From positions 96,001 through 160,000 of the forward strand of contig JAEOTA010000081.1 of assembly GCA_016840085.1 (NCBI GenBank): 64,000 nucleotides of DNA. The letters run 5' to 3'. Shown in pieces: positions 1 through 64,000 of the stretch. A model generated the notes under the pieces. That model saw only the letters and a list, made by a program, of their open reading frames with translations, had not been told where the DNA came from and ran no database searches. The translations under genes were made by a program, and so were the position numbers. Numbering within the stretch: the first letter of the stretch is position 1; every line of letters starts with the position of its first letter. Source of the DNA: Promethearchaeota archaeon. GTDB taxonomy: Archaea > Asgardarchaeota > Lokiarchaeia > Sigyniarchaeales > SOKP01.

Positions 1-316
1 AATTTTCTGAACCTCTTATCTTCTTTTAAATACAATTAAACTGCCAAAAAACGAGGTAAGGTTTCTAAATCAATAAAATTAAAATTATCTTTATATTCAA
101 CCATATTAAGAAAAATCTTCAATGGGGTTAAGTCCTATAATTCTAAAAAATGATTAATTATTGTAGAGATAAGTAGGGAAATATCTTAAAAACGTAAATT
201 TTCTAACTTAAAAACGTGTTAATATATTGTATAATTTTAGATTAGATAATTGGTTTAGGATTTGAATAATACTTGAATTTTTGTTAATTAATTTCTTGAA
301 ATTTTTCCAAATCTTT

Positions 317-562
317 TTTATATTATGACAATAATACAACTTGCAAATGATTAATGATTATGGGGATGCCAATCTTGGGTTAAAACAACTAAGGAATTGC
401 TGTTTTTGAAAATCTCAGCAACGACATTAATACCATCTATTATTAGATCTCATTCCTCAACCGGTAATGAGCCTTCTGGTAAAAATCATTTTGAATATCA
501 ACAATTATTAATGCGTCTTTATCATCAATCTTAATATCTTTTTCAAATTCTAATTGTTCCAT
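317..562 (-). pseudogene. pncA: Nicotinamidase/pyrazinamidase (isochorismatase family) 5' fragment, degraded
   Basis: Manual translation from ATG 562: MEQLEFEKDIKIDDKDALIIVDIQNDF / frameshift in a T-run near 481-485 / LPEGSLPVEE*DLIIDGINVVAEIFKNSNSLVVLTQDWHPHNH*SFAS. The ALIIVDxQNDF and TQDWHPxxHxSFAS motifs are typical of PncA. One frameshift, two stops, C-terminal half absent. Confidence 0.85.
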
Positions 563-614
563 GATATATCCAAATTTTGAGGTCGTATTGAATTCTAATA
601 CCATCTAATAATAA

Positions 615-1286
615 TTAAATTTTTTTATATAACAAATAGCTTGAATTAAATAAATACCAAAATAGTATGGAAAAAATCACGATCCATTCAGTAGTAGGCA
701 AAATAGTGAATATTGCTCGACCAAGAGAGTAACATATATTAATATAAAGATTGCAATAATTTGTTATAAAAAATGGTATTAAATAAAATACAAAAATCCC
801 TGCTACGATAAATCCAACATATGCTGCGAGTTTTGAAAATTCTGTATTTTTTAACATAGCAATACTAAAAAGTGTACAAAAAATTGCACCACCTACCCAT
901 GAAAATAGAGCAAATAAACCATGTACATCTGAAAAAATCCCACCAGAAAAAGATGCTGTGAGTATAGCACTCACAGAAGAAAAAATCCCAGTTATAATAG
1001 CGCTTTTTCTTAAATTCTCATTTACATTTTCATGTTGTATGGCTCTTCCCATGTAAATTATAAAAGGAATTGAAAATGATGAAGAAATTATAATTCCTAA
1101 TCTCAAATATATTCCGCCAGTTTTACCTCCCAATACACTTATTGATTTCTTCCACATTATATATTCAGGAGATAGAAAAAGTGCAATAATATCTCCACAA
1201 AATCCAATAATAAATGTTAGCAATCCAAAAATGTATCCGGGTAAGAAATTAAAGAGCTTATCAAAAAATTTATTTACTTTTTTCAT
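615..1286 (-). CDS. Polytopic membrane protein, DUF998/Frag1-like
   Basis: 223 aa with about 5-6 hydrophobic segments; SISVLG, a His in TM4 (DVHGLFA) and a C-terminal EW resemble DUF998/Frag1-DRAM-Sfk1 proteins. Confidence 0.55.
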   Translation of the reverse strand: MKKVNKFFDKLFNFLPGYIFGLLTFIIGFCGDIIALFLSPEYIMWKKSISVLGGKTGGIYLRLGIIISSSFSIPFIIYMGRAIQHENVNENLRKSAIITGIFSSVSAILTASFSGGIFSDVHGLFALFSWVGGAIFCTLFSIAMLKNTEFSKLAAYVGFIVAGIFVFYLIPFFITNYCNLYINICYSLGRAIFTILPTTEWIVIFSILFWYLFNSSYLLYKKI

Positions 1287-1329
1287 ACTAATTATTCTAT
1301 ATTTTATGATTTAAAAAAATTTATTAATA

Positions 1330-1598
1330 ACTTGAAAAATGTGGGTACAAAGAGTAATTTGATTTCATAAAATTAGAAATAAACTTTTTATTATTCTCTA
1401 ACTCAAGATACATCTTTTTAACACTAATTAGGTTTTTTCACTTCTGAATTCGAATCCTCGAATAGTATTAAATAAGGTTGGTTGAGGTAAGGAGGAATAT
1501 AGGCCTTTTCCTTCTATTGTAAATATTCCACTATCTATTACTTCTTTATCATCTACACAATCTCTTAAAAGCTGTATAATTTTTTGAAATATTGGCAT
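1330..1598 (-). pseudogene. Frameshifted fragment of a soluble protein (possibly a roadblock-like domain)
   Basis: MPIFQKIIQLLRDCVDDKEVIDSGIFTIEGKGLYSSLPQPTLFNTIRGFEFRSEK continues after a shift in the A-run near 1433-1438 as NLISVKRMYLELENNKKFISNFMK. The family call is recollection of Lokiarchaeal proteins only. Confidence 0.4.
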
Positions 1599-1905
1599 AG
1601 ATGGAAAATTAATCAGTGTCAGAAATAAGTAGAATTTTTTGCAAATTAATTTTTTTGCTAAGCACAAAAAAAGCGATATCTAAATTCAAAATCTTCAAAA
1701 AATTTTTATATAAGGTTACTTTCTGATTCATTTAAAATTCTTCAGTTTTATATGAGAACCGATTTTAACAAATTTCTATTTATTAAATCTTTTATGGATA
1801 GTTTATGTATATAATGCTTAATATTTAGTGTTGAGTTATTACAGAGTACTTAAAATAGTATTAAAACATTATCAAAAATCAAATAAACCTTAAATAAATT
1901 ATAAA

Positions 1906-3378
1906 ATGCTAAATAAAACTCATAAAATTGAATTTATTCACTATATTTATTTAGGTTATTTTATCTTACTTTCAATTGTTGTGCTTTTTCCTTTAGAATT
2001 TATTCTTGTTTTATTACCTGACGATAGCTATTATTATTTCGAAATAGCCAAGAATGTAGCATTAAAAGGGGAATCCACATTCGATACAATTAATAAAACT
2101 AACGGCTTTCAACCATTATGGTTGATTTTATTAGTGCTAATATTCTTTTTTAAATTAGATTTAGTTCTAACTATTAGAATTATCATTCTATTTTCTGGAA
2201 TCATTCTTTTCATTACTTTAATTTTCATAAAGAGATTAGTTAAATTATTATTTGATAATAAAACTGCTGAATTCTGTGTAATGCTTTATGCTTTCAATCC
2301 TTTATATATTGTTCTAAATTTAGATGGGACTGAAGCAGCTTTAAATGGTCTTCTTTTATCTGGGCTGTTTTACTATGCATTCAAAACTAATTTTGAAAAT
2401 ATGAATGAAAAGGATTTTTTAATCTTTGGTTTTCTTCTTTCTTTATCTTTTTTGACAAGGACAGATAATATAATATTAATATCGTGTATTATTAGCTTTG
2501 TAACTTTCTCTGGAATGATTGAAATTAGAAGAGAAAACTTAAAAAATCTCTTTTATTTTACTCTTGCTCTTTCCCCCTTGCCTTTAATTTACATTTCCTG
2601 GAATTTAATTAATTTTAATCATTTTTTACCTATTAGTGGTGTTGTATTTGGTATATCATTTACTTCAGTATTAATTTATCAGATGGTAATCGTAATAATC
2701 TGCTCTACTTTGGGTTTAATATGTAGAAAACGTGAATATAGCGAAAAAGCACTTAAAATATTAATTCTATTAATTATAGCACCAATCCTACATCTTTCTT
2801 ATTATTTATATAATGAAATTGCGGGTCATGGAAGATTTGCTGAATGGTATTTTGTCTTACCATTCATTTGTTTAACGATTTTTGCTTCATTTGCATTAAT
2901 TAGTATTTTTAGAAAGATAACGCTCTATTCAAAATCTTCAGATATTAAAAGACGTAATATTAAAATAAGGGCTCTTCAACTTACTTCTATTTCTCTTCTA
3001 TTTATTATTTTTGTTCCACTCATCGCGGGGGGTAGAATTGACAATGGAGCCAGATATCACGCATCAATATGGATAAATGAAAATACTCCTGAGGATTCTA
3101 TTATTGCATCTGCTAATGCTGGTTGTTTGGGTTATTTTACAGATCGACCACTCATCGAAATAGGTGGTCTTGTAAATAGTTATGAATTTTTCGAAAAATA
3201 CAAAGGTAATAAAACCGCTTTTTTAATTGAAGGAGATTACGATTATTATTTAGACAGAAAAATGTATATCCCTCTTTCAAATGCTAAAATGGAAGAATTA
3301 GGTTTGATATTGGTTAAAGAAATTGAAGAACCAAGGAGAGAGGGATGGAATATTGAAATTTGGCATAATCCAAGTTAA
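1906..3378 (+). CDS. GT-C-like (ArnT/PMT-related) membrane glycosyltransferase
   Basis: 490 aa polytopic protein; DDSYYYFEIAKN...TNGFQPLW after TM1, GTEAAL, LTRTD and a C-terminal AGCLGYF...GLVNS soluble domain. Confidence 0.7.
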   Translation: MLNKTHKIEFIHYIYLGYFILLSIVVLFPLEFILVLLPDDSYYYFEIAKNVALKGESTFDTINKTNGFQPLWLILLVLIFFFKLDLVLTIRIIILFSGIILFITLIFIKRLVKLLFDNKTAEFCVMLYAFNPLYIVLNLDGTEAALNGLLLSGLFYYAFKTNFENMNEKDFLIFGFLLSLSFLTRTDNIILISCIISFVTFSGMIEIRRENLKNLFYFTLALSPLPLIYISWNLINFNHFLPISGVVFGISFTSVLIYQMVIVIICSTLGLICRKREYSEKALKILILLIIAPILHLSYYLYNEIAGHGRFAEWYFVLPFICLTIFASFALISIFRKITLYSKSSDIKRRNIKIRALQLTSISLLFIIFVPLIAGGRIDNGARYHASIWINENTPEDSIIASANAGCLGYFTDRPLIEIGGLVNSYEFFEKYKGNKTAFLIEGDYDYYLDRKMYIPLSNAKMEELGLILVKEIEEPRREGWNIEIWHNPS

Positions 3379-3391
3379 TATTTTTTATATT

Positions 3392-3414
3392 GAATTTTTT
3401 TTTAAAAAAAAATC
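3392..3414. terminator. T9A9 palindromic tract, possible bidirectional oligo-T terminator
   Basis: gaa-T9-A9-tc about 15 bp after the stop of 1906..3378; oligo-T is present on both strands. Confidence 0.3.
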
Positions 3415-3754
3415 ACTTTAAGAAATAGAATTATTATTAACATAGGCTTAGAGCCTTGTAGTGTTTTTATTATTTTGATGCTAAATTAAAAAGTGGGATT
3501 GTTCTTTTTTGTTAATTGTTATAAAAAATACTTTAATACATGTAAAAAAGATATTCATAAGCATTACAAAAAAAAGTTTCTTAACTTATTTTTTCTTAAA
3601 TTCTTCAAATCGTAAATTTAATTTGAAATTCAAATTTTTTTTTTTTATCTCCCAGCACTTTCTAAAAAAATCCATAAAAATCTCTCTGGATACACAAATA
3701 TTTTGTATAGTAAAAATATAGAAACTTATTTTACTATACACTAAGTATATTGCT

Positions 3755-4588
3755 TTGAAAACGTTGTTACCATCCCAGAAATCAAGTTATGATTCCACAA
3801 ATACAAATAGAAAGGGTCAATATTAAAGTTATCTTTTTCCTGATCTAAAAGTTGGTGTAGTAATTCCTACACATAATGAAGAATTGAATATAAGGAAGAC
3901 AATAGAACGTATTCCAAATAATATTTCTAATAAAATGGAAATTATAGTAGTAGACGATGGTTCTGTTGATAATACGTATCAAGTCGCCAGAAAATATGAT
4001 GTACATATTATTAGACATCCTAAAAATAGAGGTAATGGAGCTGCTACAAAAACAGGATTACATTCTTGTAAAAAAAGAAACTGTGATGTTGCAGTTATAT
4101 TAGATGCTGATGGACAACATGATCCGAAGTATCTTAGTGATTTTATTAAACCAATTATAGAAGATACTATTGATTTTGTTATTGGAAACCGATTTAAATA
4201 TCATTATAATATGAATGCATATCGAAAATTTTGTTCAAAATTAATGACTGCTTTTTATTTCCTATTTCTTCGAAAAAAAATATCTGATCCTACTAATGGG
4301 TATCGAGCATTATCCTCAAAGATAATAAATAAAATAGAATTTGAATCAGAATACTCTTTGACTCAAGAGATGCTATTTAAAATTATTCCTAAATACAATT
4401 TCAAAGAAATTCCCGTTGAGGTAGAACAAAGAAAATATGGTCATTCTTTTTTAAAATTAAAAAATTATTTCACTAAAATTATTCTATTCTTCATAAAATA
4501 TTATATCTTTCCTAAAATCACATGGATTACCCATAGATTATTAAGTAAAGAGACTAGAGTCAGAATGGGAAATATTTTAAAAACTTAG
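3755..4588 (+). pseudogene. GT2 polyprenol-phosphate glycosyltransferase (DPM1/DPG-like) with an in-frame stop near the 5' end
   Basis: The conserved KVGVVIPTHNEE strand (3848-3883) lies upstream of the called TTG 3884. The frame extends to TTG 3755 but has TAA at 3824-3826. VDDGS, DADGQHDP and DPTNGYRA motifs are intact. Confidence 0.7.
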
Positions 4589-4664
4589 AACTGAGCATTG
4601 ATATAAGATTATTATAAGACCAAGAAGAAATTAGTGTTTAAATATGTTTGTGAAATAAATCTTT

Positions 4665-6950
4665 TTAAATAACCCAATAGAGTGGATTTTCTTGTCCATA
4701 TTCATTCTTTGCTGAATATATCTTATTTAAATAAGATAAACTATAATATCTCTCGATTTCTTCATTTGTTAAGTGACCATATACTTCCCACCCTATAACC
4801 AAATAATATTTATTATCTAATGTTATATAAACATCAGAATCATATTTATTTTTTAGTTCTTGTAATATATTAAACCCAGTTTCATTAAAGTGATTATCAG
4901 GTGGAAATAAATTTAATTCATGCCTTAAAAAATAATGAATTTCATTACATTGTAGCTCTCGGGTATTGTTATCATAAGGATAATCATAAAAGATAAATAT
5001 ATAATTGAATCCAAATTCAGTAATTATTACACTTTTTTTATAATTATTTTCTGAATACCACTTAATACCGCTTACTTCCTGCTGTTTCAAACTAACATCA
5101 TTTATAGTAAAAAATTCATGTATATAAGAAGAAAATAATGAAAAAGTAATAAAAACAATAAAAAATAATTTAATTCTCTTTCTCCTGATTTTATCTATTC
5201 TTATAAGTTTATGAATATAGGCTCCATATCCTATAGCTATTATTGGAGAGGACATATAAAATATTCTTACAAAATACATTTGACTTGGAAATATCATGTC
5301 AAAAATTAGCACTACTATTAACATTAACATTAGAATTAAGCCCCAAATTAATAATACTTTACCTTTAGGTTTTTTTTGAAATAAAATTAATCCCCAAATT
5401 CCAAAAATAATAATAAAAAAAAGTTCAATTACTACAAAGATAGTTGTCAGTATTAATTTAAAGAGAAATAAATTACCAATAATAAACATAGTAACTATAA
5501 TTATTACAATAATAATTGAAATAGGGATAATAAACTTATCTTCAATTTTCTTATAGATATTAGATTTTTCTCCTATAATTGTTGCCTCATATCTTCCATT
5601 CGTAAAAATAATTGATTTTTTTATCCTCCAAATTAATAAGCTCAGTGGTAACACTAAAATACATGCTAGAAAAACAAATTCTTTCCAATATGTTACAATT
5701 TTATTTAAAAACCAAAAATGCTCAGATCCAAAGCCAAAATTATAAAGAATTATAAAAACTATTGATAATATCGACAATAATATAAAATCTATGCCTCTCT
5801 TAATATCTTTAATAAAATAAATGAAATAAATCCACATAAAGGATATTAGTAATAATATTGTGGTAAGTGAATGAGTAAGCGTAGCACTAATAAATACTAT
5901 TATTATTAAGGAGTAATAAAATAAAATATCTTTAAACAAAATATTTCTTGTTGGTCTGTTTAATTGAACTAAAGTTATTATTCGTGAATAAAAAAGATAA
6001 AAAATAAATAAACCTTGTATTAATGCTAAACTCGATGGCCAGTATTGATACATCATATAATTAAACCCCACATAAGAAAACTCTAAAATAAATACCCCAA
6101 ACAAAGCTAGATTTTTATTTTTGAAAATTTTCACTAGTAAATTATAAAAAACTAACGCAGACAATAAAATTGTATAAAATGTGAAATATTTGGGAATTAA
6201 GATTACATCTAAACCTGAGAAAAAATGAAATATCGAACTAAATATGTGGAATCCTAAGCTGCCATAATATTCATTTAAAGGTAAAATATTCATTTCTGAT
6301 ATCATTTTGATAATTGTGATATGTAACCAAGGATCTGTTCCATAAAAAAAGTCAAATCTTACAACATTTAAAATACAATTCAATATTAAGAAAATAATTA
6401 ATAAAACACAATTTAGATGAATTTTACTTTTTATCAACTTTAATATTGAAAAATCTTTCCCTATGAAATCTATTGGTAATAAAGATTTATAAGATCCAAA
6501 TAATTTGTATCTCCGTGTTTTAATTTCAGCTATAATTATATATGAAAATATTGAAAAAAAGACAATAGTTGTAAAATAATAAATAAAAATTCCTGTTATT
6601 TTATTTATTATAAAGAAACTAATATATCCTAATAAGATATAATATGATAAATTAATAATTAACGTAAAACTTAATTTTTCTAAAATAGTAAAACTTTTTT
6701 TCTTAAATATTATAAAAAAGATAGGATAACTAGGTATAAATAGAATGTAGTAAATAGAACTCAAGAGAACTAAAGAGTTAAACAAGAAGTTTAAAAAAGG
6801 AATATTATTAGTCCCTATTATACCATTTAAATTAAGCAATTTGAATAAAATCAATAATGCAGAAAATAAGGAAAAAAGAAAACTAATAAAAACTACTCTT
6901 GCTTTCAAAAAAAAGAGAATTTTAAAAAAAAATATTTTCCAATTTTTCAT
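4665..6950 (-). CDS. Large polytopic membrane protein, GT-C-like
   Basis: 761 aa with many TM segments; GTDPWLH loop motif, YYGSLGFH, LTHSLT and a C-terminal soluble domain. Confidence 0.55.
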   Translation of the reverse strand: MKNWKIFFFKILFFLKARVVFISFLFSLFSALLILFKLLNLNGIIGTNNIPFLNFLFNSLVLLSSIYYILFIPSYPIFFIIFKKKSFTILEKLSFTLIINLSYYILLGYISFFIINKITGIFIYYFTTIVFFSIFSYIIIAEIKTRRYKLFGSYKSLLPIDFIGKDFSILKLIKSKIHLNCVLLIIFLILNCILNVVRFDFFYGTDPWLHITIIKMISEMNILPLNEYYGSLGFHIFSSIFHFFSGLDVILIPKYFTFYTILLSALVFYNLLVKIFKNKNLALFGVFILEFSYVGFNYMMYQYWPSSLALIQGLFIFYLFYSRIITLVQLNRPTRNILFKDILFYYSLIIIVFISATLTHSLTTILLLISFMWIYFIYFIKDIKRGIDFILLSILSIVFIILYNFGFGSEHFWFLNKIVTYWKEFVFLACILVLPLSLLIWRIKKSIIFTNGRYEATIIGEKSNIYKKIEDKFIIPISIIIVIIIVTMFIIGNLFLFKLILTTIFVVIELFFIIIFGIWGLILFQKKPKGKVLLIWGLILMLMLIVVLIFDMIFPSQMYFVRIFYMSSPIIAIGYGAYIHKLIRIDKIRRKRIKLFFIVFITFSLFSSYIHEFFTINDVSLKQQEVSGIKWYSENNYKKSVIITEFGFNYIFIFYDYPYDNNTRELQCNEIHYFLRHELNLFPPDNHFNETGFNILQELKNKYDSDVYITLDNKYYLVIGWEVYGHLTNEEIERYYSLSYLNKIYSAKNEYGQENPLYWVI

Positions 6951-7066
6951 TAGTTTGAGTAATTTTAATTCAATTATAAGTCTGTGTACTTTCTAAGAAA
7001 TAAAATTTTAGTCAATATTTAATTCTAATATTTCGTTTTTTAGAATTATTTAATGTTATTTTCTGA

Positions 7067-8728
7067 ATGGTTACTTTAATGACTTATGATGACAAGGATG
7101 AAACTGAAAAAATTACAAGTGAACATAGAAATCTCGCAAAAAATTCTTTTTACTCAATTTTAAATACTTATGGCACTTTTTTATTTACTTTAATTATAAC
7201 TTTTTTTATTGCTAGATTAATTTCTAAGGAAGCGTGGGGATATCTAATTCTAGCAAATTCTTATATTCTTATTATTACAATAATTCTAACTTTTTTACCG
7301 CCTGGCTTAAACCAAACATTAAATTATTTTATTCCACGTTATTACGCTTTAAACCAAATAAGCAGATTGAAGTCGCTAATAAAGTACTCACTTATTTTAA
7401 AAATCATATTTTTAATTCCTGTGTTTTTTATAAGTTTTTTACTTTTTATTTTTTTATCAGATTTATTTGCATTAAATCTGACAGAGGAAAATTTAAACCT
7501 TTTATTTCTATTATCTCCTCTTATAATCATTAATAGTTTGGAAATTATATTTAATTCTATTAATCAAGGGTTCAACAAATATAACCTTCTTTTTATTTTG
7601 CTAATACTAAAATACTCAATATATATTGGGTTTTTAGCTTATTTTTTTTTCTTTCTTAAGACTATTACTCTTGAAACCCTAGTTATTACTAACGTTATTG
7701 CTTCTTTAATTTCTTTTATATTGAACTTCTTAATTATTTTAAAAATATATATTAAAATTAAAACTGATAAACAAATATCAAAATTTTCTAAAGAAGATCT
7801 ACAAAGAATTATAAAATATGGTATTCCCGTCAGAGTAGGGAAATTTTTAACTGAAATTTGGGTTGAAATCCAAACTCAAGCAATAAGTATATTTGAATCA
7901 TCAGACCAAATAACAGGTTTTAACATATCAAGAACATATTTATCTATCTCTGTAAATATTTTAGCTTCTTTATCATCTCCATTAACGATTTCTTTTTCAA
8001 GAATTATTGCTAAAAATGGAACAAATCGTATTGAATCATTATATAATCTTTTTGTAAAATACTCTTTATTTATGTATTTACTAATAACTGGTATCTTATA
8101 CTACGTAGTAGATTTTTTTATTGTTGTAATATTAGGAGAGACTTATTTAGTTTATTCAGAGCTCATAAAAATCTATCTCTTTTCTTATTTATTCTTGATC
8201 TTTGCTAGTCCATTTGACGCTCTCATGTTAGCTGAAAATAAGGCAAAATATATTGCCCAAATTAGGTTTTATGGTTTGTTGGTACGGGCACCACTATTTT
8301 TTATTTTATTAATAAATTTTGGTATGATTCCTGCCTTTTATGGAATTTTAATTAGTAATTTCTTATATGGCATTGGTTATTTGTTGTTCACGATTAAAAT
8401 TGGTAGGATAAAATTAAACTTTAAAAACATATTCTTTCAATATATTATATATTTCGTTTCTTTGGGTATTTCAATGATTCTACACATTTTTTTTGTTAAT
8501 AAGTGGAATTTTTTGATATTAAAGCAGTTAAATCTTCTCTTTTTTCAAAATTTTTATTTCTTATCATTAATTATTTTTATTTTTATTTTCATTCTCTTAA
8601 GTGTGGTTTTCAAGGTTTTTACAAAGAACGATATTGAGAATTTAAAAGGTTTCTTTAATAAGGAGAAAAAATTACATAGGTTTAGTAATAAAGTCTTAAA
8701 GATATTAAAAAAGATCTTTAGAGATTAA
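7067..8728 (+). CDS. Oligosaccharide flippase (Wzx/MOP family)
   Basis: 553 aa with about 14 TM segments; LAKNSFYS...IARLISKEAWG N-terminus typical of Wzx/RfbX. Confidence 0.85.
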   Translation: MVTLMTYDDKDETEKITSEHRNLAKNSFYSILNTYGTFLFTLIITFFIARLISKEAWGYLILANSYILIITIILTFLPPGLNQTLNYFIPRYYALNQISRLKSLIKYSLILKIIFLIPVFFISFLLFIFLSDLFALNLTEENLNLLFLLSPLIIINSLEIIFNSINQGFNKYNLLFILLILKYSIYIGFLAYFFFFLKTITLETLVITNVIASLISFILNFLIILKIYIKIKTDKQISKFSKEDLQRIIKYGIPVRVGKFLTEIWVEIQTQAISIFESSDQITGFNISRTYLSISVNILASLSSPLTISFSRIIAKNGTNRIESLYNLFVKYSLFMYLLITGILYYVVDFFIVVILGETYLVYSELIKIYLFSYLFLIFASPFDALMLAENKAKYIAQIRFYGLLVRAPLFFILLINFGMIPAFYGILISNFLYGIGYLLFTIKIGRIKLNFKNIFFQYIIYFVSLGISMILHIFFVNKWNFLILKQLNLLFFQNFYFLSLIIFIFIFILLSVVFKVFTKNDIENLKGFFNKEKKLHRFSNKVLKILKKIFRD

Positions 8729-8741
8729 GAAATAATATTTA

Positions 8742-9986
8742 TTATATTATATATTTTAAAAACAGATTTAGTTTATTCAATAGTTTTGTAAAAAGAAAAT
8801 CAATTAAAATTCGAGTGTATTTATAATTCTGCCCTAAACTCAGATAATATTGAAGTAATTTTAATTTAATTTTATCTAAATAATTTACTTTATAAGATTT
8901 AACTCTAATTGGATATAATGATTTATTTTTAGCTAAAACCCTAGCATATAAGAAATTTTTATATTTTTTCTTAATATTTTGAGATAATAATATTTTTACC
9001 AATTTCTCTTCCTTCAGATCGAAAATTGAAGCAAACGACTCTATAATTTCTTTACCTTTTGATGTTCTAATTATGATATTAGAGTTACCTTCCTTATTTT
9101 GTTTTTTTTTTATATAACAATCTCCGAAAGAAATATCTGATAACCTATTCAGCTTATCAAAACAAAAAAGGCATCTATTCAAATTAAAATATTTTTTAAG
9201 TGATATTCGAATAGTTCTATCTAAAATTAAACTTCGACCAGAATTAAACACAATTTTTGAATGTCCTGGCCACCCATATTTTTCTTTTGTGCGATAATAG
9301 AACTCATCAGTATTTTCCTTAGATTTACCATAAAGGTCGTTAATAATTTTAAGAAAATTAAAGTTTAAGGTGGCATCACAGAATAATCCTAGAAAAAGTA
9401 AATTTTTTTCTAGTATTTTGTTTTTTCTTATAAATTTTTTGATACCCAATATTTGACAAGGGGTTCCAACGATAATATATTTTTTTTTATCCTTCTCTTT
9501 TAAAATTTCAATAACATTATAAACAGAAGCAGGGATATATTTTGATCCAGCAGATTTAATAATTTCACCAATATCATTAGACATTGCTAAACGTGCGGGG
9601 CGATCATTAGATTTTTGAAATTTAAGGACAAAAGCAGCATCAAATTCTCGATTTTTAATTAATTCAACTATTAATTTTGTAACCAAACCTCCACTTGTTG
9701 ATAATTTTCTGATTTGATTATTTTTACAAAAGCCACTAAAACACTCTATTGAATTTTGTTTGATAATATCCATAAAATTATCTTCTTCCATTAAATCCAG
9801 AGTAAAAATGTCAATACCTGGACAAACTTCTAAACAAATACCACACATATTACACAGATTTTCATTAACTTCTGGGATAAACTGTCCTCTTAATGATCTC
9901 ATAGAAATAGCATTTTCAGGGCAAGCTGAGCTACAAATTTCACAGGATACACATAAATCTAGTGCGACAGTTTTTGTAATATTCAT
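8742..9986 (-). CDS. Ferredoxin + coenzyme F420 hydrogenase/dehydrogenase beta-subunit (FrhB) family oxidoreductase
   Basis: Two CxxCxxCxxxCP motifs, STSGGLVT, GSKY, VGTPCQ, GLFC, RCLFCFD and SDISFGD. Confidence 0.9.
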   Translation of the reverse strand: MNITKTVALDLCVSCEICSSACPENAISMRSLRGQFIPEVNENLCNMCGICLEVCPGIDIFTLDLMEEDNFMDIIKQNSIECFSGFCKNNQIRKLSTSGGLVTKLIVELIKNREFDAAFVLKFQKSNDRPARLAMSNDIGEIIKSAGSKYIPASVYNVIEILKEKDKKKYIIVGTPCQILGIKKFIRKNKILEKNLLFLGLFCDATLNFNFLKIINDLYGKSKENTDEFYYRTKEKYGWPGHSKIVFNSGRSLILDRTIRISLKKYFNLNRCLFCFDKLNRLSDISFGDCYIKKKQNKEGNSNIIIRTSKGKEIIESFASIFDLKEEKLVKILLSQNIKKKYKNFLYARVLAKNKSLYPIRVKSYKVNYLDKIKLKLLQYYLSLGQNYKYTRILIDFLFTKLLNKLNLFLKYII

Positions 9987-10017
9987 AGTTTCAATAATGA
10001 AATTAAATGTTTTCTCT

Positions 10018-11370
10018 TTATTCTTGAATATATTTAGTGATTATATCAAAACAATTTCTCGTTTTTAAAATAGATTCAAACCTTGACTTAATTTTTTCCT
10101 TTTCATGCTGAAAATTTAGTAACATTTTTTCTAGGCTTTTATCTAGTATTTCAATATTTAAAAGATCCCTAATATCATAATAATAATCAGCTTGTTTGAA
10201 ATATTCTAATAACTCGTAATATTTTACTGCCCACCCGATAACAATAGCAGGTACACCGTTCTTATATGCATGAATAATAGAATGATAACGCGAAGCAATG
10301 ACAAAATCAAATTTTTTTATAAGATTTTCAATTTCAATAACATTTAAATCGTCTGAGATTAAATAGATTCTTTCATTATTTGTCAAGAGATTTTTAATTT
10401 TTTCACATATTTCAACATCTCCATTTGAATGCCGTAAAATATAGACATTTTTCTTGGCTTTCATCAATTTCTTTAATATATGGGAGTAGATACTGTAAAT
10501 TTTTTCAGTTTTTATTCTTTCAATAACCATTCTGTTAGGAATTATACAAACAGAATTAGGGAGAATATTATAATCTTTACTTTTTATTTCTTCTCTATAA
10601 ATATTTGATAAATTATAACCTTCATTTTGAATGACGATATCAAATGTTTTCTTGATATTTATGTTCTTAAATTGACTTAAATATCTTAATCCATCATATT
10701 CCCTAGAAAAAATTACTTTTGGGTATTTCAAATAGTATTTTGCTAACGGATAGAAAAATATTCTATTTTTAAATGAAAAATTAAATGGTCCAATAGATTG
10801 GGGAAAAATTAAATAAGGAATTTCTTGCTTTTTAGCAATAATTATATCTAAAATATAAAAAATCCAATAATTTTGGTCAAATTGCGAAGAAAATCTATAT
10901 CCACTGATATCAATTATAAGGGCCGTATTTTCAATTATATTTTCTATTTTGGTATCAAAAAGACTACGTTTAAAAGTTTTTATAAAATATTTGTGCAAAA
11001 TACATGAGAGTAAGATTCTATGCCAATTTGTCCAAGGTGTAATATTAAACTTGTATTTATAGCTTTCAATTGTCTCAAATTCGAAAATAGAAAATAAATA
11101 GAATTTCTTATTCGGAAATTTTCTCTTCATTTGATCCACTACGGTAAATGTCATTGCCTGAGCACCTTTATTAGCAAGACTTCCACCAACTATAATTATA
11201 TTATTTCTACTCTTATTAGAAATGTTTATTTTTCTTTTTTTCCAAATTAAGTTAAAACCTGTTTCTATGAGTAGAATTATAGGCAAAATAAAATTTAAAA
11301 AAACGTTTCTAATTATTTCTACACATTTTGTTAAGTTCTCAGATATTCTTCTCATAAAATAAGAAATCAT
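10018..11370 (-). CDS. Polysaccharide pyruvyltransferase family (WcaK/CsaB-like)
   Basis: NKGAQAM, PQSIGPF, SRE and ASRYHSIIHAYKNGVPAIVIGWAVKY motifs. Confidence 0.9.
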   Translation of the reverse strand: MISYFMRRISENLTKCVEIIRNVFLNFILPIILLIETGFNLIWKKRKINISNKSRNNIIIVGGSLANKGAQAMTFTVVDQMKRKFPNKKFYLFSIFEFETIESYKYKFNITPWTNWHRILLSCILHKYFIKTFKRSLFDTKIENIIENTALIIDISGYRFSSQFDQNYWIFYILDIIIAKKQEIPYLIFPQSIGPFNFSFKNRIFFYPLAKYYLKYPKVIFSREYDGLRYLSQFKNINIKKTFDIVIQNEGYNLSNIYREEIKSKDYNILPNSVCIIPNRMVIERIKTEKIYSIYSHILKKLMKAKKNVYILRHSNGDVEICEKIKNLLTNNERIYLISDDLNVIEIENLIKKFDFVIASRYHSIIHAYKNGVPAIVIGWAVKYYELLEYFKQADYYYDIRDLLNIEILDKSLEKMLLNFQHEKEKIKSRFESILKTRNCFDIITKYIQE

Positions 11371-11562
11371 AATTAATAAGAAAAATTTGGGAAATTATTA
11401 TTTAAGTTGCTAAAATCTTTAGAATTATATAAAATTGACCAGATATCATCTCTTAAAATCAAATTATTTACGAAAATATTAAAAATCTAAATGTGCCAAG
11501 AAAAATAAACACATTAGTCTATTATAGAATTTTGTTCTCTATTGGAGACTTATTAATCTTGT

Positions 11563-13578
11563 TTAAATCTTAAAAAAAATATATTTGTTATTTTCATAAA
11601 GAACACTATAATTACCTCTAATCTGAAGTAAAGCCGATACTGTTATATTGAATTTTGGCGTGATTGAATAATTAATCTCATTTAAAATAATCATTTCAGA
11701 TATAGTCGTAAAATTAGTTCCATACGTATAAAAAATTGATGAATTGATAACCAAATACCTATAAATTGAAATTAAACTAAACATATTTTTTGGGGCAATA
11801 TTATCAAAAAGCATTAAATTAATCTCATTTGTTTTACTACCATAAACTCTATTAAAATAATCTCCAGAATACAGGAAAACATCATCCAGATCCTTATCAT
11901 TATAATAGCTATAATAGAAATACGTGTAATGTTCATCTAAATGGGATATATATAAATATAATCCCAATCCTAATAAAATAGAAAATGTAATAACTTTATA
12001 TTCTTTTAAATTAACAGATTTTTGGTTTTTGCCTTCTTTATACTGAGAAACTTTATGATTTAAAAAAGTAATAAATTCTCTTATCACTAAACAAAAAAGA
12101 ATTGCCCAGAATCCTTGAAATAATTCAAACAATCGTGGAATAAATCGTACTAAAAAAGTTACTGGAATTATAAATGAAATTTTGAACTTATACAGGAATC
12201 CAACTATAACGAATGTAATGAAAGTTACCAAGAGTGAAAATAATAGAAAAGAAATTATTTTAATATAAAATGAGGATAGCTTATTTTTTTTCTTTAGATT
12301 TAGAAAGAAGGCGATGAACAAAATAAATGTTAAATATTTTAAATTATTATTTTGAAAAGATTTAATAAGATATTCAAGAAAATTGAAAAATGCTCTCGTA
12401 ATATTTACATTTTGTACATTCAATAATTGTAAATTATATAGTTGAAAATTTTGAGAAGAGCTATAATTATTTACATTTACGCTATAAGTATTATAGTAAT
12501 AAAGAATTGTATTAATTATACTTATTCCCTGTAAGAAAAGATTAAGGAAGTAAAATAGTGAAAATAATAAGAAAAATGAAATTATAATTAAATTATTCTT
12601 TAAAATATTTTTAATTTTAATCCCTTCTGCTTCTTTTCTAGAAATAATGCTTTTAAGTAAGCCCCATAATTCATACATTAGAAATAAGACAATATAAAAA
12701 ACCCCATAAAGAACATGGCATAGAAAAATGCCTCCTAAAAGACCTCCCCTCTTGAAATTATTAACATAACTTTGAGAATTTTCAAAACTTAAAATGAAAA
12801 TAAATCCAAAGGTAGTTGCAAGTATAGATGGAACAGAAAGAATATATCGAAAAAAGAGAAATCTAAAACTTAGAAAAATAACTAAAGTAAAAATGATATA
12901 TTCATTTTTAGTAAAAATTTTTTTTGCTAAATAATATATGGTAAGAACGTTGAAATACATTAAAAACATTGGAATAAATTTAATATAATAATAAAAAATA
13001 AAGTAATCATTAATAAAAATTAAAGGCGCTGCTGAAAAGAAGATAAAACCAGCAGAATATCCTTTAACTAATTCGTAATCTAACCCACCATAAAATTTCA
13101 ATTTTATAACAGCTTCAAACCAATAAAATGGATCTCTATAAGGCAAACTTAAATTTTGTTCAACAGAGAATTGAATTAAAGACTGGAGAACGAAAATTAT
13201 AATCAATATTGCTAAACGTATGCAATTTTGCCTTTCTTTAAGAAGTATTAATCTTTTCTTAAAATTTTTAATCTTTACCCTTGAATGGTATATTTCATCT
13301 TTTTGATACCAAAAAATAAATGAGATTATTATAAAAATAGAGGGTGGTAAATACACATATATAAAATTAAATTCCAAAAACATCTCAATTATATAGCAAT
13401 AGCTAATAAAAAGTAAGACTCCTATCCCAAATGATTCCAGAATTGTTTTTAAAGATACTTTCTCCTGTCTTAAATTACTACTTATACAAATTAAAAAAAA
13501 ATATCCAAAAAGAATTATGTAAATTGAGAATAGTATAAAAATTACCAGAATTATTAAAAAAAGAAGTGGAGTTATCAT
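11563..13578 (-). CDS. Large polytopic membrane protein, GT-C-like; paralog of 55863 and 58356
   Basis: SLPYRDPFYWF, GYSAGF, PSILATTFGF, CHVLYG and RLFELFQGFWAILF align by eye with the tandem pair. Confidence 0.6.
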   Translation of the reverse strand: MITPLLFLIILVIFILFSIYIILFGYFFLICISSNLRQEKVSLKTILESFGIGVLLFISYCYIIEMFLEFNFIYVYLPPSIFIIISFIFWYQKDEIYHSRVKIKNFKKRLILLKERQNCIRLAILIIIFVLQSLIQFSVEQNLSLPYRDPFYWFEAVIKLKFYGGLDYELVKGYSAGFIFFSAAPLIFINDYFIFYYYIKFIPMFLMYFNVLTIYYLAKKIFTKNEYIIFTLVIFLSFRFLFFRYILSVPSILATTFGFIFILSFENSQSYVNNFKRGGLLGGIFLCHVLYGVFYIVLFLMYELWGLLKSIISRKEAEGIKIKNILKNNLIIISFFLLFSLFYFLNLFLQGISIINTILYYYNTYSVNVNNYSSSQNFQLYNLQLLNVQNVNITRAFFNFLEYLIKSFQNNNLKYLTFILFIAFFLNLKKKNKLSSFYIKIISFLLFSLLVTFITFVIVGFLYKFKISFIIPVTFLVRFIPRLFELFQGFWAILFCLVIREFITFLNHKVSQYKEGKNQKSVNLKEYKVITFSILLGLGLYLYISHLDEHYTYFYYSYYNDKDLDDVFLYSGDYFNRVYGSKTNEINLMLFDNIAPKNMFSLISIYRYLVINSSIFYTYGTNFTTISEMIILNEINYSITPKFNITVSALLQIRGNYSVLYENNKYIFFKI

Positions 13579-13866
13579 ATGTAAACAATTTATAATATAA
13601 GAAAAGTATTTAAAAAGTTTAATTATATAAAAGCATAATTTTCTTATAAAAATTACAAATTTATTATTAATTAACTTTATTTTAGTGAACAGATTTTAAT
13701 TTTAAATGGTATCATTGGAAAAGATTTAGGGGATTATTAAAGCATATCTTAACTCTTATATTAATGAGAAAAGTTGACTTTTGAATAGAAAAATATTGCA
13801 AATAAAATTAAACGATTATATATAGATGTTTAAAAAAACAATTAAATAATGTATTTATTCAATTAG

Positions 13867-15084
13867 ATGTTTAGGTTGTTGAAAAAGATTAAATATTTCT
13901 TGAATTTTTTATTAGATTTTATTTCTAAAAAATTAGATATGGATATTGGACATTTAATAACATATTTCTTATCAACTTTATATAGCAATAATCAAGTTAA
14001 AAATAAGTTATTAATTTTTGGAAGTACTAATGGAAAACAATTTCTAGGTAATAGTAAAGATCTCTTTCTTTATCTTACCAAGCATTCAAATTATCATTGT
14101 GTTTGGATAACTGCCTCCAAACAAGTATTTGAAAATTTGAAAAAACAAAATTATAACGTTGTTTTAAATCGAGATTGGTTTAGGGCAATCAAAATTTTAA
14201 AAATGGCAAATTATATTTTTATCACGCACGGTTTTGGAGATATCGCATGGATTAAATTTTCACCAAAAACAAAATTCATTCATTTAGAGCACGGAACCGC
14301 ATTAAAAAAACAAGGATTTGATTTTCTAGAAAAGAAATACAATATATTTCAAAAAATCCTATTTGAAAAATTAGCTAAGAGGATAGATTATATGATTGTT
14401 CCATCAGAAGAAGCAAAAAAATTAAAAATGTCGTGTTATCATTTACCTTCTAATAAGTTTATTATAAGTGGTTATCCTAGAAACGATATCCTTATAAATT
14501 ATACAAAAAATTTGCAGGAAACTATTAAAGAGAAATTAAATCTTAAAAAAGATCATGAAATTTTGTTATATGCGCCAACATATAGAAGAGAATATGAATA
14601 TGAAAGTTCTATAAACAAAATTTTCCTTGAAAAATTAGATCAGTTTTTAATAAAGGAAAAAAAGATTTTCTTATATAAACCTCATCCTTTTTCAGAAAAA
14701 ATAGAAACAGAGATTTATAAAAATATTATATCTATTTCACCTAAGATAAACATCTCGGACTTATTAATAATTACAGATCTATTAATCACCGATTATTCTG
14801 GTGTTTTTTTTGATTATCTCCTTACTTTACGACCAATCGTGTTTTTTAGCTACGATTTAGACATATATAAAGACGCTCGAAATTTTTATTATGATTATGA
14901 ATCTTTTGTTCCTGGACCAATAGCCAAAACTGGAGATGAATTAATATTAATATTAAAAAATATTAACGATTGGAACAAAAAGTATGAGAAAAAGAGAAAA
15001 ATAATTCATAATAGGTTTAACAAATATTCCGATGGAAACTCAAGGCAGAGAATCATCAAATTTTTAGATTTAAAATTAAATTAA
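13867..15084 (+). CDS. CDP-glycerol/ribitol:glycerophosphotransferase family (TagB/TagF-like)
   Basis: HGTALKKQG, GYPRND, LYAPTYR, KPHP and DLLITDYSGVFFDY motifs. Confidence 0.9.
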   Translation: MFRLLKKIKYFLNFLLDFISKKLDMDIGHLITYFLSTLYSNNQVKNKLLIFGSTNGKQFLGNSKDLFLYLTKHSNYHCVWITASKQVFENLKKQNYNVVLNRDWFRAIKILKMANYIFITHGFGDIAWIKFSPKTKFIHLEHGTALKKQGFDFLEKKYNIFQKILFEKLAKRIDYMIVPSEEAKKLKMSCYHLPSNKFIISGYPRNDILINYTKNLQETIKEKLNLKKDHEILLYAPTYRREYEYESSINKIFLEKLDQFLIKEKKIFLYKPHPFSEKIETEIYKNIISISPKINISDLLIITDLLITDYSGVFFDYLLTLRPIVFFSYDLDIYKDARNFYYDYESFVPGPIAKTGDELILILKNINDWNKKYEKKRKIIHNRFNKYSDGNSRQRIIKFLDLKLN

Positions 15085-15110
15085 GTCCTTAATTCTAAGA
15101 CATTACTAAT

Positions 15111-16247
15111 TCAATTAAAAATTACATTCAAGACTTTATTCTCAAAATCTTTTGCTATTCTTTCATAAGATTGATTTTCTTCCAACCATTTCCTCCCATT
15201 AAGACCCATTTTTTCGGCTTTTTCTGATGTCTGGAATAATTTAATCATCGATTTAGCAAAAGATTCTGCATTAAAATCAACAAGCAATCCTCCTTTACTA
15301 TTCTTGATTGTCTTTACGTGTGGAGGGATTTCCTTATTTGCTATAACAGGTCTAGAACAACTCATATACTCAAATAATTTTAACGGTGAACTTACTTGGT
15401 ATTGATAGTAAGGAGGAATAGGGCATAAAGCTATATGAGATTTAGAAACATATTTATGAACATTTTCGTAAGGCACCAAACCTGTAAATATTATATTTTT
15501 TTCTAAATCATACATTCTTGTTAAATTTCTAAGATTATTTAAATCGTTACCCTTTCCAACCATAAAAAGCTGAGCATCTTTATATTTTTCACATACTATT
15601 TTCATTGCTTTTATTAATATATCTAATTTTCTAATTTTTGCCAGCGTTCCCATATAAATAAATTTAGGATTCTTAAAGGATTGTGGATATTTTGAAGGCT
15701 GAAATAAATCTACATTTGCTCCGTTTTCAAATATATAAATTTTCTTTTTATCAATTTTATTAGAGATAAGATATTTTCCCATCCATTCGCTAGGTGGCAA
15801 AATAAGATCTGCTTTTTTCATAAATTTCATTAATACTATTTCTTTAATACTACCTCCAATACTTATCGGATTATGCCATTTCCGATTAAATTCTGCAAAA
15901 TATTTTATAGGATTTATGAATTGAAAAAATAAAGGTATATTAAACTTTTTTTTTATTAAAATACCAATCAAGAGAAGTGAGAGCGCATCTCTTGAAAAAA
16001 CTAAGTCAAATTTTTCAGAATTAACAACTTGAAATAGTTTTTTTACATATTTTTTAAATATAGGTACGTTATAAAATTCGATGTTTTCCCAAAAGAAATG
16101 ACTTTTTTCAGATTCGATACGTACAAATGCAACTATCTTATGTTTTTTGGACAAATACTTGCCAAAAACTTCAGCCAGTTGAGTTCTTAAGGGTATTGAT
16201 TGGTTAGGGTAATAAGTTAGTATTAAAATTTTTAGTTTTCTTTTCAT
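15111..16247 (-). CDS. Glycosyltransferase family 4
   Basis: ENGAN, YMGTLAKIRKLD and SSPLKLFEYMSCSRPVI. Confidence 0.9.
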   Translation of the reverse strand: MKRKLKILILTYYPNQSIPLRTQLAEVFGKYLSKKHKIVAFVRIESEKSHFFWENIEFYNVPIFKKYVKKLFQVVNSEKFDLVFSRDALSLLLIGILIKKKFNIPLFFQFINPIKYFAEFNRKWHNPISIGGSIKEIVLMKFMKKADLILPPSEWMGKYLISNKIDKKKIYIFENGANVDLFQPSKYPQSFKNPKFIYMGTLAKIRKLDILIKAMKIVCEKYKDAQLFMVGKGNDLNNLRNLTRMYDLEKNIIFTGLVPYENVHKYVSKSHIALCPIPPYYQYQVSSPLKLFEYMSCSRPVIANKEIPPHVKTIKNSKGGLLVDFNAESFAKSMIKLFQTSEKAEKMGLNGRKWLEENQSYERIAKDFENKVLNVIFN

Positions 16248-16300
16248 ATGAGCTTTTAAATATAAAATATAATTTTAAATTAATTTATTTATATTAATAA

Positions 16301-16411
16301 AAAGCTAAATTAATGGGCTTAAATGGAAGAAAATGAGTCAAGCAAAATCGAACATACGAAAAATTAGCTTTAGCTTTAGAAAAAAAAATTTTAAGAGAAT
16401 TTTTTCATTGA
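16301..16411 (+). pseudogene. 3' tail relic of a GT4 paralogous to 15111..16247
   Basis: KAKLMGLNGRK*VKQNRTYEKLALALEKKILREFFH* versus the neighbour's KAEKMGLNGRKWLEENQSYERIAKDFENKVL; the Trp codon has become TGA at 16334. Confidence 0.75.
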
Positions 16412-16454
16412 TCCAATTTTTTTAAGATGTAGTAATTAACATATTATTTCTAAT

Positions 16455-17657
16455 TTATGGAATATACCCTTTTTTACTTTTAATATTATAGTATATCTTT
16501 TTGATAGTATTAGCTACATTAATCCAATCAAATCTTTTTACTAATTCTAATGAATTTTTAACAAGTTCTTTACCCCATTCTTTATCATTAAATAGTTTTT
16601 TAAGTAATTCAGCAATTTCTTCATGATTTCCTACTGAAACCAATAAATTTTTATCAAGGATCTCTCTTACTTCTCCAACATCGGTGGCAATGCAGGGTAC
16701 TCCAGAAGCAATAGATTCTAATACTACTGTTGGGAATCCTTCTATATGAGATGTTAATGCACATAAATCAGATATTGCATAAAAATTTTCAACCTTTTTC
16801 TTTTTACCAAGTAAAAAAACATTACTTTTTAAGTTAAGTTCTCTTATTTCGTTTTTCAATAAGTTGCTGTATAATCCATCTCCGATATATAGCAATTTGA
16901 TTTTCTTTCTTTCATTTTCATTTAGGTGAGCTAAAAATGAGTTTAAACCATGTAAAAAATCAATCATTCCTTTAACTTTTTGTAGAAAAACCATATAGCC
17001 AATGTAAATTATTACAAAATCATCAACATTAATTATTTTAGAGAGCCCTAATTCTTTTATTATTCTGCTTTTCTCCTTATTATTTCTAACATGAAAGAAT
17101 TTACCTAGTTCAATTCCGTTAGGAATCCATATTAATTTTTTTGTATCTGCATTATTTTTCTCAAAATATAATCTCATTTTTCTGCTTATTATAATGTGAT
17201 AAATAGACCTCCGATTAATTGATCTTAGTTCTAATAAGTAATCTAATTTATATGGTGAATCAAGTCCATGTTGAGTATAAATAAATGGAATTTTAAAAAG
17301 ATAATTAAATAACAGAGCAATAAATCCAGTAATTGAAGGATTATCACAATGAATTAAGTCAATTCTATATTTACGATGTAATTTTAAAATTTTTTTAAGA
17401 GAAAAAATTATAAACATCAAAACAAATTTAATTTTTTTAGATATTGAATCATTTTTAGTAGGAACAGTTGTTGGTAAATAATATATAGTAAAATAACGAT
17501 TAATAATTTCTTTCTTCTTATATATTTGTTCAGACCGACTTGATATATTAAATATACGAAAATCCTTTCCTGAAACATATTTAGATAACATAAAAGCATA
17601 AATGGCAGGTCCTCCGCTATCAGGATAAATTCTTGTTGTTATTCTAACTATATTCAT
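16455..17657 (-). CDS. Glycosyltransferase family 4; paralog of 21739
   Basis: YPDSGGPA, IPNGIE, YIGYMVFLQKVKGMIDF and EGFPTVVLESIASGVP. Confidence 0.92.
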   Translation of the reverse strand: MNIVRITTRIYPDSGGPAIYAFMLSKYVSGKDFRIFNISSRSEQIYKKKEIINRYFTIYYLPTTVPTKNDSISKKIKFVLMFIIFSLKKILKLHRKYRIDLIHCDNPSITGFIALLFNYLFKIPFIYTQHGLDSPYKLDYLLELRSINRRSIYHIIISRKMRLYFEKNNADTKKLIWIPNGIELGKFFHVRNNKEKSRIIKELGLSKIINVDDFVIIYIGYMVFLQKVKGMIDFLHGLNSFLAHLNENERKKIKLLYIGDGLYSNLLKNEIRELNLKSNVFLLGKKKKVENFYAISDLCALTSHIEGFPTVVLESIASGVPCIATDVGEVREILDKNLLVSVGNHEEIAELLKKLFNDKEWGKELVKNSLELVKRFDWINVANTIKKIYYNIKSKKGYIP

Positions 17658-17842
17658 AAGATTTTCAATGTAATATTTATTGTATTATATTGAAATAAAT
17701 AAAATTGTTATTTTATTATTTCTAAAAATTACTTAACAATTAAATTATTTTTTTACCCATTTAATTTTTCTTAAATAGAAAAAAAAATAATGATTAGGTA
17801 ATTATAATATTCTATCTTGATAGATCAATTATTTTGATATAA

Positions 17843-19018
17843 ATGAATATTTTAATAATTTCACATTTTTTTCCTCCTCATAAAGGAGGAGTTGAAACTG
17901 CCTCATATAATACAGCAAAAAAATTGGCAAACCTTGGACATAATGTAGTAGTTCTAACAAGTAAATGTGAAAAATCATCTCCAAAATACCAGAAAATGGA
18001 TGGATTTTATGTATATAGATTCAGGTCTTTTTATCCTCCTGAAGTTAGGGGGATTCCTCAAACTTCAAGTTTTGGAATTATGCCAAAAGCAATTTTCAAA
18101 TTACCCAAAATTATAAAAAAACATCAAATTCAATTAATTCATGCAGAAGGACGCTTATTTCCAATTACTTTTACTACTGCTTTATTTAATAAACTGATAT
18201 ATAAAAGACCAATCTATCTAACTATTCAAGGCAGGTTAGAGATTGGTTTTTCTGGCTTAATAGAAAATTTATTTGATAAAATAATTACAAAAAATCTTTA
18301 TCAAAAATTTAAGAAAATCATATGTGTGAGTGAATCTCTCAAGAAAAGACTTATAACCTTTAAAATTAAACCAGAAAAATTGATTGTGATTCCAAATGGA
18401 GTAGATCTAACTGTTTTTTCCAGAAATAAAACCTCAAAATATCTTGATCAATATCTTAAAGATAAAAAAAATTTCAAAAAAATAGTCTTTGTAGGTAGAT
18501 TAGATACTCAAAAAGGTGTAGAATACTTAATTAAAGCTATACCATATGTAATAAAAGAAGTTAAGAAAGTTCATTTCTTTATTTTAGGTAATGGAAATCT
18601 AGAAGCTCAATTGAAAAAATTAGCTAAATCTTTGAAAATATCATCGCATTTGACATTTCTAAATATGATTCCCTTAGAAAAAATGCCGGATTTCTATTCT
18701 TCAGCAGATATTTTTTGTCTACCTTCGATTCATGAAGGATTTCCTCTAAGTATAGCTGAAGCTTTATCAATCGGATTAATTATCGTTGCATCCTCAACTG
18801 AAGGTATACCTGAAGCTATAATTGAAGGAAAAAATGGATTTTTAGTTAAACCCAAAAATGTAGATTTACTAAGTAAAAAACTAATTAAAGCTTTAATGCT
18901 TTCAAATGAAGAAATCATAGAAATTGAAAATAATAATGTTAAATTAGCGAACGATAAATATTCATGGGATAAAATTACGCAACAAATTTTGGAAGTTTAT
19001 AGAGAGAGTTTGAAATAA
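17843..19018 (+). CDS. Glycosyltransferase family 4
   Basis: FPPHKGGVE, IPNGVD, VGRLDTQKG and EGFPLSIAEA. Confidence 0.93.
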   Translation: MNILIISHFFPPHKGGVETASYNTAKKLANLGHNVVVLTSKCEKSSPKYQKMDGFYVYRFRSFYPPEVRGIPQTSSFGIMPKAIFKLPKIIKKHQIQLIHAEGRLFPITFTTALFNKLIYKRPIYLTIQGRLEIGFSGLIENLFDKIITKNLYQKFKKIICVSESLKKRLITFKIKPEKLIVIPNGVDLTVFSRNKTSKYLDQYLKDKKNFKKIVFVGRLDTQKGVEYLIKAIPYVIKEVKKVHFFILGNGNLEAQLKKLAKSLKISSHLTFLNMIPLEKMPDFYSSADIFCLPSIHEGFPLSIAEALSIGLIIVASSTEGIPEAIIEGKNGFLVKPKNVDLLSKKLIKALMLSNEEIIEIENNNVKLANDKYSWDKITQQILEVYRESLK

Positions 19019-19247
19019 TATAATTATTGTCCTTTAATAATTGATTTTGGAATGGATCTTAATAAATCAATTCATTATTTCTTTTAAGCAATAGTTGAAC
19101 AAAATTGAAGCATATGCGATTAAATGGTTAATTAATCAAATAGATTTTTATTGAATAATAACCATAATTGTATTAAGAATATTATTAAAAAAATGAAAGA
19201 TTTTTAATAAATTTACTTAGGAGAAATTTAAACGAGGATTTAGCCGA

Positions 19248-20090
19248 TTGAAGACAATTAGCTCTGACATAGTTATTGATTCCATTTTTAAAAAAAAGGC
19301 ACAAGATAATTTAGAATCTTATTATCAATTTAAAGAATTATTTGAAGAAGTTAAAATTGATAATACTTATGAAGAACAAGTTCTAATTTCCATAATTATA
19401 CCTGTGTATAATGAAGAAAAAACAATAAAATTTATCTTAGAAAAATTACCAAAAAATAATAAAATTGAAGTTATTGTTATTGATGATAATTCTAACGATA
19501 ACAGTTTAAAAGAGATTAAAAAAGCTAAATTTAAGTCTCAATTAAAGATAATAAAGCATAGTAGAAATAGAGGTTATGGAGGAGCTCTTCTCTCCGGCAT
19601 TAAAAAAACAAAAGGTAAAATAATAGTTACAATGGATTCTGATGGACAACATCGTCCAGAAGATCTCTCTAATTTAATAAGTCCAATATTAAACCAAGAA
19701 GCAGATATTGTAATTGGTTCCAGATATAAAGGCTCCTATGATTATAAATTACCAATATCAACAAGATTAGGAGAAGCTTGTTTGGAAAAATTAATTCAGA
19801 TATTCTTTAATCGAAAAATAAGTAATAATCAGAGTGGATTTCGAGCGTTCAATAGAAAAACTTTAGATCTTTTTGAAAATATTAAATATTTAGGTTATGC
19901 CTTTGCTACCGAAATAATTCTTAAAGCGTCATTAAATGGCTTCAGAATTAAAGAAATACCCATTAAGATATTAAAACGAGAATATGGCGTTTCTAAAATT
20001 ATTTTAAGTAAATTATTCTTATCGATTATATCATGTTTATTCATATATTTTCTTAAAAAGATAAAAAAGATATTCTCAAAAACAGTATAA
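19248..20090 (+). CDS. GT2 polyprenol-phosphate glycosyltransferase (DPM1/DPG-like)
   Basis: IIIPVYNEE, IDDNS, NRGYG, MDSDGQH, GSRY and QSGFRAF; N-terminal extension of about 45 aa; TTG start preceded by GAGG. Confidence 0.9.
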   Translation: MKTISSDIVIDSIFKKKAQDNLESYYQFKELFEEVKIDNTYEEQVLISIIIPVYNEEKTIKFILEKLPKNNKIEVIVIDDNSNDNSLKEIKKAKFKSQLKIIKHSRNRGYGGALLSGIKKTKGKIIVTMDSDGQHRPEDLSNLISPILNQEADIVIGSRYKGSYDYKLPISTRLGEACLEKLIQIFFNRKISNNQSGFRAFNRKTLDLFENIKYLGYAFATEIILKASLNGFRIKEIPIKILKREYGVSKIILSKLFLSIISCLFIYFLKKIKKIFSKTV

Positions 20091-20139
20091 CAAAAAAATT
20101 GTATTAGCTTTGATTAAATAAATGAATTTCTTTTTATTA

Positions 20140-21288
20140 TTAAGAATAAAGCTTTAGAAGTTTTTTATAGATATTATATACTTTATCTGTTACGACTTCC
20201 CAGGAATATTCTTTTTCGATTAATCTTCTTCCATTCCTGCCAAAATCTTCTAATTTATGTTTATCATTTACTAATTCCAAGATTAGGTCAACAGCGCTTT
20301 TATAATTTGCTATATCATATAAATACCCATTTTCATTATGAGAAATGATACCAGAGATTCCTCCTACATCTGAAGACACGACAGGTGTTTGACATGCTAA
20401 ACTCTCATGTATAACATTTGGAATACCTTCAAACCGAGATGTAACCAGCAATAATTTACTCATATTATAAATATCTTGAATATTTTCATATGGATAATAT
20501 GAGTAATGTTTTAGGGGGAGTTTTTTCTTGGCATCTAATACGAGCTTTTCTAATTCTCCTTTACCTATTATTAGAAATTTTAAGTTTTTATTTTTCTTAT
20601 AGAGCTCTTTAATTATATCAATATATATATCAATACCCTTAATATGCGATAATCTAGTTGCCAATAATGTAATATATTCTCTTTTAATATTATTATTCCG
20701 TTTGAATTTGTTGACATCTACACCATCTGGAATATAAAAGCTTTTCTCTTCTTTGATCTTATAGCGTTTTCTTAATGTATATAAGTCACTTTCTGCACCA
20801 GATATAATTATATCTGCTAATTTAAAAGTATATTTGCCAATGGTTCTATCAAATAATTTTTCTTTGAAAATTAGTTGAAGGTTTTCATAAATATTTAAGT
20901 CTAGACAATAAGGTGTCTGAATACCTCCATGTGTATGTATTATGAATGGAAAATTCTTAATTTTTTTTAATAGGGCACATTGGAGAGTAGAGAAAAAATA
21001 ATATCCATGAGCATGAATTATATCATACTCTTCATAATGGTCTTTTATAAAAGGTAAAATGTAGATTAACGGGTTTTTACCCAAAAGAAAAGAATAGCAT
21101 TTATTATAAATAATCCTAATATTTTCATCAAGATACTCAATTTTTTTATATTTTCCCGTTAAATCAGAGGTTAATATATCACATTTAACATTTTTCTTTT
21201 TGGATAAGTTAATAGAAATATTTTTGCAATAGAACGGTAAACCTCCGATATAATCTGGGGGAAAGGGAACGACCCTTAATATTTTCAT
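20140..21288 (-). CDS. Glycosyltransferase family 4
   Basis: FPPDYIGG, IIHAHG, IPDGVD and EGIPNVIHESLACQTPVV. Confidence 0.9.
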   Translation of the reverse strand: MKILRVVPFPPDYIGGLPFYCKNISINLSKKKNVKCDILTSDLTGKYKKIEYLDENIRIIYNKCYSFLLGKNPLIYILPFIKDHYEEYDIIHAHGYYFFSTLQCALLKKIKNFPFIIHTHGGIQTPYCLDLNIYENLQLIFKEKLFDRTIGKYTFKLADIIISGAESDLYTLRKRYKIKEEKSFYIPDGVDVNKFKRNNNIKREYITLLATRLSHIKGIDIYIDIIKELYKKNKNLKFLIIGKGELEKLVLDAKKKLPLKHYSYYPYENIQDIYNMSKLLLVTSRFEGIPNVIHESLACQTPVVSSDVGGISGIISHNENGYLYDIANYKSAVDLILELVNDKHKLEDFGRNGRRLIEKEYSWEVVTDKVYNIYKKLLKLYS

Positions 21289-21417
21289 ATTATTGAATTT
21301 TTAGGTTTCAATTAATAATATAGAAATTTAATATTATACCTTTTAACTTAAAATTAATTATAAGTCTTTTTAGTATATACTATATTGAAGAAAATATCAA
21401 TTTTTAGATTTGTTATT

Positions 21418-21540
21418 TTAAGATCCATTTAACTCTATAAAAGATTCAATTAATTGTTCCCATTTTTTTATTATTCTTTCCATACTAAAGAATTTTACTT
21501 TTTGTAATTTAGAATTAATTAAAAAATTAGAAGTACTCAT
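21418..21540 (-). pseudogene. 3' tail relic of a GT4
   Basis: ...KVKFFSMERIIKKWEQLIESFIELNGS* resembles the terminal helix of 26452..27597 (RAEFFNIERINSYWINLLESF). Confidence 0.55.
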
Positions 21541-21738
21541 ATATCAAAAACTTCTTTAGAGGAAGTTCTTAAGAATACTTATTATTGGTATATTAAGATG
21601 CTCTGATTTAGTGACATATTAATATACATTTATAAAATATTTTTTCATAATGCTCAACTTAATTATATTGAAAAACAAACTTAAGAATAAAAAAGAGAAG
21701 CTGTATCAATAAATCCAAAAAAAAAAGAGAAAATAAAA

Positions 21739-22929
21739 ATGAACATTTTACGAATTAGTACTAGAATTTATCCTGATGTCGGAGGACCAGCAAAACAAGT
21801 GAGAATTTTATCTGAATTTCTTTCAAATAATAACTTTTCATCATTTAATATTACATGTTTACCTAAAAATAAATATAATATTAAAAAAGAGAAAATTAAC
21901 AATAATTTTATAATTTATTATTTACCTCTTCATGCTCCTGGAATTAATCTAAGTGTTTTTAGATATTTAGGTTTTTTTATTAAATATCTTATTTATGGAC
22001 TCTTTAAATCTATTAAAATACATAGAAAATATCGTGTAGACATCATTCATGCTCATACTCCACCACCTACTGGTTTTATCGCTTATATTATGTCCAAAAT
22101 TTTTAGAATTCCATATTTTTATACAATCCATGGTTTAGATTATCCTCTTTTTAATCTTGATATAAAAACAGTTGTAAAAAATTCTAAAAAGACATTTACT
22201 ATAACTAGAAAAATTGAAAATTATTTAAAATACAATTTTAAATTAAATAATATTAATTGGTTTTATAATGGAATAGAAACATCAAAATATTTTCATATAA
22301 ATACCATAGAACAAAAAGAGCATATTATAGAACAGTTAAAACTTAATTCTATAATAAAAAGAAATGATTTTATTATCATATATATAGGTTATATGATTTT
22401 TCAACAAAAAGTTAAAGGAATGATTGATTTTCTACATGGTTTTAACTTATTTTTAAAAGATCTAGATGAAAATGAAAGAAGAAGAATTAAATTATTATAT
22501 ATAGGAGAGGGAAAGTACTCTTCTAATTTGGAAAGAAAAATAAGTGAGTTTAATTTAAAAAATAATACTTTTATTTTAGGAAAAAGAAAAGAGATAAAGG
22601 AAATATTAGCTATTACGGATTTATTAGCCTTAACATCCTATATAGAAGGATTTCCAAATGTTATATTGGAAGCAATGGCATCAAAAGTTCCTTGTTTGGG
22701 AACTAATGTAGGGGAAATCAAATTTATAATAGGGGAAACTGGTTATATTGTTGAACCGGGTGATATTAAAAATATTAAAAATATATTACAAAAATATATT
22801 AACTCTTTAAACTTAAATCAGTATGAATTAATGAATAAAGCATTATTTAGAGTAAGAAAACTCTTCGATATAAAAATTATTGGAAAGAAGTTGTTGAATG
22901 AGTATATAAAATTAAAAATGAATGTTTAA
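21739..22929 (+). CDS. Glycosyltransferase family 4
   Basis: YPDVGGPA, YIGYMIFQQKVKGMIDF and EGFPNVILEAMASKVP. Confidence 0.92.
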   Translation: MNILRISTRIYPDVGGPAKQVRILSEFLSNNNFSSFNITCLPKNKYNIKKEKINNNFIIYYLPLHAPGINLSVFRYLGFFIKYLIYGLFKSIKIHRKYRVDIIHAHTPPPTGFIAYIMSKIFRIPYFYTIHGLDYPLFNLDIKTVVKNSKKTFTITRKIENYLKYNFKLNNINWFYNGIETSKYFHINTIEQKEHIIEQLKLNSIIKRNDFIIIYIGYMIFQQKVKGMIDFLHGFNLFLKDLDENERRRIKLLYIGEGKYSSNLERKISEFNLKNNTFILGKRKEIKEILAITDLLALTSYIEGFPNVILEAMASKVPCLGTNVGEIKFIIGETGYIVEPGDIKNIKNILQKYINSLNLNQYELMNKALFRVRKLFDIKIIGKKLLNEYIKLKMNV

Positions 22930-22984
22930 AATAAATTTTAAAAAAATTGCTTTACCAAAAACAACAAAAAAGTTTTAAAAGATA

Positions 22985-23397
22985 TATTAGCGGCTATTTT
23001 CTTATTGACGACGAACGCATTCATTCAATCGCCGAATGTTAAAAAAATAAATTTTATAAAAATCGAAAAGAGTACGGAGGTCGTTGGCGGTAAGAAATTT
23101 CTTATCGAGAATGCAATCCCTTTATAATCTAATCAACCAGCGCCGACCCGAACGTGAGGAACTTCTACTTTATTATTAGCCTGTTGCTTTACAACTTCTG
23201 GATAATTATGACTTTATTTCTTCACAAAAAGAGGTATTGGTTACCAAAAGAGCCAAAAGGGTATTTTAAAGAAAACTTCAAGATTATTTTGTTGATAGTA
23301 TTACAATATTTCATGAGCAGTACCCAACCCATCTCAAAATTTTGTCGAACTAAACAATTATTAAGAAAAAGGTATATTTTTATTTAGTCCAATACTG
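22985..23397 (+). mobile_element. Degraded 3' end of an IS4-superfamily (ISH3-like) insertion sequence
   Basis: Locally GC-richer. Translates KEYGGRWR*EISYRECNPFII*STSADPNVRNFYFIISLLLYNFW, matching the Y-xx-R-W-x-I-E and TS...R.FYF...LYN.W signature. Ends in ...gtccaatactg (reverse complement CAGTATTGGAC), resembling an ISH3-type terminus. No left end or target duplication found. Confidence 0.75.
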
Positions 23398-23429
23398 ACT
23401 AACTAATAAAAAATTTAGAAACTGATAAT

Positions 23430-25172
23430 ATGTCTTCTAATGATAATTTAAAAAAAGAATATCTTAGATTCGGAATAATGTGCGATGATCTCTCATTCAA
23501 CAAATTTCAAATCAAAACAATAAAAAATATTTTAGAATTAGATTATGTAGCCTTAAAATTAATAATAATTAATAATGGCCCAAAAAATAAAATAAAAAAG
23601 AATAAAGGTTTCTTTTATTATTTGAATCATTTTATATATGGGATATATAACCATTTAAATGGACCAGAAATTCTTGAACGAATAGATTGTTCTAATTTTT
23701 TTCAAAAAATACCTAAAATTAATTGTAAATATAAGTTAAAGGGAAAATATTCTCAATACTTCTTAAAAAAAGATATTGAACAAATAAAATCTTACAAACT
23801 CGATTTTATTTTAAGATTTGGATTCAATATAATTCGGGGAGAGATTTTAAAAACAGCAAATTATGGTGTTTGGTCTTTCCATCATGGTGATGAGATGAAA
23901 TATAGGGGAGGGCCTCCCTGTTTTTGGGAAATATATTATTCAGATCCTATTACTGGTTGTGTTTTACAGAGATTAACAAACATATTAGATGGAGGGATAA
24001 TTCTTAAAAAAGGATATTTTATTACTCAACTTCTTTCTAGCTTTAAAAAGAATAGACAAAATTTGTATAAAAGTACCATTAATTGGCCAAAACAAGTATG
24101 CATAGATATTCATAATGGTAATGCTAATTATCTTTTAAACAAGCCCAGTAAATCTAATGCATCAATATATCGGGCACCAAAGAATAATGAAATGGGAAGA
24201 TATTTTTTAAATCGTTTAAAATATTTTATAAAATATTACAAAGCAACGTTTCTAAAATTTCCCCTATTAATTAGAAGAGAATTTTGGAATATAGGAATTA
24301 TTAATCAACCTATTGAAAATGTTTTAGATAATAATTCTAAATTTTTTGATAAGGTTAAATGGGTATCAAAAATCTTCGATTTTAAGTTTAGAGCAGATCC
24401 ATTTGGGATTAAATATAAAGGGAACTATTATATTTTCTTTGAAGAATATGATTATAAAAAAGAAAATGGACATATCTCTTGTGTAAAAATTAAGAAAAAC
24501 GGAGATTTAACAAATCCGTCTATTGCAATAAATCCAAAAGAACACTTATCTTATCCTTTCTTATTTAAATATAAGGAAGAAATTTATTGTCTACCAGGAA
24601 GAAAAAAATATGGAATTAGTTTATACAAAGCAATTGATTTTCCAAAAAAATGGAAAAGACAATGTGTTTTACTTGAGAATAAAAGGTTTTCTGACAGTAC
24701 AATTGTAAAATATAAGAATTTATGGTGGCTTTTTACATATAACCATGAAGATTGTGGGTTATATTTATTTTATTCCAAGAATCCTCTTGGAAATTGGGCA
24801 CCCCATAAGAAAAATCCTGTTAAACAAGATATTAGATCTTCAAGACCTGCTGGAACTTTATTTTTTAAAGATAATTTCCTATTTAGACCTTCAATGGATT
24901 TATCAATTCATTATGGAAGACAAATCTTTTTAAATAGAATAAAAAAGTTAAATAAGAATGATTTTAAAGAAGAGACTATTAAAATTATTGAGCCTAAAGA
25001 AAATTGGAAATATCAAAAAGGTATACATACCCTATCTAGAATAGATCAAAAATATACACTGATAGATGCAAAAGATTATAAAATCATGCCCCATTCTTTA
25101 TCTCAGTTAAGAAAATTCATAAAAACTGAAATTAAGAATATATCTATGAGTTTTATCCATTCAAACAATTGA
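23430..25172 (+). CDS. Formyltransferase-like N-terminal domain + beta-propeller (GINT1-N/GH43-like) fusion
   Basis: WSFHHGDEMKYRGGPPCFWE...LQRLTNILDGG parallels the formyltransferase HxSLLPxYRG/D-x-G motifs. The C-terminal half has ADPF, HLSYPFLF, DSTI, RPAG and GIHT blades. Confidence 0.7.
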   Translation: MSSNDNLKKEYLRFGIMCDDLSFNKFQIKTIKNILELDYVALKLIIINNGPKNKIKKNKGFFYYLNHFIYGIYNHLNGPEILERIDCSNFFQKIPKINCKYKLKGKYSQYFLKKDIEQIKSYKLDFILRFGFNIIRGEILKTANYGVWSFHHGDEMKYRGGPPCFWEIYYSDPITGCVLQRLTNILDGGIILKKGYFITQLLSSFKKNRQNLYKSTINWPKQVCIDIHNGNANYLLNKPSKSNASIYRAPKNNEMGRYFLNRLKYFIKYYKATFLKFPLLIRREFWNIGIINQPIENVLDNNSKFFDKVKWVSKIFDFKFRADPFGIKYKGNYYIFFEEYDYKKENGHISCVKIKKNGDLTNPSIAINPKEHLSYPFLFKYKEEIYCLPGRKKYGISLYKAIDFPKKWKRQCVLLENKRFSDSTIVKYKNLWWLFTYNHEDCGLYLFYSKNPLGNWAPHKKNPVKQDIRSSRPAGTLFFKDNFLFRPSMDLSIHYGRQIFLNRIKKLNKNDFKEETIKIIEPKENWKYQKGIHTLSRIDQKYTLIDAKDYKIMPHSLSQLRKFIKTEIKNISMSFIHSNN

Positions 25173-25495
25173 TTATAATAGGAGAATATTAATTATGGAA
25201 TTTATTATTGGAGGTTATCTTAATAAGCCTAAAGTAACGATTCACAGAGCAATAGATTATTTTGAGAATAGGTTTTCTCTAACTTTTGATTCTAAGGGAA
25301 TTTTAGAAGGAAATTATTTAATGGGAATTTTTAAAGATTTTTAAAAATAAAATACCTTATTTGATTGATAAGAATTATTTGAGCTTTTCATTAACATCAT
25401 AATTCAATTCTTTATCTTATTAATCTTCAAAATTTTAAAATATAAAAGACTTCAAAAATTAATAATAATTAAATTTTAACAGATTAATTGATCAG

Positions 25496-25877
25496 ATGGA
25501 TTCTTTCATAAACAAATTAAAGCTAAAATCCCAAGAATATTTTGCGAATTATAAATTCGCAGATTATTTATCTTTCCTTAGGCAATCTCAATTTTTTAGC
25601 AATAAAAAAATATTAGAAATTCAAAACAATAAACTAAGAAACCTATTAAATTATAGTTCTCAAAATATAAGGTCTTATAACAATCTTTTTAAGAAAATCA
25701 ATATAAAACCATCAGATATTAAATCAAATGAAGATTTAACAAAACTTCCTGTAATGACAAAAGATAGCTATAGAAATGATTTCCCAGATAAATTTGTAAA
25801 TTTAAGAGCAAATAAACAAGATCTCTTTTTAAATTTTACATCAGGATCAACTGGTAATCCCTTTAAATTTTTTGAAA
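25496..25877 (+). pseudogene. Phenylacetate-CoA ligase/CapK family, N-terminal fragment
   Basis: QNNKLRNLL...Y...DLTKLPVMTK...FTSGSTGNPFKF (ANL P-loop), then an abrupt switch to GT4 sequence. Confidence 0.85.
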
Positions 25878-26416
25878 ATCATATATAGGTTATATGATTT
25901 TTCAGCAAAAAATTATGGGAATGATTGATTTTCTACATGGGTTTAACTTATTTTTAGAAGATCTAGATGAAGATGAAAGAAAGAAAATTAAATTATTATA
26001 TATAGGAGAGGAAAGGTACATTTCTAATTTGGAAAGAAAAATAGGTGAACTTAATTTAAAAAATAATACTTTTATATTAGGAAAAAGAAAAGAAATAAAA
26101 GAAATATTAGCTATTATGGATTTATTAGCCTTAACATCTTATATAGAAGGATTTCCAAATGTTATATTGGAAGCAATGGCTTCAATGGTTCCATGTTTAG
26201 CAACTGATGTAGGAGAAGTTAAATTTATTATAAGCGACACAGGATATATTATCGAACCAGGAGATGTTAATAATAAAAAAAAAGAAGTTAAATGAATTTC
26301 TTAATTTATCAGTAGAAGAACGAAATAAATTGGCAGAAAAAGCATTTGTTAGAGTAAAATATCATTTTGATATTAATTCAGTTGGAAAAAAGTTGATTAA
26401 CCTATATTCTTTTTAA
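25878..26416 (+). pseudogene. 3' half of a GT4, near-copy of 22375-22760, frameshifted
   Basis: Nucleotide near-identity to 21739..22929 starts at atcatatatagg. After a shift in the A-run near 26275-26283 the frame reads KKLNEFLNLSVEERNKLAEKAFVRVKYHFDINSVGKKLINLYSF*. Confidence 0.85.
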
Positions 26417-26451
26417 AATAATTCATTCAAACTATTTACAAATTTTCTATT

Positions 26452-27597
26452 TTAGAAAGATTCAAGTAAATTTATCCAATAGCTATTAATTCTCTCAATA
26501 TTAAAAAATTCGGCTCTTTTTAGAGAGATCTCTGAATATCTTTTTAATAATTTTTTATCCCTTGCTAAAATCATCATTTTTTCCGCTAAATCTTCAGAAT
26601 CCTTAACATTTACTAAAAACCCATATCTTCCATTATCTAAAATTTCACTTGGTCCTGTTTCACAGTTAGTTGATATAATTGGAAGCCCACATGCTAATGC
26701 TTCAATTAGGACCATTGGGAGACCTTCATATAGGGAAGAAAATACAAAAATATTTGATTTCTCAAGATACTTAAAAGGATTTTTCTTAAATCCAAGAAAA
26801 ATTACATCCTCGTCTAAATTCTTATTTTTTGTATATAATTCTAACTCATTTTTTAATGGTCCATCTCCTATAAATATCAATTTAGAATTTGGAACTACCT
26901 TTTTTAGAATGGAAAATGCTTTAATTAAGTATCTATGTCCTTTTGATTCTATTAACCGTCCTATCGTAATAAATTTGATTAAATCATCATCATTAAAGAT
27001 TTTTTCAAATTCTAAATAAATTTCTTTTTTCATTTCTTTGATTTTAGCAATGTTAATTCCATTGTAGATAGTTTCTAATTTGTTTTTTCTAATTCCATAT
27101 TTTGTGTGAAAAATATTTTGTACTTCTTTAGAGATTGTAATAATTTTATCCACTACTTTTGAAGAGTAAAAGAGTTTCAATAACAAATTGAGATAATTTT
27201 TACGTTGTTTATAAGCAATTTTAGGATTAGTGTGTGTTGAAACAATTAATGGAATTTTAAATCGAAATAGAAATTTTGACAATATTGAATAAATATTTGT
27301 GAGATCCATATTAGATAAAATAATATCAGGGGAAATCTTTTTTATTATTTTATAGATTCTAAAAGGTCTAATGAAAGTATAAAATTTAAATAAACTTAGA
27401 ATTTTTCCTCTTAATCCTATATTCTCTCTTAACGAATAATAATTTCCTTTAAACGGATAAAGATTTTTAAAATCGTGAATAGTTAATATAAAAATATAAT
27501 AATTCTTCGATAAATGTGTTGTTAAATTTGATATCGCTCTCTCCGCCCCTCCTCCTCTCTTTAAAGAATGTATTACTATTAATACTTTTTTCTTCAT
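26452..27597 (-). CDS. Glycosyltransferase family 4 (PglJ/WabH-like)
   Basis: GGGAER, IYNGIN, IGRLIESKG, NPFKY and EGLPMVLIEALACGLPIISTNCETGPSEIL. Confidence 0.93.
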   Translation of the reverse strand: MKKKVLIVIHSLKRGGGAERAISNLTTHLSKNYYIFILTIHDFKNLYPFKGNYYSLRENIGLRGKILSLFKFYTFIRPFRIYKIIKKISPDIILSNMDLTNIYSILSKFLFRFKIPLIVSTHTNPKIAYKQRKNYLNLLLKLFYSSKVVDKIITISKEVQNIFHTKYGIRKNKLETIYNGINIAKIKEMKKEIYLEFEKIFNDDDLIKFITIGRLIESKGHRYLIKAFSILKKVVPNSKLIFIGDGPLKNELELYTKNKNLDEDVIFLGFKKNPFKYLEKSNIFVFSSLYEGLPMVLIEALACGLPIISTNCETGPSEILDNGRYGFLVNVKDSEDLAEKMMILARDKKLLKRYSEISLKRAEFFNIERINSYWINLLESF

Positions 27598-27837
27598 TGG
27601 ATGATTAATATTGATTAATTAATTAGAATATTTTGATTATTTTTGTTTATTTTCTTTCTTTCTTTTTTAATATCTTATTAGCTTTTTCTATATAATCTTA
27701 AAAACTAGTATATTAATCATATTAAATAAATTAATTAAATTGAAAATAATTTTTATAAATAGTTTTAAAAAAAGACTCTCTTTGAAAGTTATTGATTAAA
27801 TTGAATTTTACCAACTAAGACTATTTATATTAGAATA

Positions 27838-29046
27838 ATGAAAATTGCTGTAATAACAAATCACATACCTTCTAAATGGGCACATAGTATAAACACCATG
27901 AAAATTGCTGAAGGTTTATACAGATTAGGTCATTTAATTGAAGTTTTAGTTGTTCAGAGAGCAAAAGAAGATCTCAATAGGTTAATCATTAAAGATATTC
28001 ATAATTTTTATGGAATCAATAAAAAAATTAAAATAAAATTTTTTAGAGATTATTCCATTAATTATTTTAAAGAAATTAGATACACTGGACCAATTTTAAA
28101 TAAATTATTTGATCTTTTTGCTAGAATTATACCTAAATTAGCGGTTCGTCTTGATCCTGAAAAGAGAATTAGTAAATATTGTAAAAAAAGTGATTTTGAT
28201 TTAACTTTTTGTCGTTCAGCTTATCACACAGTTTATTATAACGTTATTAATGAAATCCCTACAATACTCGATTTACATGGATATCTCATTCCTGAATTAA
28301 TTCATATTGTAAAATTAACAAATAGTAAATATTTTAAGGGAATAATGACGTTAAATGAATTTCTGAAACAAAAACTTATACAAATTGGTTTTCATGCTGA
28401 AAAAATTGTATTTATGGAAAATGCAGTTGATATAGACAAGTTTGATAGAATTACAAATGACAAGAAAAAGCTTAGGAAAAAACTAAATTTACCCTTAAAC
28501 AAGATAATAATTTTATATTCAGGAATTATATCTGATGACAGAGGAATTGATATTATATTAAATGCTTCTAATTATTTGGATGCTGAAAATATTTCATTTT
28601 ATTTTTTAGGAGTTGGTAAGAGAAAAAATTCAATTAAAAAATGGAAAAATTATATAAAAAGAAATAAAATAGAATCAAACGTTAATTTTTTAGGGTTTAA
28701 ACCAAGAATATTTATTCCATTTTATCTAAAAGCAGCAGATATTCTATTAGCAACATATTCGGCACATTGTATAATTAAAAATTATACATCGCCAGTTAAA
28801 CTTATTGAATATAGGGCTTCAAAAATACCTATAATTGTTACAGAAATAGGAAGGCTTAAAAAATTATGCAATAAAAATGAGTGTTTATTCATTAAAGTGG
28901 ATGATCCGAAAGATTTAAGTGAAAAGATTGAAATCTTACTTACAAATATCGAACTAAGAGATATGATAATTGAAAATGCTTATAATAAAGCAAAGAGATT
29001 TATTCTAGAAAAAAGATCTCAAAAAATTCTTGAATTGTTAAGATAA
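27838..29046 (+). CDS. Glycosyltransferase family 4
   Basis: PSKWAHSINTMK, ENAVD, YSG and TSPVKLIEYRASKIPII. Confidence 0.9.
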   Translation: MKIAVITNHIPSKWAHSINTMKIAEGLYRLGHLIEVLVVQRAKEDLNRLIIKDIHNFYGINKKIKIKFFRDYSINYFKEIRYTGPILNKLFDLFARIIPKLAVRLDPEKRISKYCKKSDFDLTFCRSAYHTVYYNVINEIPTILDLHGYLIPELIHIVKLTNSKYFKGIMTLNEFLKQKLIQIGFHAEKIVFMENAVDIDKFDRITNDKKKLRKKLNLPLNKIIILYSGIISDDRGIDIILNASNYLDAENISFYFLGVGKRKNSIKKWKNYIKRNKIESNVNFLGFKPRIFIPFYLKAADILLATYSAHCIIKNYTSPVKLIEYRASKIPIIVTEIGRLKKLCNKNECLFIKVDDPKDLSEKIEILLTNIELRDMIIENAYNKAKRFILEKRSQKILELLR

Positions 29047-29059
29047 TCAAACAAAAGAT

Positions 29060-30427
29060 ATGAGTGGTTTTCCAATGAAACAATCTATGAATGCTCAATA
29101 TTTTATAAATATTCTAAATAACATATTTGCTAAAATAGAATTTTGTATTTTCAATCTGAAAGATAGATTTCCAAATATTGGAAGATTATTAGCATTTGGA
29201 TGGCATATTGTTTATAGAATTAAAATCAAAATAGAAAAAAAAGCTATACAAATAAAAGCTAAAATACAATATGGTAATGATATATTTGATTTTGATAAAA
29301 TCTATTGGATAAATCCTCATAAAATAAAAAATTATATAACAGTTAAACTCGATAAGCGGGATAATTATTCTAGAATAATAAGTGGTAATTGGGATCGATC
29401 AATAAAGACTTTTGAAGAATTATCAGTTTATAAAGCATTTATAAAAAGATTTAAAGAAGGAAAAAAATGGGAAGAAACTCAATTTTATAATCGCGTACTA
29501 AATGAAGTGATTAGCAGTAAAGAGAAATGGGGTTGTAACAATAAGCAAGCATTAGATGCTAGGTTTAGGGGATTAGATTTATTATATAAGGAGATTAAAA
29601 AAAATGGTTATAAATCACAAAAAGAGATATATTCTTCTAAACGATTATTTGAAAAATTAGAAAAACATGTTATTGATAATGAGGTTGCTATAGCGATTGG
29701 CAGAGGCGGGCAAATTTTATTTGTAGATGGAAGACACAGGCTCTCAATTGCTAAAATGCTCAATATCCCCAAAATTCCAGTTATGATTGCTACAAGACAT
29801 AAAAAATGGATAGATTTTAAGAAAGAATTATATTATTTTTCTAAAAGTCGTCAATCCGAAAAGCTTTATCAAACCCTTACTCATCCTGACCTTCAAGATA
29901 TTCCTTTTCTTCATGGAGATACCCGTTATAATATGATAAAAGAAAATATCTCTCATTCTAAAGGGACTCTTCTTGATATTGGAGCAAACTTAGGATATTT
30001 TTGTCATAAATTTGAGGATGATGGATTTGATTGTTTTGCAGTTGAAAATAATCCTATTTATAAGTATTTTTTAAGAAAATTAAAAAAATCAGAAGAGAAA
30101 AAGTTTAAGATAATTTCAGAATCCATTTTTGATTATAAAAAAGATCAAGACTTAAACTTTGATGTTGTATTGGCTTTAAATATATTTCATCACTTCTTAA
30201 AGACAAAAGAAAATTATATTAATTTAATTAATCTATTAAAAAGAATTAAAACTAATGAGTTTTTTTTTGGAGCACATTTACCAAAGCAACTTCAAAAGAT
30301 AAATGCTTATCGAAATTATAATCCAGATGAGTTTGTAGATATTATAATCAATAATTCCTGTTTAAACAAATCGAAATTACTTGGTAAAACCAGCGATGGG
30401 AGATCACTTTTTAAACTCTCAAAATAA
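29060..30427 (+). CDS. ParB/sulfiredoxin-like domain fused to a class I SAM methyltransferase
   Basis: LYKEIKKNGY...IAIGRGGQILFVDGRHRLSIAKMLNIPKIPV (ParB/Srx DGxHR motif), followed by LLDIGANLGYF...FDVVLALNIFHHF (methyltransferase motif I and beyond). Confidence 0.75.
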   Translation: MSGFPMKQSMNAQYFINILNNIFAKIEFCIFNLKDRFPNIGRLLAFGWHIVYRIKIKIEKKAIQIKAKIQYGNDIFDFDKIYWINPHKIKNYITVKLDKRDNYSRIISGNWDRSIKTFEELSVYKAFIKRFKEGKKWEETQFYNRVLNEVISSKEKWGCNNKQALDARFRGLDLLYKEIKKNGYKSQKEIYSSKRLFEKLEKHVIDNEVAIAIGRGGQILFVDGRHRLSIAKMLNIPKIPVMIATRHKKWIDFKKELYYFSKSRQSEKLYQTLTHPDLQDIPFLHGDTRYNMIKENISHSKGTLLDIGANLGYFCHKFEDDGFDCFAVENNPIYKYFLRKLKKSEEKKFKIISESIFDYKKDQDLNFDVVLALNIFHHFLKTKENYINLINLLKRIKTNEFFFGAHLPKQLQKINAYRNYNPDEFVDIIINNSCLNKSKLLGKTSDGRSLFKLSK

Positions 30428-30611
30428 GATATTTTATTAAAAAACTCTATATGCAAAAGCCCTTACGAGTTTTTTAAAATATAAATAATTTTATGCGAAT
30501 TTTCTCTTAAGGGTAAAAATTTTCATGCAATTTCCCCCAAAAGAAAAGAAATTAAAAGTTTTAGAAGTAGGGAGTGATCTTGAATTTGAAAAAAAAATTA
30601 GATTAATAATA

Positions 30612-30662
30612 ATGGAACATTAGTTATAAATTCACATTACTTGAAGATTTAAGAATACCATA
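30612..30662 (+). repeat. 51-bp direct repeat, copy 1
   Basis: atggaacattagttataaattcacattacttgaagatttaagaataccata; 47/51 identical to 31793..31843. Confidence 0.9.
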
Positions 30663-30725
30663 TTTTTTATTTATTAGTATTAAAGAGTACTAGGGTTTTA
30701 CTTATAATTGAAATAAAAAATAAAT

Positions 30726-31577
30726 TTATTTTTTTAAAAAATAAAACCTTTCATTAGCATTCAATCCGAATTTTTTTATATTTTTTGGTCCTAAATTTTT
30801 AGCATAATCTATAACCCTGACATGAAATCCAACTTTTTCAACCCTTTGTTTAAAATCAAGTCCATATATTCTTACATGATCTTCACGCCCAAAATGAAGT
30901 AAACGATCTTTTGGTTTTAGTATTTTTTGAATTTCATATGTCTTTTTTCTCTCTCTATTTAATGGTATTTGTATTATTCCCCATCCTTTTGTTTTTAATA
31001 CTCTATATAATTCTTTCAAAGCTAAATGATCATCTTTTATATGCTCTAATACGTGAGAACATATTATTACATCAAAAATATTATTCTTAAAGCTGAGGTT
31101 AGTAATATCATTTCGAATTAAAATATTAGAAGAATTAAGATTTGTAGTAATATATCTGATATTGTTATGGTTTCTAAATAAATTTTTTAAACTACTATTT
31201 GGAGTAAAATGCAATAATTTTATATTTCTTGAAAAAAAAGTAGTTTTTGTTTTAAGAAAAATAATTAGAAGTCTATGCCTTTCCAAAGATCCACATATTG
31301 GGCATAATGCTGATTTTCTCATTTTGAAACCATAAGAGTTAAATTTTCTTAAATATCTTCCACAACACGAGCATAAATTTGATTTACCACTCCAAAAATT
31401 AATCTTAATTTTATAGTAGATTATATTAATTAATTTATAAAACCAGCTATTCAGAAAAATAAATTTATAAGATAGATGTAATTTAAATAAGTCTTTAATC
31501 TTCTTAAAGATGGTAATCATTAAATCAATTAAATTGATACGTTTGTTTTTTATTCCTATTTCTTTTAACCCATTCAT
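30726..31577 (-). CDS. Class I SAM methyltransferase-like protein with an N-terminal Zn-ribbon
   Basis: CSCCG...CPICGSLERHR, LLHFTP, FDVIICSHVLEHI and FGREDHVRIYG. Confidence 0.85.
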   Translation of the reverse strand: MNGLKEIGIKNKRINLIDLMITIFKKIKDLFKLHLSYKFIFLNSWFYKLINIIYYKIKINFWSGKSNLCSCCGRYLRKFNSYGFKMRKSALCPICGSLERHRLLIIFLKTKTTFFSRNIKLLHFTPNSSLKNLFRNHNNIRYITTNLNSSNILIRNDITNLSFKNNIFDVIICSHVLEHIKDDHLALKELYRVLKTKGWGIIQIPLNRERKKTYEIQKILKPKDRLLHFGREDHVRIYGLDFKQRVEKVGFHVRVIDYAKNLGPKNIKKFGLNANERFYFLKK

Positions 31578-31792
31578 ATAATCTTTTAAAAATTCAGTGC
31601 ATTAATATTAAAAAATAATTTAAAATTTTAATTTTATATTAAAATATAAATTTGTTAATTTAGATTTTTCATGTGAAAAAATTATAGATATTAAAATTAT
31701 TTTCTCTCTAGTCAAACTTATTTAATATTTAACTTCATTACCTTTTATATTCATTATTTGGATTATAAAGATTAAAATTTCGAGTAATAAAT

Positions 31793-31843
31793 ATGGAAAA
31801 TTAGTCATAAATTCACATTACTTAAAGATTTAAGAATAACATA
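31793..31843 (+). repeat. 51-bp direct repeat, copy 2
   Basis: atggaaaattagtcataaattcacattacttaaagatttaagaataacata. Confidence 0.9.
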
Positions 31844-31941
31844 GTTCTTCATTAAAAATATGAATGTAAAAAAAGATTTGAATTGATTAATGATATTTAA
31901 TTTAATTGTATATCAATTAATTATTCTTTTAGGGAAAATAA

Positions 31942-33021
31942 ATGATTAAAGCTTTAATGATGCCTGATTTTCGAGGATTGAATTACTATCAGGATTTACT
32001 AATAAAATCATTAGAAAAAGAAAAAATTAAAATTTTTTTTCCAAATAAGAATTATGAATATCTTCCTATTTTCAGATCTTCTTTAAAAACAGGAATAAAA
32101 TTATTACATATTAATTGGATTCAAGAATTCACAGGTACAAGATATAGAAATTTCTTTTTTAATATATTTAAATTATTATTATTTAAAATTGACATCTACT
32201 TAGTGAAATATCTCCTTAAAATCAAGATTGTTTGGACAATGCACAATCTTTATGCGCATGAATATTTTTATTTCTTAACTGAAAAATTAGGCAGAAAGTT
32301 TTTGTTAAAAAAAGTTAATGCTATTATAATTCATTGCTATAAAGTTTTAACTTATATACGAAAAGAGTTTAAGGATTATTCTCATAAAATCTATATCATA
32401 CCTCATGGTAATTATTTTAATTGCTATGAAAATGATATTTCTTCAATTGAAGCTAGGAAAATTCTTAAATTAAAAGAAAATGATCTTGTTTTTCTTTTTT
32501 TTGGCAGGATTAGACCTTATAAGGGTATTTTTAATCTAATAAATACTTTTAAATCATTTGAAATAAATAAGAATTTAAAGTTATTGATAATAGGTAATCC
32601 TAAAAATGAAAATACTAAGAATAAAATTTTAAGAATAATTCAAACCTCAAAAAACATCATCGGGGAATTAAAATTTATTCCTGATGAAGAGATCCAAATA
32701 TTCATGAATGCGTCTGATATTGTGGTTTTTCCATACCATGAGATTTTAGCTTCTGGAGCACTTCATCTTGCAATGACTTATGGTAAACCTATCATTGCTC
32801 CTCGTATTGGATGCATTCCAGAAACTTTGAATAAGAATGGTGCTTTTCTTTATAACTTAAAAGATAAAAAAGGATTAGGAAAAGCATTAGAGAAGGCAAT
32901 TAAGAATAGAGAAAGACTCAAAAAAATGGGGATATTTAATTTGGAAATATCGAAAAAACTTGATTGGAATAAGATAGGATTAGAAACAAAGAAAATATAT
33001 AAGAAACTGTTTAAAAACTAA
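31942..33021 (+). CDS. Glycosyltransferase family 4
   Basis: WTMHNL, IPHGNY, FFGRIRPYKG and SGALHLAMTYGKP. Confidence 0.92.
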   Translation: MIKALMMPDFRGLNYYQDLLIKSLEKEKIKIFFPNKNYEYLPIFRSSLKTGIKLLHINWIQEFTGTRYRNFFFNIFKLLLFKIDIYLVKYLLKIKIVWTMHNLYAHEYFYFLTEKLGRKFLLKKVNAIIIHCYKVLTYIRKEFKDYSHKIYIIPHGNYFNCYENDISSIEARKILKLKENDLVFLFFGRIRPYKGIFNLINTFKSFEINKNLKLLIIGNPKNENTKNKILRIIQTSKNIIGELKFIPDEEIQIFMNASDIVVFPYHEILASGALHLAMTYGKPIIAPRIGCIPETLNKNGAFLYNLKDKKGLGKALEKAIKNRERLKKMGIFNLEISKKLDWNKIGLETKKIYKKLFKN

Positions 33022-33100
33022 TCTTAATCTTATTTATTTTTAAGTTAGGTAATGCATAATTTTCAAAAATTTAATTAAAAGATTTAGACTTTAAAAATTA

Positions 33101-33925
33101 ATGAGATTTAATAAGTTAATACAAAAATTACGATATTTTTCTGATACTTTTTTATCTAAAATTGAAATAAGTTTTCTTCTACAATATCACTTTTTTTATA
33201 GGAATTATTTAAAGATTTTTGAGGGATTATCATTTAAACCTAGGATTCCACAAAATATTAAATGGGGCAATACAACTTTAAAAAATAAAGAAGAACTAAA
33301 TTTAGCAATTAAAGAAATAAAAAAATCAAATTTAAATCTTCATCCAAAAGTACCAGAAAAAAATTGGGATTCTCTTATAGCATTAAATATTATTTTGCAA
33401 AATACAGACCAATCTGCTTATATCCTTGATGCTGGAGGGCAAAAAAATTCATTAATCCTCCACTGGCTCTATCAATTCGATTATTCTAATTTAAAAGCTA
33501 TAAATTTAGTTTTTGAAAATAGAAAAAGTAAAGGTAAAATTGAATTTATTCCCGGGGATATAACTAATACTCCATTTCCGGACAAATATTTTGATATTAT
33601 AACATGTTTGAGTGTCATTGAACATGGTGTTGATGAAGATCAATTTTTAATAGAAATGCATAGAATTCTGAAAGATGGGGGTTTACTTATTATTTCAACA
33701 GACTATTGGGAACAAAACATAAATATAGGAAATTTATATGCATATAATCACCCCATTTTTGTATATAATAAAGATTTTATTAAAAGATTATTAAAAAAAG
33801 CAATAACTAAGGGATTTAAAATATATGGTCCAAAGGTTGACCTTAGCTGTGAGGAAAAAGTAGTTAATTGGAGAAAATTTAATATAAGTTTCACATTTTT
33901 AATATTTAGTTTACAGAAAGAATAA
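33101..33925 (+). CDS. Class I SAM methyltransferase
   Basis: ILDAGG, GDITNTPFPD, FDIITCLSVIEHG and RILKDGGLLIISTDY. Confidence 0.88.
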   Translation: MRFNKLIQKLRYFSDTFLSKIEISFLLQYHFFYRNYLKIFEGLSFKPRIPQNIKWGNTTLKNKEELNLAIKEIKKSNLNLHPKVPEKNWDSLIALNIILQNTDQSAYILDAGGQKNSLILHWLYQFDYSNLKAINLVFENRKSKGKIEFIPGDITNTPFPDKYFDIITCLSVIEHGVDEDQFLIEMHRILKDGGLLIISTDYWEQNINIGNLYAYNHPIFVYNKDFIKRLLKKAITKGFKIYGPKVDLSCEEKVVNWRKFNISFTFLIFSLQKE

Positions 33926-33943
33926 TGGGAGAAGAAATTAGGT

Positions 33944-36328
33944 TTGAACATATCTGAACAACTTTTATATAATATTTCAATAAGCATTTCCCAAATATTA
34001 AATTTATATTTAAACAATGTAGAACATAAATTCCCTTTTTATTTTTTATCATTTTTAAAAAATCGAAGAATTCCTCGAAATAATATAAATGCTGTTTTTT
34101 ATTCACTAAAAAAAAATCTTATTAAAAATAATCTTAATTTATTTTTTAATATTGATTTCAAAAAATCAGTTGAAGATAATATCATTAGTACAGTCATTGG
34201 ATTTGAAAATCTTATTAATAATCTTTCAAACGTGTTTAAATCAAAAATATTCTTAAGAAGCGAATTAAAGCAGGCGGATTTAAAGAACCTTTATGGAAAA
34301 TGTGGTGAGCAAAATGAACTAATATCACTGATTCGATATATATACCAATTTAAAAACTATTTCAAAATAGTATTAATTAATGGTAGTATTGGATCAAGAG
34401 ATTATAAACCTGGTTGGAGTGATGTTGACTTATTTATTATTATTAATAATCAATATCTCATTTCTAAAAATAAACTTAGGGATTTAAGAAAAATAACATT
34501 AAATATTAAGAAATTAATTATGACTTATAGTATTCTACAGCTACATGGGGTATATTATTCTTCAGAAGAACAAATGAAGGCAAATTATAATGAATTCTTC
34601 CCTATAGCCTGCTTAGAAACTGGGCAAATCATTAATGACTTGGATAAATTTGAATTAAAAATCCCAAATAATAAAGAATCAGCATTAAACTATTTTAGAT
34701 CAATCTATAAAAATTCAAAACTTTTATACAATCAGATAAAAATAAAGAAATTAGATATTTTCTCACAAATCTTATTGTTTCATAGAATATACTCTTTTCC
34801 ATTTTCATTTTTACAATGCTTAGGATTCAATATTGGAAAAAAAGAGTCATTTAAAGTTCTTACAACAAAATTTCAAGATCTATTTCCAAAAATTTCAGAT
34901 TTTTATAATGAGGTAAATAGGTTTTATCTGAATTGGAAAATAGATAAAATTAGAACATATAAATTTCGTAAATTTTTGAGTCATATCTTTTCTTTAGAAT
35001 TTCTAAATAGAATTTTTCTTCAATGGGAAAAGTCTATTATAAATAAAATAGAAAATCATTTTAAACAATTCCTAAAAAAGAGGATTTTTAATGAATTTAA
35101 CAAGTTCCTTGATATTGCAAATAGTTATATTATAAAAGAATATCCTTCTTATCAGAATCCTTTTAGACCATATTTAGATTACGAATTTTATGAAAAATGC
35201 ATACATAAAATTCAAAAGTTATTTTCTAATATTGATGAAATCATAGCAATTTATAGATTTGGGAGTATCAAAGCTCCCGGTAATTCAGATATAGATTTAA
35301 TATTTGTTGTAAAGAATAATATTCAAGTGTATGACAAGATTGTATATTGCCTTAAAACTAGATTTACTTCTAATGAAAAATTTATAGTGTTTCAACATAA
35401 ACCTTTCGTAATTACGGAAGATATTGCTAAAAACTTAAATTATATTTTACCATGCGAAGAAATAACAAAAATCTATGGAAAAGATATTATCTTTAATATA
35501 ATTTCAAATCCTTATGTAAAATTAGCTATGCTTATTGAATTGTTGATCTTTACAAAACCTATTCCGTTTCCGGTTTTAGTGAATATTCAAGAAGATTTTG
35601 CAAAATCATTACAACAAATTAATACAATGAATTACATAATGAAACAATATTTAGAGATTATTGATTATTTTGATATAGGATCAGAGATTAGCTTCAAATA
35701 TTTAAGAGAATTATTAAAGAAAAATGATTATATTCGAAAAAATATGTATACTTTACCTTTAAACTCGATTAAAACGCATATTGATAATTCTTGTTTAATT
35801 ATGAGAAATTACTTGTTAAGAATTAAATTAGAAATTGCTCATTTTATTGAAAATAATGGTTTCAATCAAAAAATAATAAAAGAATATAAGAGGAAACCTG
35901 TTTTAAGATTTGGGAGTTATTTTTTTATCTTTAATGAAGAAAAACTCAAAAAAATTAATCTTATCAATAATAGATCATATCTTTATAATCCATGGTCCTT
36001 TTATTTCTTTTTTAAAAATCAAGAATGTTTGAAGAAAAAATTTTATAAGGGAATTAAAGAAAGAAATAAGATATTAATCCCCTATTTGAGATATACATTA
36101 ATATATAATAATAATTCAAATTTGTATGTTCCATTTTGGTATCGTGATAAAAAAAGAAATCTTAATGAAATAATATGGAATTTAGTTCCAAAAACTTTAA
36201 AAAATAAGTATCTCTTTTATTTTTATTTCTGGCAAAAAGCTCCTCGACTATATGAAATTATATTATTACCTCTTTTATTATTAAAAAAATTCGCAAAAAA
36301 TCTTTTCCATTATTTGAGTAATATTTGA
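33944..36328 (+). CDS. Protein with two Pol-beta-type nucleotidyltransferase domains
   Basis: INGSIGSRDYKPGWSDVDLFII and YRFGSIKAPGNSDIDLIFV, each an hGS...DxD motif. Start codon uncertain. Confidence 0.7.
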   Translation: MNISEQLLYNISISISQILNLYLNNVEHKFPFYFLSFLKNRRIPRNNINAVFYSLKKNLIKNNLNLFFNIDFKKSVEDNIISTVIGFENLINNLSNVFKSKIFLRSELKQADLKNLYGKCGEQNELISLIRYIYQFKNYFKIVLINGSIGSRDYKPGWSDVDLFIIINNQYLISKNKLRDLRKITLNIKKLIMTYSILQLHGVYYSSEEQMKANYNEFFPIACLETGQIINDLDKFELKIPNNKESALNYFRSIYKNSKLLYNQIKIKKLDIFSQILLFHRIYSFPFSFLQCLGFNIGKKESFKVLTTKFQDLFPKISDFYNEVNRFYLNWKIDKIRTYKFRKFLSHIFSLEFLNRIFLQWEKSIINKIENHFKQFLKKRIFNEFNKFLDIANSYIIKEYPSYQNPFRPYLDYEFYEKCIHKIQKLFSNIDEIIAIYRFGSIKAPGNSDIDLIFVVKNNIQVYDKIVYCLKTRFTSNEKFIVFQHKPFVITEDIAKNLNYILPCEEITKIYGKDIIFNIISNPYVKLAMLIELLIFTKPIPFPVLVNIQEDFAKSLQQINTMNYIMKQYLEIIDYFDIGSEISFKYLRELLKKNDYIRKNMYTLPLNSIKTHIDNSCLIMRNYLLRIKLEIAHFIENNGFNQKIIKEYKRKPVLRFGSYFFIFNEEKLKKINLINNRSYLYNPWSFYFFFKNQECLKKKFYKGIKERNKILIPYLRYTLIYNNNSNLYVPFWYRDKKRNLNEIIWNLVPKTLKNKYLFYFYFWQKAPRLYEIILLPLLLLKKFAKNLFHYLSNI

Positions 36329-36338
36329 GTTAAGAAAA

Positions 36339-37382
36339 TTAGAAATCTTGAAAACATAGAAAAATCATTATTAAATCCTTTCTTAATAGAACTCTATTAA
36401 CCTCTCTTCTTAGGTAACTTATTAATAATTTTATAAGAATGGATCCAATTATTATCCTTAATCTATTAATAATAATTTCAAGTTTAGTTTGATTTATCGC
36501 ATTTTTACTGGCACCCAAACGACTACTTTTATAACTCTTAAATACTTCCTTCAAACTAACTGGAGAAAACTTAATTAAATCTTTTAACTCTTTAATATCT
36601 TTGAATATTTCTTCAGGTTTGAAGGATCCATTTACATTTTGATAATATTTATCAAAAATAGGTAATAAAGAATCCCAAAAATGATGTGAATTTAATATAG
36701 TAATTGTATCTTCTTTCTTAGGCTCCATTGAAGAAGTATAATGAAATTTTTGCCATCCTAAAACATTCTTTGGGTGGTTTGCTTCAAAATTTTTTACTTT
36801 TGTCCACCATTCTCTAGAATATGCCAATAAATCAACATTCAAAAAATTACCTATTAATTCAATTATTTTTTGATTTTTATAAATAATATCCTCCATGCGA
36901 ATATGTAAAACATCTGGTAATAAAAAACTCTTAAGAAAATAAGAACAATAATCAATTACTGTGGGTACAATATCTTGTGATGTTATATATGTCCGGATTG
37001 TAGAATCTTTACACAACCAAGTCCGAATATCTCTAATAGTAAAAATTATTCTGTCATTCTTGAGATCCTCTAATACCTTTTCATTGAGAGTAGGAAGTTT
37101 ATCACCCATAATTTCAAAATTATACCCATTATCTCTTAAAAATTCTTTTAATTCGAAATATAATACTTCTGGTTCACACTCAAATCTAAATAGATATCTA
37201 GCATTAGGATATTTCTCCAAAAATTTTTATGCATATTTTCCTGGCAATCCTCGATGAAGGATGGTTTCATAAAGAATAAAAATTTTAGGATGGCAATTTA
37301 AAATCCCAACGATAGGAGAAGTTCCAGTTTTATGAGCACCAGTAATAAATACGATTTTTTCTAATTTTTCCTTTAGGCTCAT
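36339..37382 (-). pseudogene. Sulfotransferase-family protein interrupted by one in-frame stop
   Basis: MSLKEKLEKIVFITGAHKTGTSPIVGILNCHPKI (PAPS-binding loop), TAA at 37229-37227, then the same frame continues KFLEKYP...GDKLP...IFTIRDIR...IRMED. Confidence 0.8.
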
Positions 37383-37693
37383 AATAATCAAACCACTTTT
37401 TCTTGTGAAATTCCTCTTTAGCATATATAATATGATTATTTCTGGTAATCTTCCTTCCATTTAAAACTATATTAATAAACGAATTAACTCAAATTTTATC
37501 AGAAAAAGAAAGCCTTGGATTATTTTTAATACGACTTAAAGAAAAAAAACTTGATTTTTGATAAAGTATTATTTGTATAGAATAATAATAAAATATCTCA
37601 GATTGGTAAATTTTAATAAAATTAGCTTTAAATTTCTTTAAAAATTATTAATAACTACATATAGATAAGGAAAAAGACATAACATTTGATCTT

Positions 37694-39313
37694 ATGATTT
37701 TTTTTGAGAAATTTTTAAATCTAATACGCTCAATTATAGATTCTTTCGATAAATGGAGATCTTATAAAAAAGAATATAATCATTTCAAGAAACTTTCAGG
37801 AAATATTGAAAGAACTCAATTAATTAGTAAGACAATCGTATTTAATACAGTCAGAAGTATAAAGTCTGTTATTGACAGAGAATTTTTTCTCGGAAAAATT
37901 TTAGCATTAAATGGAGCTAAAGTTATCGTATTGTTAGATGATGGTATCCTTAAGCATTGTGATACAATTACTTTAGGTAAATATATTAAATATAAAAATT
38001 TTAAAAAAACAAATTTTAATCCAACTCCCTTTTCTTACAAAAATTATAAAAATTTTGTAAAAAATCTTCTTTTAAGAAGTCTTTTAAAACAATCATTAAA
38101 ATCATTTCAAGATAAGAATCTTAAATTTATTTATTATAGTGAAATTTTAACAAAAAAAAAAATAAATTTTGAAAATTGGCAGGAGTTAAAGAAATATGCG
38201 CATTCTTCAACAATAAGATTTTTCACAAGAAGTAATTTAGATTTTAATAATAGATATGTAAAGCATTATTATAACTTATCTTTAATAAATGCTATTATGA
38301 GTAAAAATGTAGGAGAATATATTTTAAAAAGAATTAAACCAGATTTTTTTATAACTTCTCATGGAATATATTCTACTTGGGGACCTACTTATGATTTTTT
38401 AAAAAAGCACGGGATTAATTGTTTAGTATATTCAGGTGTCCATGGACATTCAACAAAGGAGAAAGATTTTTTTATTATTGATCAAAAACCTCATTTATTA
38501 TCAAGCTCAAAGTTTTGGCAAAAATTTAAGCATAATCGAGTAACTAAAGAAATGAAAGAAAAAGTTATGGATTATTTTGAAAAAAGATTTAACTATAATA
38601 GTAGAGATGGTAAATGGCTTTATTATGGTAAAAAAACTATATTAAAAATAAATAAAAATGATGGATATAAATATCATGTTGCTATGTTTCCTCATCTGTT
38701 ATGGGATGGAAATATTAAAGATAGGCATCCTGTCTTTTCAGGTTATTTAGATTGGCTACTTTCAACTATTGATTTTCTAAAAAATCGAAAAGATATAAAA
38801 TTGTATGTTAAAAGCCACCCAATAGAATTAAGACTTAAAAATTCAACAAGAGTAGTTGATTTGATTAAAAAATATATAGAATTAGAAGAAATTGATAATC
38901 TCGTTTTAATTCCACCTGAAACAAAACTTGATACTTATTTGTTTTTAAAAAGTGGAGTTGATTTAAGTTTAGTCTATGATGGTTTTTTGGGAATAGAAAT
39001 TCCATTTTTAAGAATTCCTACAATAACTTGTGTTAAAGGAGGATTTGCTTCTGTTGAAGGGGGAAATATCACAATTAGAGATAAAGAAAGTTATTTTGAA
39101 TATTTAAATAATATTGATAAGATCAATACTGAATTTAATGAAAATTATGATGAACGACTTAATAATCTAATAAAGTATGTTTATTGGTATATTTTTGAAA
39201 TATCGATAAAATTACCAACTTTATCTTCAGACTCTTACATTGGAACAAATTTATTACAATTGAAAAGAAAAGATTTAATTATAGATAATAAATTTTTATC
39301 TTTTTTTACATAA
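37694..39313 (+). CDS. Capsule polysaccharide synthesis family protein (KpsS/GT-B-like), candidate nonulosonate transferase
   Basis: SHGIY, LWDG, WLLSTI, VKSHPIE and GIEIPFLRIPTI; adjacent to the nonulosonate genes. Confidence 0.55.
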   Translation: MIFFEKFLNLIRSIIDSFDKWRSYKKEYNHFKKLSGNIERTQLISKTIVFNTVRSIKSVIDREFFLGKILALNGAKVIVLLDDGILKHCDTITLGKYIKYKNFKKTNFNPTPFSYKNYKNFVKNLLLRSLLKQSLKSFQDKNLKFIYYSEILTKKKINFENWQELKKYAHSSTIRFFTRSNLDFNNRYVKHYYNLSLINAIMSKNVGEYILKRIKPDFFITSHGIYSTWGPTYDFLKKHGINCLVYSGVHGHSTKEKDFFIIDQKPHLLSSSKFWQKFKHNRVTKEMKEKVMDYFEKRFNYNSRDGKWLYYGKKTILKINKNDGYKYHVAMFPHLLWDGNIKDRHPVFSGYLDWLLSTIDFLKNRKDIKLYVKSHPIELRLKNSTRVVDLIKKYIELEEIDNLVLIPPETKLDTYLFLKSGVDLSLVYDGFLGIEIPFLRIPTITCVKGGFASVEGGNITIRDKESYFEYLNNIDKINTEFNENYDERLNNLIKYVYWYIFEISIKLPTLSSDSYIGTNLLQLKRKDLIIDNKFLSFFT

Positions 39314-39551
39314 TCTTAAAGTTATTCTTATTCCTTAAATTTCTGAAATCATAAAATTTTTATTTTTAAAGGATTAATAAAAATATTTCAAATATTGATT
39401 TGATTTAAAATGGTTTTTAAAGAAATTATATGATATAAATTATGACAATTCGATTTATTTTTTTAAAAATTATTACTGCATTGATCTTCGAATGTCTTTT
39501 AATGTTTTATCAAAAAAATTCATATCTACATTTTTGCAATTTTGAAATGAT

Positions 39552-40070
39552 TTATTGATTGATAAAAAAAAAATCTTTTTTATTTAATCTATATACTAAA
39601 ACATCTTCCTCTTCTTTATATAATTTAAATCCAACCTTTTTTTTTATATGATGCGCACCAATATTTTCTTTATAAGCTCCAGAAGTAATTATTTTTAAAT
39701 TTAGATTATTAAATACGTAATTAATGAAGAGTTTATAGGTCTCTGTACCATAACCCTTACCCCAATATTCTTTTTCTCCAATTAGTAGGCCAATACTACC
39801 ACTTTTCTTATTAAAATCAATAGAGCTTAATCTGACGTTTCCGATATGTGTATCATTTTCTTTGAGAAAGATGCCTAAAAAAAGACAATTTGGATCATTA
39901 TTTTGAGTAGTTATGTAATTTTCTAATTCTTTTATTGATGTTTTCTTCGTTTCTAAAAATATATTTATTTCAGGATTATTTATCCAAGATCTATATTTTT
40001 CAGTAGCATCTTGTTCTGTTAATGTCCTCAAATAAATCCTATCTCCTTCAAGTTTTTTATTAATTATCAT
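39552..40070 (-). CDS. GNAT (RimJ/RimL-type) N-acetyltransferase
   Basis: HIGNVRL, GLLIGEKEYWGKGYGTE and N...KKVGF. Confidence 0.9.
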   Translation of the reverse strand: MIINKKLEGDRIYLRTLTEQDATEKYRSWINNPEINIFLETKKTSIKELENYITTQNNDPNCLFLGIFLKENDTHIGNVRLSSIDFNKKSGSIGLLIGEKEYWGKGYGTETYKLFINYVFNNLNLKIITSGAYKENIGAHHIKKKVGFKLYKEEEDVLVYRLNKKDFFFINQ

Positions 40071-40130
40071 TCCAATTTAGAAAATTTTAAGAAATAAATT
40101 AATGTATCTATTTTTCTTAAATAACTAATA

Positions 40131-41054
40131 ATGAAAATTTCAAAACTTACTTTGGGAACTGCTCAATTAGGATTGAACTATGGAATTTCTAATATAAATG
40201 GAAAACCAGATTTTAATTATTCTCTTAATTTGTTAAAATATGCTTGGAAGAATGGAATTAATACTTTTGATACAGCTCCAACATATGGAAATTCCGAAAA
40301 AATAATTGGAGATTTTATAGTTTCAAATTTCAAATCTATTCCAAAAAATTTAACTATAATTACAAAATTATCAGCTCTTCAAATAAATAATAAAATGAAT
40401 TTTGATGATTTCTTAACTAATATTAAGAATACTATAATCCAAACATTAAGAAATTTAAAAATTAAAAAAATTCCAATTTACTTGATACATCATGCTCCAG
40501 ATTTGTATTTGAAAAATGGTATTATTATTAAATGTTTAAGTCAATTAAAGAATGAGGGATTAATCGATCGTATAGGGATTTCGATCTATAATCAAGAAGA
40601 AATAATTGAAGCATTTAAATATAAGGAACTTGATGTAATTCAAATCCCAATAAATATTTTTGACCATCGATTAATTCATAATAAAATATTGAAAAAACTT
40701 AAAGAAAAAAATTATTTAATATTTGCAAGGAGCATCTTTTTACAAGGCCTATTCTTTATTGATTTAGAATGCTTGCCAAAGAATCTTGAAATAGCAAAAA
40801 ATTATTTACTGAAGTTAAGAAATATATGTAAAGATTACAAAATCGAATTAGACAAATTGGCATTATTATTTGTAAGAGAATTGCCAGAAATTGATAGTAT
40901 TGTAATTGGTGTTGAAAGATTAGAACAACTTAAAAGAAATTTAATTTTAATTGAAGAAAAACCTTTACGTCATAATATTTTAAATAGAATTTTTTTAGAA
41001 TTTTCAGATGTTCCTGAATTAATAATTAATCCTTCTCTATGGAAAACTATCTAG
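40131..41054 (+). CDS. Aldo/keto reductase
   Basis: LGTAQLGLNYG, FDTAPTYGNSE, IGISIY and ARSIFLQG. Confidence 0.92.
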   Translation: MKISKLTLGTAQLGLNYGISNINGKPDFNYSLNLLKYAWKNGINTFDTAPTYGNSEKIIGDFIVSNFKSIPKNLTIITKLSALQINNKMNFDDFLTNIKNTIIQTLRNLKIKKIPIYLIHHAPDLYLKNGIIIKCLSQLKNEGLIDRIGISIYNQEEIIEAFKYKELDVIQIPINIFDHRLIHNKILKKLKEKNYLIFARSIFLQGLFFIDLECLPKNLEIAKNYLLKLRNICKDYKIELDKLALLFVRELPEIDSIVIGVERLEQLKRNLILIEEKPLRHNILNRIFLEFSDVPELIINPSLWKTI

Positions 41055-41128
41055 ATTATTTGAAAAAATAAAATATATTAAACCACAATAATTTTAGCGT
41101 AATATATTGTTTAAAAAGGTATTATATA

Positions 41129-42439
41129 ATGAACTGTCAAAAAGGAAATTCACTTTGGAAGAAGGCAAAACAATTGATCCCTGGGGGTTCACAATTATTA
41201 AGCAAGCGTTCTGAGATGTTTTTACCTGATCTTTGGCCCTCTTATTATACAAAAGCGAAAGGGATCGAAATCTGGGATTTAGATGGCAATAAATTTATTG
41301 ATTTTGCATCTATGGGTGTCGGCTCTTGTATACTTGGATATGCAGATGAAGAAGTTAATGAAGCAGTGAAAAATTCAATTAATAATGGTTCTATGACAAC
41401 TCTGAATTGTCCAGAGGAAGTTGAATTGGCAGAATTATTACTTGAAATACATCCCTGGGCTGGTGCTGTTCGTTATGCTCGTACCGGAGGAGAAAGCATG
41501 GCCATTGCGATTAGAATCGCTCGAGCATATAAAAAAAAAGAAAAAATTGCATTCTGTGGATATCATGGATGGCATGATTGGTATTTATCAAGTAATTTGG
41601 CAGATAATGCAAATCTTGACGGTCATCTTCTACCAGGGCTGGATCCTAATGGTGTCCCTAGAGGATTGATAAATACGGCAATTCCGTTCGAATATAATGA
41701 TATTGAGAAATTAGAATACATAACAAAAAAACATGACATTGGAATTATAGTTCTAGAGCCCATAAGACATCAAGAACCATCGAATAATTTTCTTAAACGA
41801 GTTAGAGAAATTGCTGATGATATTAATGCTGTTTTAATCTTTGATGAGATAACATCTGGCTGGAGACTAACTCTTGGAGGAGCTCATTTAAAATATAATG
41901 TTAATCCTGACATAATGGTAACTGCAAAAGCGATTAGTAATGGATTTCCTATGGGTGCTGTGATAGGAAAAAGTGAGATTATGGATTCAGCACAGATGAG
42001 TTTTATAAGTAGTACGTATTGGACTGAAAGAATTGGACCAACAGCAGCAATAGCAACTATAAATAAAATCAAAAAGGAAAAGGTTCCAGATAATTTAGAC
42101 AGAATTGGTAAAATTATTGGAAATGGTTGGACAAGATTAGCAGAAGAACATGAATTAGAGATTGAAATTCTGCATCCCAATGCTCTTATTTCTTTTTCAT
42201 TTGAGCTTGAAAATGCTCAAGAATGTAAAACATTATTTACACAAGAAATGCTTGATAAAGGATATCTTGCTTCAAATAGTGTTTATGTTAGTTTTAGCCA
42301 TAAAAAAGAATACTTGAATGATTACTTAAATGAAGTTGATGATGTTTTTGGCAAAATTAAATTAGCAGTAAAAAAAAATAGCGTAAAAAAGATGTTAAAG
42401 GGACCAATAGCTCATAATGGTTTTCAAAGATTAACCTAA
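41129..42439 (+). CDS. Class III PLP aminotransferase (glutamate-1-semialdehyde aminomutase-like)
   Basis: IPGGSQLLSK, TGGE, GYHGWHDW, FDEITSGWR and AKAISNG (PLP lysine). Confidence 0.92.
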   Translation: MNCQKGNSLWKKAKQLIPGGSQLLSKRSEMFLPDLWPSYYTKAKGIEIWDLDGNKFIDFASMGVGSCILGYADEEVNEAVKNSINNGSMTTLNCPEEVELAELLLEIHPWAGAVRYARTGGESMAIAIRIARAYKKKEKIAFCGYHGWHDWYLSSNLADNANLDGHLLPGLDPNGVPRGLINTAIPFEYNDIEKLEYITKKHDIGIIVLEPIRHQEPSNNFLKRVREIADDINAVLIFDEITSGWRLTLGGAHLKYNVNPDIMVTAKAISNGFPMGAVIGKSEIMDSAQMSFISSTYWTERIGPTAAIATINKIKKEKVPDNLDRIGKIIGNGWTRLAEEHELEIEILHPNALISFSFELENAQECKTLFTQEMLDKGYLASNSVYVSFSHKKEYLNDYLNEVDDVFGKIKLAVKKNSVKKMLKGPIAHNGFQRLT

Positions 42440-42444
42440 TCCTT

Positions 42445-43206
42445 TCATTTTATAATTCTATCCTTTTTAAGAGATCTTAAATATCCTTCATTTCGAATAT
42501 ATTTTTTATTAATTTCAATTAATTCGGGTCTTTCTTCTAATAACTTTAAAACATCATTCATCAAAAAAATCTTTTTTTTAGGATAAAGATATTTATAAAT
42601 TTCTCTTACAAATTGGAGATCTTCTTTCTCGTCAACAGTCCATCTCAGATGTGAAAGATTTTCAATATAAGATAAATTTTTTAACTTAAATTCTCCTGTA
42701 TCAGTAATGTAATTTGTAACATGTTCTCTCTGTGAAGTTAATTTTGCTTCTTTCCATGATTTTTCAAGGGCATAAAAAGAAAATCCTTCAACATCAAGAC
42801 CATCAGGATAAGTTGGTGGTCTAGTATTTGATGCATAATCACAATCTCCTTCTAAATATAAATCTACGACTTGATCAAATATTTTAGGATCAATTAAAGG
42901 ACAATCTGCAGTTATTCTTATTATAATGTCAACGCTATAAAGTTTTGCTGTCTGGTAATAACGGTCTAAAACATCATCACTACTTCCAGCAAAACTTTTT
43001 ATATTATATTGTTCAGCCAATTCTAATATTTTTTTATCTTGATTTAAATTTGTTGTTGCTATAATGATATCAGGAGAATATTTCGAATAATTCAATCGAT
43101 TGATATGATGCCATATCATTGGTTTTCTTTCGATGTCTGCCAATACTTTATTTGGTAATCTAGTAGAACCCATTCTTGCTTGAATTATAACGGCTAATTT
43201 AACCAT
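42445..43206 (-). CDS. spsF: SpsF-type cytidylyltransferase (CMP-nonulosonate synthetase-like)
   Basis: QARMGSTRLPNKVL, DVLDRY, RITADCPLIDP, PDGLDVE, REHVT and RWTVD. Confidence 0.88.
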   Translation of the reverse strand: MVKLAVIIQARMGSTRLPNKVLADIERKPMIWHHINRLNYSKYSPDIIIATTNLNQDKKILELAEQYNIKSFAGSSDDVLDRYYQTAKLYSVDIIIRITADCPLIDPKIFDQVVDLYLEGDCDYASNTRPPTYPDGLDVEGFSFYALEKSWKEAKLTSQREHVTNYITDTGEFKLKNLSYIENLSHLRWTVDEKEDLQFVREIYKYLYPKKKIFLMNDVLKLLEERPELIEINKKYIRNEGYLRSLKKDRIIK

Positions 43207-43282
43207 ATTTTCATAAACTCTTTAAAATTATTAAATATGTTATTTTATTTTTAATAGGAACTACTAATATTAAAAATTTAAA

Positions 43283-43750
43283 GTGAATTTTATGAATATT
43301 GATAGGCGTCTTATTGAAATAATTCCTGCTGAAAAAAATAATGAAAAACATAAAAAAAGAGTTTTAGAAATATTTAACCAAAATATTAATTTTTTCAATA
43401 TGACTAATAGGATTATTTCCTATGAAGAACATAGTAAATGGTGGGATTCTATTTTTAAAAAAGAAAAGATTTATCTAATTCTATTTAAAGGTGAAGTACA
43501 AGGCTATATTAGACTCTCAAAAATGAAAACAATTTCTAAAGAAAAACATGAAATGAGCATTGCTCTTGCTTCAAAAAACCAAAATTGTGGTATTGGAAGT
43601 ATAGCTTATCAAATGTTTGAAAAAGAAATGAAAAAGAAAGGAATAAAAGAAATTGTGGCAAAAACCATGGATGAGAATAAGAGAGCCCAAAATTTCTTTG
43701 AGAAGAATAATTTTCAACGCTCAATGGTAAGATATATTAAAAAAATTTGA
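43283..43750 (+). CDS. GNAT N-acyltransferase (PseH-like)
   Basis: ISYEEHSKWW, GYIRL, QNCGIGS and N.RAQNFFEK. Confidence 0.8.
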   Translation: MNFMNIDRRLIEIIPAEKNNEKHKKRVLEIFNQNINFFNMTNRIISYEEHSKWWDSIFKKEKIYLILFKGEVQGYIRLSKMKTISKEKHEMSIALASKNQNCGIGSIAYQMFEKEMKKKGIKEIVAKTMDENKRAQNFFEKNNFQRSMVRYIKKI

Positions 43751-43754
43751 AATC

Positions 43755-44819
43755 TTATTTCCTCTTAAAAGCATCTAATATAACTTGAGCAACACGATAT
43801 GCTCCCTTACCATCAAATAATGTTTGTCCTATTTGACTAATCTTTTTTCTTATATCAAGATTTTTTATTAAAGAATTTAGTTTATTTTTAATCATCTCAT
43901 CTGATACATTATTATGCCATCCTAAGTTAATTGTGCATTCTAATTCATTCATTTTTTTTGCCAAATTTTCCTGGTTCTCCGCAACTATAAAACTTATAGA
44001 AGGGGTTCCAGTAATTGCTAACTCGTATAATGTTCCTCCAGAAGTAGATAATGTAATATCACTTTTCATCATTAATTCACACATATTTGAGATATTATAA
44101 AAAAGTTCAATGTTATCAAATCTTTCTGCATAATTTTCTATTTCTTTTTCATTTCTGAACATGCAACCTATAATAACATTATATTTAAGATTAGATGAAT
44201 AACTATTAGTTTTTAGGATTCTTAATAATCTCAATGTTAAATTATGATTATCACTTCCTCCTGTTGTAATTAAAACCTCCTTTACATTTAAATTCACTAC
44301 TCTTTTTGCCAGATTTAAAAATTCAGCTCGAAATAAAATATATTTTGAACCTAACAAGAGAATAGTTGATTCATTTACATTAGAATAATAACTCTTTTTA
44401 GAAAAGATATTTCCATTAATTATGATATCCACAGGAACTCCATTCATACAAAAATCATCTATTAATACTAAGATTTTTAATTTATTTTTTAGAAATGTTA
44501 AATATTCCAATGAAGCTTGATAATGATCAACAATTAGACAATCAAGTTGAAGTTGTTGAATTATGTTTCCAATGAAATCCTTTTCATTTATCAAGTTCAG
44601 ATTTTTATTTCCAATGGATTTCTTTGCATTTGAAGGGATTTTTATTACAATATAGTTTTTATTGGTAATTATGTCATGTTCTTCATTTGAAATAAAGAAA
44701 ACTTTATAACCTCTATATTTGAATTCATCTGCCAAAGCCAAACATCGCATAATATGTCCTAAACCAATATCAGGGCTTCCATCAACTCTAAACCCTATAT
44801 TATATTTATATTCTACCAT
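43755..44819 (-). CDS. pseG: UDP-2,4-diacetamido-2,4,6-trideoxy-hexose hydrolase (PseG/SpsG family)
   Basis: RVDGSPDIGLGHIMRCLALA, IVDHY, IDD, TTGGSD and GGTLYEL...AENQ. Confidence 0.88.
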   Translation of the reverse strand: MVEYKYNIGFRVDGSPDIGLGHIMRCLALADEFKYRGYKVFFISNEEHDIITNKNYIVIKIPSNAKKSIGNKNLNLINEKDFIGNIIQQLQLDCLIVDHYQASLEYLTFLKNKLKILVLIDDFCMNGVPVDIIINGNIFSKKSYYSNVNESTILLLGSKYILFRAEFLNLAKRVVNLNVKEVLITTGGSDNHNLTLRLLRILKTNSYSSNLKYNVIIGCMFRNEKEIENYAERFDNIELFYNISNMCELMMKSDITLSTSGGTLYELAITGTPSISFIVAENQENLAKKMNELECTINLGWHNNVSDEMIKNKLNSLIKNLDIRKKISQIGQTLFDGKGAYRVAQVILDAFKRK

Positions 44820-44833
44820 ATAAATTACATTAT

Positions 44834-45517
44834 TTATCGAATTACTCTTACAGTTTTAAAAGGTTCAACATACTCCAAGCCAACTGATATACCCCAATAA
44901 TTTGAATTTATTTTTATTCCTTTTAGAGAGCGAGGATGAGGAAATTCTCGAATCTCGGATTTGTATGCTTTAAGCGCTTTTAATTTTAAATTTATTGTTT
45001 CTTTTATATCGAAAAAAACATCAGGAGAGAATGAAAAGGGATAATTCCATTCTGTAGAAGATGATACATAAAAAGAATAAATTTCTTTACAGGTTTCATT
45101 GATAAGGGGTCTAGTTGCCACTAATACCGCATTGTAAGTTAATTGATGATCAATATTTAGATCGGCCTTATAATGAGTAAATATGATGGTAGGATCGATC
45201 TTATTTTTTACTTGCTCAATTTTTTTGACTATCTTTAATAATGATACTGAATCAAAACTATTATCCGGAAGATCGTTAAAAATTATTTCCTTAATTCCAA
45301 GAATTTCATTTGCTTTTATTGCTTGCTCTTTTAATTCTTTTATCTCTTCTTTAAACGTATCTTGCTTACTCGAATCACTTCTTGAAGTTACTCCTTCTCC
45401 TAATATTAATGTTGTGGCTTGATATCCCTCTTTTATTAATTTCGCTACTGTGGCACCACAACCTAATACTTCATCATCTGGATGAGCAGCAACGATTAAA
45501 ATTTTTTTCATATTCAA
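44834..45517 (-). CDS. PIG-L/LmbE family N-deacetylase
   Basis: AAHPDDEVLG, DLNIDH and PHPRS; AGGAG upstream. Confidence 0.92.
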   Translation of the reverse strand: MNMKKILIVAAHPDDEVLGCGATVAKLIKEGYQATTLILGEGVTSRSDSSKQDTFKEEIKELKEQAIKANEILGIKEIIFNDLPDNSFDSVSLLKIVKKIEQVKNKIDPTIIFTHYKADLNIDHQLTYNAVLVATRPLINETCKEIYSFYVSSSTEWNYPFSFSPDVFFDIKETINLKLKALKAYKSEIREFPHPRSLKGIKINSNYWGISVGLEYVEPFKTVRVIR

Positions 45518-45580
45518 TTTTTTACTCCTATTATTCTAAATTATTTTAATATCTCGTTTCTATTTATTATCTCTTTCACT

Positions 45581-46222
45581 CTATTGTGATAGTAATTTTA
45601 ATTTTTCATTGACAATATCTCTTAATTTCTGATGCATCCAAAAATATCTTTTTCCTTCTGATGGTTTTTGCTTAGTTACCTTCACAGTATTATTAATTAT
45701 TTGTTTTATAGCTTCAGCTAAAGCAATATAACGATTATTATAATAGTTCCTTCGAGTAATAGTTTCAACATTATCTCCAGGTTCTATTTTTAATTTTCTT
45801 GTTAATATTATATCACCTGTATCTGCATTTTCATCAACGAAATGGACAGAAACTCCAATATCACCATCTTCTAAAATAGCCCATCTTCTGACATCAAATC
45901 CTCTGTATTTAGGGAGAATGCCTGCATGAACGTTAATGATATATTTTGGAATTCTAATAATTTCTTTTTTTATTATCTTACTACACATTAGAAAAACAAG
46001 ATCGGATTTAATTTGCTTAAGATAATCAATTGTTTCTTGAGAATTTAATTCAGATACAAAAAAAACATTGAAATTATTTACTTGTGAATATTCCAACAAA
46101 AGGTAATATTTCTCTTTATCACCTTTTACAACTACATCATTGACTTTTATGTTTTGAGTTTGTAGATAAAAAATAGCATGAATAATTGCTGATTTTACAT
46201 CGGTTAGCATGGTAATATTCAT
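45581..46222 (-). CDS. Sugar N-formyltransferase family
   Basis: INVHAGILPKYRG and HFVDENADTGDI. Confidence 0.9.
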   Translation of the reverse strand: MNITMLTDVKSAIIHAIFYLQTQNIKVNDVVVKGDKEKYYLLLEYSQVNNFNVFFVSELNSQETIDYLKQIKSDLVFLMCSKIIKKEIIRIPKYIINVHAGILPKYRGFDVRRWAILEDGDIGVSVHFVDENADTGDIILTRKLKIEPGDNVETITRRNYYNNRYIALAEAIKQIINNTVKVTKQKPSEGKRYFWMHQKLRDIVNEKLKLLSQ

Positions 46223-46239
46223 TAGATCTCAATATTTTG

Positions 46240-46515
46240 TTATTTAATTACCATTTCTTTTATTTTATTTAGTATTTCTTTTTCTAAAAGATTAATTCTT
46301 TCAATCTCGGATATTTTTAGAATTTTATTTTGTTGTCTTAAAAAATCATTAATTTTTAAAGATGTATTAAAAAATCTTTTATCATTTAATGTTTTAGTAA
46401 ATTCCATAAATTTTAAAGAAGTAAGATATAATTCTTTAATTTCCTCAGAACTTAATTCTTTATTCCAAGGTTTTGATAACTCTATTCTTATCATAGATTC
46501 TTCTATATCACTCAT
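46240..46515 (-). CDS. Small hypothetical protein within the operon
   Basis: 91 aa; ATGA overlap with the upstream methyltransferase; 17 bp to the formyltransferase. Confidence 0.65.
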   Translation of the reverse strand: MSDIEESMIRIELSKPWNKELSSEEIKELYLTSLKFMEFTKTLNDKRFFNTSLKINDFLRQQNKILKISEIERINLLEKEILNKIKEMVIK

Positions 46516-47183
46516 TTCCTTGCCATCACAATATATTCTGCTAATCTCAGATGGCTTTTTTTCTCATCTAAGATACAATTAAGTTTATGTTCTAAAATAT
46601 CCTCAATCATAAAGTCTTTTAAAACATCTATAATCTCATCTTTACTGAAAAAATGTGCTATATCTGAATGAGAATATGAACCCTCTTTAAAATTTGTATA
46701 AGTATTTTTTTCAAATTCTTCTCCATAGATTAGATCGGGATGATTTAAATTTGGTAAAAAACCGATATAAATTCCCTCTTTTTTAAGAACTCTATAAACT
46801 TCATTAAAAATTAATTTAATATCTTTCCAGATATTGCAATAAATTGAAGCTCGATCTATTATACAATTAAAAAAATCATTTTCATAAGGTAAATTTTTAA
46901 AATTTCCTACAATGCATTGAGCATTTAAATTTTCCTGTTTTAATCTCTTCTTTGTTATTTCCACTCCTTTTGGAGCGCCATCAATGGCATATGTTTTAAA
47001 TCCTTCTTTTGCTAAAAAATATGTATTATTTCCCCCTCCACATCCTAAGTCTAAGATTTTTATTTGTTGTCTTTCTTTCACTGCAAATAAATTCATAACC
47101 AATGAAACTAAAATATCATATGGCCAATTATTATATCGGCCTTTCTGGTAGTTCCTTTCCCATGCTTCAATTTCTTTTTCCAT
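46512..47183 (-). CDS. Class I SAM methyltransferase
   Basis: ILDLGCGGG, LPYENDFF and RVLKKEG; GAGG upstream. Confidence 0.92.
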   Translation of the reverse strand: MEKEIEAWERNYQKGRYNNWPYDILVSLVMNLFAVKERQQIKILDLGCGGGNNTYFLAKEGFKTYAIDGAPKGVEITKKRLKQENLNAQCIVGNFKNLPYENDFFNCIIDRASIYCNIWKDIKLIFNEVYRVLKKEGIYIGFLPNLNHPDLIYGEEFEKNTYTNFKEGSYSHSDIAHFFSKDEIIDVLKDFMIEDILEHKLNCILDEKKSHLRLAEYIVMARK

Positions 47184-47197
47184 TAATATAAAACCTC

Positions 47198-48256
47198 TCA
47201 GGAATTAAAATATTTGTTCTTTTTTATAAATAATTCATTCCAATACCTAATCATTTTAGTTTCTTGAACTTGTAGATTTTTTTCAATGGGAAGCCCCATT
47301 GCTAATTCTACTGCCTTTGCTAAGATATTTATGCCTGCTGCAGCATTAATTACGATAGATGCTCCCACTCTTGCATTAATTTCATATATCATAGGTAGGT
47401 TTTTTTCAATATTATAAGCCACTTCAATATTTAAACAATAATCAAATTTGAATATATTTACAACTTTTTTTACTAAATCATATACTTTCTTGTCTTCTTT
47501 AACAAGTCCTACTTTAACAGGTCCCGCTTTAGGAATCAAACGGACATTTGGAACAATATAGTAAGAAAAACCATTCTTTGCTAACACATCAACATTAAAA
47601 TCTTCACCTTCTAAATATGCCATTAATAATATTGATGGAAATGAATCAGCTTTAGTTAAAATCTCATGAACCTTTTCTAGACATGTGGTTTGTCTGTCTC
47701 TATCTTTTAAAAGACCATATACTTCATCATAATTCGCATCTAAAACCCAAAATCCTCGAGCTCCTCGTGAAAAATTTGGTTTTAAAACTATCTTTTTTTC
47801 AGGATAACCCAAATCTCCAGCATATTTAACTAATTCGTCACAATCATTAGGGATTCGAAATTTAGGAACCTCAATACCTTTTCTTTTTAGATACTTAAGC
47901 ATTTCCCCTTTATTAAAAGCAATTTTACATATATTATAATCAGAACATAAAGGTGTTATCCCATTGGCTAAGAATTTTTCTTTTTCTTTGGCTAATGCTA
48001 GTGTTTCTTCATCTGATGTAGGAATTATAAAACTTACTTTTTCCTTAAGTGCAATCTCTAAAATTTTATCACTATAATCTAAGTCACTTCCTAATGGTAC
48101 TTTATAATAAGTATCAGCAAAATGAAATCCAACTGCATCTTCCGAAGCATCTACAGCAACAATATAAATATTATTAAAATAGCTTCTTAGAGAATTAATC
48201 ATCGAGGGAATTACAAGCCCTCCTGAACTGGTTAATATTAATCTAATCTGTTCCAT
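47198..48256 (-). CDS. ATP-grasp ligase (CarB-like/PylC-like)
   Basis: IIPTSDEE, NKG, LKPNFSRGARG and YEINARVG. Confidence 0.88.
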   Translation of the reverse strand: MEQIRLILTSSGGLVIPSMINSLRSYFNNIYIVAVDASEDAVGFHFADTYYKVPLGSDLDYSDKILEIALKEKVSFIIPTSDEETLALAKEKEKFLANGITPLCSDYNICKIAFNKGEMLKYLKRKGIEVPKFRIPNDCDELVKYAGDLGYPEKKIVLKPNFSRGARGFWVLDANYDEVYGLLKDRDRQTTCLEKVHEILTKADSFPSILLMAYLEGEDFNVDVLAKNGFSYYIVPNVRLIPKAGPVKVGLVKEDKKVYDLVKKVVNIFKFDYCLNIEVAYNIEKNLPMIYEINARVGASIVINAAAGINILAKAVELAMGLPIEKNLQVQETKMIRYWNELFIKKNKYFNS

Positions 48257-49280
48257 TTAGCATATCCCATCTGATAATATCTTTAGATTTAATATTGATA
48301 AGGGCTTTTTTTCGTGGAACCTTTTTTTCAAAATTTTCCAAGGTAGGTTTAATTCCTGACGCGGGTCTTGCTGTATCAAGCATATCCTGGGTTATTATAG
48401 TTCCTTTAGGAATATCTACTTTTGCCATTATACTTCGTCTTCCTTGAGAAATATTCTTTTTTTCTTCGGGATAAATTGTTTTGTTTTTACTCCCTAATGC
48501 CTTTTCAACGATTTTTATTCCATCAACCATCATCTTAAATTCTTCTGGTTGCATAGCAAAGGGATGATCTGGTCCTTCTAAATTCCTATTTATTGTTAAA
48601 TGCTTTTCCACTACACATGCCCCTAAAGCAACTGATGCTATTGCAGGAAAGATTGAAAGAGAATGACCTGAATAACCAATAGGATAAGAGAATACTTTTT
48701 TAAATGTTTTAATTACATTTAAATCTATAGTATCTATTTCACTAGGATACATCGTAGTACATTGGAGGATTAATATCTTTCTATTACCTTGCCCTTCAAT
48801 GACTCCAATGGCTTCTTTAATCTCCTCAATACTTGATCCCCCACTCGACAATAATATCAGTTTTCCTTTAGAGGCGATATATTTCAACTTAGGATGGTCA
48901 GTAATTTGAACTCCGCCCCATTTATATAGAGGGGTATTAAATTCCTCTAAAATATCACAATCTTCATAATCTGAAGGAGTTGAAAATAAAATAATTTTTC
49001 TTTTATTACTATATTCAATTAATTCTTCTAGCCAATCGAGTTTGAATTCATATTTCTTTAAATAATTAATATTCAACCATTCTTGTTTTTCATTATGCAT
49101 CGAAATAAATTTTTTAGCCTGCCAAGTTTGAATTTTAATAGCATCAGCACCTGCCCACTTTGCTTTATCAATTAAATTTTTTGCCATTTTAATCGAACCA
49201 TTGTGATTAGCACCCATTTCAGCAATGATAAATACTGGACAATTATCGCCAATTTCGATATTATGAACTTTAAACTTTAT
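48243..49280 (-). CDS. neuB: Nonulosonic acid synthase (NeuB/PseI/SpsE family) with a C-terminal SAF domain
   Basis: FIIAEMGANHNG, KIQT, LQCTTMYP, GYSGH, EKHLT, GPDH and RRS...RPASGI. The frame extends 21 codons upstream of the called ATG to an ATA at 49280 preceded by GGTGA. Confidence 0.9.
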   Translation of the reverse strand: MKFKVHNIEIGDNCPVFIIAEMGANHNGSIKMAKNLIDKAKWAGADAIKIQTWQAKKFISMHNEKQEWLNINYLKKYEFKLDWLEELIEYSNKRKIILFSTPSDYEDCDILEEFNTPLYKWGGVQITDHPKLKYIASKGKLILLSSGGSSIEEIKEAIGVIEGQGNRKILILQCTTMYPSEIDTIDLNVIKTFKKVFSYPIGYSGHSLSIFPAIASVALGACVVEKHLTINRNLEGPDHPFAMQPEEFKMMVDGIKIVEKALGSKNKTIYPEEKKNISQGRRSIMAKVDIPKGTIITQDMLDTARPASGIKPTLENFEKKVPRKKALINIKSKDIIRWDMLNGTD

Positions 49281-49341
49281 TTAAATCACCAATCCAATTA
49301 AGCAAATACAAAAATTACAACATTTGGTAATAGAAAATCTA

Positions 49342-50535
49342 CTATTTGCTATAGAAATTTATGATCTTTTCTAAAGCATTAATAACATCATATACATCTT
49401 TATCATTCATTTTAGAAAATAATGGAATGGTTAATAGTCTTGGATATAACCATTCAACATTGGGTAAAATACCTTTATTTAATCCAAATCTTTTCTGATA
49501 ATAAGAATGATAATGAACAGGAATATAATGTACATTAACTCCAATATTCTCTTCTCTTAAAGCTTTAAATATAAAATCTCTGTCACGTCTTAATTTTTCA
49601 AGTTCTAATTGAATTACGTATAAATGCCAAGAGTGTTTAATATTATTCTTTACATAAGGAAGCTTAACCTCTTCAATACTTTTTAACTCTCTCTCATAAA
49701 TTTTAACTATTTCACGTCTTCTTTTTTGGAAATCCTGTAATTTATTTAATTGATGAATTCCAAGAGAGGCGTGAAGTTCACTCATATTATATCTAAATCC
49801 TAAATATTTCATATCATAATAAAAATCTCCTGATTTTCCAAATCTTTTTATAGCATCCTTAGAAATCCCATGCGTTCTAAACATAAGGAGTTTTTCATAC
49901 AATTCTTCACTATTAGTTGTTACCATTCCTCCTTCAGCAGTAGTCATATTTTTTACAGGATGAAAACTAAATACTGTCAAATCACTAATATTTCCGATTT
50001 TCTTACCATTATATTCAGCATCAATTGCATGAGCAGCATCCTCAATAATATATAAATCGTTTTCTTGAGCAATTTCACAAATTTCATCCATATCACATGG
50101 TTGCCCTGCAAAATGAACTGGAATTATTGCTTTAGTCTTAGGGGTAATTTTTTTCTTAATCTCATTTGGATCAATATTGTAAGTATTCTTTTTAATATCA
50201 GCAAATATTGGTGTTCCTCCTCTATATACTACACAATTAGCTGATGCAACAAAAGTTAGTGGAGTAGTTATTACCTCATCTCCAGGTTTAATATCTATAC
50301 TTGAAGTAGACACATGCAGAGCTGCAGTTCCAGAATTTACAGCAATAGCGTACTTTGACCCTATAAACTTTTTAAAATGTTCTTCAAATAATCTCATTTT
50401 AGGGCCAGTAGTAATCCAATTAGATTTCAATGAATCAACAACTTCCTTTATTTCTTTATCATTTAACCATTGTATACCGTAAGGAAGAAAGTTATCTCTG
50501 ACAGGTTTTCCACCTTCAATTGCAGGTTTTTCCAT
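49342..50535 (-). CDS. pseC: UDP-4-keto-6-deoxy-HexNAc aminotransferase (PseC/SpsC, DegT family)
   Basis: LPYGIQW, NSGTAALH, EDAAHA, FSFHPVKNMTTAEGG and VNVHYIPVH. Confidence 0.88.
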   Translation of the reverse strand: MEKPAIEGGKPVRDNFLPYGIQWLNDKEIKEVVDSLKSNWITTGPKMRLFEEHFKKFIGSKYAIAVNSGTAALHVSTSSIDIKPGDEVITTPLTFVASANCVVYRGGTPIFADIKKNTYNIDPNEIKKKITPKTKAIIPVHFAGQPCDMDEICEIAQENDLYIIEDAAHAIDAEYNGKKIGNISDLTVFSFHPVKNMTTAEGGMVTTNSEELYEKLLMFRTHGISKDAIKRFGKSGDFYYDMKYLGFRYNMSELHASLGIHQLNKLQDFQKRRREIVKIYERELKSIEEVKLPYVKNNIKHSWHLYVIQLELEKLRRDRDFIFKALREENIGVNVHYIPVHYHSYYQKRFGLNKGILPNVEWLYPRLLTIPLFSKMNDKDVYDVINALEKIINFYSK

Positions 50536-51485
50536 TATTTACCCCTCTCAAATTTCATTATCCAATTTTCTAGTTTTTGTATTCCCTCTTTTAATGGTGT
50601 TTTTGGTTCCCAATTTAATAGATTTTTTGCTTTAGAGTTATCACATACTAATTTCATTATCTCACTTTGAGGATGGTGATGTTTAACGTGTTTTATAAGG
50701 TTCTCGTCATCTGCAATGAGCTTTGCTAATTCATTTATAGATATATCATTCCCCATCCCCGCGTTAATTACTTCTCCTATACAATTTTCATTTTCTGAAG
50801 CACCTACAATAAAATCAGCACAATCCTCAACATATAGAAAATCTCTAGTTTGGGTTCCATCTCCAAAAATCTTTAATTTTTCACCTTTATTTTTGAGTTT
50901 AACGAATATAGAAATAACTCCTCCTTCCATATTTGTTTTTTGAAACGGTCCATAAGTATTAAATGGTCTTAATACGACAATTGGCAAACCTAGGCCATAG
51001 TAATAAGAAAATGCTAATTCTTCAGCAGCAATTTTAGAACCTGCATAAGGGGATCTAGGTTTAATTCGATGTGTTTCAGATATAGCAACTTTTGTGTCTG
51101 CCATATCATAAACTAAACACGTACCAATTATAACAACTTTCGAATTTGTCTTACGTGCAGCTTCAAGAATGTGATATGTGCCGAGTACGTTAATTTCAAA
51201 AGCTCTATCAGGGTGTTCTATGCTTTCTTGTACATCTATTTGAGCTGCAAGGTGAATACAGGTTGAAATCTTAAATTTTCCAAATATATTTTCAATGATA
51301 GCTCTATTTCTGATATCATCAATAATTATATCTATTAGATTTTCATTTTCTTTAAACTCATCTAAATTTTCTATTCGACTATTGCTTAGGTTATCAATGA
51401 CAATTACTTTCTTCTTATCTTGCAATAATTTTTTAACTACCCATCTACCAATAAATCCTGCGCCACCTGTAACTAAAACAACCAC
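50535..51485 (-). CDS. NAD-dependent nucleotide-sugar epimerase/dehydratase (extended SDR)
   Basis: VTGGAGFIG, HLAA, YAGSK, RPFNTYGP and GDGTQTRDF; TAATG overlap with pseC. Confidence 0.93.
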   Translation of the reverse strand: MVVLVTGGAGFIGRWVVKKLLQDKKKVIVIDNLSNSRIENLDEFKENENLIDIIIDDIRNRAIIENIFGKFKISTCIHLAAQIDVQESIEHPDRAFEINVLGTYHILEAARKTNSKVVIIGTCLVYDMADTKVAISETHRIKPRSPYAGSKIAAEELAFSYYYGLGLPIVVLRPFNTYGPFQKTNMEGGVISIFVKLKNKGEKLKIFGDGTQTRDFLYVEDCADFIVGASENENCIGEVINAGMGNDISINELAKLIADDENLIKHVKHHHPQSEIMKLVCDNSKAKNLLNWEPKTPLKEGIQKLENWIMKFERGK

Positions 51486-51503
51486 TTTAAAAACTCTGAG
51501 ATT

Positions 51504-52532
51504 TTAAATAATTTTGTTTTTAATTAAGAAGTCTTTAATTTCTTTTTTAGTTAGAAAAGGACCATCCTTAGAATTAAAAGATTTAGAACTATCAAATTTA
51601 TTTATACTGGGATATAAAAGATTATTTATCTTGCCTGAAACCTCTGTTAATTGAGGTAAAATAATGTACATATTCTCTATTTCATATGTTCTCATTGATT
51701 CTTCAATTGAAAATAGTTCCTCATATAATTTCTCTCCTGCAAACATTCCAATTTCTTTTATTTGAATTTTTTCTTCTTTTTTATTGTATTTTTTTGCAAA
51801 ATTTTCAATTAGAACTTTAATAAGATCAATTATCTTGACAACATCCATTTTTAGAACAAAAACTTCTCCTCCCTGGGCAATTTCTAAAGTTTTTAAAATT
51901 AATTCAATAGCTCTATTAATACTCATAATATATCTTGTCATCTCAATATGAGTTAATGTTATAGGGATGTTATTTTTAATTTGATCTCTAATGAGAGGGA
52001 TTAAAGATCCTCTAGATCCTAACACATTCCCAAATCTTACTGAATAAAAAATAGTCTTAGCCTTTCCTTTATAAAAATTTGCTGCGGTGACTAATTTTTC
52101 TCCTAATAATTTGGTAACGCCCATAGTATTACTTGGTGAAGCTGCTTTATCTGTGCTAGTATAAACAAATTTTTCAATATTATAGTCTATACTTATTTCT
52201 ATTAAATTTTGAAGCCCTATAATATTTGTCTTAATAGCTTCAAATGGATTATATTCACATGCTACTACATGTTTTAAAGCAGCTAGATGAAACACAATAT
52301 CTACATCTTTAATAGCTCTATTTAATCTTTCTTTATCTCTTATATCCCCAATAAAAAATCTAAGTTTTTTTCTATAGTTCTTTAGTTTTTTAGATAAATA
52401 ATATTGTTTAGTATCATCCCGACTTAAAATTCTGATTACGTTAGGAGAATAATCTGATAATAATTTAAGAACTAGGTCTTCTCCGATAGAACCAGTACCT
52501 CCAGTAATTAAAATTGTTTTATTATCAAACAA
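51504..52532 (-). CDS. UDP-GlcNAc 4,6-dehydratase family (Polysacc_synt_2; PseB/CapD-like)
   Basis: TGGTGSIG, ALKHV..CEYNP, STDKA..P.NTMGVTK, VRFGNVLGSRGS and GEKLYEEL. Confidence 0.92.
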   Translation of the reverse strand: MFDNKTILITGGTGSIGEDLVLKLLSDYSPNVIRILSRDDTKQYYLSKKLKNYRKKLRFFIGDIRDKERLNRAIKDVDIVFHLAALKHVVACEYNPFEAIKTNIIGLQNLIEISIDYNIEKFVYTSTDKAASPSNTMGVTKLLGEKLVTAANFYKGKAKTIFYSVRFGNVLGSRGSLIPLIRDQIKNNIPITLTHIEMTRYIMSINRAIELILKTLEIAQGGEVFVLKMDVVKIIDLIKVLIENFAKKYNKKEEKIQIKEIGMFAGEKLYEELFSIEESMRTYEIENMYIILPQLTEVSGKINNLLYPSINKFDSSKSFNSKDGPFLTKKEIKDFLIKNKII

Positions 52533-52552
52533 TCAAACCACAAGAAAATTAA

Positions 52553-53470
52553 TTAAATAATATTTAAAAACAAATCTTCTAAGGATAATTCCTGTTCTTT
52601 TATTTTCAAAATTTTATAATTTCTTAAAATCTGAATTAAATCTTTGTAATAATCTCTATTTTTAATACGAACAATAAAGCCATTATTAATCTCAATAACT
52701 TCTTTTATAAAATTGTTTTTATTTAATTCTGATTTTAATTGGTTCTTAATTTCACTGATTTCTATTACAATTTTAATCTCTTGTTGTATTAATTTTGAAA
52801 TATCTTCCTTTGTCCCTATTTTGAGAATCTTACCTTTATCAATAAAAGCAATTCTGTCACATAATTGTTCTACAAGACTCATATCATGACTTGTCAGAAA
52901 TGTTGTTTTCTTAGATTCCTTTATTTTTTTTACTATATAAAATTTTGATTTAACATCTAAACCTAAAGTTGGCTCATCTAAAAATAAAATTTTACGATCC
53001 AATAATAGAGTTCGACATAAAGCAAGCTTCATTTTCATGCCACTTGAGAAATTCTCAACATATTGATTCAACCATTTTTCAAGTTCAAATTCTTTTATAA
53101 TTTCATTTATTTTCTTTTGATAATTTGGAATATTATAAATTTTACAAAAAAATTTTAAGTTATCATAGGCAGTAATTCTATAGTATAACATCTTGTCCTC
53201 TAACATTAATGCCACTTTAGATTTTGCTTTTTTAGGTTTTTTAAGAATATTGTATCCATCAATAAGAGCGTATCCACTTGTAGGTTGTTTTATTGTAGTT
53301 AAAATTTGAATTAATGTTGTTTTCCCTGCACCATTCGGACCTAATAGTCCAAATATCTCTCCCTCTTTTATTGATAAATTAACATCATTTAACGCAACAA
53401 TTTCTCTTTTACGTTGCTTTAACTTATAGATTTTAGATAAATCGAAAGTCTCAATGATATTTTTGTCCAT
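52553..53470 (-). CDS. ABC transporter ATP-binding protein (ABC-2/DrrA-like)
   Basis: GPNGAGKTT, FSSGM, LDEPT and SHD. Confidence 0.95.
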   Translation of the reverse strand: MDKNIIETFDLSKIYKLKQRKREIVALNDVNLSIKEGEIFGLLGPNGAGKTTLIQILTTIKQPTSGYALIDGYNILKKPKKAKSKVALMLEDKMLYYRITAYDNLKFFCKIYNIPNYQKKINEIIKEFELEKWLNQYVENFSSGMKMKLALCRTLLLDRKILFLDEPTLGLDVKSKFYIVKKIKESKKTTFLTSHDMSLVEQLCDRIAFIDKGKILKIGTKEDISKLIQQEIKIVIEISEIKNQLKSELNKNNFIKEVIEINNGFIVRIKNRDYYKDLIQILRNYKILKIKEQELSLEDLFLNII

Positions 53471-53474
53471 TTTT

Positions 53475-54296
53475 TTAGTAACCTACAATTCCATATTTTT
53501 TATATATGATATTAAATATGTAAACACCAATAACAGGAAGCATAATGCTTGTTAAAAGTAAAATTATAAAAGAAACTGGATGCAGGGTTATAGTTAATAG
53601 GAAATTATCTTCAATCCATGTTTTCCTTAAAAAATCGAAAATATGAAACAATGGATTCAAATTTATTAAAGCCTGCAATAAATTTGGAAAAATCTCAAAT
53701 GGATATGTAATACAACTGAGCCAAAAAATCCAATTTATACAAAAAAGCAAAAATCGCCATATACTTTCTTTTGAGATAGCAAAAATTCCTAGAATAAGTC
53801 CAATTCCACTGAAAGTAAATTCAATAAGAAAGAATATAAAAATTATACTAAGAATGGTAAAAATAGATATGGGGTAAATAATGTAACAAATAATAAAAAA
53901 GATAGTAAAGGGAATCGATATAACAATTAAATGTGATACAAAAATTCCTAATAATAAATTAAATCGATTAAAAGGAGCAATTATTAAAGCTGGAAGCGTT
54001 TGCCAAAATTTTTCTTGCCGTAATCCTGCAGGAAATTTTATAACTATATTTTTTAAAAGAATGATTTGATATGCTATAAATAGAAATATGACATAATTTT
54101 CATTTGTCCAAGGACCAAATTGTTGATTCAATTGAAATAATCTACCCATTACGATTAGAGGAAATATTATAGAAATAATGGGAGAAATAAAAGAAATAAC
54201 CAAACCAAATTTATATCTTAATTCTAATTTTGTGTTTTTTTCTGTTATAGCGGCAATTTGGGATAAATTTCTTTTAATAAATCTATAATAATCCAT
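53475..54296 (-). CDS. ABC-2 type transporter permease
   Basis: About 6 TM segments; REKF..TL...P and YP...P.......NP motifs; 4 bp from the ATPase gene. Confidence 0.88.
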   Translation of the reverse strand: MDYYRFIKRNLSQIAAITEKNTKLELRYKFGLVISFISPIISIIFPLIVMGRLFQLNQQFGPWTNENYVIFLFIAYQIILLKNIVIKFPAGLRQEKFWQTLPALIIAPFNRFNLLLGIFVSHLIVISIPFTIFFIICYIIYPISIFTILSIIFIFFLIEFTFSGIGLILGIFAISKESIWRFLLFCINWIFWLSCITYPFEIFPNLLQALINLNPLFHIFDFLRKTWIEDNFLLTITLHPVSFIILLLTSIMLPVIGVYIFNIIYKKYGIVGY

Positions 54297-54563
54297 TTTT
54301 AACTAATCCTTATTGATATTGAAAATAATTTTAATTATCACAGCTTCTTAATTCACTAGGTACTAACAAAAATTAGAATCTTTATATCTTTTAGTAATTT
54401 TAATTTGATATTTAATAAAAAAATTCTTATTTCAACTGTAATTAATGATTTAAATTTCTACAAAAAAGAAATATCCTATTGAAATTTACATATTTATTAA
54501 CAAAAAAAATTTTTATTAATGATAGATTGAAAGAAGTTGGAGAAAAAAAATTAATCAATTATA

Positions 54564-55727
54564 ATGAGATATATGGATAAACTAATAAATAATAATAAAA
54601 TTAAAATTTGTATTTTTTCTTTCCTTGGTTATCCTCTTTATAATAAAAATAAGAAAAGTAAGATTACCTTTGGAGGTTCTGAAGTCCAGTTATATTTGCT
54701 TTCAAAAGAACTAAGTAAAGAAAAAAATTTTATCATTGATGTAATTGTTGCGGATCAAAATCTCAGAGAAAGAGTTGAAAAGTATCAAAATTTAAAGATT
54801 CATGTTGCTCTCCCTATTGAAAGATCAATAAAAAATTATATAAAAGCTGTATTTCACTTTTATAAAACTTTAATTAGAATTAATCCTGATATAATTATCC
54901 AGAGATCTGCTGGAGTAGTAACAGGTCTTTTAGCTTTATATAGTAAATTATTAAAAAAAAAATTTCTCTTTTCTATTGCTAATCTTCCGAATGTCAATGG
55001 AAAAAGTGAAAGTGGTTTTCTTGGTAAATTCTTTAAGTTTGGAATTGATAATGCAACTCATATTATTGCTCAGAGTAAAGAGCAAATCTTAGAATTGGAA
55101 AAATATAAAAAAAGAAAATTCAATAATATTACTGTTATTAAAAGCGGTTTTGAGATAACAAATGAGCAAATAAGAAATAAAAAATATATATTATGGGTAG
55201 CAAGAGCAATAGATTGGAAAAGACCAGAACTTTTTTTGAAGCTTGCTGAAAAATTTTCCAATGAAAAATTTCTAATGATTTGCAATAAAGTAGATAACAA
55301 AATTGATAGTATTAAATATTGGAAAAGAATACACAATATAGCATCTAAGATTTCTAATATAAATTTCTTAAAATTTGTTCCTTTTGAAGAGATAAATCAA
55401 TATTTTGAGCAAGCGAAAATTTTAATTAATACTTCCTCATATGAAGGTTTTCCGAGTACATTCATTCAAGCCTTAATCAGTAAAACCCCCATACTCAGTT
55501 TAAATGTAGATCCTGATAATTTTTTGACAAATAATAAATGTGGCTTTAATTGTTTTAATAGCTTTAACGAATTAGTAAATAAAACTAAGGTTTTATTAAA
55601 AAATAAGGAAATCTATAAAAGCTATTCTCATAATGCTTATAAATACGCTAAAAACAATCATGATATCAAAATAATTATTAAAAAGTGGAATATATTAATT
55701 TATTCTCTATTTAAAGGAATAATTTAA
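54564..55727 (+). CDS. Glycosyltransferase family 4
   Basis: GGSEVQ, WVARAIDWKRPE and EGFPSTFIQA...LNVDPD. Confidence 0.92.
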   Translation: MRYMDKLINNNKIKICIFSFLGYPLYNKNKKSKITFGGSEVQLYLLSKELSKEKNFIIDVIVADQNLRERVEKYQNLKIHVALPIERSIKNYIKAVFHFYKTLIRINPDIIIQRSAGVVTGLLALYSKLLKKKFLFSIANLPNVNGKSESGFLGKFFKFGIDNATHIIAQSKEQILELEKYKKRKFNNITVIKSGFEITNEQIRNKKYILWVARAIDWKRPELFLKLAEKFSNEKFLMICNKVDNKIDSIKYWKRIHNIASKISNINFLKFVPFEEINQYFEQAKILINTSSYEGFPSTFIQALISKTPILSLNVDPDNFLTNNKCGFNCFNSFNELVNKTKVLLKNKEIYKSYSHNAYKYAKNNHDIKIIIKKWNILIYSLFKGII

Positions 55728-55793
55728 AATAAAAGTCAAAAATACTTAAACTCAAGAATGCTAAACGTATTAAATGAAGGATTAATATCATGC

Positions 55794-55840
55794 AAATCAA
55801 AAAAATATTTAAATTTATCATCATGACTTAATATAAAAAC
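55794..55840 (+). promoter_or_regulatory. Conserved upstream element with a TATA-like box (copy 1)
   Basis: aaatcaaaaaaatatttaaatttatcatcatgacttaatataaaaac; a similar element lies at the same distance upstream of the paralog. Confidence 0.5.
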
Positions 55841-55862
55841 TTTTTCTTTAATATCATTAACT

Positions 55863-58073
55863 ATGTTAATCGTAGACCATTATTTTATCATTACTTTTTT
55901 ACTTTTCATATCTTATTTTATTATGATCTCAATATTTGGTCTTGCTGTTCTCTCAATTTTCAAAAAGAAGCTGTATAAAAATAAAATTACTTTGTCATTA
56001 ACTCTACAATATTTTTCTATAGGGTTATGTCTACATATCATCTATTCGATGATTATTGTATCATTTCAAATATTTAACTTCTTCACGATTTACTTGCCTT
56101 TCATAATAGCAGATATTTGGTTCTTGATTTATTACTTAAAAAAATATAATATCGATATAAAATTTAAAATCCACTCTCTTAATAGGAATAAAACAATAGA
56201 CTTTTTTAAAAAGTATAAAACAGAGATTCTAATTTTAATTGTAATATTTTTTATGCTGTATACTTTACAAATGTATTTTATCTGGCAACGTTTAGCATTT
56301 CCAAGCAGTGATCCTTTCTTTTGGTTTAAAACTATATGGTTTGTTCATGAGAATGGAGCTATTAATTATGAATATATAGAAGGCTATACCCCTGGTTATG
56401 TATTATTTGTAGCATCCATGATCTCTGTTACTGATAATTATTTTATAGTATATTATTTTTGTAAATACATCCCTATTTTTTTATCAGTTGTCAATATTCT
56501 CGTATTATTTGAGATTTCAAAAAAACTTTTTAAAAAAAGAATATATGTCTTTTTCACACTCTCAATTTATCTAAGTATGAGTTATTTATTTTATCGATAT
56601 CAAATGCTTTTACCTTCTACATTGGCTACCACATTAGGATTCTTATTCTTATTATTCCTAAGAAAAGGGGCAATTTCGAATTTAATTTCAAAAGATCTAA
56701 AATTGCGAACACCCTCCTTAAAAAATATTAATAAACATGACAAGGTTTATAGAGGGTTAATCCTTTCAGGAATTTTTATGGCACATCCTTTATATGGGGC
56801 TTTTTATTTACTTTTTTACTTTTTATATGAAATATATATATTTATATCTACCATAAAATTGAAAAGAAACATTTTGGTATCAAGAACTTCGTTTACAATA
56901 AAATTTTTTGCTAATATTGTTTCATTGCTTTTAATTTTTGCGGGCTTACTACTTCCTTGGCTTATAGGTGCATCAATTTACCTAGATTACCCTTTATATA
57001 GTCCATTTTTACATTATTTTGCTACTCTTTATTTATATAATCCTTTAACTGGAATTGTGAAGATTGGGAAATTTTTTTATGATATAGCAATAGAAATATT
57101 ATATAAATCTGTTTATTATGATATAGACAGATATATTCTTTACGATTTTTTTGATTTATTTCGTATTTCAAGAATAAACTATTTCTATGTATATACTTTA
57201 GATATTGGAATTATAATAATTATAATAGGAATATTACTGCCATTTAATAGATTTTTTAACTTTAGTGAAAAACAAAAAAATATAGTTAGATTTATTAAAT
57301 TTACTTTTATTTTAAGTGTCTTTCTTTTCATTTTTAGACAAATTATTGATTTAGATGCATTACCATTTTTTACAGGATTGGATAGTTTTTTAAGTAGGTT
57401 TCTTAGACGTTTAATTGAATTATTTTCAGGTTATTGGGCAGTTATATTTGTATTATCTTTTTATTACTTTTTTTTCCTAATAAAAAATATCTTTTTTGAG
57501 TTTAAAGCTGTTCTGAATTATTCTAAGAACAAAATTATGAAAAAACCTTTCTTTATCAATAAATTAAATAGATCTTTATTAAAATTCAAATCTATTATAA
57601 AGAGTTCTAACAAGAAATATCAAAAAAAAATTTTAAGCGTTCCAATTATAGTTATAATAAGCCTAGTAAGCTATTTTTTTTATACTACTAATTATGGGAG
57701 GATTTATTATTATAATCATTTTTTAAATAGTCAAACCGACGCAGTTATATTTGCTGGAAATTATTTTAATGAAAACCCATTAGAAGAAGAAACTTTAATA
57801 CTTGTACAAAAAATAGAAGGTAGATTTCTTTATGATTTAATTGTTTTTAATAATTTAAAAATAATTTATTACAAATTTTATTTTGGATTAAATTTTTCTG
57901 AATTTAGAAATTACTACGAATCTCAAAATGTTACTTATATCTTATTTAATGGATATTTTACCTTTGTACAATATGCGAATAAAAATTATTTTTACAGAAA
58001 TCTAACACTATATTTTAATATTCTTTACCGAAATAGCAAAGAATGGGTATTTGCAAAGTTAAAAATAGAATAA
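55863..58073 (+). CDS. Large polytopic membrane protein, GT-C-like (tandem copy 1)
   Basis: 736 aa; FPSSDPFFWF, GYTPGY, AHPLYG and a C-terminal soluble domain. Confidence 0.6.
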   Translation: MLIVDHYFIITFLLFISYFIMISIFGLAVLSIFKKKLYKNKITLSLTLQYFSIGLCLHIIYSMIIVSFQIFNFFTIYLPFIIADIWFLIYYLKKYNIDIKFKIHSLNRNKTIDFFKKYKTEILILIVIFFMLYTLQMYFIWQRLAFPSSDPFFWFKTIWFVHENGAINYEYIEGYTPGYVLFVASMISVTDNYFIVYYFCKYIPIFLSVVNILVLFEISKKLFKKRIYVFFTLSIYLSMSYLFYRYQMLLPSTLATTLGFLFLLFLRKGAISNLISKDLKLRTPSLKNINKHDKVYRGLILSGIFMAHPLYGAFYLLFYFLYEIYIFISTIKLKRNILVSRTSFTIKFFANIVSLLLIFAGLLLPWLIGASIYLDYPLYSPFLHYFATLYLYNPLTGIVKIGKFFYDIAIEILYKSVYYDIDRYILYDFFDLFRISRINYFYVYTLDIGIIIIIIGILLPFNRFFNFSEKQKNIVRFIKFTFILSVFLFIFRQIIDLDALPFFTGLDSFLSRFLRRLIELFSGYWAVIFVLSFYYFFFLIKNIFFEFKAVLNYSKNKIMKKPFFINKLNRSLLKFKSIIKSSNKKYQKKILSVPIIVIISLVSYFFYTTNYGRIYYYNHFLNSQTDAVIFAGNYFNENPLEEETLILVQKIEGRFLYDLIVFNNLKIIYYKFYFGLNFSEFRNYYESQNVTYILFNGYFTFVQYANKNYFYRNLTLYFNILYRNSKEWVFAKLKIE

Positions 58074-58285
58074 TTAATAAAATTTTATTGAAGAAAAATA
58101 TCTTTACCCTAATAAATTAAATTATAATTATTATAACTGAAAAAATACTCAAAATTGTAAAATATATTTATAAAACAATTAACTAAACTAATTTTTTATT
58201 TAAAAGGTGAAATTTATAGAATTTGAATTTAAAAAATTTTGAATATAAGGCATAATAAATTTTAAAATAAAGGTAATTACTAAAG

Positions 58286-58332
58286 AAATCGAAAAAATAT
58301 TTAAGTTTTTTACCATGACATAATGCAAAAAC
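58286..58332 (+). promoter_or_regulatory. Conserved upstream element with a TATA-like box (copy 2)
   Basis: aaatcgaaaaaatatttaagttttttaccatgacataatgcaaaaac. Confidence 0.5.
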
Positions 58333-58355
58333 AAGTTTCTTTAAGTTAATTGTTT

Positions 58356-60557
58356 ATGTTAATAGTAGATTTATTCTTTATAATCACTTTCTTTCTATTT
58401 ATCTCATATTTCATTATAATTTCATATTTTGGTTTTGCGATTTCATTTTTTTTTAAAAATACGTGTTATGAAAGAAGAATTACTTTATCATTAATATTGA
58501 AGCGTTTTTCTATTGGACTATGTTTCCACATTTTATATTCGATAATTATTGTATCACTTCAAATATTTAATTTCTTTACAGTTTATTTACCATTTGTTAT
58601 AATAGATATTGGATTTTTAACTTATTTCTTAAAGAAAAAGAATTTTTACTTAAAATTTCGAATACAAAATATTAGTTGGAATAAAATAATAGATTTTTTT
58701 AAAAAGTATGCAACAGATATTCTAACTTTAATTGTAATATTTTTTATGCTCTATACTTTACAAATGTATTTTATCTGGCGTCGTTTAGCATTTCCTAGCA
58801 GTGATCCTTTCTTTTGGTTTAAAAATATATGGTTTGTTCATGAGAATGGAGCTATTAATTATGAATATATAGAAGGCTATACCCCTGGTTATGTATTATT
58901 TGTAGCATCCATGATCTCTATTACTGATAATTATTTTATAGTTTATTATTTTTGTAAATATATCCCGATTTTTCTATCAGCTGTCAATATTCTCGTATTA
59001 TTCGAGATTTCAAAAAAACTTTTTAAAAAAAGAATATATGTCTTTTTCACACTCTCAATTTATCTAAGTATGAGTTATTTATTTTATCGTTATCAAATGC
59101 TTTTACCCTCTACACTGGCTACTACATTAGGATTTTTATTCTTATTATTCCTAAGAAAAGGAGCAATTTCGAATTTAGTTTCAAAAGATCTAAAATTGAG
59201 AACACCCTCCTTAAAAAATATTAATAAACACGATAAATTATATAGAGGATTAATCCTTGCAGGAATTTTTATGGCACATCCTTTGTATGGAGTTTTTTTT
59301 TTACTTTTTTACTTTTTATATGAAATTTATATATTTATAATAACAATAAAATTGAAAAGGAAAATCTTGTTATCAAGAACTTCGTTTACAATAAAGTTTT
59401 TTGTTAACATGGGCTCTTTATTTTTAATTTTTATCATAATGTTATTTCCATGGCTCATAGGAGCATCGATTTACCTAGATTACCCATTATATAGCCCATT
59501 TCAGCATTATATTGCTCCTAGTTATTTATATAATCCTTTAAACGGCATCATAGAAATTGGAAAATTTTTTTTTAACTTAGCTAGAAACATATTATATCAA
59601 TCTATTTATTATGAAATTGATACATATATTATGAATGATTTCTTTAAAGCTATTCGTGTTAGTAATTTGAATCATTTTTATAGGCATACCATGGAAGTTG
59701 GAATAATTTTTATTGTAATAGGAATATTGCTACCATTTAATAGATTTTTTAACTTCAATGAAAAGCAAAAAAATATAATTAGATTTATTAAATTTACTTT
59801 TGTTTTAAGTGTCTTTCTTTACATTTTTCGACAAATTATTAATTTAGATGCATTACCATTTTTCACCAGAATAGATAGCTTTCTAAAAGTTTTTCTTAGA
59901 CGCTTATTTGAATTATTCGCAGGATATTGGGCAATAATTTTTGTATTATCATTTTATTATTTTATTTTTCTATTTAAGAAGATCTTTTTTAAATTTAGAG
60001 CATCTCTAAAATATTCTAAAAATAGAATTAGGAATAAAATATTCTCAATCAATATCGTTATGAGATTTTTAACTAAATTAAATTTCATTACCCAAATTCT
60101 TAAAAAATTAAATATTAAAAAAAGAGAAATCCTAAGCATCCCTATTATTATATCTGTAATAATTATAAGTGGATTTTTTTATACCACGAATTATGGGAAC
60201 ATTTACTATTATAATCATTTCCCTAATAGCCATACTGACGCCGTTATTTTTGCGGGGAATTATTTTAATGAAAATCCATTAGAAGAAGAAACTGCAATAC
60301 TTGTCAAAAAAATAGAAGGTAGATTTCTTTATGATTTAATTGTATTTGATAATTTAAAAATAATTTATTACAAATTCTATTATGGGTTAAATTATACAGA
60401 ATTCAGAAGTTTCTATGAACCGCGAAATATCTCTTATGCATTGTTTAATATAAAATATTCTTTTGAAGAATTCAAGGCAAATTTGACCATTTATTTTGAA
60501 ATTCTATATCGAAATGAACAAGATTGGATTTTTGCTAAATTAAACACCTTTAGTTAG
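58356..60557 (+). CDS. Large polytopic membrane protein, GT-C-like (tandem copy 2)
   Basis: Full-length paralog of 55863; ATG 58356 matches the MLIVD start of copy 1. Confidence 0.6.
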   Translation: MLIVDLFFIITFFLFISYFIIISYFGFAISFFFKNTCYERRITLSLILKRFSIGLCFHILYSIIIVSLQIFNFFTVYLPFVIIDIGFLTYFLKKKNFYLKFRIQNISWNKIIDFFKKYATDILTLIVIFFMLYTLQMYFIWRRLAFPSSDPFFWFKNIWFVHENGAINYEYIEGYTPGYVLFVASMISITDNYFIVYYFCKYIPIFLSAVNILVLFEISKKLFKKRIYVFFTLSIYLSMSYLFYRYQMLLPSTLATTLGFLFLLFLRKGAISNLVSKDLKLRTPSLKNINKHDKLYRGLILAGIFMAHPLYGVFFLLFYFLYEIYIFIITIKLKRKILLSRTSFTIKFFVNMGSLFLIFIIMLFPWLIGASIYLDYPLYSPFQHYIAPSYLYNPLNGIIEIGKFFFNLARNILYQSIYYEIDTYIMNDFFKAIRVSNLNHFYRHTMEVGIIFIVIGILLPFNRFFNFNEKQKNIIRFIKFTFVLSVFLYIFRQIINLDALPFFTRIDSFLKVFLRRLFELFAGYWAIIFVLSFYYFIFLFKKIFFKFRASLKYSKNRIRNKIFSINIVMRFLTKLNFITQILKKLNIKKREILSIPIIISVIIISGFFYTTNYGNIYYYNHFPNSHTDAVIFAGNYFNENPLEEETAILVKKIEGRFLYDLIVFDNLKIIYYKFYYGLNYTEFRSFYEPRNISYALFNIKYSFEEFKANLTIYFEILYRNEQDWIFAKLNTFS

Positions 60558-60756
60558 ACTTAAATAATTGTGGAATAAATAGTAGTAAAATATTCATTTT
60601 ATTATTATTAAATATAAATTCAATGAATCGATTATTTTAGATCATTAAAAACGCAGGATACAATTAAATTTATATTTTAAAAAGCTATTATATTATTCAA
60701 AAAAATCTTATTAAAAACATATAAAAAAAATAATAAAATCTGACAAAAGGGCAAAT

Positions 60757-61605
60757 TTGTTGAAAATCCTAAGTTCTGAAAAGAAAATTATATTAGATTC
60801 TAAAAATCACGTCACAAATCAAAAACAAGAGACAGGCTTCAAATTTCAGGAATTGTATGATTATTTAAATCAATATAGGCTCAAAGATGATCAAATTTTG
60901 TTATCTATCGTGTTACCTGCTTATAATGAAGAAAAATCAATTAAAAAAATATTAGAGAGTCTCCCTAATGATAGTTCTATTGAAATAATTGTAATTGACG
61001 ATAATTCATCAGATGGTAGTATTAAAGAAATTCAAAAAGTAAATGATCATAGAAAAATTAAACTATTGAGACATAAGAAGAATCGAGGTTATGGTGGAGC
61101 AATAATCACTGGAATCAAACATGCTAAAGGTGAAGTAATCGTAACTATGGATTCTGATGGTCAACATTCTCCTAAAGATATTATTCAATTAATAAAACCA
61201 ATTTTTGAGCATGAGGTTGATTGTACTATCGGTTCAAGATACTTAGGGGGCAATTATTATGATTTACCATCACTAACGAGACTAGGGGAAGCGATTATAG
61301 AAAAACTGCTTCATATTTTTTTTGGTCAGAAAGTAATGAACAGTCAAAACGGTTTTCGTGCTTTTAATAGAAAATTGGTTCCAATCTTTAAAGATGCAAA
61401 ATATTATGGATTTACTTATGCTACTGAGATGATAATTTTAACGTTAATTAATGGATGTAAAATAAAAGAATGCCCAATTAAAGTGTATGAACGTGCGTAT
61501 GGAGTTTCAAAAATTAGTATGAGAAAGCTGGCCTTTAATCTCCTTATTTGTTTTTTACGATACTATTTTCGAAAGCTTTTAATGCTTTTTACAAGGAAAA
61601 AATAG
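60757..61605 (+). CDS. GT2 polyprenol-phosphate glycosyltransferase (DPM1/DPG-like); paralog of 19248
   Basis: IVLPAYNEE, IDDNS, MDSDGQH, TRLGEA and QNGFRAF. Confidence 0.9.
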   Translation: MLKILSSEKKIILDSKNHVTNQKQETGFKFQELYDYLNQYRLKDDQILLSIVLPAYNEEKSIKKILESLPNDSSIEIIVIDDNSSDGSIKEIQKVNDHRKIKLLRHKKNRGYGGAIITGIKHAKGEVIVTMDSDGQHSPKDIIQLIKPIFEHEVDCTIGSRYLGGNYYDLPSLTRLGEAIIEKLLHIFFGQKVMNSQNGFRAFNRKLVPIFKDAKYYGFTYATEMIILTLINGCKIKECPIKVYERAYGVSKISMRKLAFNLLICFLRYYFRKLLMLFTRKK

Positions 61606-61844
61606 AAATAAAACTTTATTTCAATATTTAAAACCATTTTTAAGAAAAACTGCTTATAATCAAACTGAATTTAATAATCAAATTAATTTTTTGAAAGAAA
61701 ATGGTTTTCAGTACTTATTAACAGATCAAACTTTCATATCTGAATACAAAAGTGGAAATTTATTCATTAATAATTTCTACAATATAACATTATATAGATG
61801 TGGTGATTTAAATTTATATTATGCACCATATTTCAATTAAATTA

Positions 61845-62263
61845 TGGAGAACGATTGCAGATCTTAACCAAAATATTAATATATATGGATAAATCAGGTA
61901 CCGTTAGTCCAGAAATCCAGAGAAAAAGGCTATATTTTTTGTGATGGGATCATTTGCAGTGAAAAAGAAGGACCTCTTGAGCCTGATCCAAAAAAAATTG
62001 GTATTATTATTGGGGGTTATGATCCTGCAATGATAGATCTAACAATAGCAGAATTATTTAATTATGATTATAAAAAAATACCTCAATTATATAAATTATT
62101 TAATCTTAAAACTAGAAAAATTTCTACTAATAATCCTACAGATTTGAGATTATATTCAAATTATTCTAATTGGAATAAAAAAGATATTAACACCTTAAAT
62201 CATAGAATAAATTTCACGCTTAGTTCTGGATGGATACATCATATTGAAAAAAATAATAGGTAG
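61845..62263 (+). pseudogene. DUF362-family protein, frameshifted 3' fragment
   Basis: WRTIADLNQ / ILIYMDKSG...QRKRLY / CDGIICSEKEGPLEPDPKKIGIIIGGYDPAMIDLTIAELFNYDYKKIP matches my recollection of DUF362 C-termini. Confidence 0.7.
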
Positions 62264-62334
62264 AAAAGAAATATAAAAATATTTTTTTGAAAAATGAAAT
62301 TTAAAAATTTTACCCTTTAATCATCAATATCAAT

Positions 62335-62462
62335 TAAAATGGGCCCAATGGATTACAAGATTCAGAAAAAAAGCACTAATTTTAGATTATGGATGTGGTT
62401 TAGGAAAAGTTGTTTTAGCGGGAAGGAAAATCGGATTAAACATACTTGGAGCAGACATGTTT
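62335..62462 (+). pseudogene. SAM methyltransferase 5' fragment
   Basis: WAQWITRFRKKALILDYGCGLGKVVLAGRKIGLNILGADMF (motif I and post-I), then the sequence switches to flippase. Confidence 0.7.
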
Positions 62463-63765
62463 TTCAGATTACATTGGAACTTATTTTATGATTAAAGTAG
62501 TATTATTAATTATCAATATTATAATTACGTTAGGATTATTAGCAATATTACAAATATGGAGCACTGTATTTATTGTGTTCAGCTTACTTTTACTCTTTTC
62601 TAAAATTTTCTTTTGTATAGGAAATATATTTATAGTTAACCTAAGGATAAAGCTTAAAATTTTCAAGGCTGAAATGCCTAATTTTTTCGTTATAACTGGG
62701 AATAGTCTTTCAATAATTTATCTTGCATTCAATACATCTCATATTTCTGATCCGATATTATACCTAAGCGTTTCAAATTTCATATTTTATACATTTTTTG
62801 TAATAATAATATTTTATCTGTCGAAAAATGAGATTAAAATTAACAACCCTAAGAAAGATTTAGCTCGTAATTACATTAAAGATGCAAAACCTTTAATATT
62901 CTTTTCAATGATATCGATAATAGCAACATACTTAGGAAATCTGATTCTCTATTATTCATTTGGTAATGAGTCTCTTGGTTATTTTAGCAGTGTAAACACA
63001 TATTTAATTCCTGTTTTATTATTAATCTCAGGAAGTATTAGTTCGATATATTTAGCTCTTTTTTCACAAGATTTTGAAAAGGAAGATTTTAATTCGATAA
63101 AAACAACTTTGTACATCATTGAAAATTACTCTTCAATCTTATTCCTGTCTATTATAATAATAATTCTCCTTAATGGAGAGTTAATTATATCAATATTTTT
63201 ACCGAACTTTCTTGAAGCTGTTCCTATTCTTTATATTATGATATTCATGCCCTATCTCATCGCAATCTCTCAACCATATAGCTGGCTCCTAGTCGCAGGA
63301 AAAAAGCAAAAAATTAATGCTCGTGTGAATTCTTTTGTCTCTATCCTCATAATTTTTTTAATGCTTTACTTTATTCCACAAGAATTATTTTTCTTTCAAA
63401 CTTTAGGTTTAGGTGTAATAGGTGATGCTTTAGCTCAAACAATTCCATGGATTTTTTGGACATTTCTATGTCGTTATTATATTAACAAAACTCTTAACAT
63501 AAAATATCAAAAAACAATGATTTTACAGTTTTTTTTAGCAATTCTGACAATAATAATTACATTCTTTATCAAAATCTTTCTTAATGGCATATTTCCTGGA
63601 AATCTCATTTTACTACTAACATTATCATCAATTATAGCAATGGGTATATTTATTGGGTTTTTAATCATTTTTAAAGAACTAAAAAGAGAAGATTTATCAT
63701 TCTTCATTGAAATTTTGAAATTAAAAAGTTACACCGAATCCGTAAAAAAAGAATTTACACGTTAG
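62460..63765 (+). pseudogene. Wzx-type flippase lacking its N-terminal helices
   Basis: Polytopic, with AKPL, LGYFS and AVPILYIM; lacks the N-terminal region present in 7067..8728; the 5' side is occupied by methyltransferase sequence. Confidence 0.7.
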
Positions 63766-64000
63766 GGAGCAGTTTTTATTTCAGTTTTAAATGATTTATC
63801 TTCAATAATTTCAACGTAAGAATTTTTTTCTAAATTGTATTTTTTATAATAAAATAATTTTTTTGCTTTTTCTATATTCATAATCAAAGTATCAATCATG
63901 ACATTTCCAACAAAAAAAATTTTAGAGGAATCAATCCCTTCTCTTTTTAAATTAATTTCAGCACTTTTTTCAGTTGTAAATAAAAAATCTGACAACTGAT
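63762..64000 (-). pseudogene. wecB: UDP-GlcNAc 2-epimerase, internal part (5' end outside the window), apparently truncated
   Basis: LSDFLFTTEKSAEINLKREGI...FVGNVMIDTL. The expected TLHR motif and C-terminal domain do not follow YV, and a stop comes 16 codons later. Confidence 0.8.

Follow-up and report, generated by a model that had tools for sequence, protein, structure and literature searches.

A ParB/Srx-fold domain fused to a WbdD-type methyltransferase in an Asgard archaeon: a fusion that probably adds methyl-phosphate to cell-surface glycans through a putative kinase of a fold without earlier ties to glycans

The window analysed here, a stretch of 64,000 nucleotides from a Promethearchaeota archaeon (contig JAEOTA010000081.1), contains a glycosyltransferase island of about 23 kb, within which lies a gene encoding a ParB/Srx-like domain followed by a WbdD-type methyltransferase domain (Table 1). 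The gene is real, as homologues reach E 1e-159, one search returned 1059 proteins and homologues at E<=1e-30 form 444 clusters at 50% identity; the database copy of the protein has 450 residues and starts at M6. The original prediction had described a DGRHR motif without a helix-turn-helix (HTH) and a family 4 glycosyltransferase (GT4) 13 bp upstream on the same strand, and all three features are confirmed. The GT4 and the fusion gene are likely co-transcribed, and the same order, GT4 and then fusion, recurs in a Nealsonbacteria locus. No ABC transporter was found among the 40 open reading frames scanned in the window.

Table 1. Coordinates in the window of the fusion gene, its domains and motifs, and neighbouring genes of interest.
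Feature	Residues	Position	Strand	Basis or remark
Whole gene, ParB/Srx-like + WbdD-type methyltransferase fusion	455 aa	29060..30427	+	ATG start, stop codon included
GT4 glycosyltransferase upstream		27838..29046	+	ends 13 bp before start codon, same strand
Wzx-type flippase		7067-8728
TagF-like glycerophosphotransferase (in island)		13867-15084
Double nucleotidyltransferase (in island)		33944-36328
N-terminal helical hairpin	1-70	29060..29269	+	AF2 secondary structure, hydropathy, match ranges
ParB/Srx-fold domain, putative NTP-dependent phosphotransferase	76-262	29285..29845	+	model, Foldseek, VIA, profile
Helical insertion splitting the ParB/Srx core	~119-183	29414..29608	+	VIA
DGRHR motif, Box II / P-motif equivalent	223-227	29726..29740	+
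RHKKW	246-250	29795..29809	+	R246 38/41; H247, W250 41/41
WbdD-type class I SAM methyltransferase domain	263-455	29846..30424	+	Foldseek, VIA, profile HMM, hhalign
Y270 = WbdD Y16	270	29867..29869	+	hhalign + homologue conservation
SAM-binding motif I, LLDIGANLG	304-312	29969..29995	+
F376-H377-H378 = WbdD F131-H132-H133	376-378	30185..30193	+
R448 = WbdD R203	448	30401..30403	+	invariant, 41/41 homologues

Family searches with the 455-residue protein detected no HTH or DNA-binding family, and no Pfam or NCBIfam kinase family matched it. A C-terminal dimerisation domain, as in canonical ParB DNA clamps, was not found in the protein either, and the genes around it are glycan genes and not a parS/ParA context. 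The N-terminal hairpin is amphipathic and, judging by match ranges, variable or missing in distant homologues; we considered it as a transmembrane anchor and rejected this on hydropathy, the 19-residue maximum being about 1.0.

The methyltransferase domain is a true homologue of the methyltransferase domain of WbdD from E. coli O9a, which ranks first by four independent methods. By Foldseek no solved relative is closer than WbdD (E ~1e-7), which also aligns by VIA over 191 residues (Z 17.5, rmsd 2.6 A, model 253-455 against WbdD 4-210), heads the search of the PDB with the domain's profile HMM (E 1.3e-6) and, taken from E. coli HS, is matched by hhalign over 177 columns with 97.3% probability and E 2.4e-11. 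Domain-only profiles were required for significant PDB matches, the full-length fusion profile finding WbdD at E 0.3 only, and a profile restricted to the final 76 residues matched no PDB sequence. In WbdD, each of the substitutions Y16F, H132A, H133A and R203A abolishes phosphate methylation (PMC3482155). The hhalign alignment pairs these four residues with Y270, H377, H378 and R448, which are kept in 40, 40, 38 and 41 of 41 species-level homologues, respectively; the assignment of R448 to R203 rests on hhalign together with the ranges of the structural alignments. Likewise, the SAM ligands of WbdD, R36 and the acidic D82 that contacts the SAM ribose, are paired with R289 (37/41) and E329 (40/41). 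The likeness to WbdD that had been claimed for this domain is thus borne out, down to the residues of phosphate methylation, and methyl transfer to a glycan-bound phosphomonoester would be its predicted reaction.

The N-terminal domain has a ParB/Srx fold and is nearest in sequence to the kinase SbnI. Its structure model (pLDDT 92.5) finds Srx, SbnI, SerK, KorB, PadC, Noc and ParB as top Foldseek and VIA matches, and the top seven VIA-wide matches together with nearly all of the first 37 Foldseek ranks belong to the ParB/Srx superfamily, although each match taken singly is weak, with Z at most 5.7 and Foldseek E at best 0.03. The best structural match of the core is Srx, at Z 5.7 with 85 of 89 residues aligned. 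The VIA alignments span positions 8-182 of the model, yet only about 85 residues align, and positions 48-112 resemble only generic helical hairpins. Among PDB sequences the domain profile matched those of SbnI alone (E 3.9e-4 and 5.8e-3), along an alignment that runs across G..DG-HR...IPV..R and sets G224-R-H-R227 against the G-V-H-R of SbnI. This agrees with the fold and the resemblance to SbnI and SerK originally proposed. Pfam PF02195 (ParB_N) left the query unmatched at E<=1 and matched one of 33 family members (E 0.013), and a search of the ESM Atlas with this domain returned unnamed clusters only, with scores <=0.85.

Within the domain, G224 is kept in 38, H226 in 35 and R227 in 33 of 41 homologues, the position of D223 holds only D, N or E across the family, and RHKKW is conserved even where G-x-H-R is lost. 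D112, a candidate counterpart of the catalytic acidic residue that SerK has in its N-terminal segment (E30), is invariant among homologues; the SbnI alignments reach only the motif region. The N-terminal domain is a putative nucleotide-using kinase.

The family has over 1000 members, all without annotation, which come from Asgard archaea, CPR and other bacteria; whether archaeal or bacterial, they have glycan genes as neighbours. The 138 flanking reading frames from 41 loci include 24 GT4 and 7 GT2 glycosyltransferases, 6-7 Wzx-type flippases, as well as epimerases and methyltransferases, and no ABC family ranks in the top 25 neighbour families of this set. Some members are themselves fused to GT2, GT4 or TagF-like modules, with glycosyltransferase modules in P0195, P0217 and P0239, and the long fusions have spacers that do not form a coiled coil. 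In nine of nine cases DG-x-HR is retained by stand-alone N-domain proteins, and one of these, from Halobaculum, is encoded in a glycan locus on a plasmid record. Homologues, stand-alone N-domains included, occur among glycan genes rather than in phage or DNA-modification surroundings, in keeping with the glycan role first suggested.

Taken together, these features suggest that the fusion probably adds methyl-phosphate to a cell-surface glycan. We infer a kinase activity, its nucleotide, the phosphate acceptor and the identity of the glycan as follows. The substrate would be a cytoplasmic lipid-linked intermediate built by the neighbouring glycosyltransferases. The N-terminal domain would bind ATP, ADP or CTP at the G-R-H-R site and move a phosphate onto a sugar hydroxyl, as SbnI and SerK do onto serine and sulfiredoxin onto sulfinate. 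The methyltransferase domain would subsequently methylate that phosphate with SAM, with H377, H378, R448 and Y270 holding the phosphate, and the end product would be a methyl-phosphate substituent. Such a two-step tailoring, with a ParB/Srx-fold kinase followed by a WbdD-type phosphate methylation, is in our judgement evenly poised. The role would probably be to decorate the glycan or to modify its end, within a pathway that uses a Wzx flippase. The original prediction had envisaged a WbdD-like capping enzyme; since a Wzx flippase is present and both a coiled-coil ruler and Wzm/Wzt are missing, a chain-terminating role is not supported.

Whether the phosphate comes from the fusion itself bears on this scheme, and here the paralogues are informative. 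Two full-length copies occur at six loci, and at all six the domains have decayed in complementary fashion: the copy with intact methyltransferase motifs is without G-x-H-R, and the partner with G-x-H-R has altered methyltransferase motifs, the exceptions being of degree (G-x-H-R partly eroded at L014, a methyltransferase motif mildly altered to FHK at L010). Three further loci combine a full-length copy with a stand-alone N-domain reading frame that keeps H-R, and at L062 and L075 the full-length copy has lost H-R beside such a stand-alone frame. Decay of the methyltransferase affects 5 of 12 paired copies vs 1 of 62 single ones (Fisher p 2.7e-4), where five of the six pairs stem from one duplication, so that independent events number only about three. 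The two domains are co-dependent in these pairs. Reciprocal decay implies two activities, and the selective retention of H-R in paralogues with a decayed methyltransferase argues for an essential activity of the N-domain site in its own right.

These data weigh against a source of phosphate outside the fusion, which we consider unlikely. According to that explanation, the methyltransferase acts on a phosphate or phosphonate installed by another enzyme of the island, the TagF-like protein or the double nucleotidyltransferase, and the ParB/Srx-like domain is not a kinase but binds a nucleotide or pyrophosphate, serving either to place the lipid-linked acceptor or to activate the enzyme. Phosphotransfer enzymes are indeed present in the window, TagF modules are fused to family member P0217, and many proteins of the ParB-CTPase fold merely bind NTPs (PMC12704722). 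Moreover, 27 of the 74 two-domain members are without H226/R227 and still have an intact methyltransferase, retaining R215, G217, R246, H247 and W250, and in five genomes whose copy has lost H-R no H-R-keeping member was found elsewhere, these being metagenome-assembled genomes that may be incomplete; the methyltransferase can evidently work without the N-domain kinase site in some lineages. However, G-x-x-R / H-R is kept in 41 of the 74, besides all of the stand-alone N-domains. In addition, a TagF-like or LicD-like transferase gives a phosphodiester, which by established chemistry accepts methyl groups less readily than the phosphomonoester of WbdD (PMC3482155), and PEP mutase, which bears on the phosphonate variant, does not figure among the common neighbours in the 138 flanking frames from 41 loci.

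Rather improbably, the protein could instead methylate sugars in the ordinary way, at O (or N) and without any phosphate, as WbdD of E. coli O8 or archaeal AglP do, with a non-catalytic N-terminal domain serving acceptor binding or oligomerisation. By VIA, class I methyltransferases that differ widely in specificity do share the fold of the methyltransferase domain at Z 14-16, and other plain methyltransferases are common in the loci of the family. For the same reason we give no weight to the phosphate methyltransferases MePCE and BCDIN3D as relatives, their Z of about 15 being general class I background. The histidine pair at the position of WbdD H132/H133 is also seen in some non-phosphate methyltransferases, whereas R203 is reported missing from NodS, RebM and the O8 enzyme, and R203, H132 and H133 are all said to be missing from the O8 sugar O-methyltransferase (PMC3482155). 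All four WbdD residues for phosphate methylation, R203 included, are nearly invariant in the present family; this, the first rank of O9a WbdD by four methods and the two activities implied by the paralogues speak against an ordinary sugar methyltransferase.

A nucleic-acid target is disfavoured and very improbable: phages and prophages are known to be enriched in fusions of ParB-CTPase folds to N6_N4 methyltransferases or Methyltransf_23 (PMC12704722), but no homologue of the present protein was found in 50,697 phage records, the ParB-Methyltransf_23 fusion of that study was rejected as a member of the same family for its different Box II, GHQRTKA, and the present protein combines a WbdD-like methyltransferase, not a DNA methylase, with the lack of an HTH and with glycan-gene neighbours in both domains of life.

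We therefore return to the two-step tailoring and extend it, tentatively and at somewhat less than even confidence, to the family: the ParB/Srx domain would be a sugar-hydroxyl kinase, the third unrelated kinase fold found beside a phosphate methyltransferase; methyl-phosphate would be a common but hitherto unnoticed substituent on surface glycans of Asgard archaea, CPR bacteria, Chloroflexota, Planctomycetota and some haloarchaea; and certain lineages would divide the two activities between paralogues that are obligately paired and have decayed reciprocally. The ParB/Srx fold is known from DNA clamps, sulfiredoxin and two serine kinases, and it would thereby gain a role in carbohydrate chemistry, while a function would be assigned to an unannotated family prominent in Asgard archaea and CPR bacteria. 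To our knowledge, the surface glycans of both groups are almost unknown; methyl-phosphate would be expected on them as an increment of +94 Da and a 31P signal near 1 ppm. Cultured carriers exist, namely Saliphagus sp. JCM 18423 with the full fusion and Halobaculum species with the stand-alone N-domain, which makes the methyl-phosphate reading testable.

The N-terminal domain can be compared with several known enzymes of its superfamily. With SbnI (Staphylococcus) and SerK (Thermococcus) it shares the ParB/Srx core, DG-x-HR followed by L..L......IPV..R, and the lack of a DNA-clamp function. These two enzymes, however, act on free L-serine as kinases of cysteine or siderophore pathways and have a C-terminal helical domain of their own, whereas the present domain has a helical insert of about 65 residues, is fused to a methyltransferase and stands in a glycan-assembly context. 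Srx transfers phosphate from ATP and has G-C-H-R at the equivalent position, but it is a single domain of about 100 residues acting on peroxiredoxin cysteine sulfinate, and its catalytic Cys is missing here. The phage and prophage fusions of ParB-CTPase with Methyltransf_23 or N6_N4 unite the same two superfamilies in one polypeptide, and one of them binds ATP via Box II (PMC12704722); they constitute a different family, phage-associated and with presumed nucleic-acid targets.

With WbdD of E. coli O9a / Klebsiella O3 (PDB 4AZS) the methyltransferase is homologous end to end, at an identity of only about 17-23%, and the SAM ligands are kept together with the H-H and Arg that bind the phosphate and the Y-Q-x-x-x-H-P extension at the N terminus; both proteins also hold a methyltransferase and a kinase, putative in the present case, in one polypeptide encoded in a glycan locus. 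The kinase of WbdD, however, has the eukaryotic-like protein-kinase fold where the fusion has a ParB/Srx fold, and the domain order is reversed, the kinase-like domain coming first here. WbdD carries a C-terminal coiled-coil ruler, whereas the fusion ends with its methyltransferase and has only an N-terminal hairpin of about 60 residues, and the Wzm/Wzt-CBM exporter that reads the cap in the WbdD pathway has no counterpart near the fusion gene, the window containing a Wzx-type flippase instead.

A ParB/Srx domain in place of the usual kinase fold remains, as originally proposed, the favoured reading, but the idea of a kinase swap in a methyl-phosphate enzyme has a precedent in ORF6 of Klebsiella pneumoniae O7, a methyltransferase-kinase chain terminator whose kinase has no relation to that of WbdD although the methyl-phosphate formed is the same (PMC11231755). 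The ORF6 kinase resembles aminoglycoside-kinase-like folds (AmiN, Z 7.4) and not ParB/Srx, CgnL is the nearest relative of the ORF6 methyltransferase, and the protein has a coiled coil and serves an ABC-transporter pathway (PMC11231755). In its combination of a methyltransferase with a non-WbdD kinase module, and in its fusion to glycosyltransferase modules such as those of P0195, P0217 and P0239, ORF6 is nevertheless similar to the present family; if our interpretation is correct, WbdD, ORF6 and this fusion family would reach the same product by convergent module swapping.

The gene studied, an open reading frame of 455 codons in a window with a G+C content of 24.6%, begins 13 bp behind the stop of a same-strand GT4 gene, and both this spacing and the positions of its motifs agree with the original prediction (see table). 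It is a real gene. Homologues number 1059 in one search (best E 1e-159), and when the 50%-identity representatives were searched exhaustively there were 3611 matches, 444 of them at E<=1e-30; they are named "hypothetical" or "class I SAM-dependent methyltransferase", and nothing more functional. Pfam gives weak methyltransferase matches alone (residues 300-394) and no match in the first 260 residues, the family being nearly invisible to its ParB model. The window's genome holds one copy, with both domains intact.

Features of the gene, its protein and their surroundings (kept, number of 41 homologues)
Feature	Position or WbdD counterpart	Remarks
Gene studied	29060-30427 (+)	
GT4 gene	27838-29046 (+)	
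DGRHR	residues 223-227	N-domain
LLDIGANLG	residues 304-312	methyltransferase domain
FDVVLALNIFHHF	ends in F376-H377-H378	methyltransferase domain
Y270	WbdD Y16	kept 40/41
H275-P276	WbdD H22-P23	kept 39/41, 31/41
R289	WbdD R36	kept 37/41
E329	WbdD D82	kept 40/41
H377	WbdD H132	kept 40/41
H378	WbdD H133	kept 38/41
R448	WbdD R203	kept 41/41
G217, H247, W250	N-domain	invariant
R215	N-domain	39/41
R246, G224	N-domain	38/41
H226	N-domain	35/41
R227	N-domain	33/41
D223	N-domain	D, N or E
Glycan-assembly island	13867-36328	
TagF-like glycerophosphotransferase	in island	
GT4 genes (many), GT2 (one)	in island	
Methyltransferases (two) besides the protein studied	in island	
GINT1_N-domain protein	23430-25172	580 aa; match E 3e-39
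Adjacent short ORFs	25496-25888; 25894-26295	130 aa; 133 aa
Direct repeats, 91 nt	30593-30683; 31774-31864	81% identical, 1181 nt apart
Methyltransferase gene between repeats	30726-31577	opposite strand
Protein with nucleotidyltransferase (Pol-beta superfamily) matches	33944-36328	794 aa; Polbeta residues 422-496, NTP_transf_2 residues 145-195
Wzx-type flippase	7067-8728	upstream of island
PMT_2-type GT-C enzyme		upstream of island
Polysaccharide pyruvyl transferase next to FrhB/FdhB-like iron-sulfur protein	8742-11370	upstream of island
Nonulosonic-acid pathway (NeuB, PseC-like, CMP-sugar synthetase, others)		downstream of island
Stand-alone N-domain homologue	L095:8812-9636	Halobaculum sp. 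CBA1158 plasmid pCBA1158-1; 274 aa, DGRNR

Homology of the C-terminal domain to the WbdD methyltransferase, to which the original prediction likened it, is established. When the AlphaFold2 model of the whole protein (pLDDT 85, pTM 0.81) was compared with the PDB, WbdD entries took the top four Foldseek places (E ~1e-7), and VIA-align superposed residues 253-455 on WbdD 4-210, that is, its complete methyltransferase domain (Z 17.5, rmsd 2.6 A, 191 residues aligned), against 16.3 for the next unrelated methyltransferase. In agreement, a profile built for this domain with 41 species-level homologues found WbdD as the best of all PDB sequences (E 1.3e-6), and hhalign matched it to the first 215 residues of WbdD, taken from the 708-aa gene flanked by wbdA and wzt in the E. 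coli HS O9 cluster, with 97.3% probability (E 2.4e-11, 177 columns).

The residue pairing obtained from this hhalign alignment shows that the catalytic residues are kept (see table). In this regard, WbdD with any one of the substitutions Y16F, H132A, H133A and R203A no longer methylates mannose-3-phosphate while its kinase is still active, and neither the O8 enzyme, whose direct target is a sugar hydroxyl, nor other sugar methyltransferases have counterparts of R203, H132 and H133 (PMC3482155). Since a histidine pair at the place of H132/H133 also occurs in NodS or RebM (PMC3482155), the arginine and the tyrosine carry most weight. There is good reason to consider a phosphate or similar anionic group as the acceptor, and phosphate methylation by this domain is strongly indicated.

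The original prediction also assigned a ParB/Srx fold without HTH to the N-terminal domain, and this reading has held. No HTH is present in the protein. With a model of residues 72-265 alone (61-sequence alignment; pLDDT 92.5, pTM 0.87), Foldseek gave no match at E<=0.001, and its list was filled by sulfiredoxin (best E 0.03), SbnI, Noc, KorB, Atu1540, ParB, SerK and PadC. In a VIA search made independently of Foldseek against 48,161 chains, sulfiredoxin led the list (Z 5.7, with 85 of the 89 sulfiredoxin residues aligned), and KorB, human Srx, pNOB8 ParB, PadC, SerK and Atu1540 came next at Z 4.1-4.4. Although the single scores are weak, owing to a helical insert of ~65 residues (~119-183) that divides the core, the list is coherent, and the predicted fold is well supported. 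By sequence, the nearest relative is SbnI: a profile of the N-domain had exactly three matches among PDB sequences, all SbnI (E 3.9e-4, 3.9e-4 and 5.8e-3), with an alignment covering G-x-x-x-x-x-DG-x-HR-x-x-x-x-K-x-L-x-x-x-x-IPV-x-V-x-x-R. D112, in the N-terminal strand region, is invariant. The known non-DNA members of the fold, Srx, SerK and SbnI, all transfer a phosphate to an oxygen nucleophile (PMC5120207; PMC12704722), and NTP binding in the fold generally requires the Box II arginine (PMC12704722); a kinase activity of the N-domain is therefore plausible, with moderate strength.

The fate of the two sites was followed by HMM search and a motif table in 74 non-redundant two-domain members. 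H226/R227 (H-R) and the methyltransferase motifs are both intact in 41, H-R alone is lost in 27, the methyltransferase motifs alone are decayed in four, and both are affected in two. Five of the six copies with a decayed methyltransferase adjoin a paralogue in which H-R is absent and the methyltransferase motifs are intact (loci L004, L014, L015 and L018 in Promethearchaeota, L056 in Anaerolineales), the sixth (L043) appearing truncated; decay thus affects 5/12 paired copies vs 1/62 singles (Fisher p 2.7e-4). A milder case is L010, where the copy keeping H-R changes FHH to FHK only; at L062 and L075 the H-R-keeping partner has no methyltransferase domain at all, and L045 carries an additional stand-alone N-domain. 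As a single duplication, retained in several genomes, gave rise to the Asgard pairs, the tree implies about three independent events. Such a pattern would be expected if the two sites are separate, jointly required activities and the pair acts as a complex.

The alternative that the N-domain serves for binding or as a switch stays alive, because R215, G217, R246, H247 and W250 are still conserved in many H-R-lacking members that have no partner within 6 kb. Among these are members from Lentisphaerota, a clade of Planctomycetes and an Asgard clade with motifs such as G-L-F-I. In five of their genomes, MAGs that may be incomplete, the N-domain profile found no H-R-keeping family member. In these lineages the methyltransferase must either receive its phosphate from another source or act on a different acceptor, and the N-domain would be kept for a non-catalytic role.

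A role in glycan synthesis is well supported, as are the domain identities. The 80 genome loci span Nealsonbacteria, Saccharibacteria, Promethearchaeota, Hermodarchaeota, Bathyarchaeia, Chloroflexota, Planctomycetota, Desulfobacterota, Acidobacteriota, Actinomycetota, Lentisphaerota and the cultured haloarchaeon Saliphagus. Among 138 neighbours (two nearest ORFs per side, 41 loci, Pfam scan) there are 24 GT4, 12 methyltransferases, 7 GT2, 6-7 Wzx-type flippases and 5 epimerases; PEP mutase is not frequent, and the best 25 neighbour families include no DNA-modification, phage or ABC-transporter family. Loci examined individually have the same glycan context, except one short contig with amino-acid racemase neighbours. 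In fused members, which are 1041-2503 residues long, the module is found at one end, next to GT2, GT4 and TagF-like domains. A phage or DNA-modification setting, which would have spoken against the original prediction, was not encountered, and the 50,697 phage records searched contained no homologue.

The N-domain also occurs alone. The Halobaculum homologue (see table), from a cultured haloarchaeon, is surrounded by oxidoreductase, epimerase, flippase, glycosyltransferase and deacetylase genes; 16 further plasmid records match, nearly all haloarchaeal megaplasmids, with the N-domain only among the matches listed, and nine of nine stand-alone metagenomic proteins keep DG-x-HR. Conversely, short forms of 206-284 aa (L052:5857-6603 and L057:5851-6603 in Nealsonbacteria, L079, L080, L082) lack the ParB/Srx-like domain and are made up solely of the WbdD-type methyltransferase domain, in which Y270, FHH and R448 are intact. 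At L076 (6040-7287 with 6518-7168) and L078 (107-1354 with 21-725), overlapping ORFs in different frames encode the two domains; the split could be genuine, or due to a frameshift or an error in sequencing.

Several features of the island itself deserve mention. GINT1_N is the N-terminal domain of glucosamine inositolphosphorylceramide transferase 1, a eukaryotic sphingolipid-glycosylating enzyme, and this eukaryote-named family is found here within a prokaryotic glycan island. The 794-aa protein, encoded directly after a GT4 and a methyltransferase, may transfer a phospho-alcohol or nucleotidyl group to the glycan. The repeats flank one methyltransferase gene just 3' of the gene studied, possibly a cassette or recombination switch. 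The adjacent short ORFs lie on the same strand in different frames, the second being the C-terminal half of a GT4 (Glycos_transf_1), and look like a frameshift-split GT4 or a pseudogene. The pairing of the FrhB/FdhB-like protein with a pyruvyl transferase looks unusual.

Full-text literature searches turned up no account that places a ParB/Srx-like domain in glycan synthesis. A 2025 survey of the ParB-CTPase fold reports fusions to Methyltransf_23, with ATP binding shown for one, a phage-type fusion for which DNA-directed methylation is presumed (PMC12704722); its Box II reads GHQRTKA, whereas the protein studied has DGRHR. Kinase-module swapping in methyl-phosphate enzymes has already been published for Klebsiella O7 (PMC11231755). 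We regard the full two-step mechanism, phosphorylation by the ParB/Srx fold followed by methylation of the phosphate, as evenly poised between right and wrong.

WbdD and Klebsiella O7 ORF6 are chain terminators of ABC-transporter pathways, with a coiled-coil ruler and a cap read by the Wzt CBM (PMC3482155; PMC11231755). Such a capping role, part of the original prediction, is not supported for the protein studied, which has no coiled coil and a short, amphipathic N-terminal hairpin, while the 40 window ORFs scanned include no Wzm/Wzt ABC transporter and the export genes, in the window and near family members, are of Wzx type. More likely, the protein would act ahead of the flipping step, decorating an oligosaccharide or repeat unit that is linked to lipid. 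On account of its hairpin, lack of a coiled coil and Wzx-type export, the protein as a whole falls outside the WbdD type, whereas its methyltransferase domain belongs within it.

Follow-up and report, generated by a model that had tools for sequence, protein, structure and literature searches.

The CMP-pseudaminic acid pathway of Bacillus thuringiensis comprises seven enzymes: Pen, Pal, an aminotransferase, an acetyltransferase, a hydrolase, a synthase and a cytidylyltransferase (Li et al. 2015, as cited in PMC8987622, PMC7439481 and PMC5109656, which summarise the function of Pen and Pal and their relation to PseB). Structures of Pen (6BWC) and Pal (6BWL) are available. PseB/FlaA1 and Pen carry the signature [ST]DK..Yx3K, and PglF/WbpM carry TDK..Mx3K (PMC8987622). 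In Bacillus subtilis, the Sps enzymes (SpsM, C, D, G, E and F) operate without Pal and are reported to make legionaminic acid (Leg; PMC7439481).

Several tailored variants of these sugars are also described. In Acinetobacter baumannii prophages, EpaA, a CTP_transf_3-AKR fusion, acts with EpaB on finished pseudaminic acid (Pse) and converts it to 8-epi-Pse (PMC12053666), while an 8-amino Pse-like sugar is present in Tenacibaculum maritimum (PMC3210612). PseJ is responsible for 7-N-formyl Pse (6CI2), and, according to PMC13317340, Clostridium botulinum carries the N-methyl-aminoacyl nonulosonic acid (NulO) Leg5GluNMe7Ac.

Overall organization of the locus

We describe here a bacterial-style locus of 18 genes for a sialic-acid-like sugar in a Loki-type Asgard archaeon. 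It is part of a large glycan island, dense in glycosyltransferases and methyltransferases, that extends from ~27 kb to 62 kb of the window (the whole 64,000-nucleotide stretch analysed). The genes named in an earlier note on this DNA are all intact ORFs, each backed by Pfam or NCBIfam, and its description of a heavily tailored pathway is borne out for a NulO of the 5,7-diamino type. The span given there, 39552-52532, does hold these genes, but the functional locus is wider: a candidate transferase stretches it to 37694, and a co-directional ABC transporter, a putative member of the system, possibly to 54296. The chemistry discussed below is inferred from gene identities, synteny and gene fusions.

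The locus shares with the B. thuringiensis pathway a pair of adjacent entry SDRs, the second of which is a Pal orthologue. For the later steps, both have PseC-type, PseG-type, NeuB-family and SpsF-type enzymes as aminotransferase, hydrolase, synthase and cytidylyltransferase, respectively. The locus differs in its archaeal host, which has no flagellin, and in nine additional tailoring genes. With the B. subtilis Sps system it has in common a soluble MxxxK UDP-GlcNAc dehydratase, the Sps-type hydrolase, synthase and cytidylyltransferase families, and a non-flagellar surface target. The genome is 98.8% complete and yielded no flagellin gene, so the target of the sugar is not the flagellum.

As judged from its gene table, the parts list of the Legionella pneumophila non-serogroup-1 O-antigen loci is similar overall, with GNAT, PseG, class III aminotransferase, cytidylyltransferase, AKR, DegT, CapD and NeuB, a "capsule polysaccharide biosynthesis protein" and a Wzm/Wzt ABC transporter (PMC3694923). 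In contrast, those loci serve a bacterial LPS and include HisF/HisH-type acetamidino genes, and the table lists no Pal, ATP-grasp, PIG-L or formyltransferase (PMC3694923).

Entry enzymes and stereochemistry

The first SDR is a Met-type, Pen/PseB-like UDP-GlcNAc dehydratase (51504..52532, reverse strand; PF02719, Polysacc_synt_2, 335 bits). It reaches 330.6 bits on the PseB model, under the cut-off of 407.75, and among solved structures it matches Pen best (6BWC, 298.8 bits), followed by FlaA1 (231.3), CapE (222.5) and PglF (168.8). TDK occupies residues 127-129 and MGVTK residues 137-141 (window 52124-52110), as had been read from the sequence before, and the motif background given in the note agrees with the review (PMC8987622). 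B. thuringiensis Pen has a catalytic Tyr where the Asgard enzyme has Met. This Met is found in all 120 of the 120 closest homologues, and likewise in dehydratases encoded next to Pal in Thermotogaceae, Chloroflexia and all Asgard relatives examined; the family occurs in clusters with Pal and in Pal-less, Leg-like clusters. The residue is thus a lineage trait rather than a sign of unusual stereochemistry. Since Met is universal in the subfamily, with or without Pal, its combination with Pse-type downstream enzymes does not support a "hybrid" pathway. In a tree of 14 dehydratases, Pal-linked enzymes are not separated from Pal-less ones, so orthology to Pen is drawn solely from the best-hit ranking.

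The second SDR (50535..51485, reverse strand) is by sequence a clear orthologue of Pal, of the UDP-6-deoxy-GlcNAc-5,6-ene 4-oxidase/5,6-reductase/5-epimerase type. It matches B. thuringiensis Pal (6BWL) over residues 1-311 with 363.9 bits (E 7e-108), the runner-up reaching 160.8 bits, and the Pal family is compact in a set of 1.8 billion representatives. The protein would be the second enzyme of the known Pen/Pal route, which leads to the normal precursor of Pse. The hybrid reading therefore stands in part: the tailoring and a role of the extra SDR in setting stereochemistry hold up, but a Pal orthologue would steer C5 towards the normal Pse backbone and not away from it, and MxxxK loses its value as a mark of a non-Pse backbone.

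The C4 aminotransferase (49342..50535, reverse strand) is of the PseC type (TIGR03588, 451.7 bits, over the 423.5 cut-off). In Asgard relatives, the aminotransferases of Pal-linked clusters score 452-496 bits on the PseC model, whereas those of Pal-less clusters score 279-306 bits and are accompanied by synthases that pass the NeuB_NnaB cut-off. Judged by these scores, Pal goes together with true PseC-type aminotransferases in this group, and the Pal-less clusters have Leg/Neu-type synthases. Pal and an above-cut-off PseC also distinguish the locus from that of B. subtilis and point to the L-altro branch. The order Pen-Pal-PseC is identical in Bacillaceae loci, and Pen-Pal-PseC-SpsF-like is found in Bacillales (Halalkalibacter; partly Anaerobacillus and Tepidibacillus) and Chloroflexia.

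Hydrolase, synthase and acetyltransferase

The PseG-type UDP-sugar hydrolase (43755..44819, reverse strand) scores 215 bits on TIGR03590, over its cut-off of 153.55. Pen, Pal and PseC are 70-85% identical to the proteins of relatives, against at most 32% for PseG and at most 49% for the synthase.

The NeuB-family nonulosonate synthase (48243..49280, reverse strand; ORF 49217-48243; PF03102, 246.9 bits) is divergent, and no Asgard NeuB sampled is more than 43% identical to it. It scores 304.6 bits on NeuB_NnaB and 266.2 bits on PseI, under the cut-off in both cases, whereas the synthases of Bacillaceae loci (Anaerobacillus, Halalkalibacter) are true PseI with 514-520 bits. The frame has no canonical start ahead of the conserved PVFIIAE strand. 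The sole candidate is an ATA codon at 49280, from which the N-terminus aligns with its homologues, and this is the apparent start. What remains unusual about the locus is this synthase, which falls outside both the PseI and the NeuB model, and the aminotransferase/reductase module described below.

A GNAT acetyltransferase (43283..43750, forward strand; PF00583) is the probable PseH equivalent, as its homologues, 50-53% identical, adjoin PseC in two relatives (L091 and L093). Neither GNAT of the locus reaches the PseH cut-off of 93.1 (33.3 bits for this protein and 47.6 for the other).

Predicted N-acyl exchange block

The tailoring genes form two modules. The first is internal to the operon: its genes are flanked by those of the synthase and PseG, and they overlap or are separated by gaps of 14-63 nt. 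It contains a PylC-like ATP-grasp ligase (47198..48256; PF15632, PF21360), a SAM-dependent methyltransferase (46512..47183; PF13649, 66.9 bits), a 91-aa ORF (46240..46515), an N-formyltransferase (45581..46222; PF00551, 81.7 bits) and a PIG-L family N-deacetylase (44834..45517; PF02585, 90.1 bits), all on the reverse strand. The 91-aa ORF overlaps the methyltransferase stop (ATGA) and has neither a family match nor a homologue among the related loci examined.

The ATP-grasp protein, whose nearest Atlas clusters score 0.99, is predicted to be an amide-forming N-acyl ligase. The AHPDDE motif of PIG-L is intact, and the protein is 63% identical to a PIG-L in another locus (G004) that adjoins PseG and an ATP-grasp gene. 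A PIG-L neighbour is present in 5 of 11 loci with ATP-grasp homologues. This recurrence, here with a methyltransferase and a formyltransferase, suggests that the module probably exchanges N-acyl groups on the amino groups of the sugar; by analogy with such pathways, PIG-L would deacetylate and the ATP-grasp enzyme would then ligate. An amide-linked N-methylated amino acid, as reported for C. botulinum Leg5GluNMe7Ac, is the expected output of ATP-grasp and methyltransferase together.

As in PseJ-dependent formylation, the formyltransferase is encoded within a Pse cluster. Its Asn/His/Asp catalytic triad signature IINVHAGILPKYRG...DTGD is intact and its PDB matches include the sugar formyltransferases, PseJ (6CI2) among them, but the PseJ match is weak, with 44.8 bits, below that to FDH N-terminal domains. 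With the triad and the recurring PIG-L/ATP-grasp neighbours, the earlier proposal that formyl or aminoacyl groups replace N-acetyl is a reasonable prediction.

SpsF module

The second module is centered on an SpsF-type cytidylyltransferase (42445..43206, reverse strand; CTP_transf_3, PF02348, 92.5 bits; top PDB match 6OEW), the sole CTP_transf_3 gene in the genome. It is 45-48% identical to the gene that follows Pen-Pal-PseC in Bacillales loci (Halalkalibacter, Tepidibacillus). The other members are a class III, GSA-aminomutase-like aminotransferase (41129..42439, forward strand; PF00202, 153.9 bits), an aldo/keto reductase (AKR; 40131..41054, forward strand; PF00248, 119 bits) and a RimL-type GNAT (39552..40070, reverse strand; PF13302, 80 bits).

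Among the top 120 longer SpsF homologues, most are Aminotran_3 fusions, and others carry AKR, GNAT, GFO oxidoreductase or NeuB domains. In a CTP_transf_3-aminotransferase fusion, the C-terminal domain is 52% identical to the class III aminotransferase over the full length of the latter; in an AKR-GNAT-CTP_transf_3 fusion, the GNAT domain is 45% identical to the RimL-type GNAT; and fusions with the EpaA architecture (PMC12053666) are homologous to SpsF (50%) and to the AKR (38%). The fusion of these four activities elsewhere suggests that the module converts a hydroxyl to NHAc, or performs C8 redox chemistry, on the nonulosonic acid, and the tailored sugar may gain a third nitrogen. Unlike in EpaA, SpsF and AKR are here separate genes, and the cluster has no EpaB-type short-chain dehydrogenase; the additional class III aminotransferase and GNAT suggest amination rather than epimerisation. 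A class III aminotransferase is also present in the L. pneumophila O-antigen locus, where the sugar cited for non-1 serogroups has two amino groups only (PMC3694923).

Candidate glycosyltransferase and ABC transporter

A protein of 539 aa (37694..39313, forward strand) is a candidate CMP-nonulosonate glycosyltransferase, identified by its fold as KpsC-like GT-B. It has no Pfam match, and PF05159 is not detectable by sequence. Its AF2 model (pLDDT 91.6) best matches KpsC (6MGD, Z 14.6; 6MGB, Z 13.9) and WbbB (Z 10.7). The GT-B-like fold and the invariant His-Pro motif are thus shared with the beta-Kdo transferases KpsC and WbbB (GT107/GT99; 6MGD, 6MGB, 5FA0); H375, P376 and E378 are invariant across 45 homologues. 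All named matches to the family are from Lokiarchaeia, and its members share Lokiarchaeial contigs with the dehydratase. On the basis of the model, the protein is likely the transferase of the sugar.

At the other end, an ABC-2 type permease (53475..54296, reverse strand; PF01061, 36.7 bits) is the first gene of the co-directional run. It lies 4 nt upstream of a DrrA/Wzt-like ATPase gene (52553..53470, reverse strand; PF00005, 110 bits; TIGR01188, 240 bits, under cut-off), itself 20 nt upstream of the dehydratase. The transporter may act in glycan export.

Alternative explanations

The features counted against a Pse-series sugar are the missing catalytic Tyr of characterised Pen, the higher NeuB/Leg-type than PseI score of the synthase and its altered motifs (SDH to SGH, LLHC to LQC), the occurrence of the class III aminotransferase in Pse-like as well as Leg-like Asgard clusters and in the Legionella locus, a PseG that is undetectable in several relatives, and a tailoring block of which no counterpart was found in the 68 same-family genomes sampled. 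Some of these would fit a different backbone, where a C5-retaining, SpsM/PglF-like dehydratase and Sps-type PseG, NeuB and SpsF lead to a legionaminic-type or other stereoisomer and Pal does something besides net C5 inversion. B. subtilis SpsM is an MxxxK enzyme complemented by PglF or by Pen plus Pal, but not by PseB, and feeds a reported Leg pathway through SpsC/D/G/E/F (PMC7439481). The Asgard dehydratase family also serves Leg-like clusters, and the Legionella locus with the PseG/class III aminotransferase/cytidylyltransferase/AKR set belongs to serogroups cited for a 4-epi-legionaminic acid homopolymer (PMC3694923). We nevertheless consider a non-Pse backbone unlikely: Pal is strongly orthologous to an enzyme with a published L-altro 4-keto product, its Asgard partners pass the PseC cut-off where the aminotransferases of Pal-less clusters fail, PseG is over its own cut-off, and the NeuB cut-off, which the synthase of this locus fails, is exceeded by its counterparts in Leg-like Asgard clusters (434-461 bits).

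It is similarly improbable that the product is ordinary Pse5Ac7Ac, with the accessory genes acting on other sugars or the finished glycan, or supplying an acyl or amino donor. The surrounding island is full of glycosyltransferases and methyltransferases; the accessory families are generic, with scores far under every equivalog cut-off; for some PIG-L/ATP-grasp pairs, the short stretches retrieved (2-4 kb) yielded no NulO-pathway gene; and class III aminotransferase and AKR could in principle produce an amino or hydroxy acid. Against this stand the position of the tailoring block within the operon, the fusion of AKR, aminotransferase and GNAT to nonulosonate cytidylyltransferases in many organisms, and the far greater divergence of the synthase and PseG beside the block than of Pen, Pal and PseC, as expected if their substrates are altered. 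Less probable still is a decaying or silent pathway that makes no nonulosonic acid, the synthase having lost its start codon and conserved residues. Its first ATG comes after the conserved N-terminal strand, with just ATA following the in-frame TAA; an ATG start would cost the invariant A20 and E21; the two altered motifs are conserved in most or all aligned homologues; the HMM score is 305 bits against ~380 for relatives; and a truncated Epimerase_2 remnant with stops at the window edge attests gene decay in the island. However, a frame of 345 codons without stops in DNA of 24-28% GC points to selection, a ribosome-binding motif (GGTGA) lies 5 nt ahead of the ATA, the remaining 17 genes are all intact, and a single-base error in the metagenome-assembled genome (ATG read as ATA) is equally possible.

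Proposed pathway

On balance, we favor a locus that makes, activates and probably transfers a Pse-series NulO through a Pen/Pal entry and then re-decorates the sugar. The Met-type dehydratase would convert UDP-GlcNAc to a 5,6-ene or a retained 4-keto-6-deoxy sugar, from which Pal would form UDP-4-keto-6-deoxy-L-AltNAc by C5 inversion. PseC would then aminate C4, and the new amine could be acetylated by the GNAT or formylated by the formyltransferase. PIG-L would remove an N-acetyl group, and the PylC-like ligase would couple a carboxylate, probably an amino acid, to the amine thus exposed, leaving an N-acyl substituent that the methyltransferase may methylate. PseG would release the free hexose, the divergent synthase would condense it with PEP, and the SpsF-type enzyme would form the CMP-sugar. 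AKR, class III aminotransferase and RimL-type GNAT may convert a hydroxyl, most likely C8-OH, to acetamido, or perform C8 redox chemistry. The KpsC-like protein would finally transfer the CMP-sugar to a surface glycan of this archaeon, which the adjacent ABC transporter may export.

Gene content and layout of the locus

Twelve ORFs, spaced by −14 to 63 nt, form an unbroken minus-strand run from 54296 to 43755, and six further genes extend the locus to 37694. Pfam and NCBIfam searches recover every gene listed in the earlier note. The nonulosonic acid (NulO) core comprises a Polysacc_synt_2 dehydratase, a second extended short-chain dehydrogenase/reductase (SDR), PseC, a NeuB-family synthase, PseG, two GNATs, and an SpsF-type CTP_transf_3 enzyme. 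The accessory genes encode an ATP-grasp enzyme, a methyltransferase, a 91-aa ORF, a formyltransferase, a PIG-L deacetylase, a class III aminotransferase, and an aldo/keto reductase (AKR). The host genome (4.68 Mb, 89 contigs) has a single NeuB gene and a single CTP_transf_3 gene. The closest named homologues of the dehydratase and of a neighboring 539-aa protein all come from Promethearchaeota, Lokiarchaeia, or Odinarchaeota MAGs. Window GC is about 24%; it reaches 27–29% in the NulO genes (39552–52532) versus 23.5% on either side and 23% in the gene for the 539-aa protein, a difference that may reflect coding constraint or foreign origin.

No flagellin domain is found in the host genome, which is 98.8% complete. 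The locus is therefore not a flagellar glycosylation island, and flagellin glycosylation was ruled out as its role.

Past the ABC transporter and a GT4 gene lie two tandem proteins of about 735 aa (55863–58073 and 58350–60557, plus strand), which have no Pfam match and may be membrane glycan-processing proteins. At 63852–64000 and beyond (G000:C78:159852-160346 in the window's genome; locus L143 1411–2040, minus strand), we observe a truncated UDP-GlcNAc 2-epimerase (Epimerase_2) remnant spanning model positions 2–169 of 347 and split by a TAA into 63-aa and 141-aa ORFs. Such a remnant at the edge of a glycan island is a sign of past cassette replacement.

A Met-type dehydratase paired with Pal

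The dehydratase gene (51504–52532, minus strand) is followed 18 nt downstream by the gene of the second SDR (50535–51485, minus strand). Compared with all PDB sequences, this SDR matches Bacillus thuringiensis Pal (6BWL) over residues 1–311 with 363.9 bits, the next match being a GalE with 160.8 bits. The Pal family is small: only about a dozen clusters exceed 275 bits among 1.8 billion cluster representatives, and below that score generic epimerases are found. The best-scoring representative, P0124, is 762 aa long, which indicates that Pal also occurs fused to another domain. Among solved relatives of the dehydratase, Pen (6BWC, 298.8 bits) ranks ahead of FlaA1 (231.3), CapE (222.5), and PglF (168.8). 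Three papers describe B. thuringiensis Pen and Pal as standing in for PseB, with UDP-4-keto-6-deoxy-L-AltNAc reached via a 5,6-ene (PMC8987622, PMC7439481, PMC5109656).

The dehydratase sequence reads ...STDKAASPSNTMGVTK..., and the MGVTK motif that the earlier note had reported was confirmed by direct reading, with Met137 at the position of the SDR catalytic Tyr. The contrast drawn there between YxxxK (PseB/FlaA1) and MxxxK (PglF/WbpM) enzymes also matches a 2022 review, which assigns [ST]DK..Yx3K to PseB/FlaA1 and Pen and TDK..Mx3K to PglF/WbpM (PMC8987622). The [ST]DK...Yx3K active site of Pen is absent from the window dehydratase, where TDK is kept and Tyr is replaced. With Met for Tyr and 330.6 bits on the canonical inverting PseB model (TIGR03589, cut-off 407.75), the enzyme also falls outside that class. 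A Pen motif 'SSN...Y', read from the 6BWC alignment, was dropped because the crystallized protein is a D128S/K129N variant and wild-type Pen has DK (PMC8987622).

[ST]DK...MGxxK is present in all 120 closest dehydratase homologues (68–100% identity). Next to Pal, the dehydratase carries Tyr, as in Pen, in two Bacillaceae, and Met in Thermotogaceae, two Chloroflexia, and every Asgard relative examined. The PseB model scores Tyr-type and Met-type enzymes similarly (309–330 bits, all below cut-off). Asgard clusters without Pal also contain Met-type dehydratases. A maximum-likelihood tree of 14 dehydratases is star-like, with deep branches unsplit and Pal-linked and Pal-less contexts intermixed; it backs neither a Pen clade nor its absence. 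The Met-type variant of the Pen/Pal route is widespread and, to our knowledge, uncharacterized.

From these data we infer that the Met-type enzyme acts as a shared entry dehydratase, and that Pal would be the switch committing the intermediate to the L-altro, or pseudaminic acid (Pse), branch. Some caution is warranted, since the Met-type SpsM of B. subtilis is reported to retain C5 and to feed a legionaminic acid (Leg) pathway of Sps-type PseG, NeuB, and SpsF homologues (PMC7439481).

The genes and motif described in the earlier note are thus sound observations, and its proposal that the extra SDR helps to set stereochemistry holds as well. The direction differs: as the SDR is a Pal orthologue, stereochemistry would be steered to the ordinary Pse precursor. 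The proposed 'hybrid' pathway is largely superseded by the Pen/Pal route, itself known and present here as a Met-type variant.

Aminotransferase, hydrolase, synthase, and candidate CMP-synthetase

PseC (49342–50535, minus strand) scores 451.7 bits on TIGR03588 (cut-off 423.5) and PseG (43755–44819, minus strand) 215 bits on TIGR03590 (cut-off 153.55). The synthase (48243–49280, minus strand) belongs to the Pfam NeuB family and scores below the cut-offs of both specific models, with 266.2 bits on PseI (TIGR03586, cut-off 340.25), which places it outside the PseI type, and 304.6 bits on NeuB_NnaB (cut-off 399.65). The same combination is found in the Pal-linked Asgard clusters, where the aminotransferases pass the PseC model (452–496 bits) and the synthases lie below both cut-offs. 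In Pal-less Asgard clusters, the aminotransferases fail the PseC model (279–306 bits) and the synthases pass NeuB_NnaB (434–461 bits). Both features thus follow the presence of Pal.

The start of the synthase gene is unusual. At 49217–49285 (minus strand) there is no ATG, GTG, or TTG 5' of the conserved N-terminal strand PVFIIAE; the first ATG comes only after this strand, which includes two invariant residues. An ATA immediately following a TAA opens the frame; it aligns with the Met start of homologues and is preceded, at a distance of 5 nt, by GGTGA. Possible causes are a non-canonical start, an assembly error, or a lesion. In addition, the synthase deviates from the conserved SDH and LLHC motifs and scores below the synthases of relatives; its divergence could represent adaptation to altered substrates, or decay.

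Both GNATs score far below the PseH cut-off, and homologues of GNAT2 (43283–43750, plus strand) adjoin PseC in two relatives. The SpsF-type enzyme (42445–43206, minus strand) reaches just 25.6 bits on the PseF model and is 45–48% identical to the gene that follows Pen–Pal–PseC in Bacillales loci (Halalkalibacter, Tepidibacillus). It is the sole CTP_transf_3 gene of the genome and the only candidate CMP-synthetase.

A putative N-acyl exchange module

The ATP-grasp enzyme (47198–48256, minus strand) falls in a PylC-like amide-forming group. Homologues occur in none of 68 genomes of the same family, and a metagenome scan yields only relatives of 30–33% identity. A PIG-L gene lies beside the ATP-grasp homologue in 5 of the 11 loci holding one, and one Asgard genome of another family (G004) has the order PseG, ATP-grasp, gap, PIG-L, with identities of 63% and 41%. 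The closest ATP-grasp homologue (42% identity), between PseG and PIG-L in that genome (G004:C139:1491-2540, locus L099), contains one in-frame TGA and one in-frame TAA and could be a pseudogene or a case of recoding or of a mini-intron.

The PIG-L deacetylase (44834–45517, minus strand) has an intact AHPDDE metal motif. In the formyltransferase (45581–46222, minus strand; PF00551, 81.7 bits), the Asn/His/Asp triad is intact, as read directly in IINVHAG...DTGD. Its PDB matches include sugar N-formyltransferases and PseJ (44.8 bits), with 10-formyl-THF dehydrogenase domains matching better.

These enzymes could act together in an N-acyl exchange, in which PIG-L would deacetylate one amine and the ATP-grasp enzyme would re-acylate it with an ATP-activated carboxylate. 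The methyltransferase could then methylate the added substituent, and formylation would compete with acetylation at the PseC-derived amine. Precedents are Pse5Ac7Fm-type sugars for the formyl variant and Leg5GluNMe7Ac of C. botulinum for an N-methyl-aminoacyl NulO (PMC13317340). The unusual N-substitution that the earlier note predicted remains plausible.

The SpsF, aminotransferase, AKR, and GNAT module

Among the best 120 of the longer SpsF relatives, the majority run to about 685 aa and carry a fused class III aminotransferase; the others are fused to an AKR, an AKR and a GNAT, a GFO oxidoreductase and an aminotransferase, or NeuB. The window aminotransferase (41129–42439, plus strand), AKR (40131–41054, plus strand), and RimL-type GNAT (39552–40070, minus strand) are 52%, 38%, and 45% identical to the corresponding fused domains, suggesting that these three genes and SpsF constitute one functional unit. 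A 555-aa fusion with the architecture of EpaA has one half homologous to SpsF and the other to the AKR, which in the window are encoded by separate genes 1.4 kb apart. EpaA, a CTP_transf_3–AKR fusion, converts Pse5Ac7Ac to its 8-epimer together with the SDR EpaB (PMC12053666). The coupling of CTP_transf_3 to an AKR is shared by the window; however, Pfam detects no EpaB-type (adh_short_C2) dehydrogenase among the cluster ORFs, and the class III aminotransferase and GNAT stand in its place. This replacement suggests a sequence of oxidation, transamination, and acetylation (OH to NHAc).

A specific version of this chemistry is that the module would turn the C8 hydroxyl of a 5,7-diamino NulO into an acetamido group, yielding a 5,7,8-triamino-pentadeoxy NulO as in Tenacibaculum maritimum, here also carrying formyl and/or N-methyl-aminoacyl groups through the deacetylase/ATP-grasp exchange. 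We regard this proposal as rather unlikely. An 8-amino, manno-configured NulO is known from T. maritimum (PMC3210612); no genes assigned to it were found, its O-antigen paper giving generic enzyme classes, and the Leptospira NulO paper makes no mention of such an aminotransferase or reductase. Against simple amination, the class III aminotransferase occurs in Pse-like and Leg-like Asgard clusters alike. It is also present in an L. pneumophila O-antigen locus, and the sugar cited for non-1 serogroups has two amino groups (PMC3694923). Alternatively, the class III enzyme and the AKR could produce GlcN-6-P-type precursors or a donor of hydroxy-acyl or amino-acyl groups, a role we disfavor since both are fused to the cytidylyltransferase elsewhere. 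What most calls for explanation in the locus is the aminotransferase/reductase module, which is not peculiar to this genome. If C8 amination is correct, it would account for hundreds of cytidylyltransferase–aminotransferase fusions in bacteria and archaea.

A candidate transferase and possible export

The 539-aa protein (37694–39313, plus strand) has no Pfam match, including to PF05159, even at E = 5. About 60 Lokiarchaeial homologues share contigs with members of the dehydratase family. An AlphaFold model built from a 45-sequence alignment has a pLDDT of 91.6, and the top matches in an exhaustive structural search are KpsC beta-Kdo transferases (Z 14.6 and 13.9, rmsd about 4.5 Å); WbbB follows with Z 10.7, and generic GT-B folds with Z of about 10 and rmsd of about 10 Å. 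Residues H375, P376, and E378 are invariant in the 45 sequences; a His-Pro motif is typical of KpsC-type Kdo transferases. In the atlas neighbors of the protein, 38–41% of members carry PF05159. The protein is a good candidate for a CMP-nonulosonate transferase, and the locus offers a candidate archaeal family of such enzymes without a Pfam model.

The glycan may be exported by the adjacent ABC-2 transporter (ATPase, 52553–53470, and permease, 53475–54296, minus strand). The transferase and co-transcribed transporter parallel the parts list of the Legionella NulO O-antigen locus (PMC3694923).

Variation among Asgard relatives

The locus is accessory, Pal being found in 9 of 301 genomes sampled across the phylum and in 3 of 22 from the same genus. 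Relatives share Pen–Pal–PseC (70–85% identity), GNAT2, a synthase, the class III aminotransferase (59–77%), SpsF, and the AKR. Compared with 68 Asgard genomes that carry NeuB, the window synthase reaches no more than 43% identity to a full-length match (49% to one partial copy); PseG shows about 32% identity to its relatives.

In a close relative (G147, locus L091, G147:C10:503000-522999; genes 6652–7416, 13155–14675, and 16168–17862), the window's tailoring block is absent and PseG was not detected. Instead, this locus has a xylose-isomerase-like TIM barrel gene by the synthase, an AMP-binding (acyl-adenylate) enzyme, a second SpsF paralogue, and a Pfam-recognizable Capsule_synth protein. The conserved entry module as against the divergent synthase-to-PseG stretch, the absence of the ATP-grasp gene from 68 genomes, and the different cassette in one relative suggest that the island swaps tailoring cassettes around a stable entry. 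In the same relative, the class III aminotransferase gene occurs twice; some 40 kb from the intact gene, the other copy (G147:C10:551336-552642) is broken by several stops (TGA, TAG, TAA).

Implications

A full-text literature search returned no paper pairing Asgard archaea with pseudaminic acid; the only one found on Asgard archaea and nonulosonic acids concerns HexNAc-type N-glycans in P. syntrophicum. Beyond this genome, the locus raises the questions of whether a Met-type dehydratase plus Pal equals PseB, what the role of the widely fused cytidylyltransferase–aminotransferase(–reductase–GNAT) module is, and whether pairing a deacetylase with an ATP-grasp enzyme is a general means of exchanging N-acyl groups on amino sugars. 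Nonulosonic acids are major determinants of cell surfaces. Of the 301 genomes sampled from the phylum, 68 carry NeuB-family genes (25 of the 90 high-quality ones), suggesting that sialic-acid-like sugars probably form a common and variable component of the Asgard cell surface.
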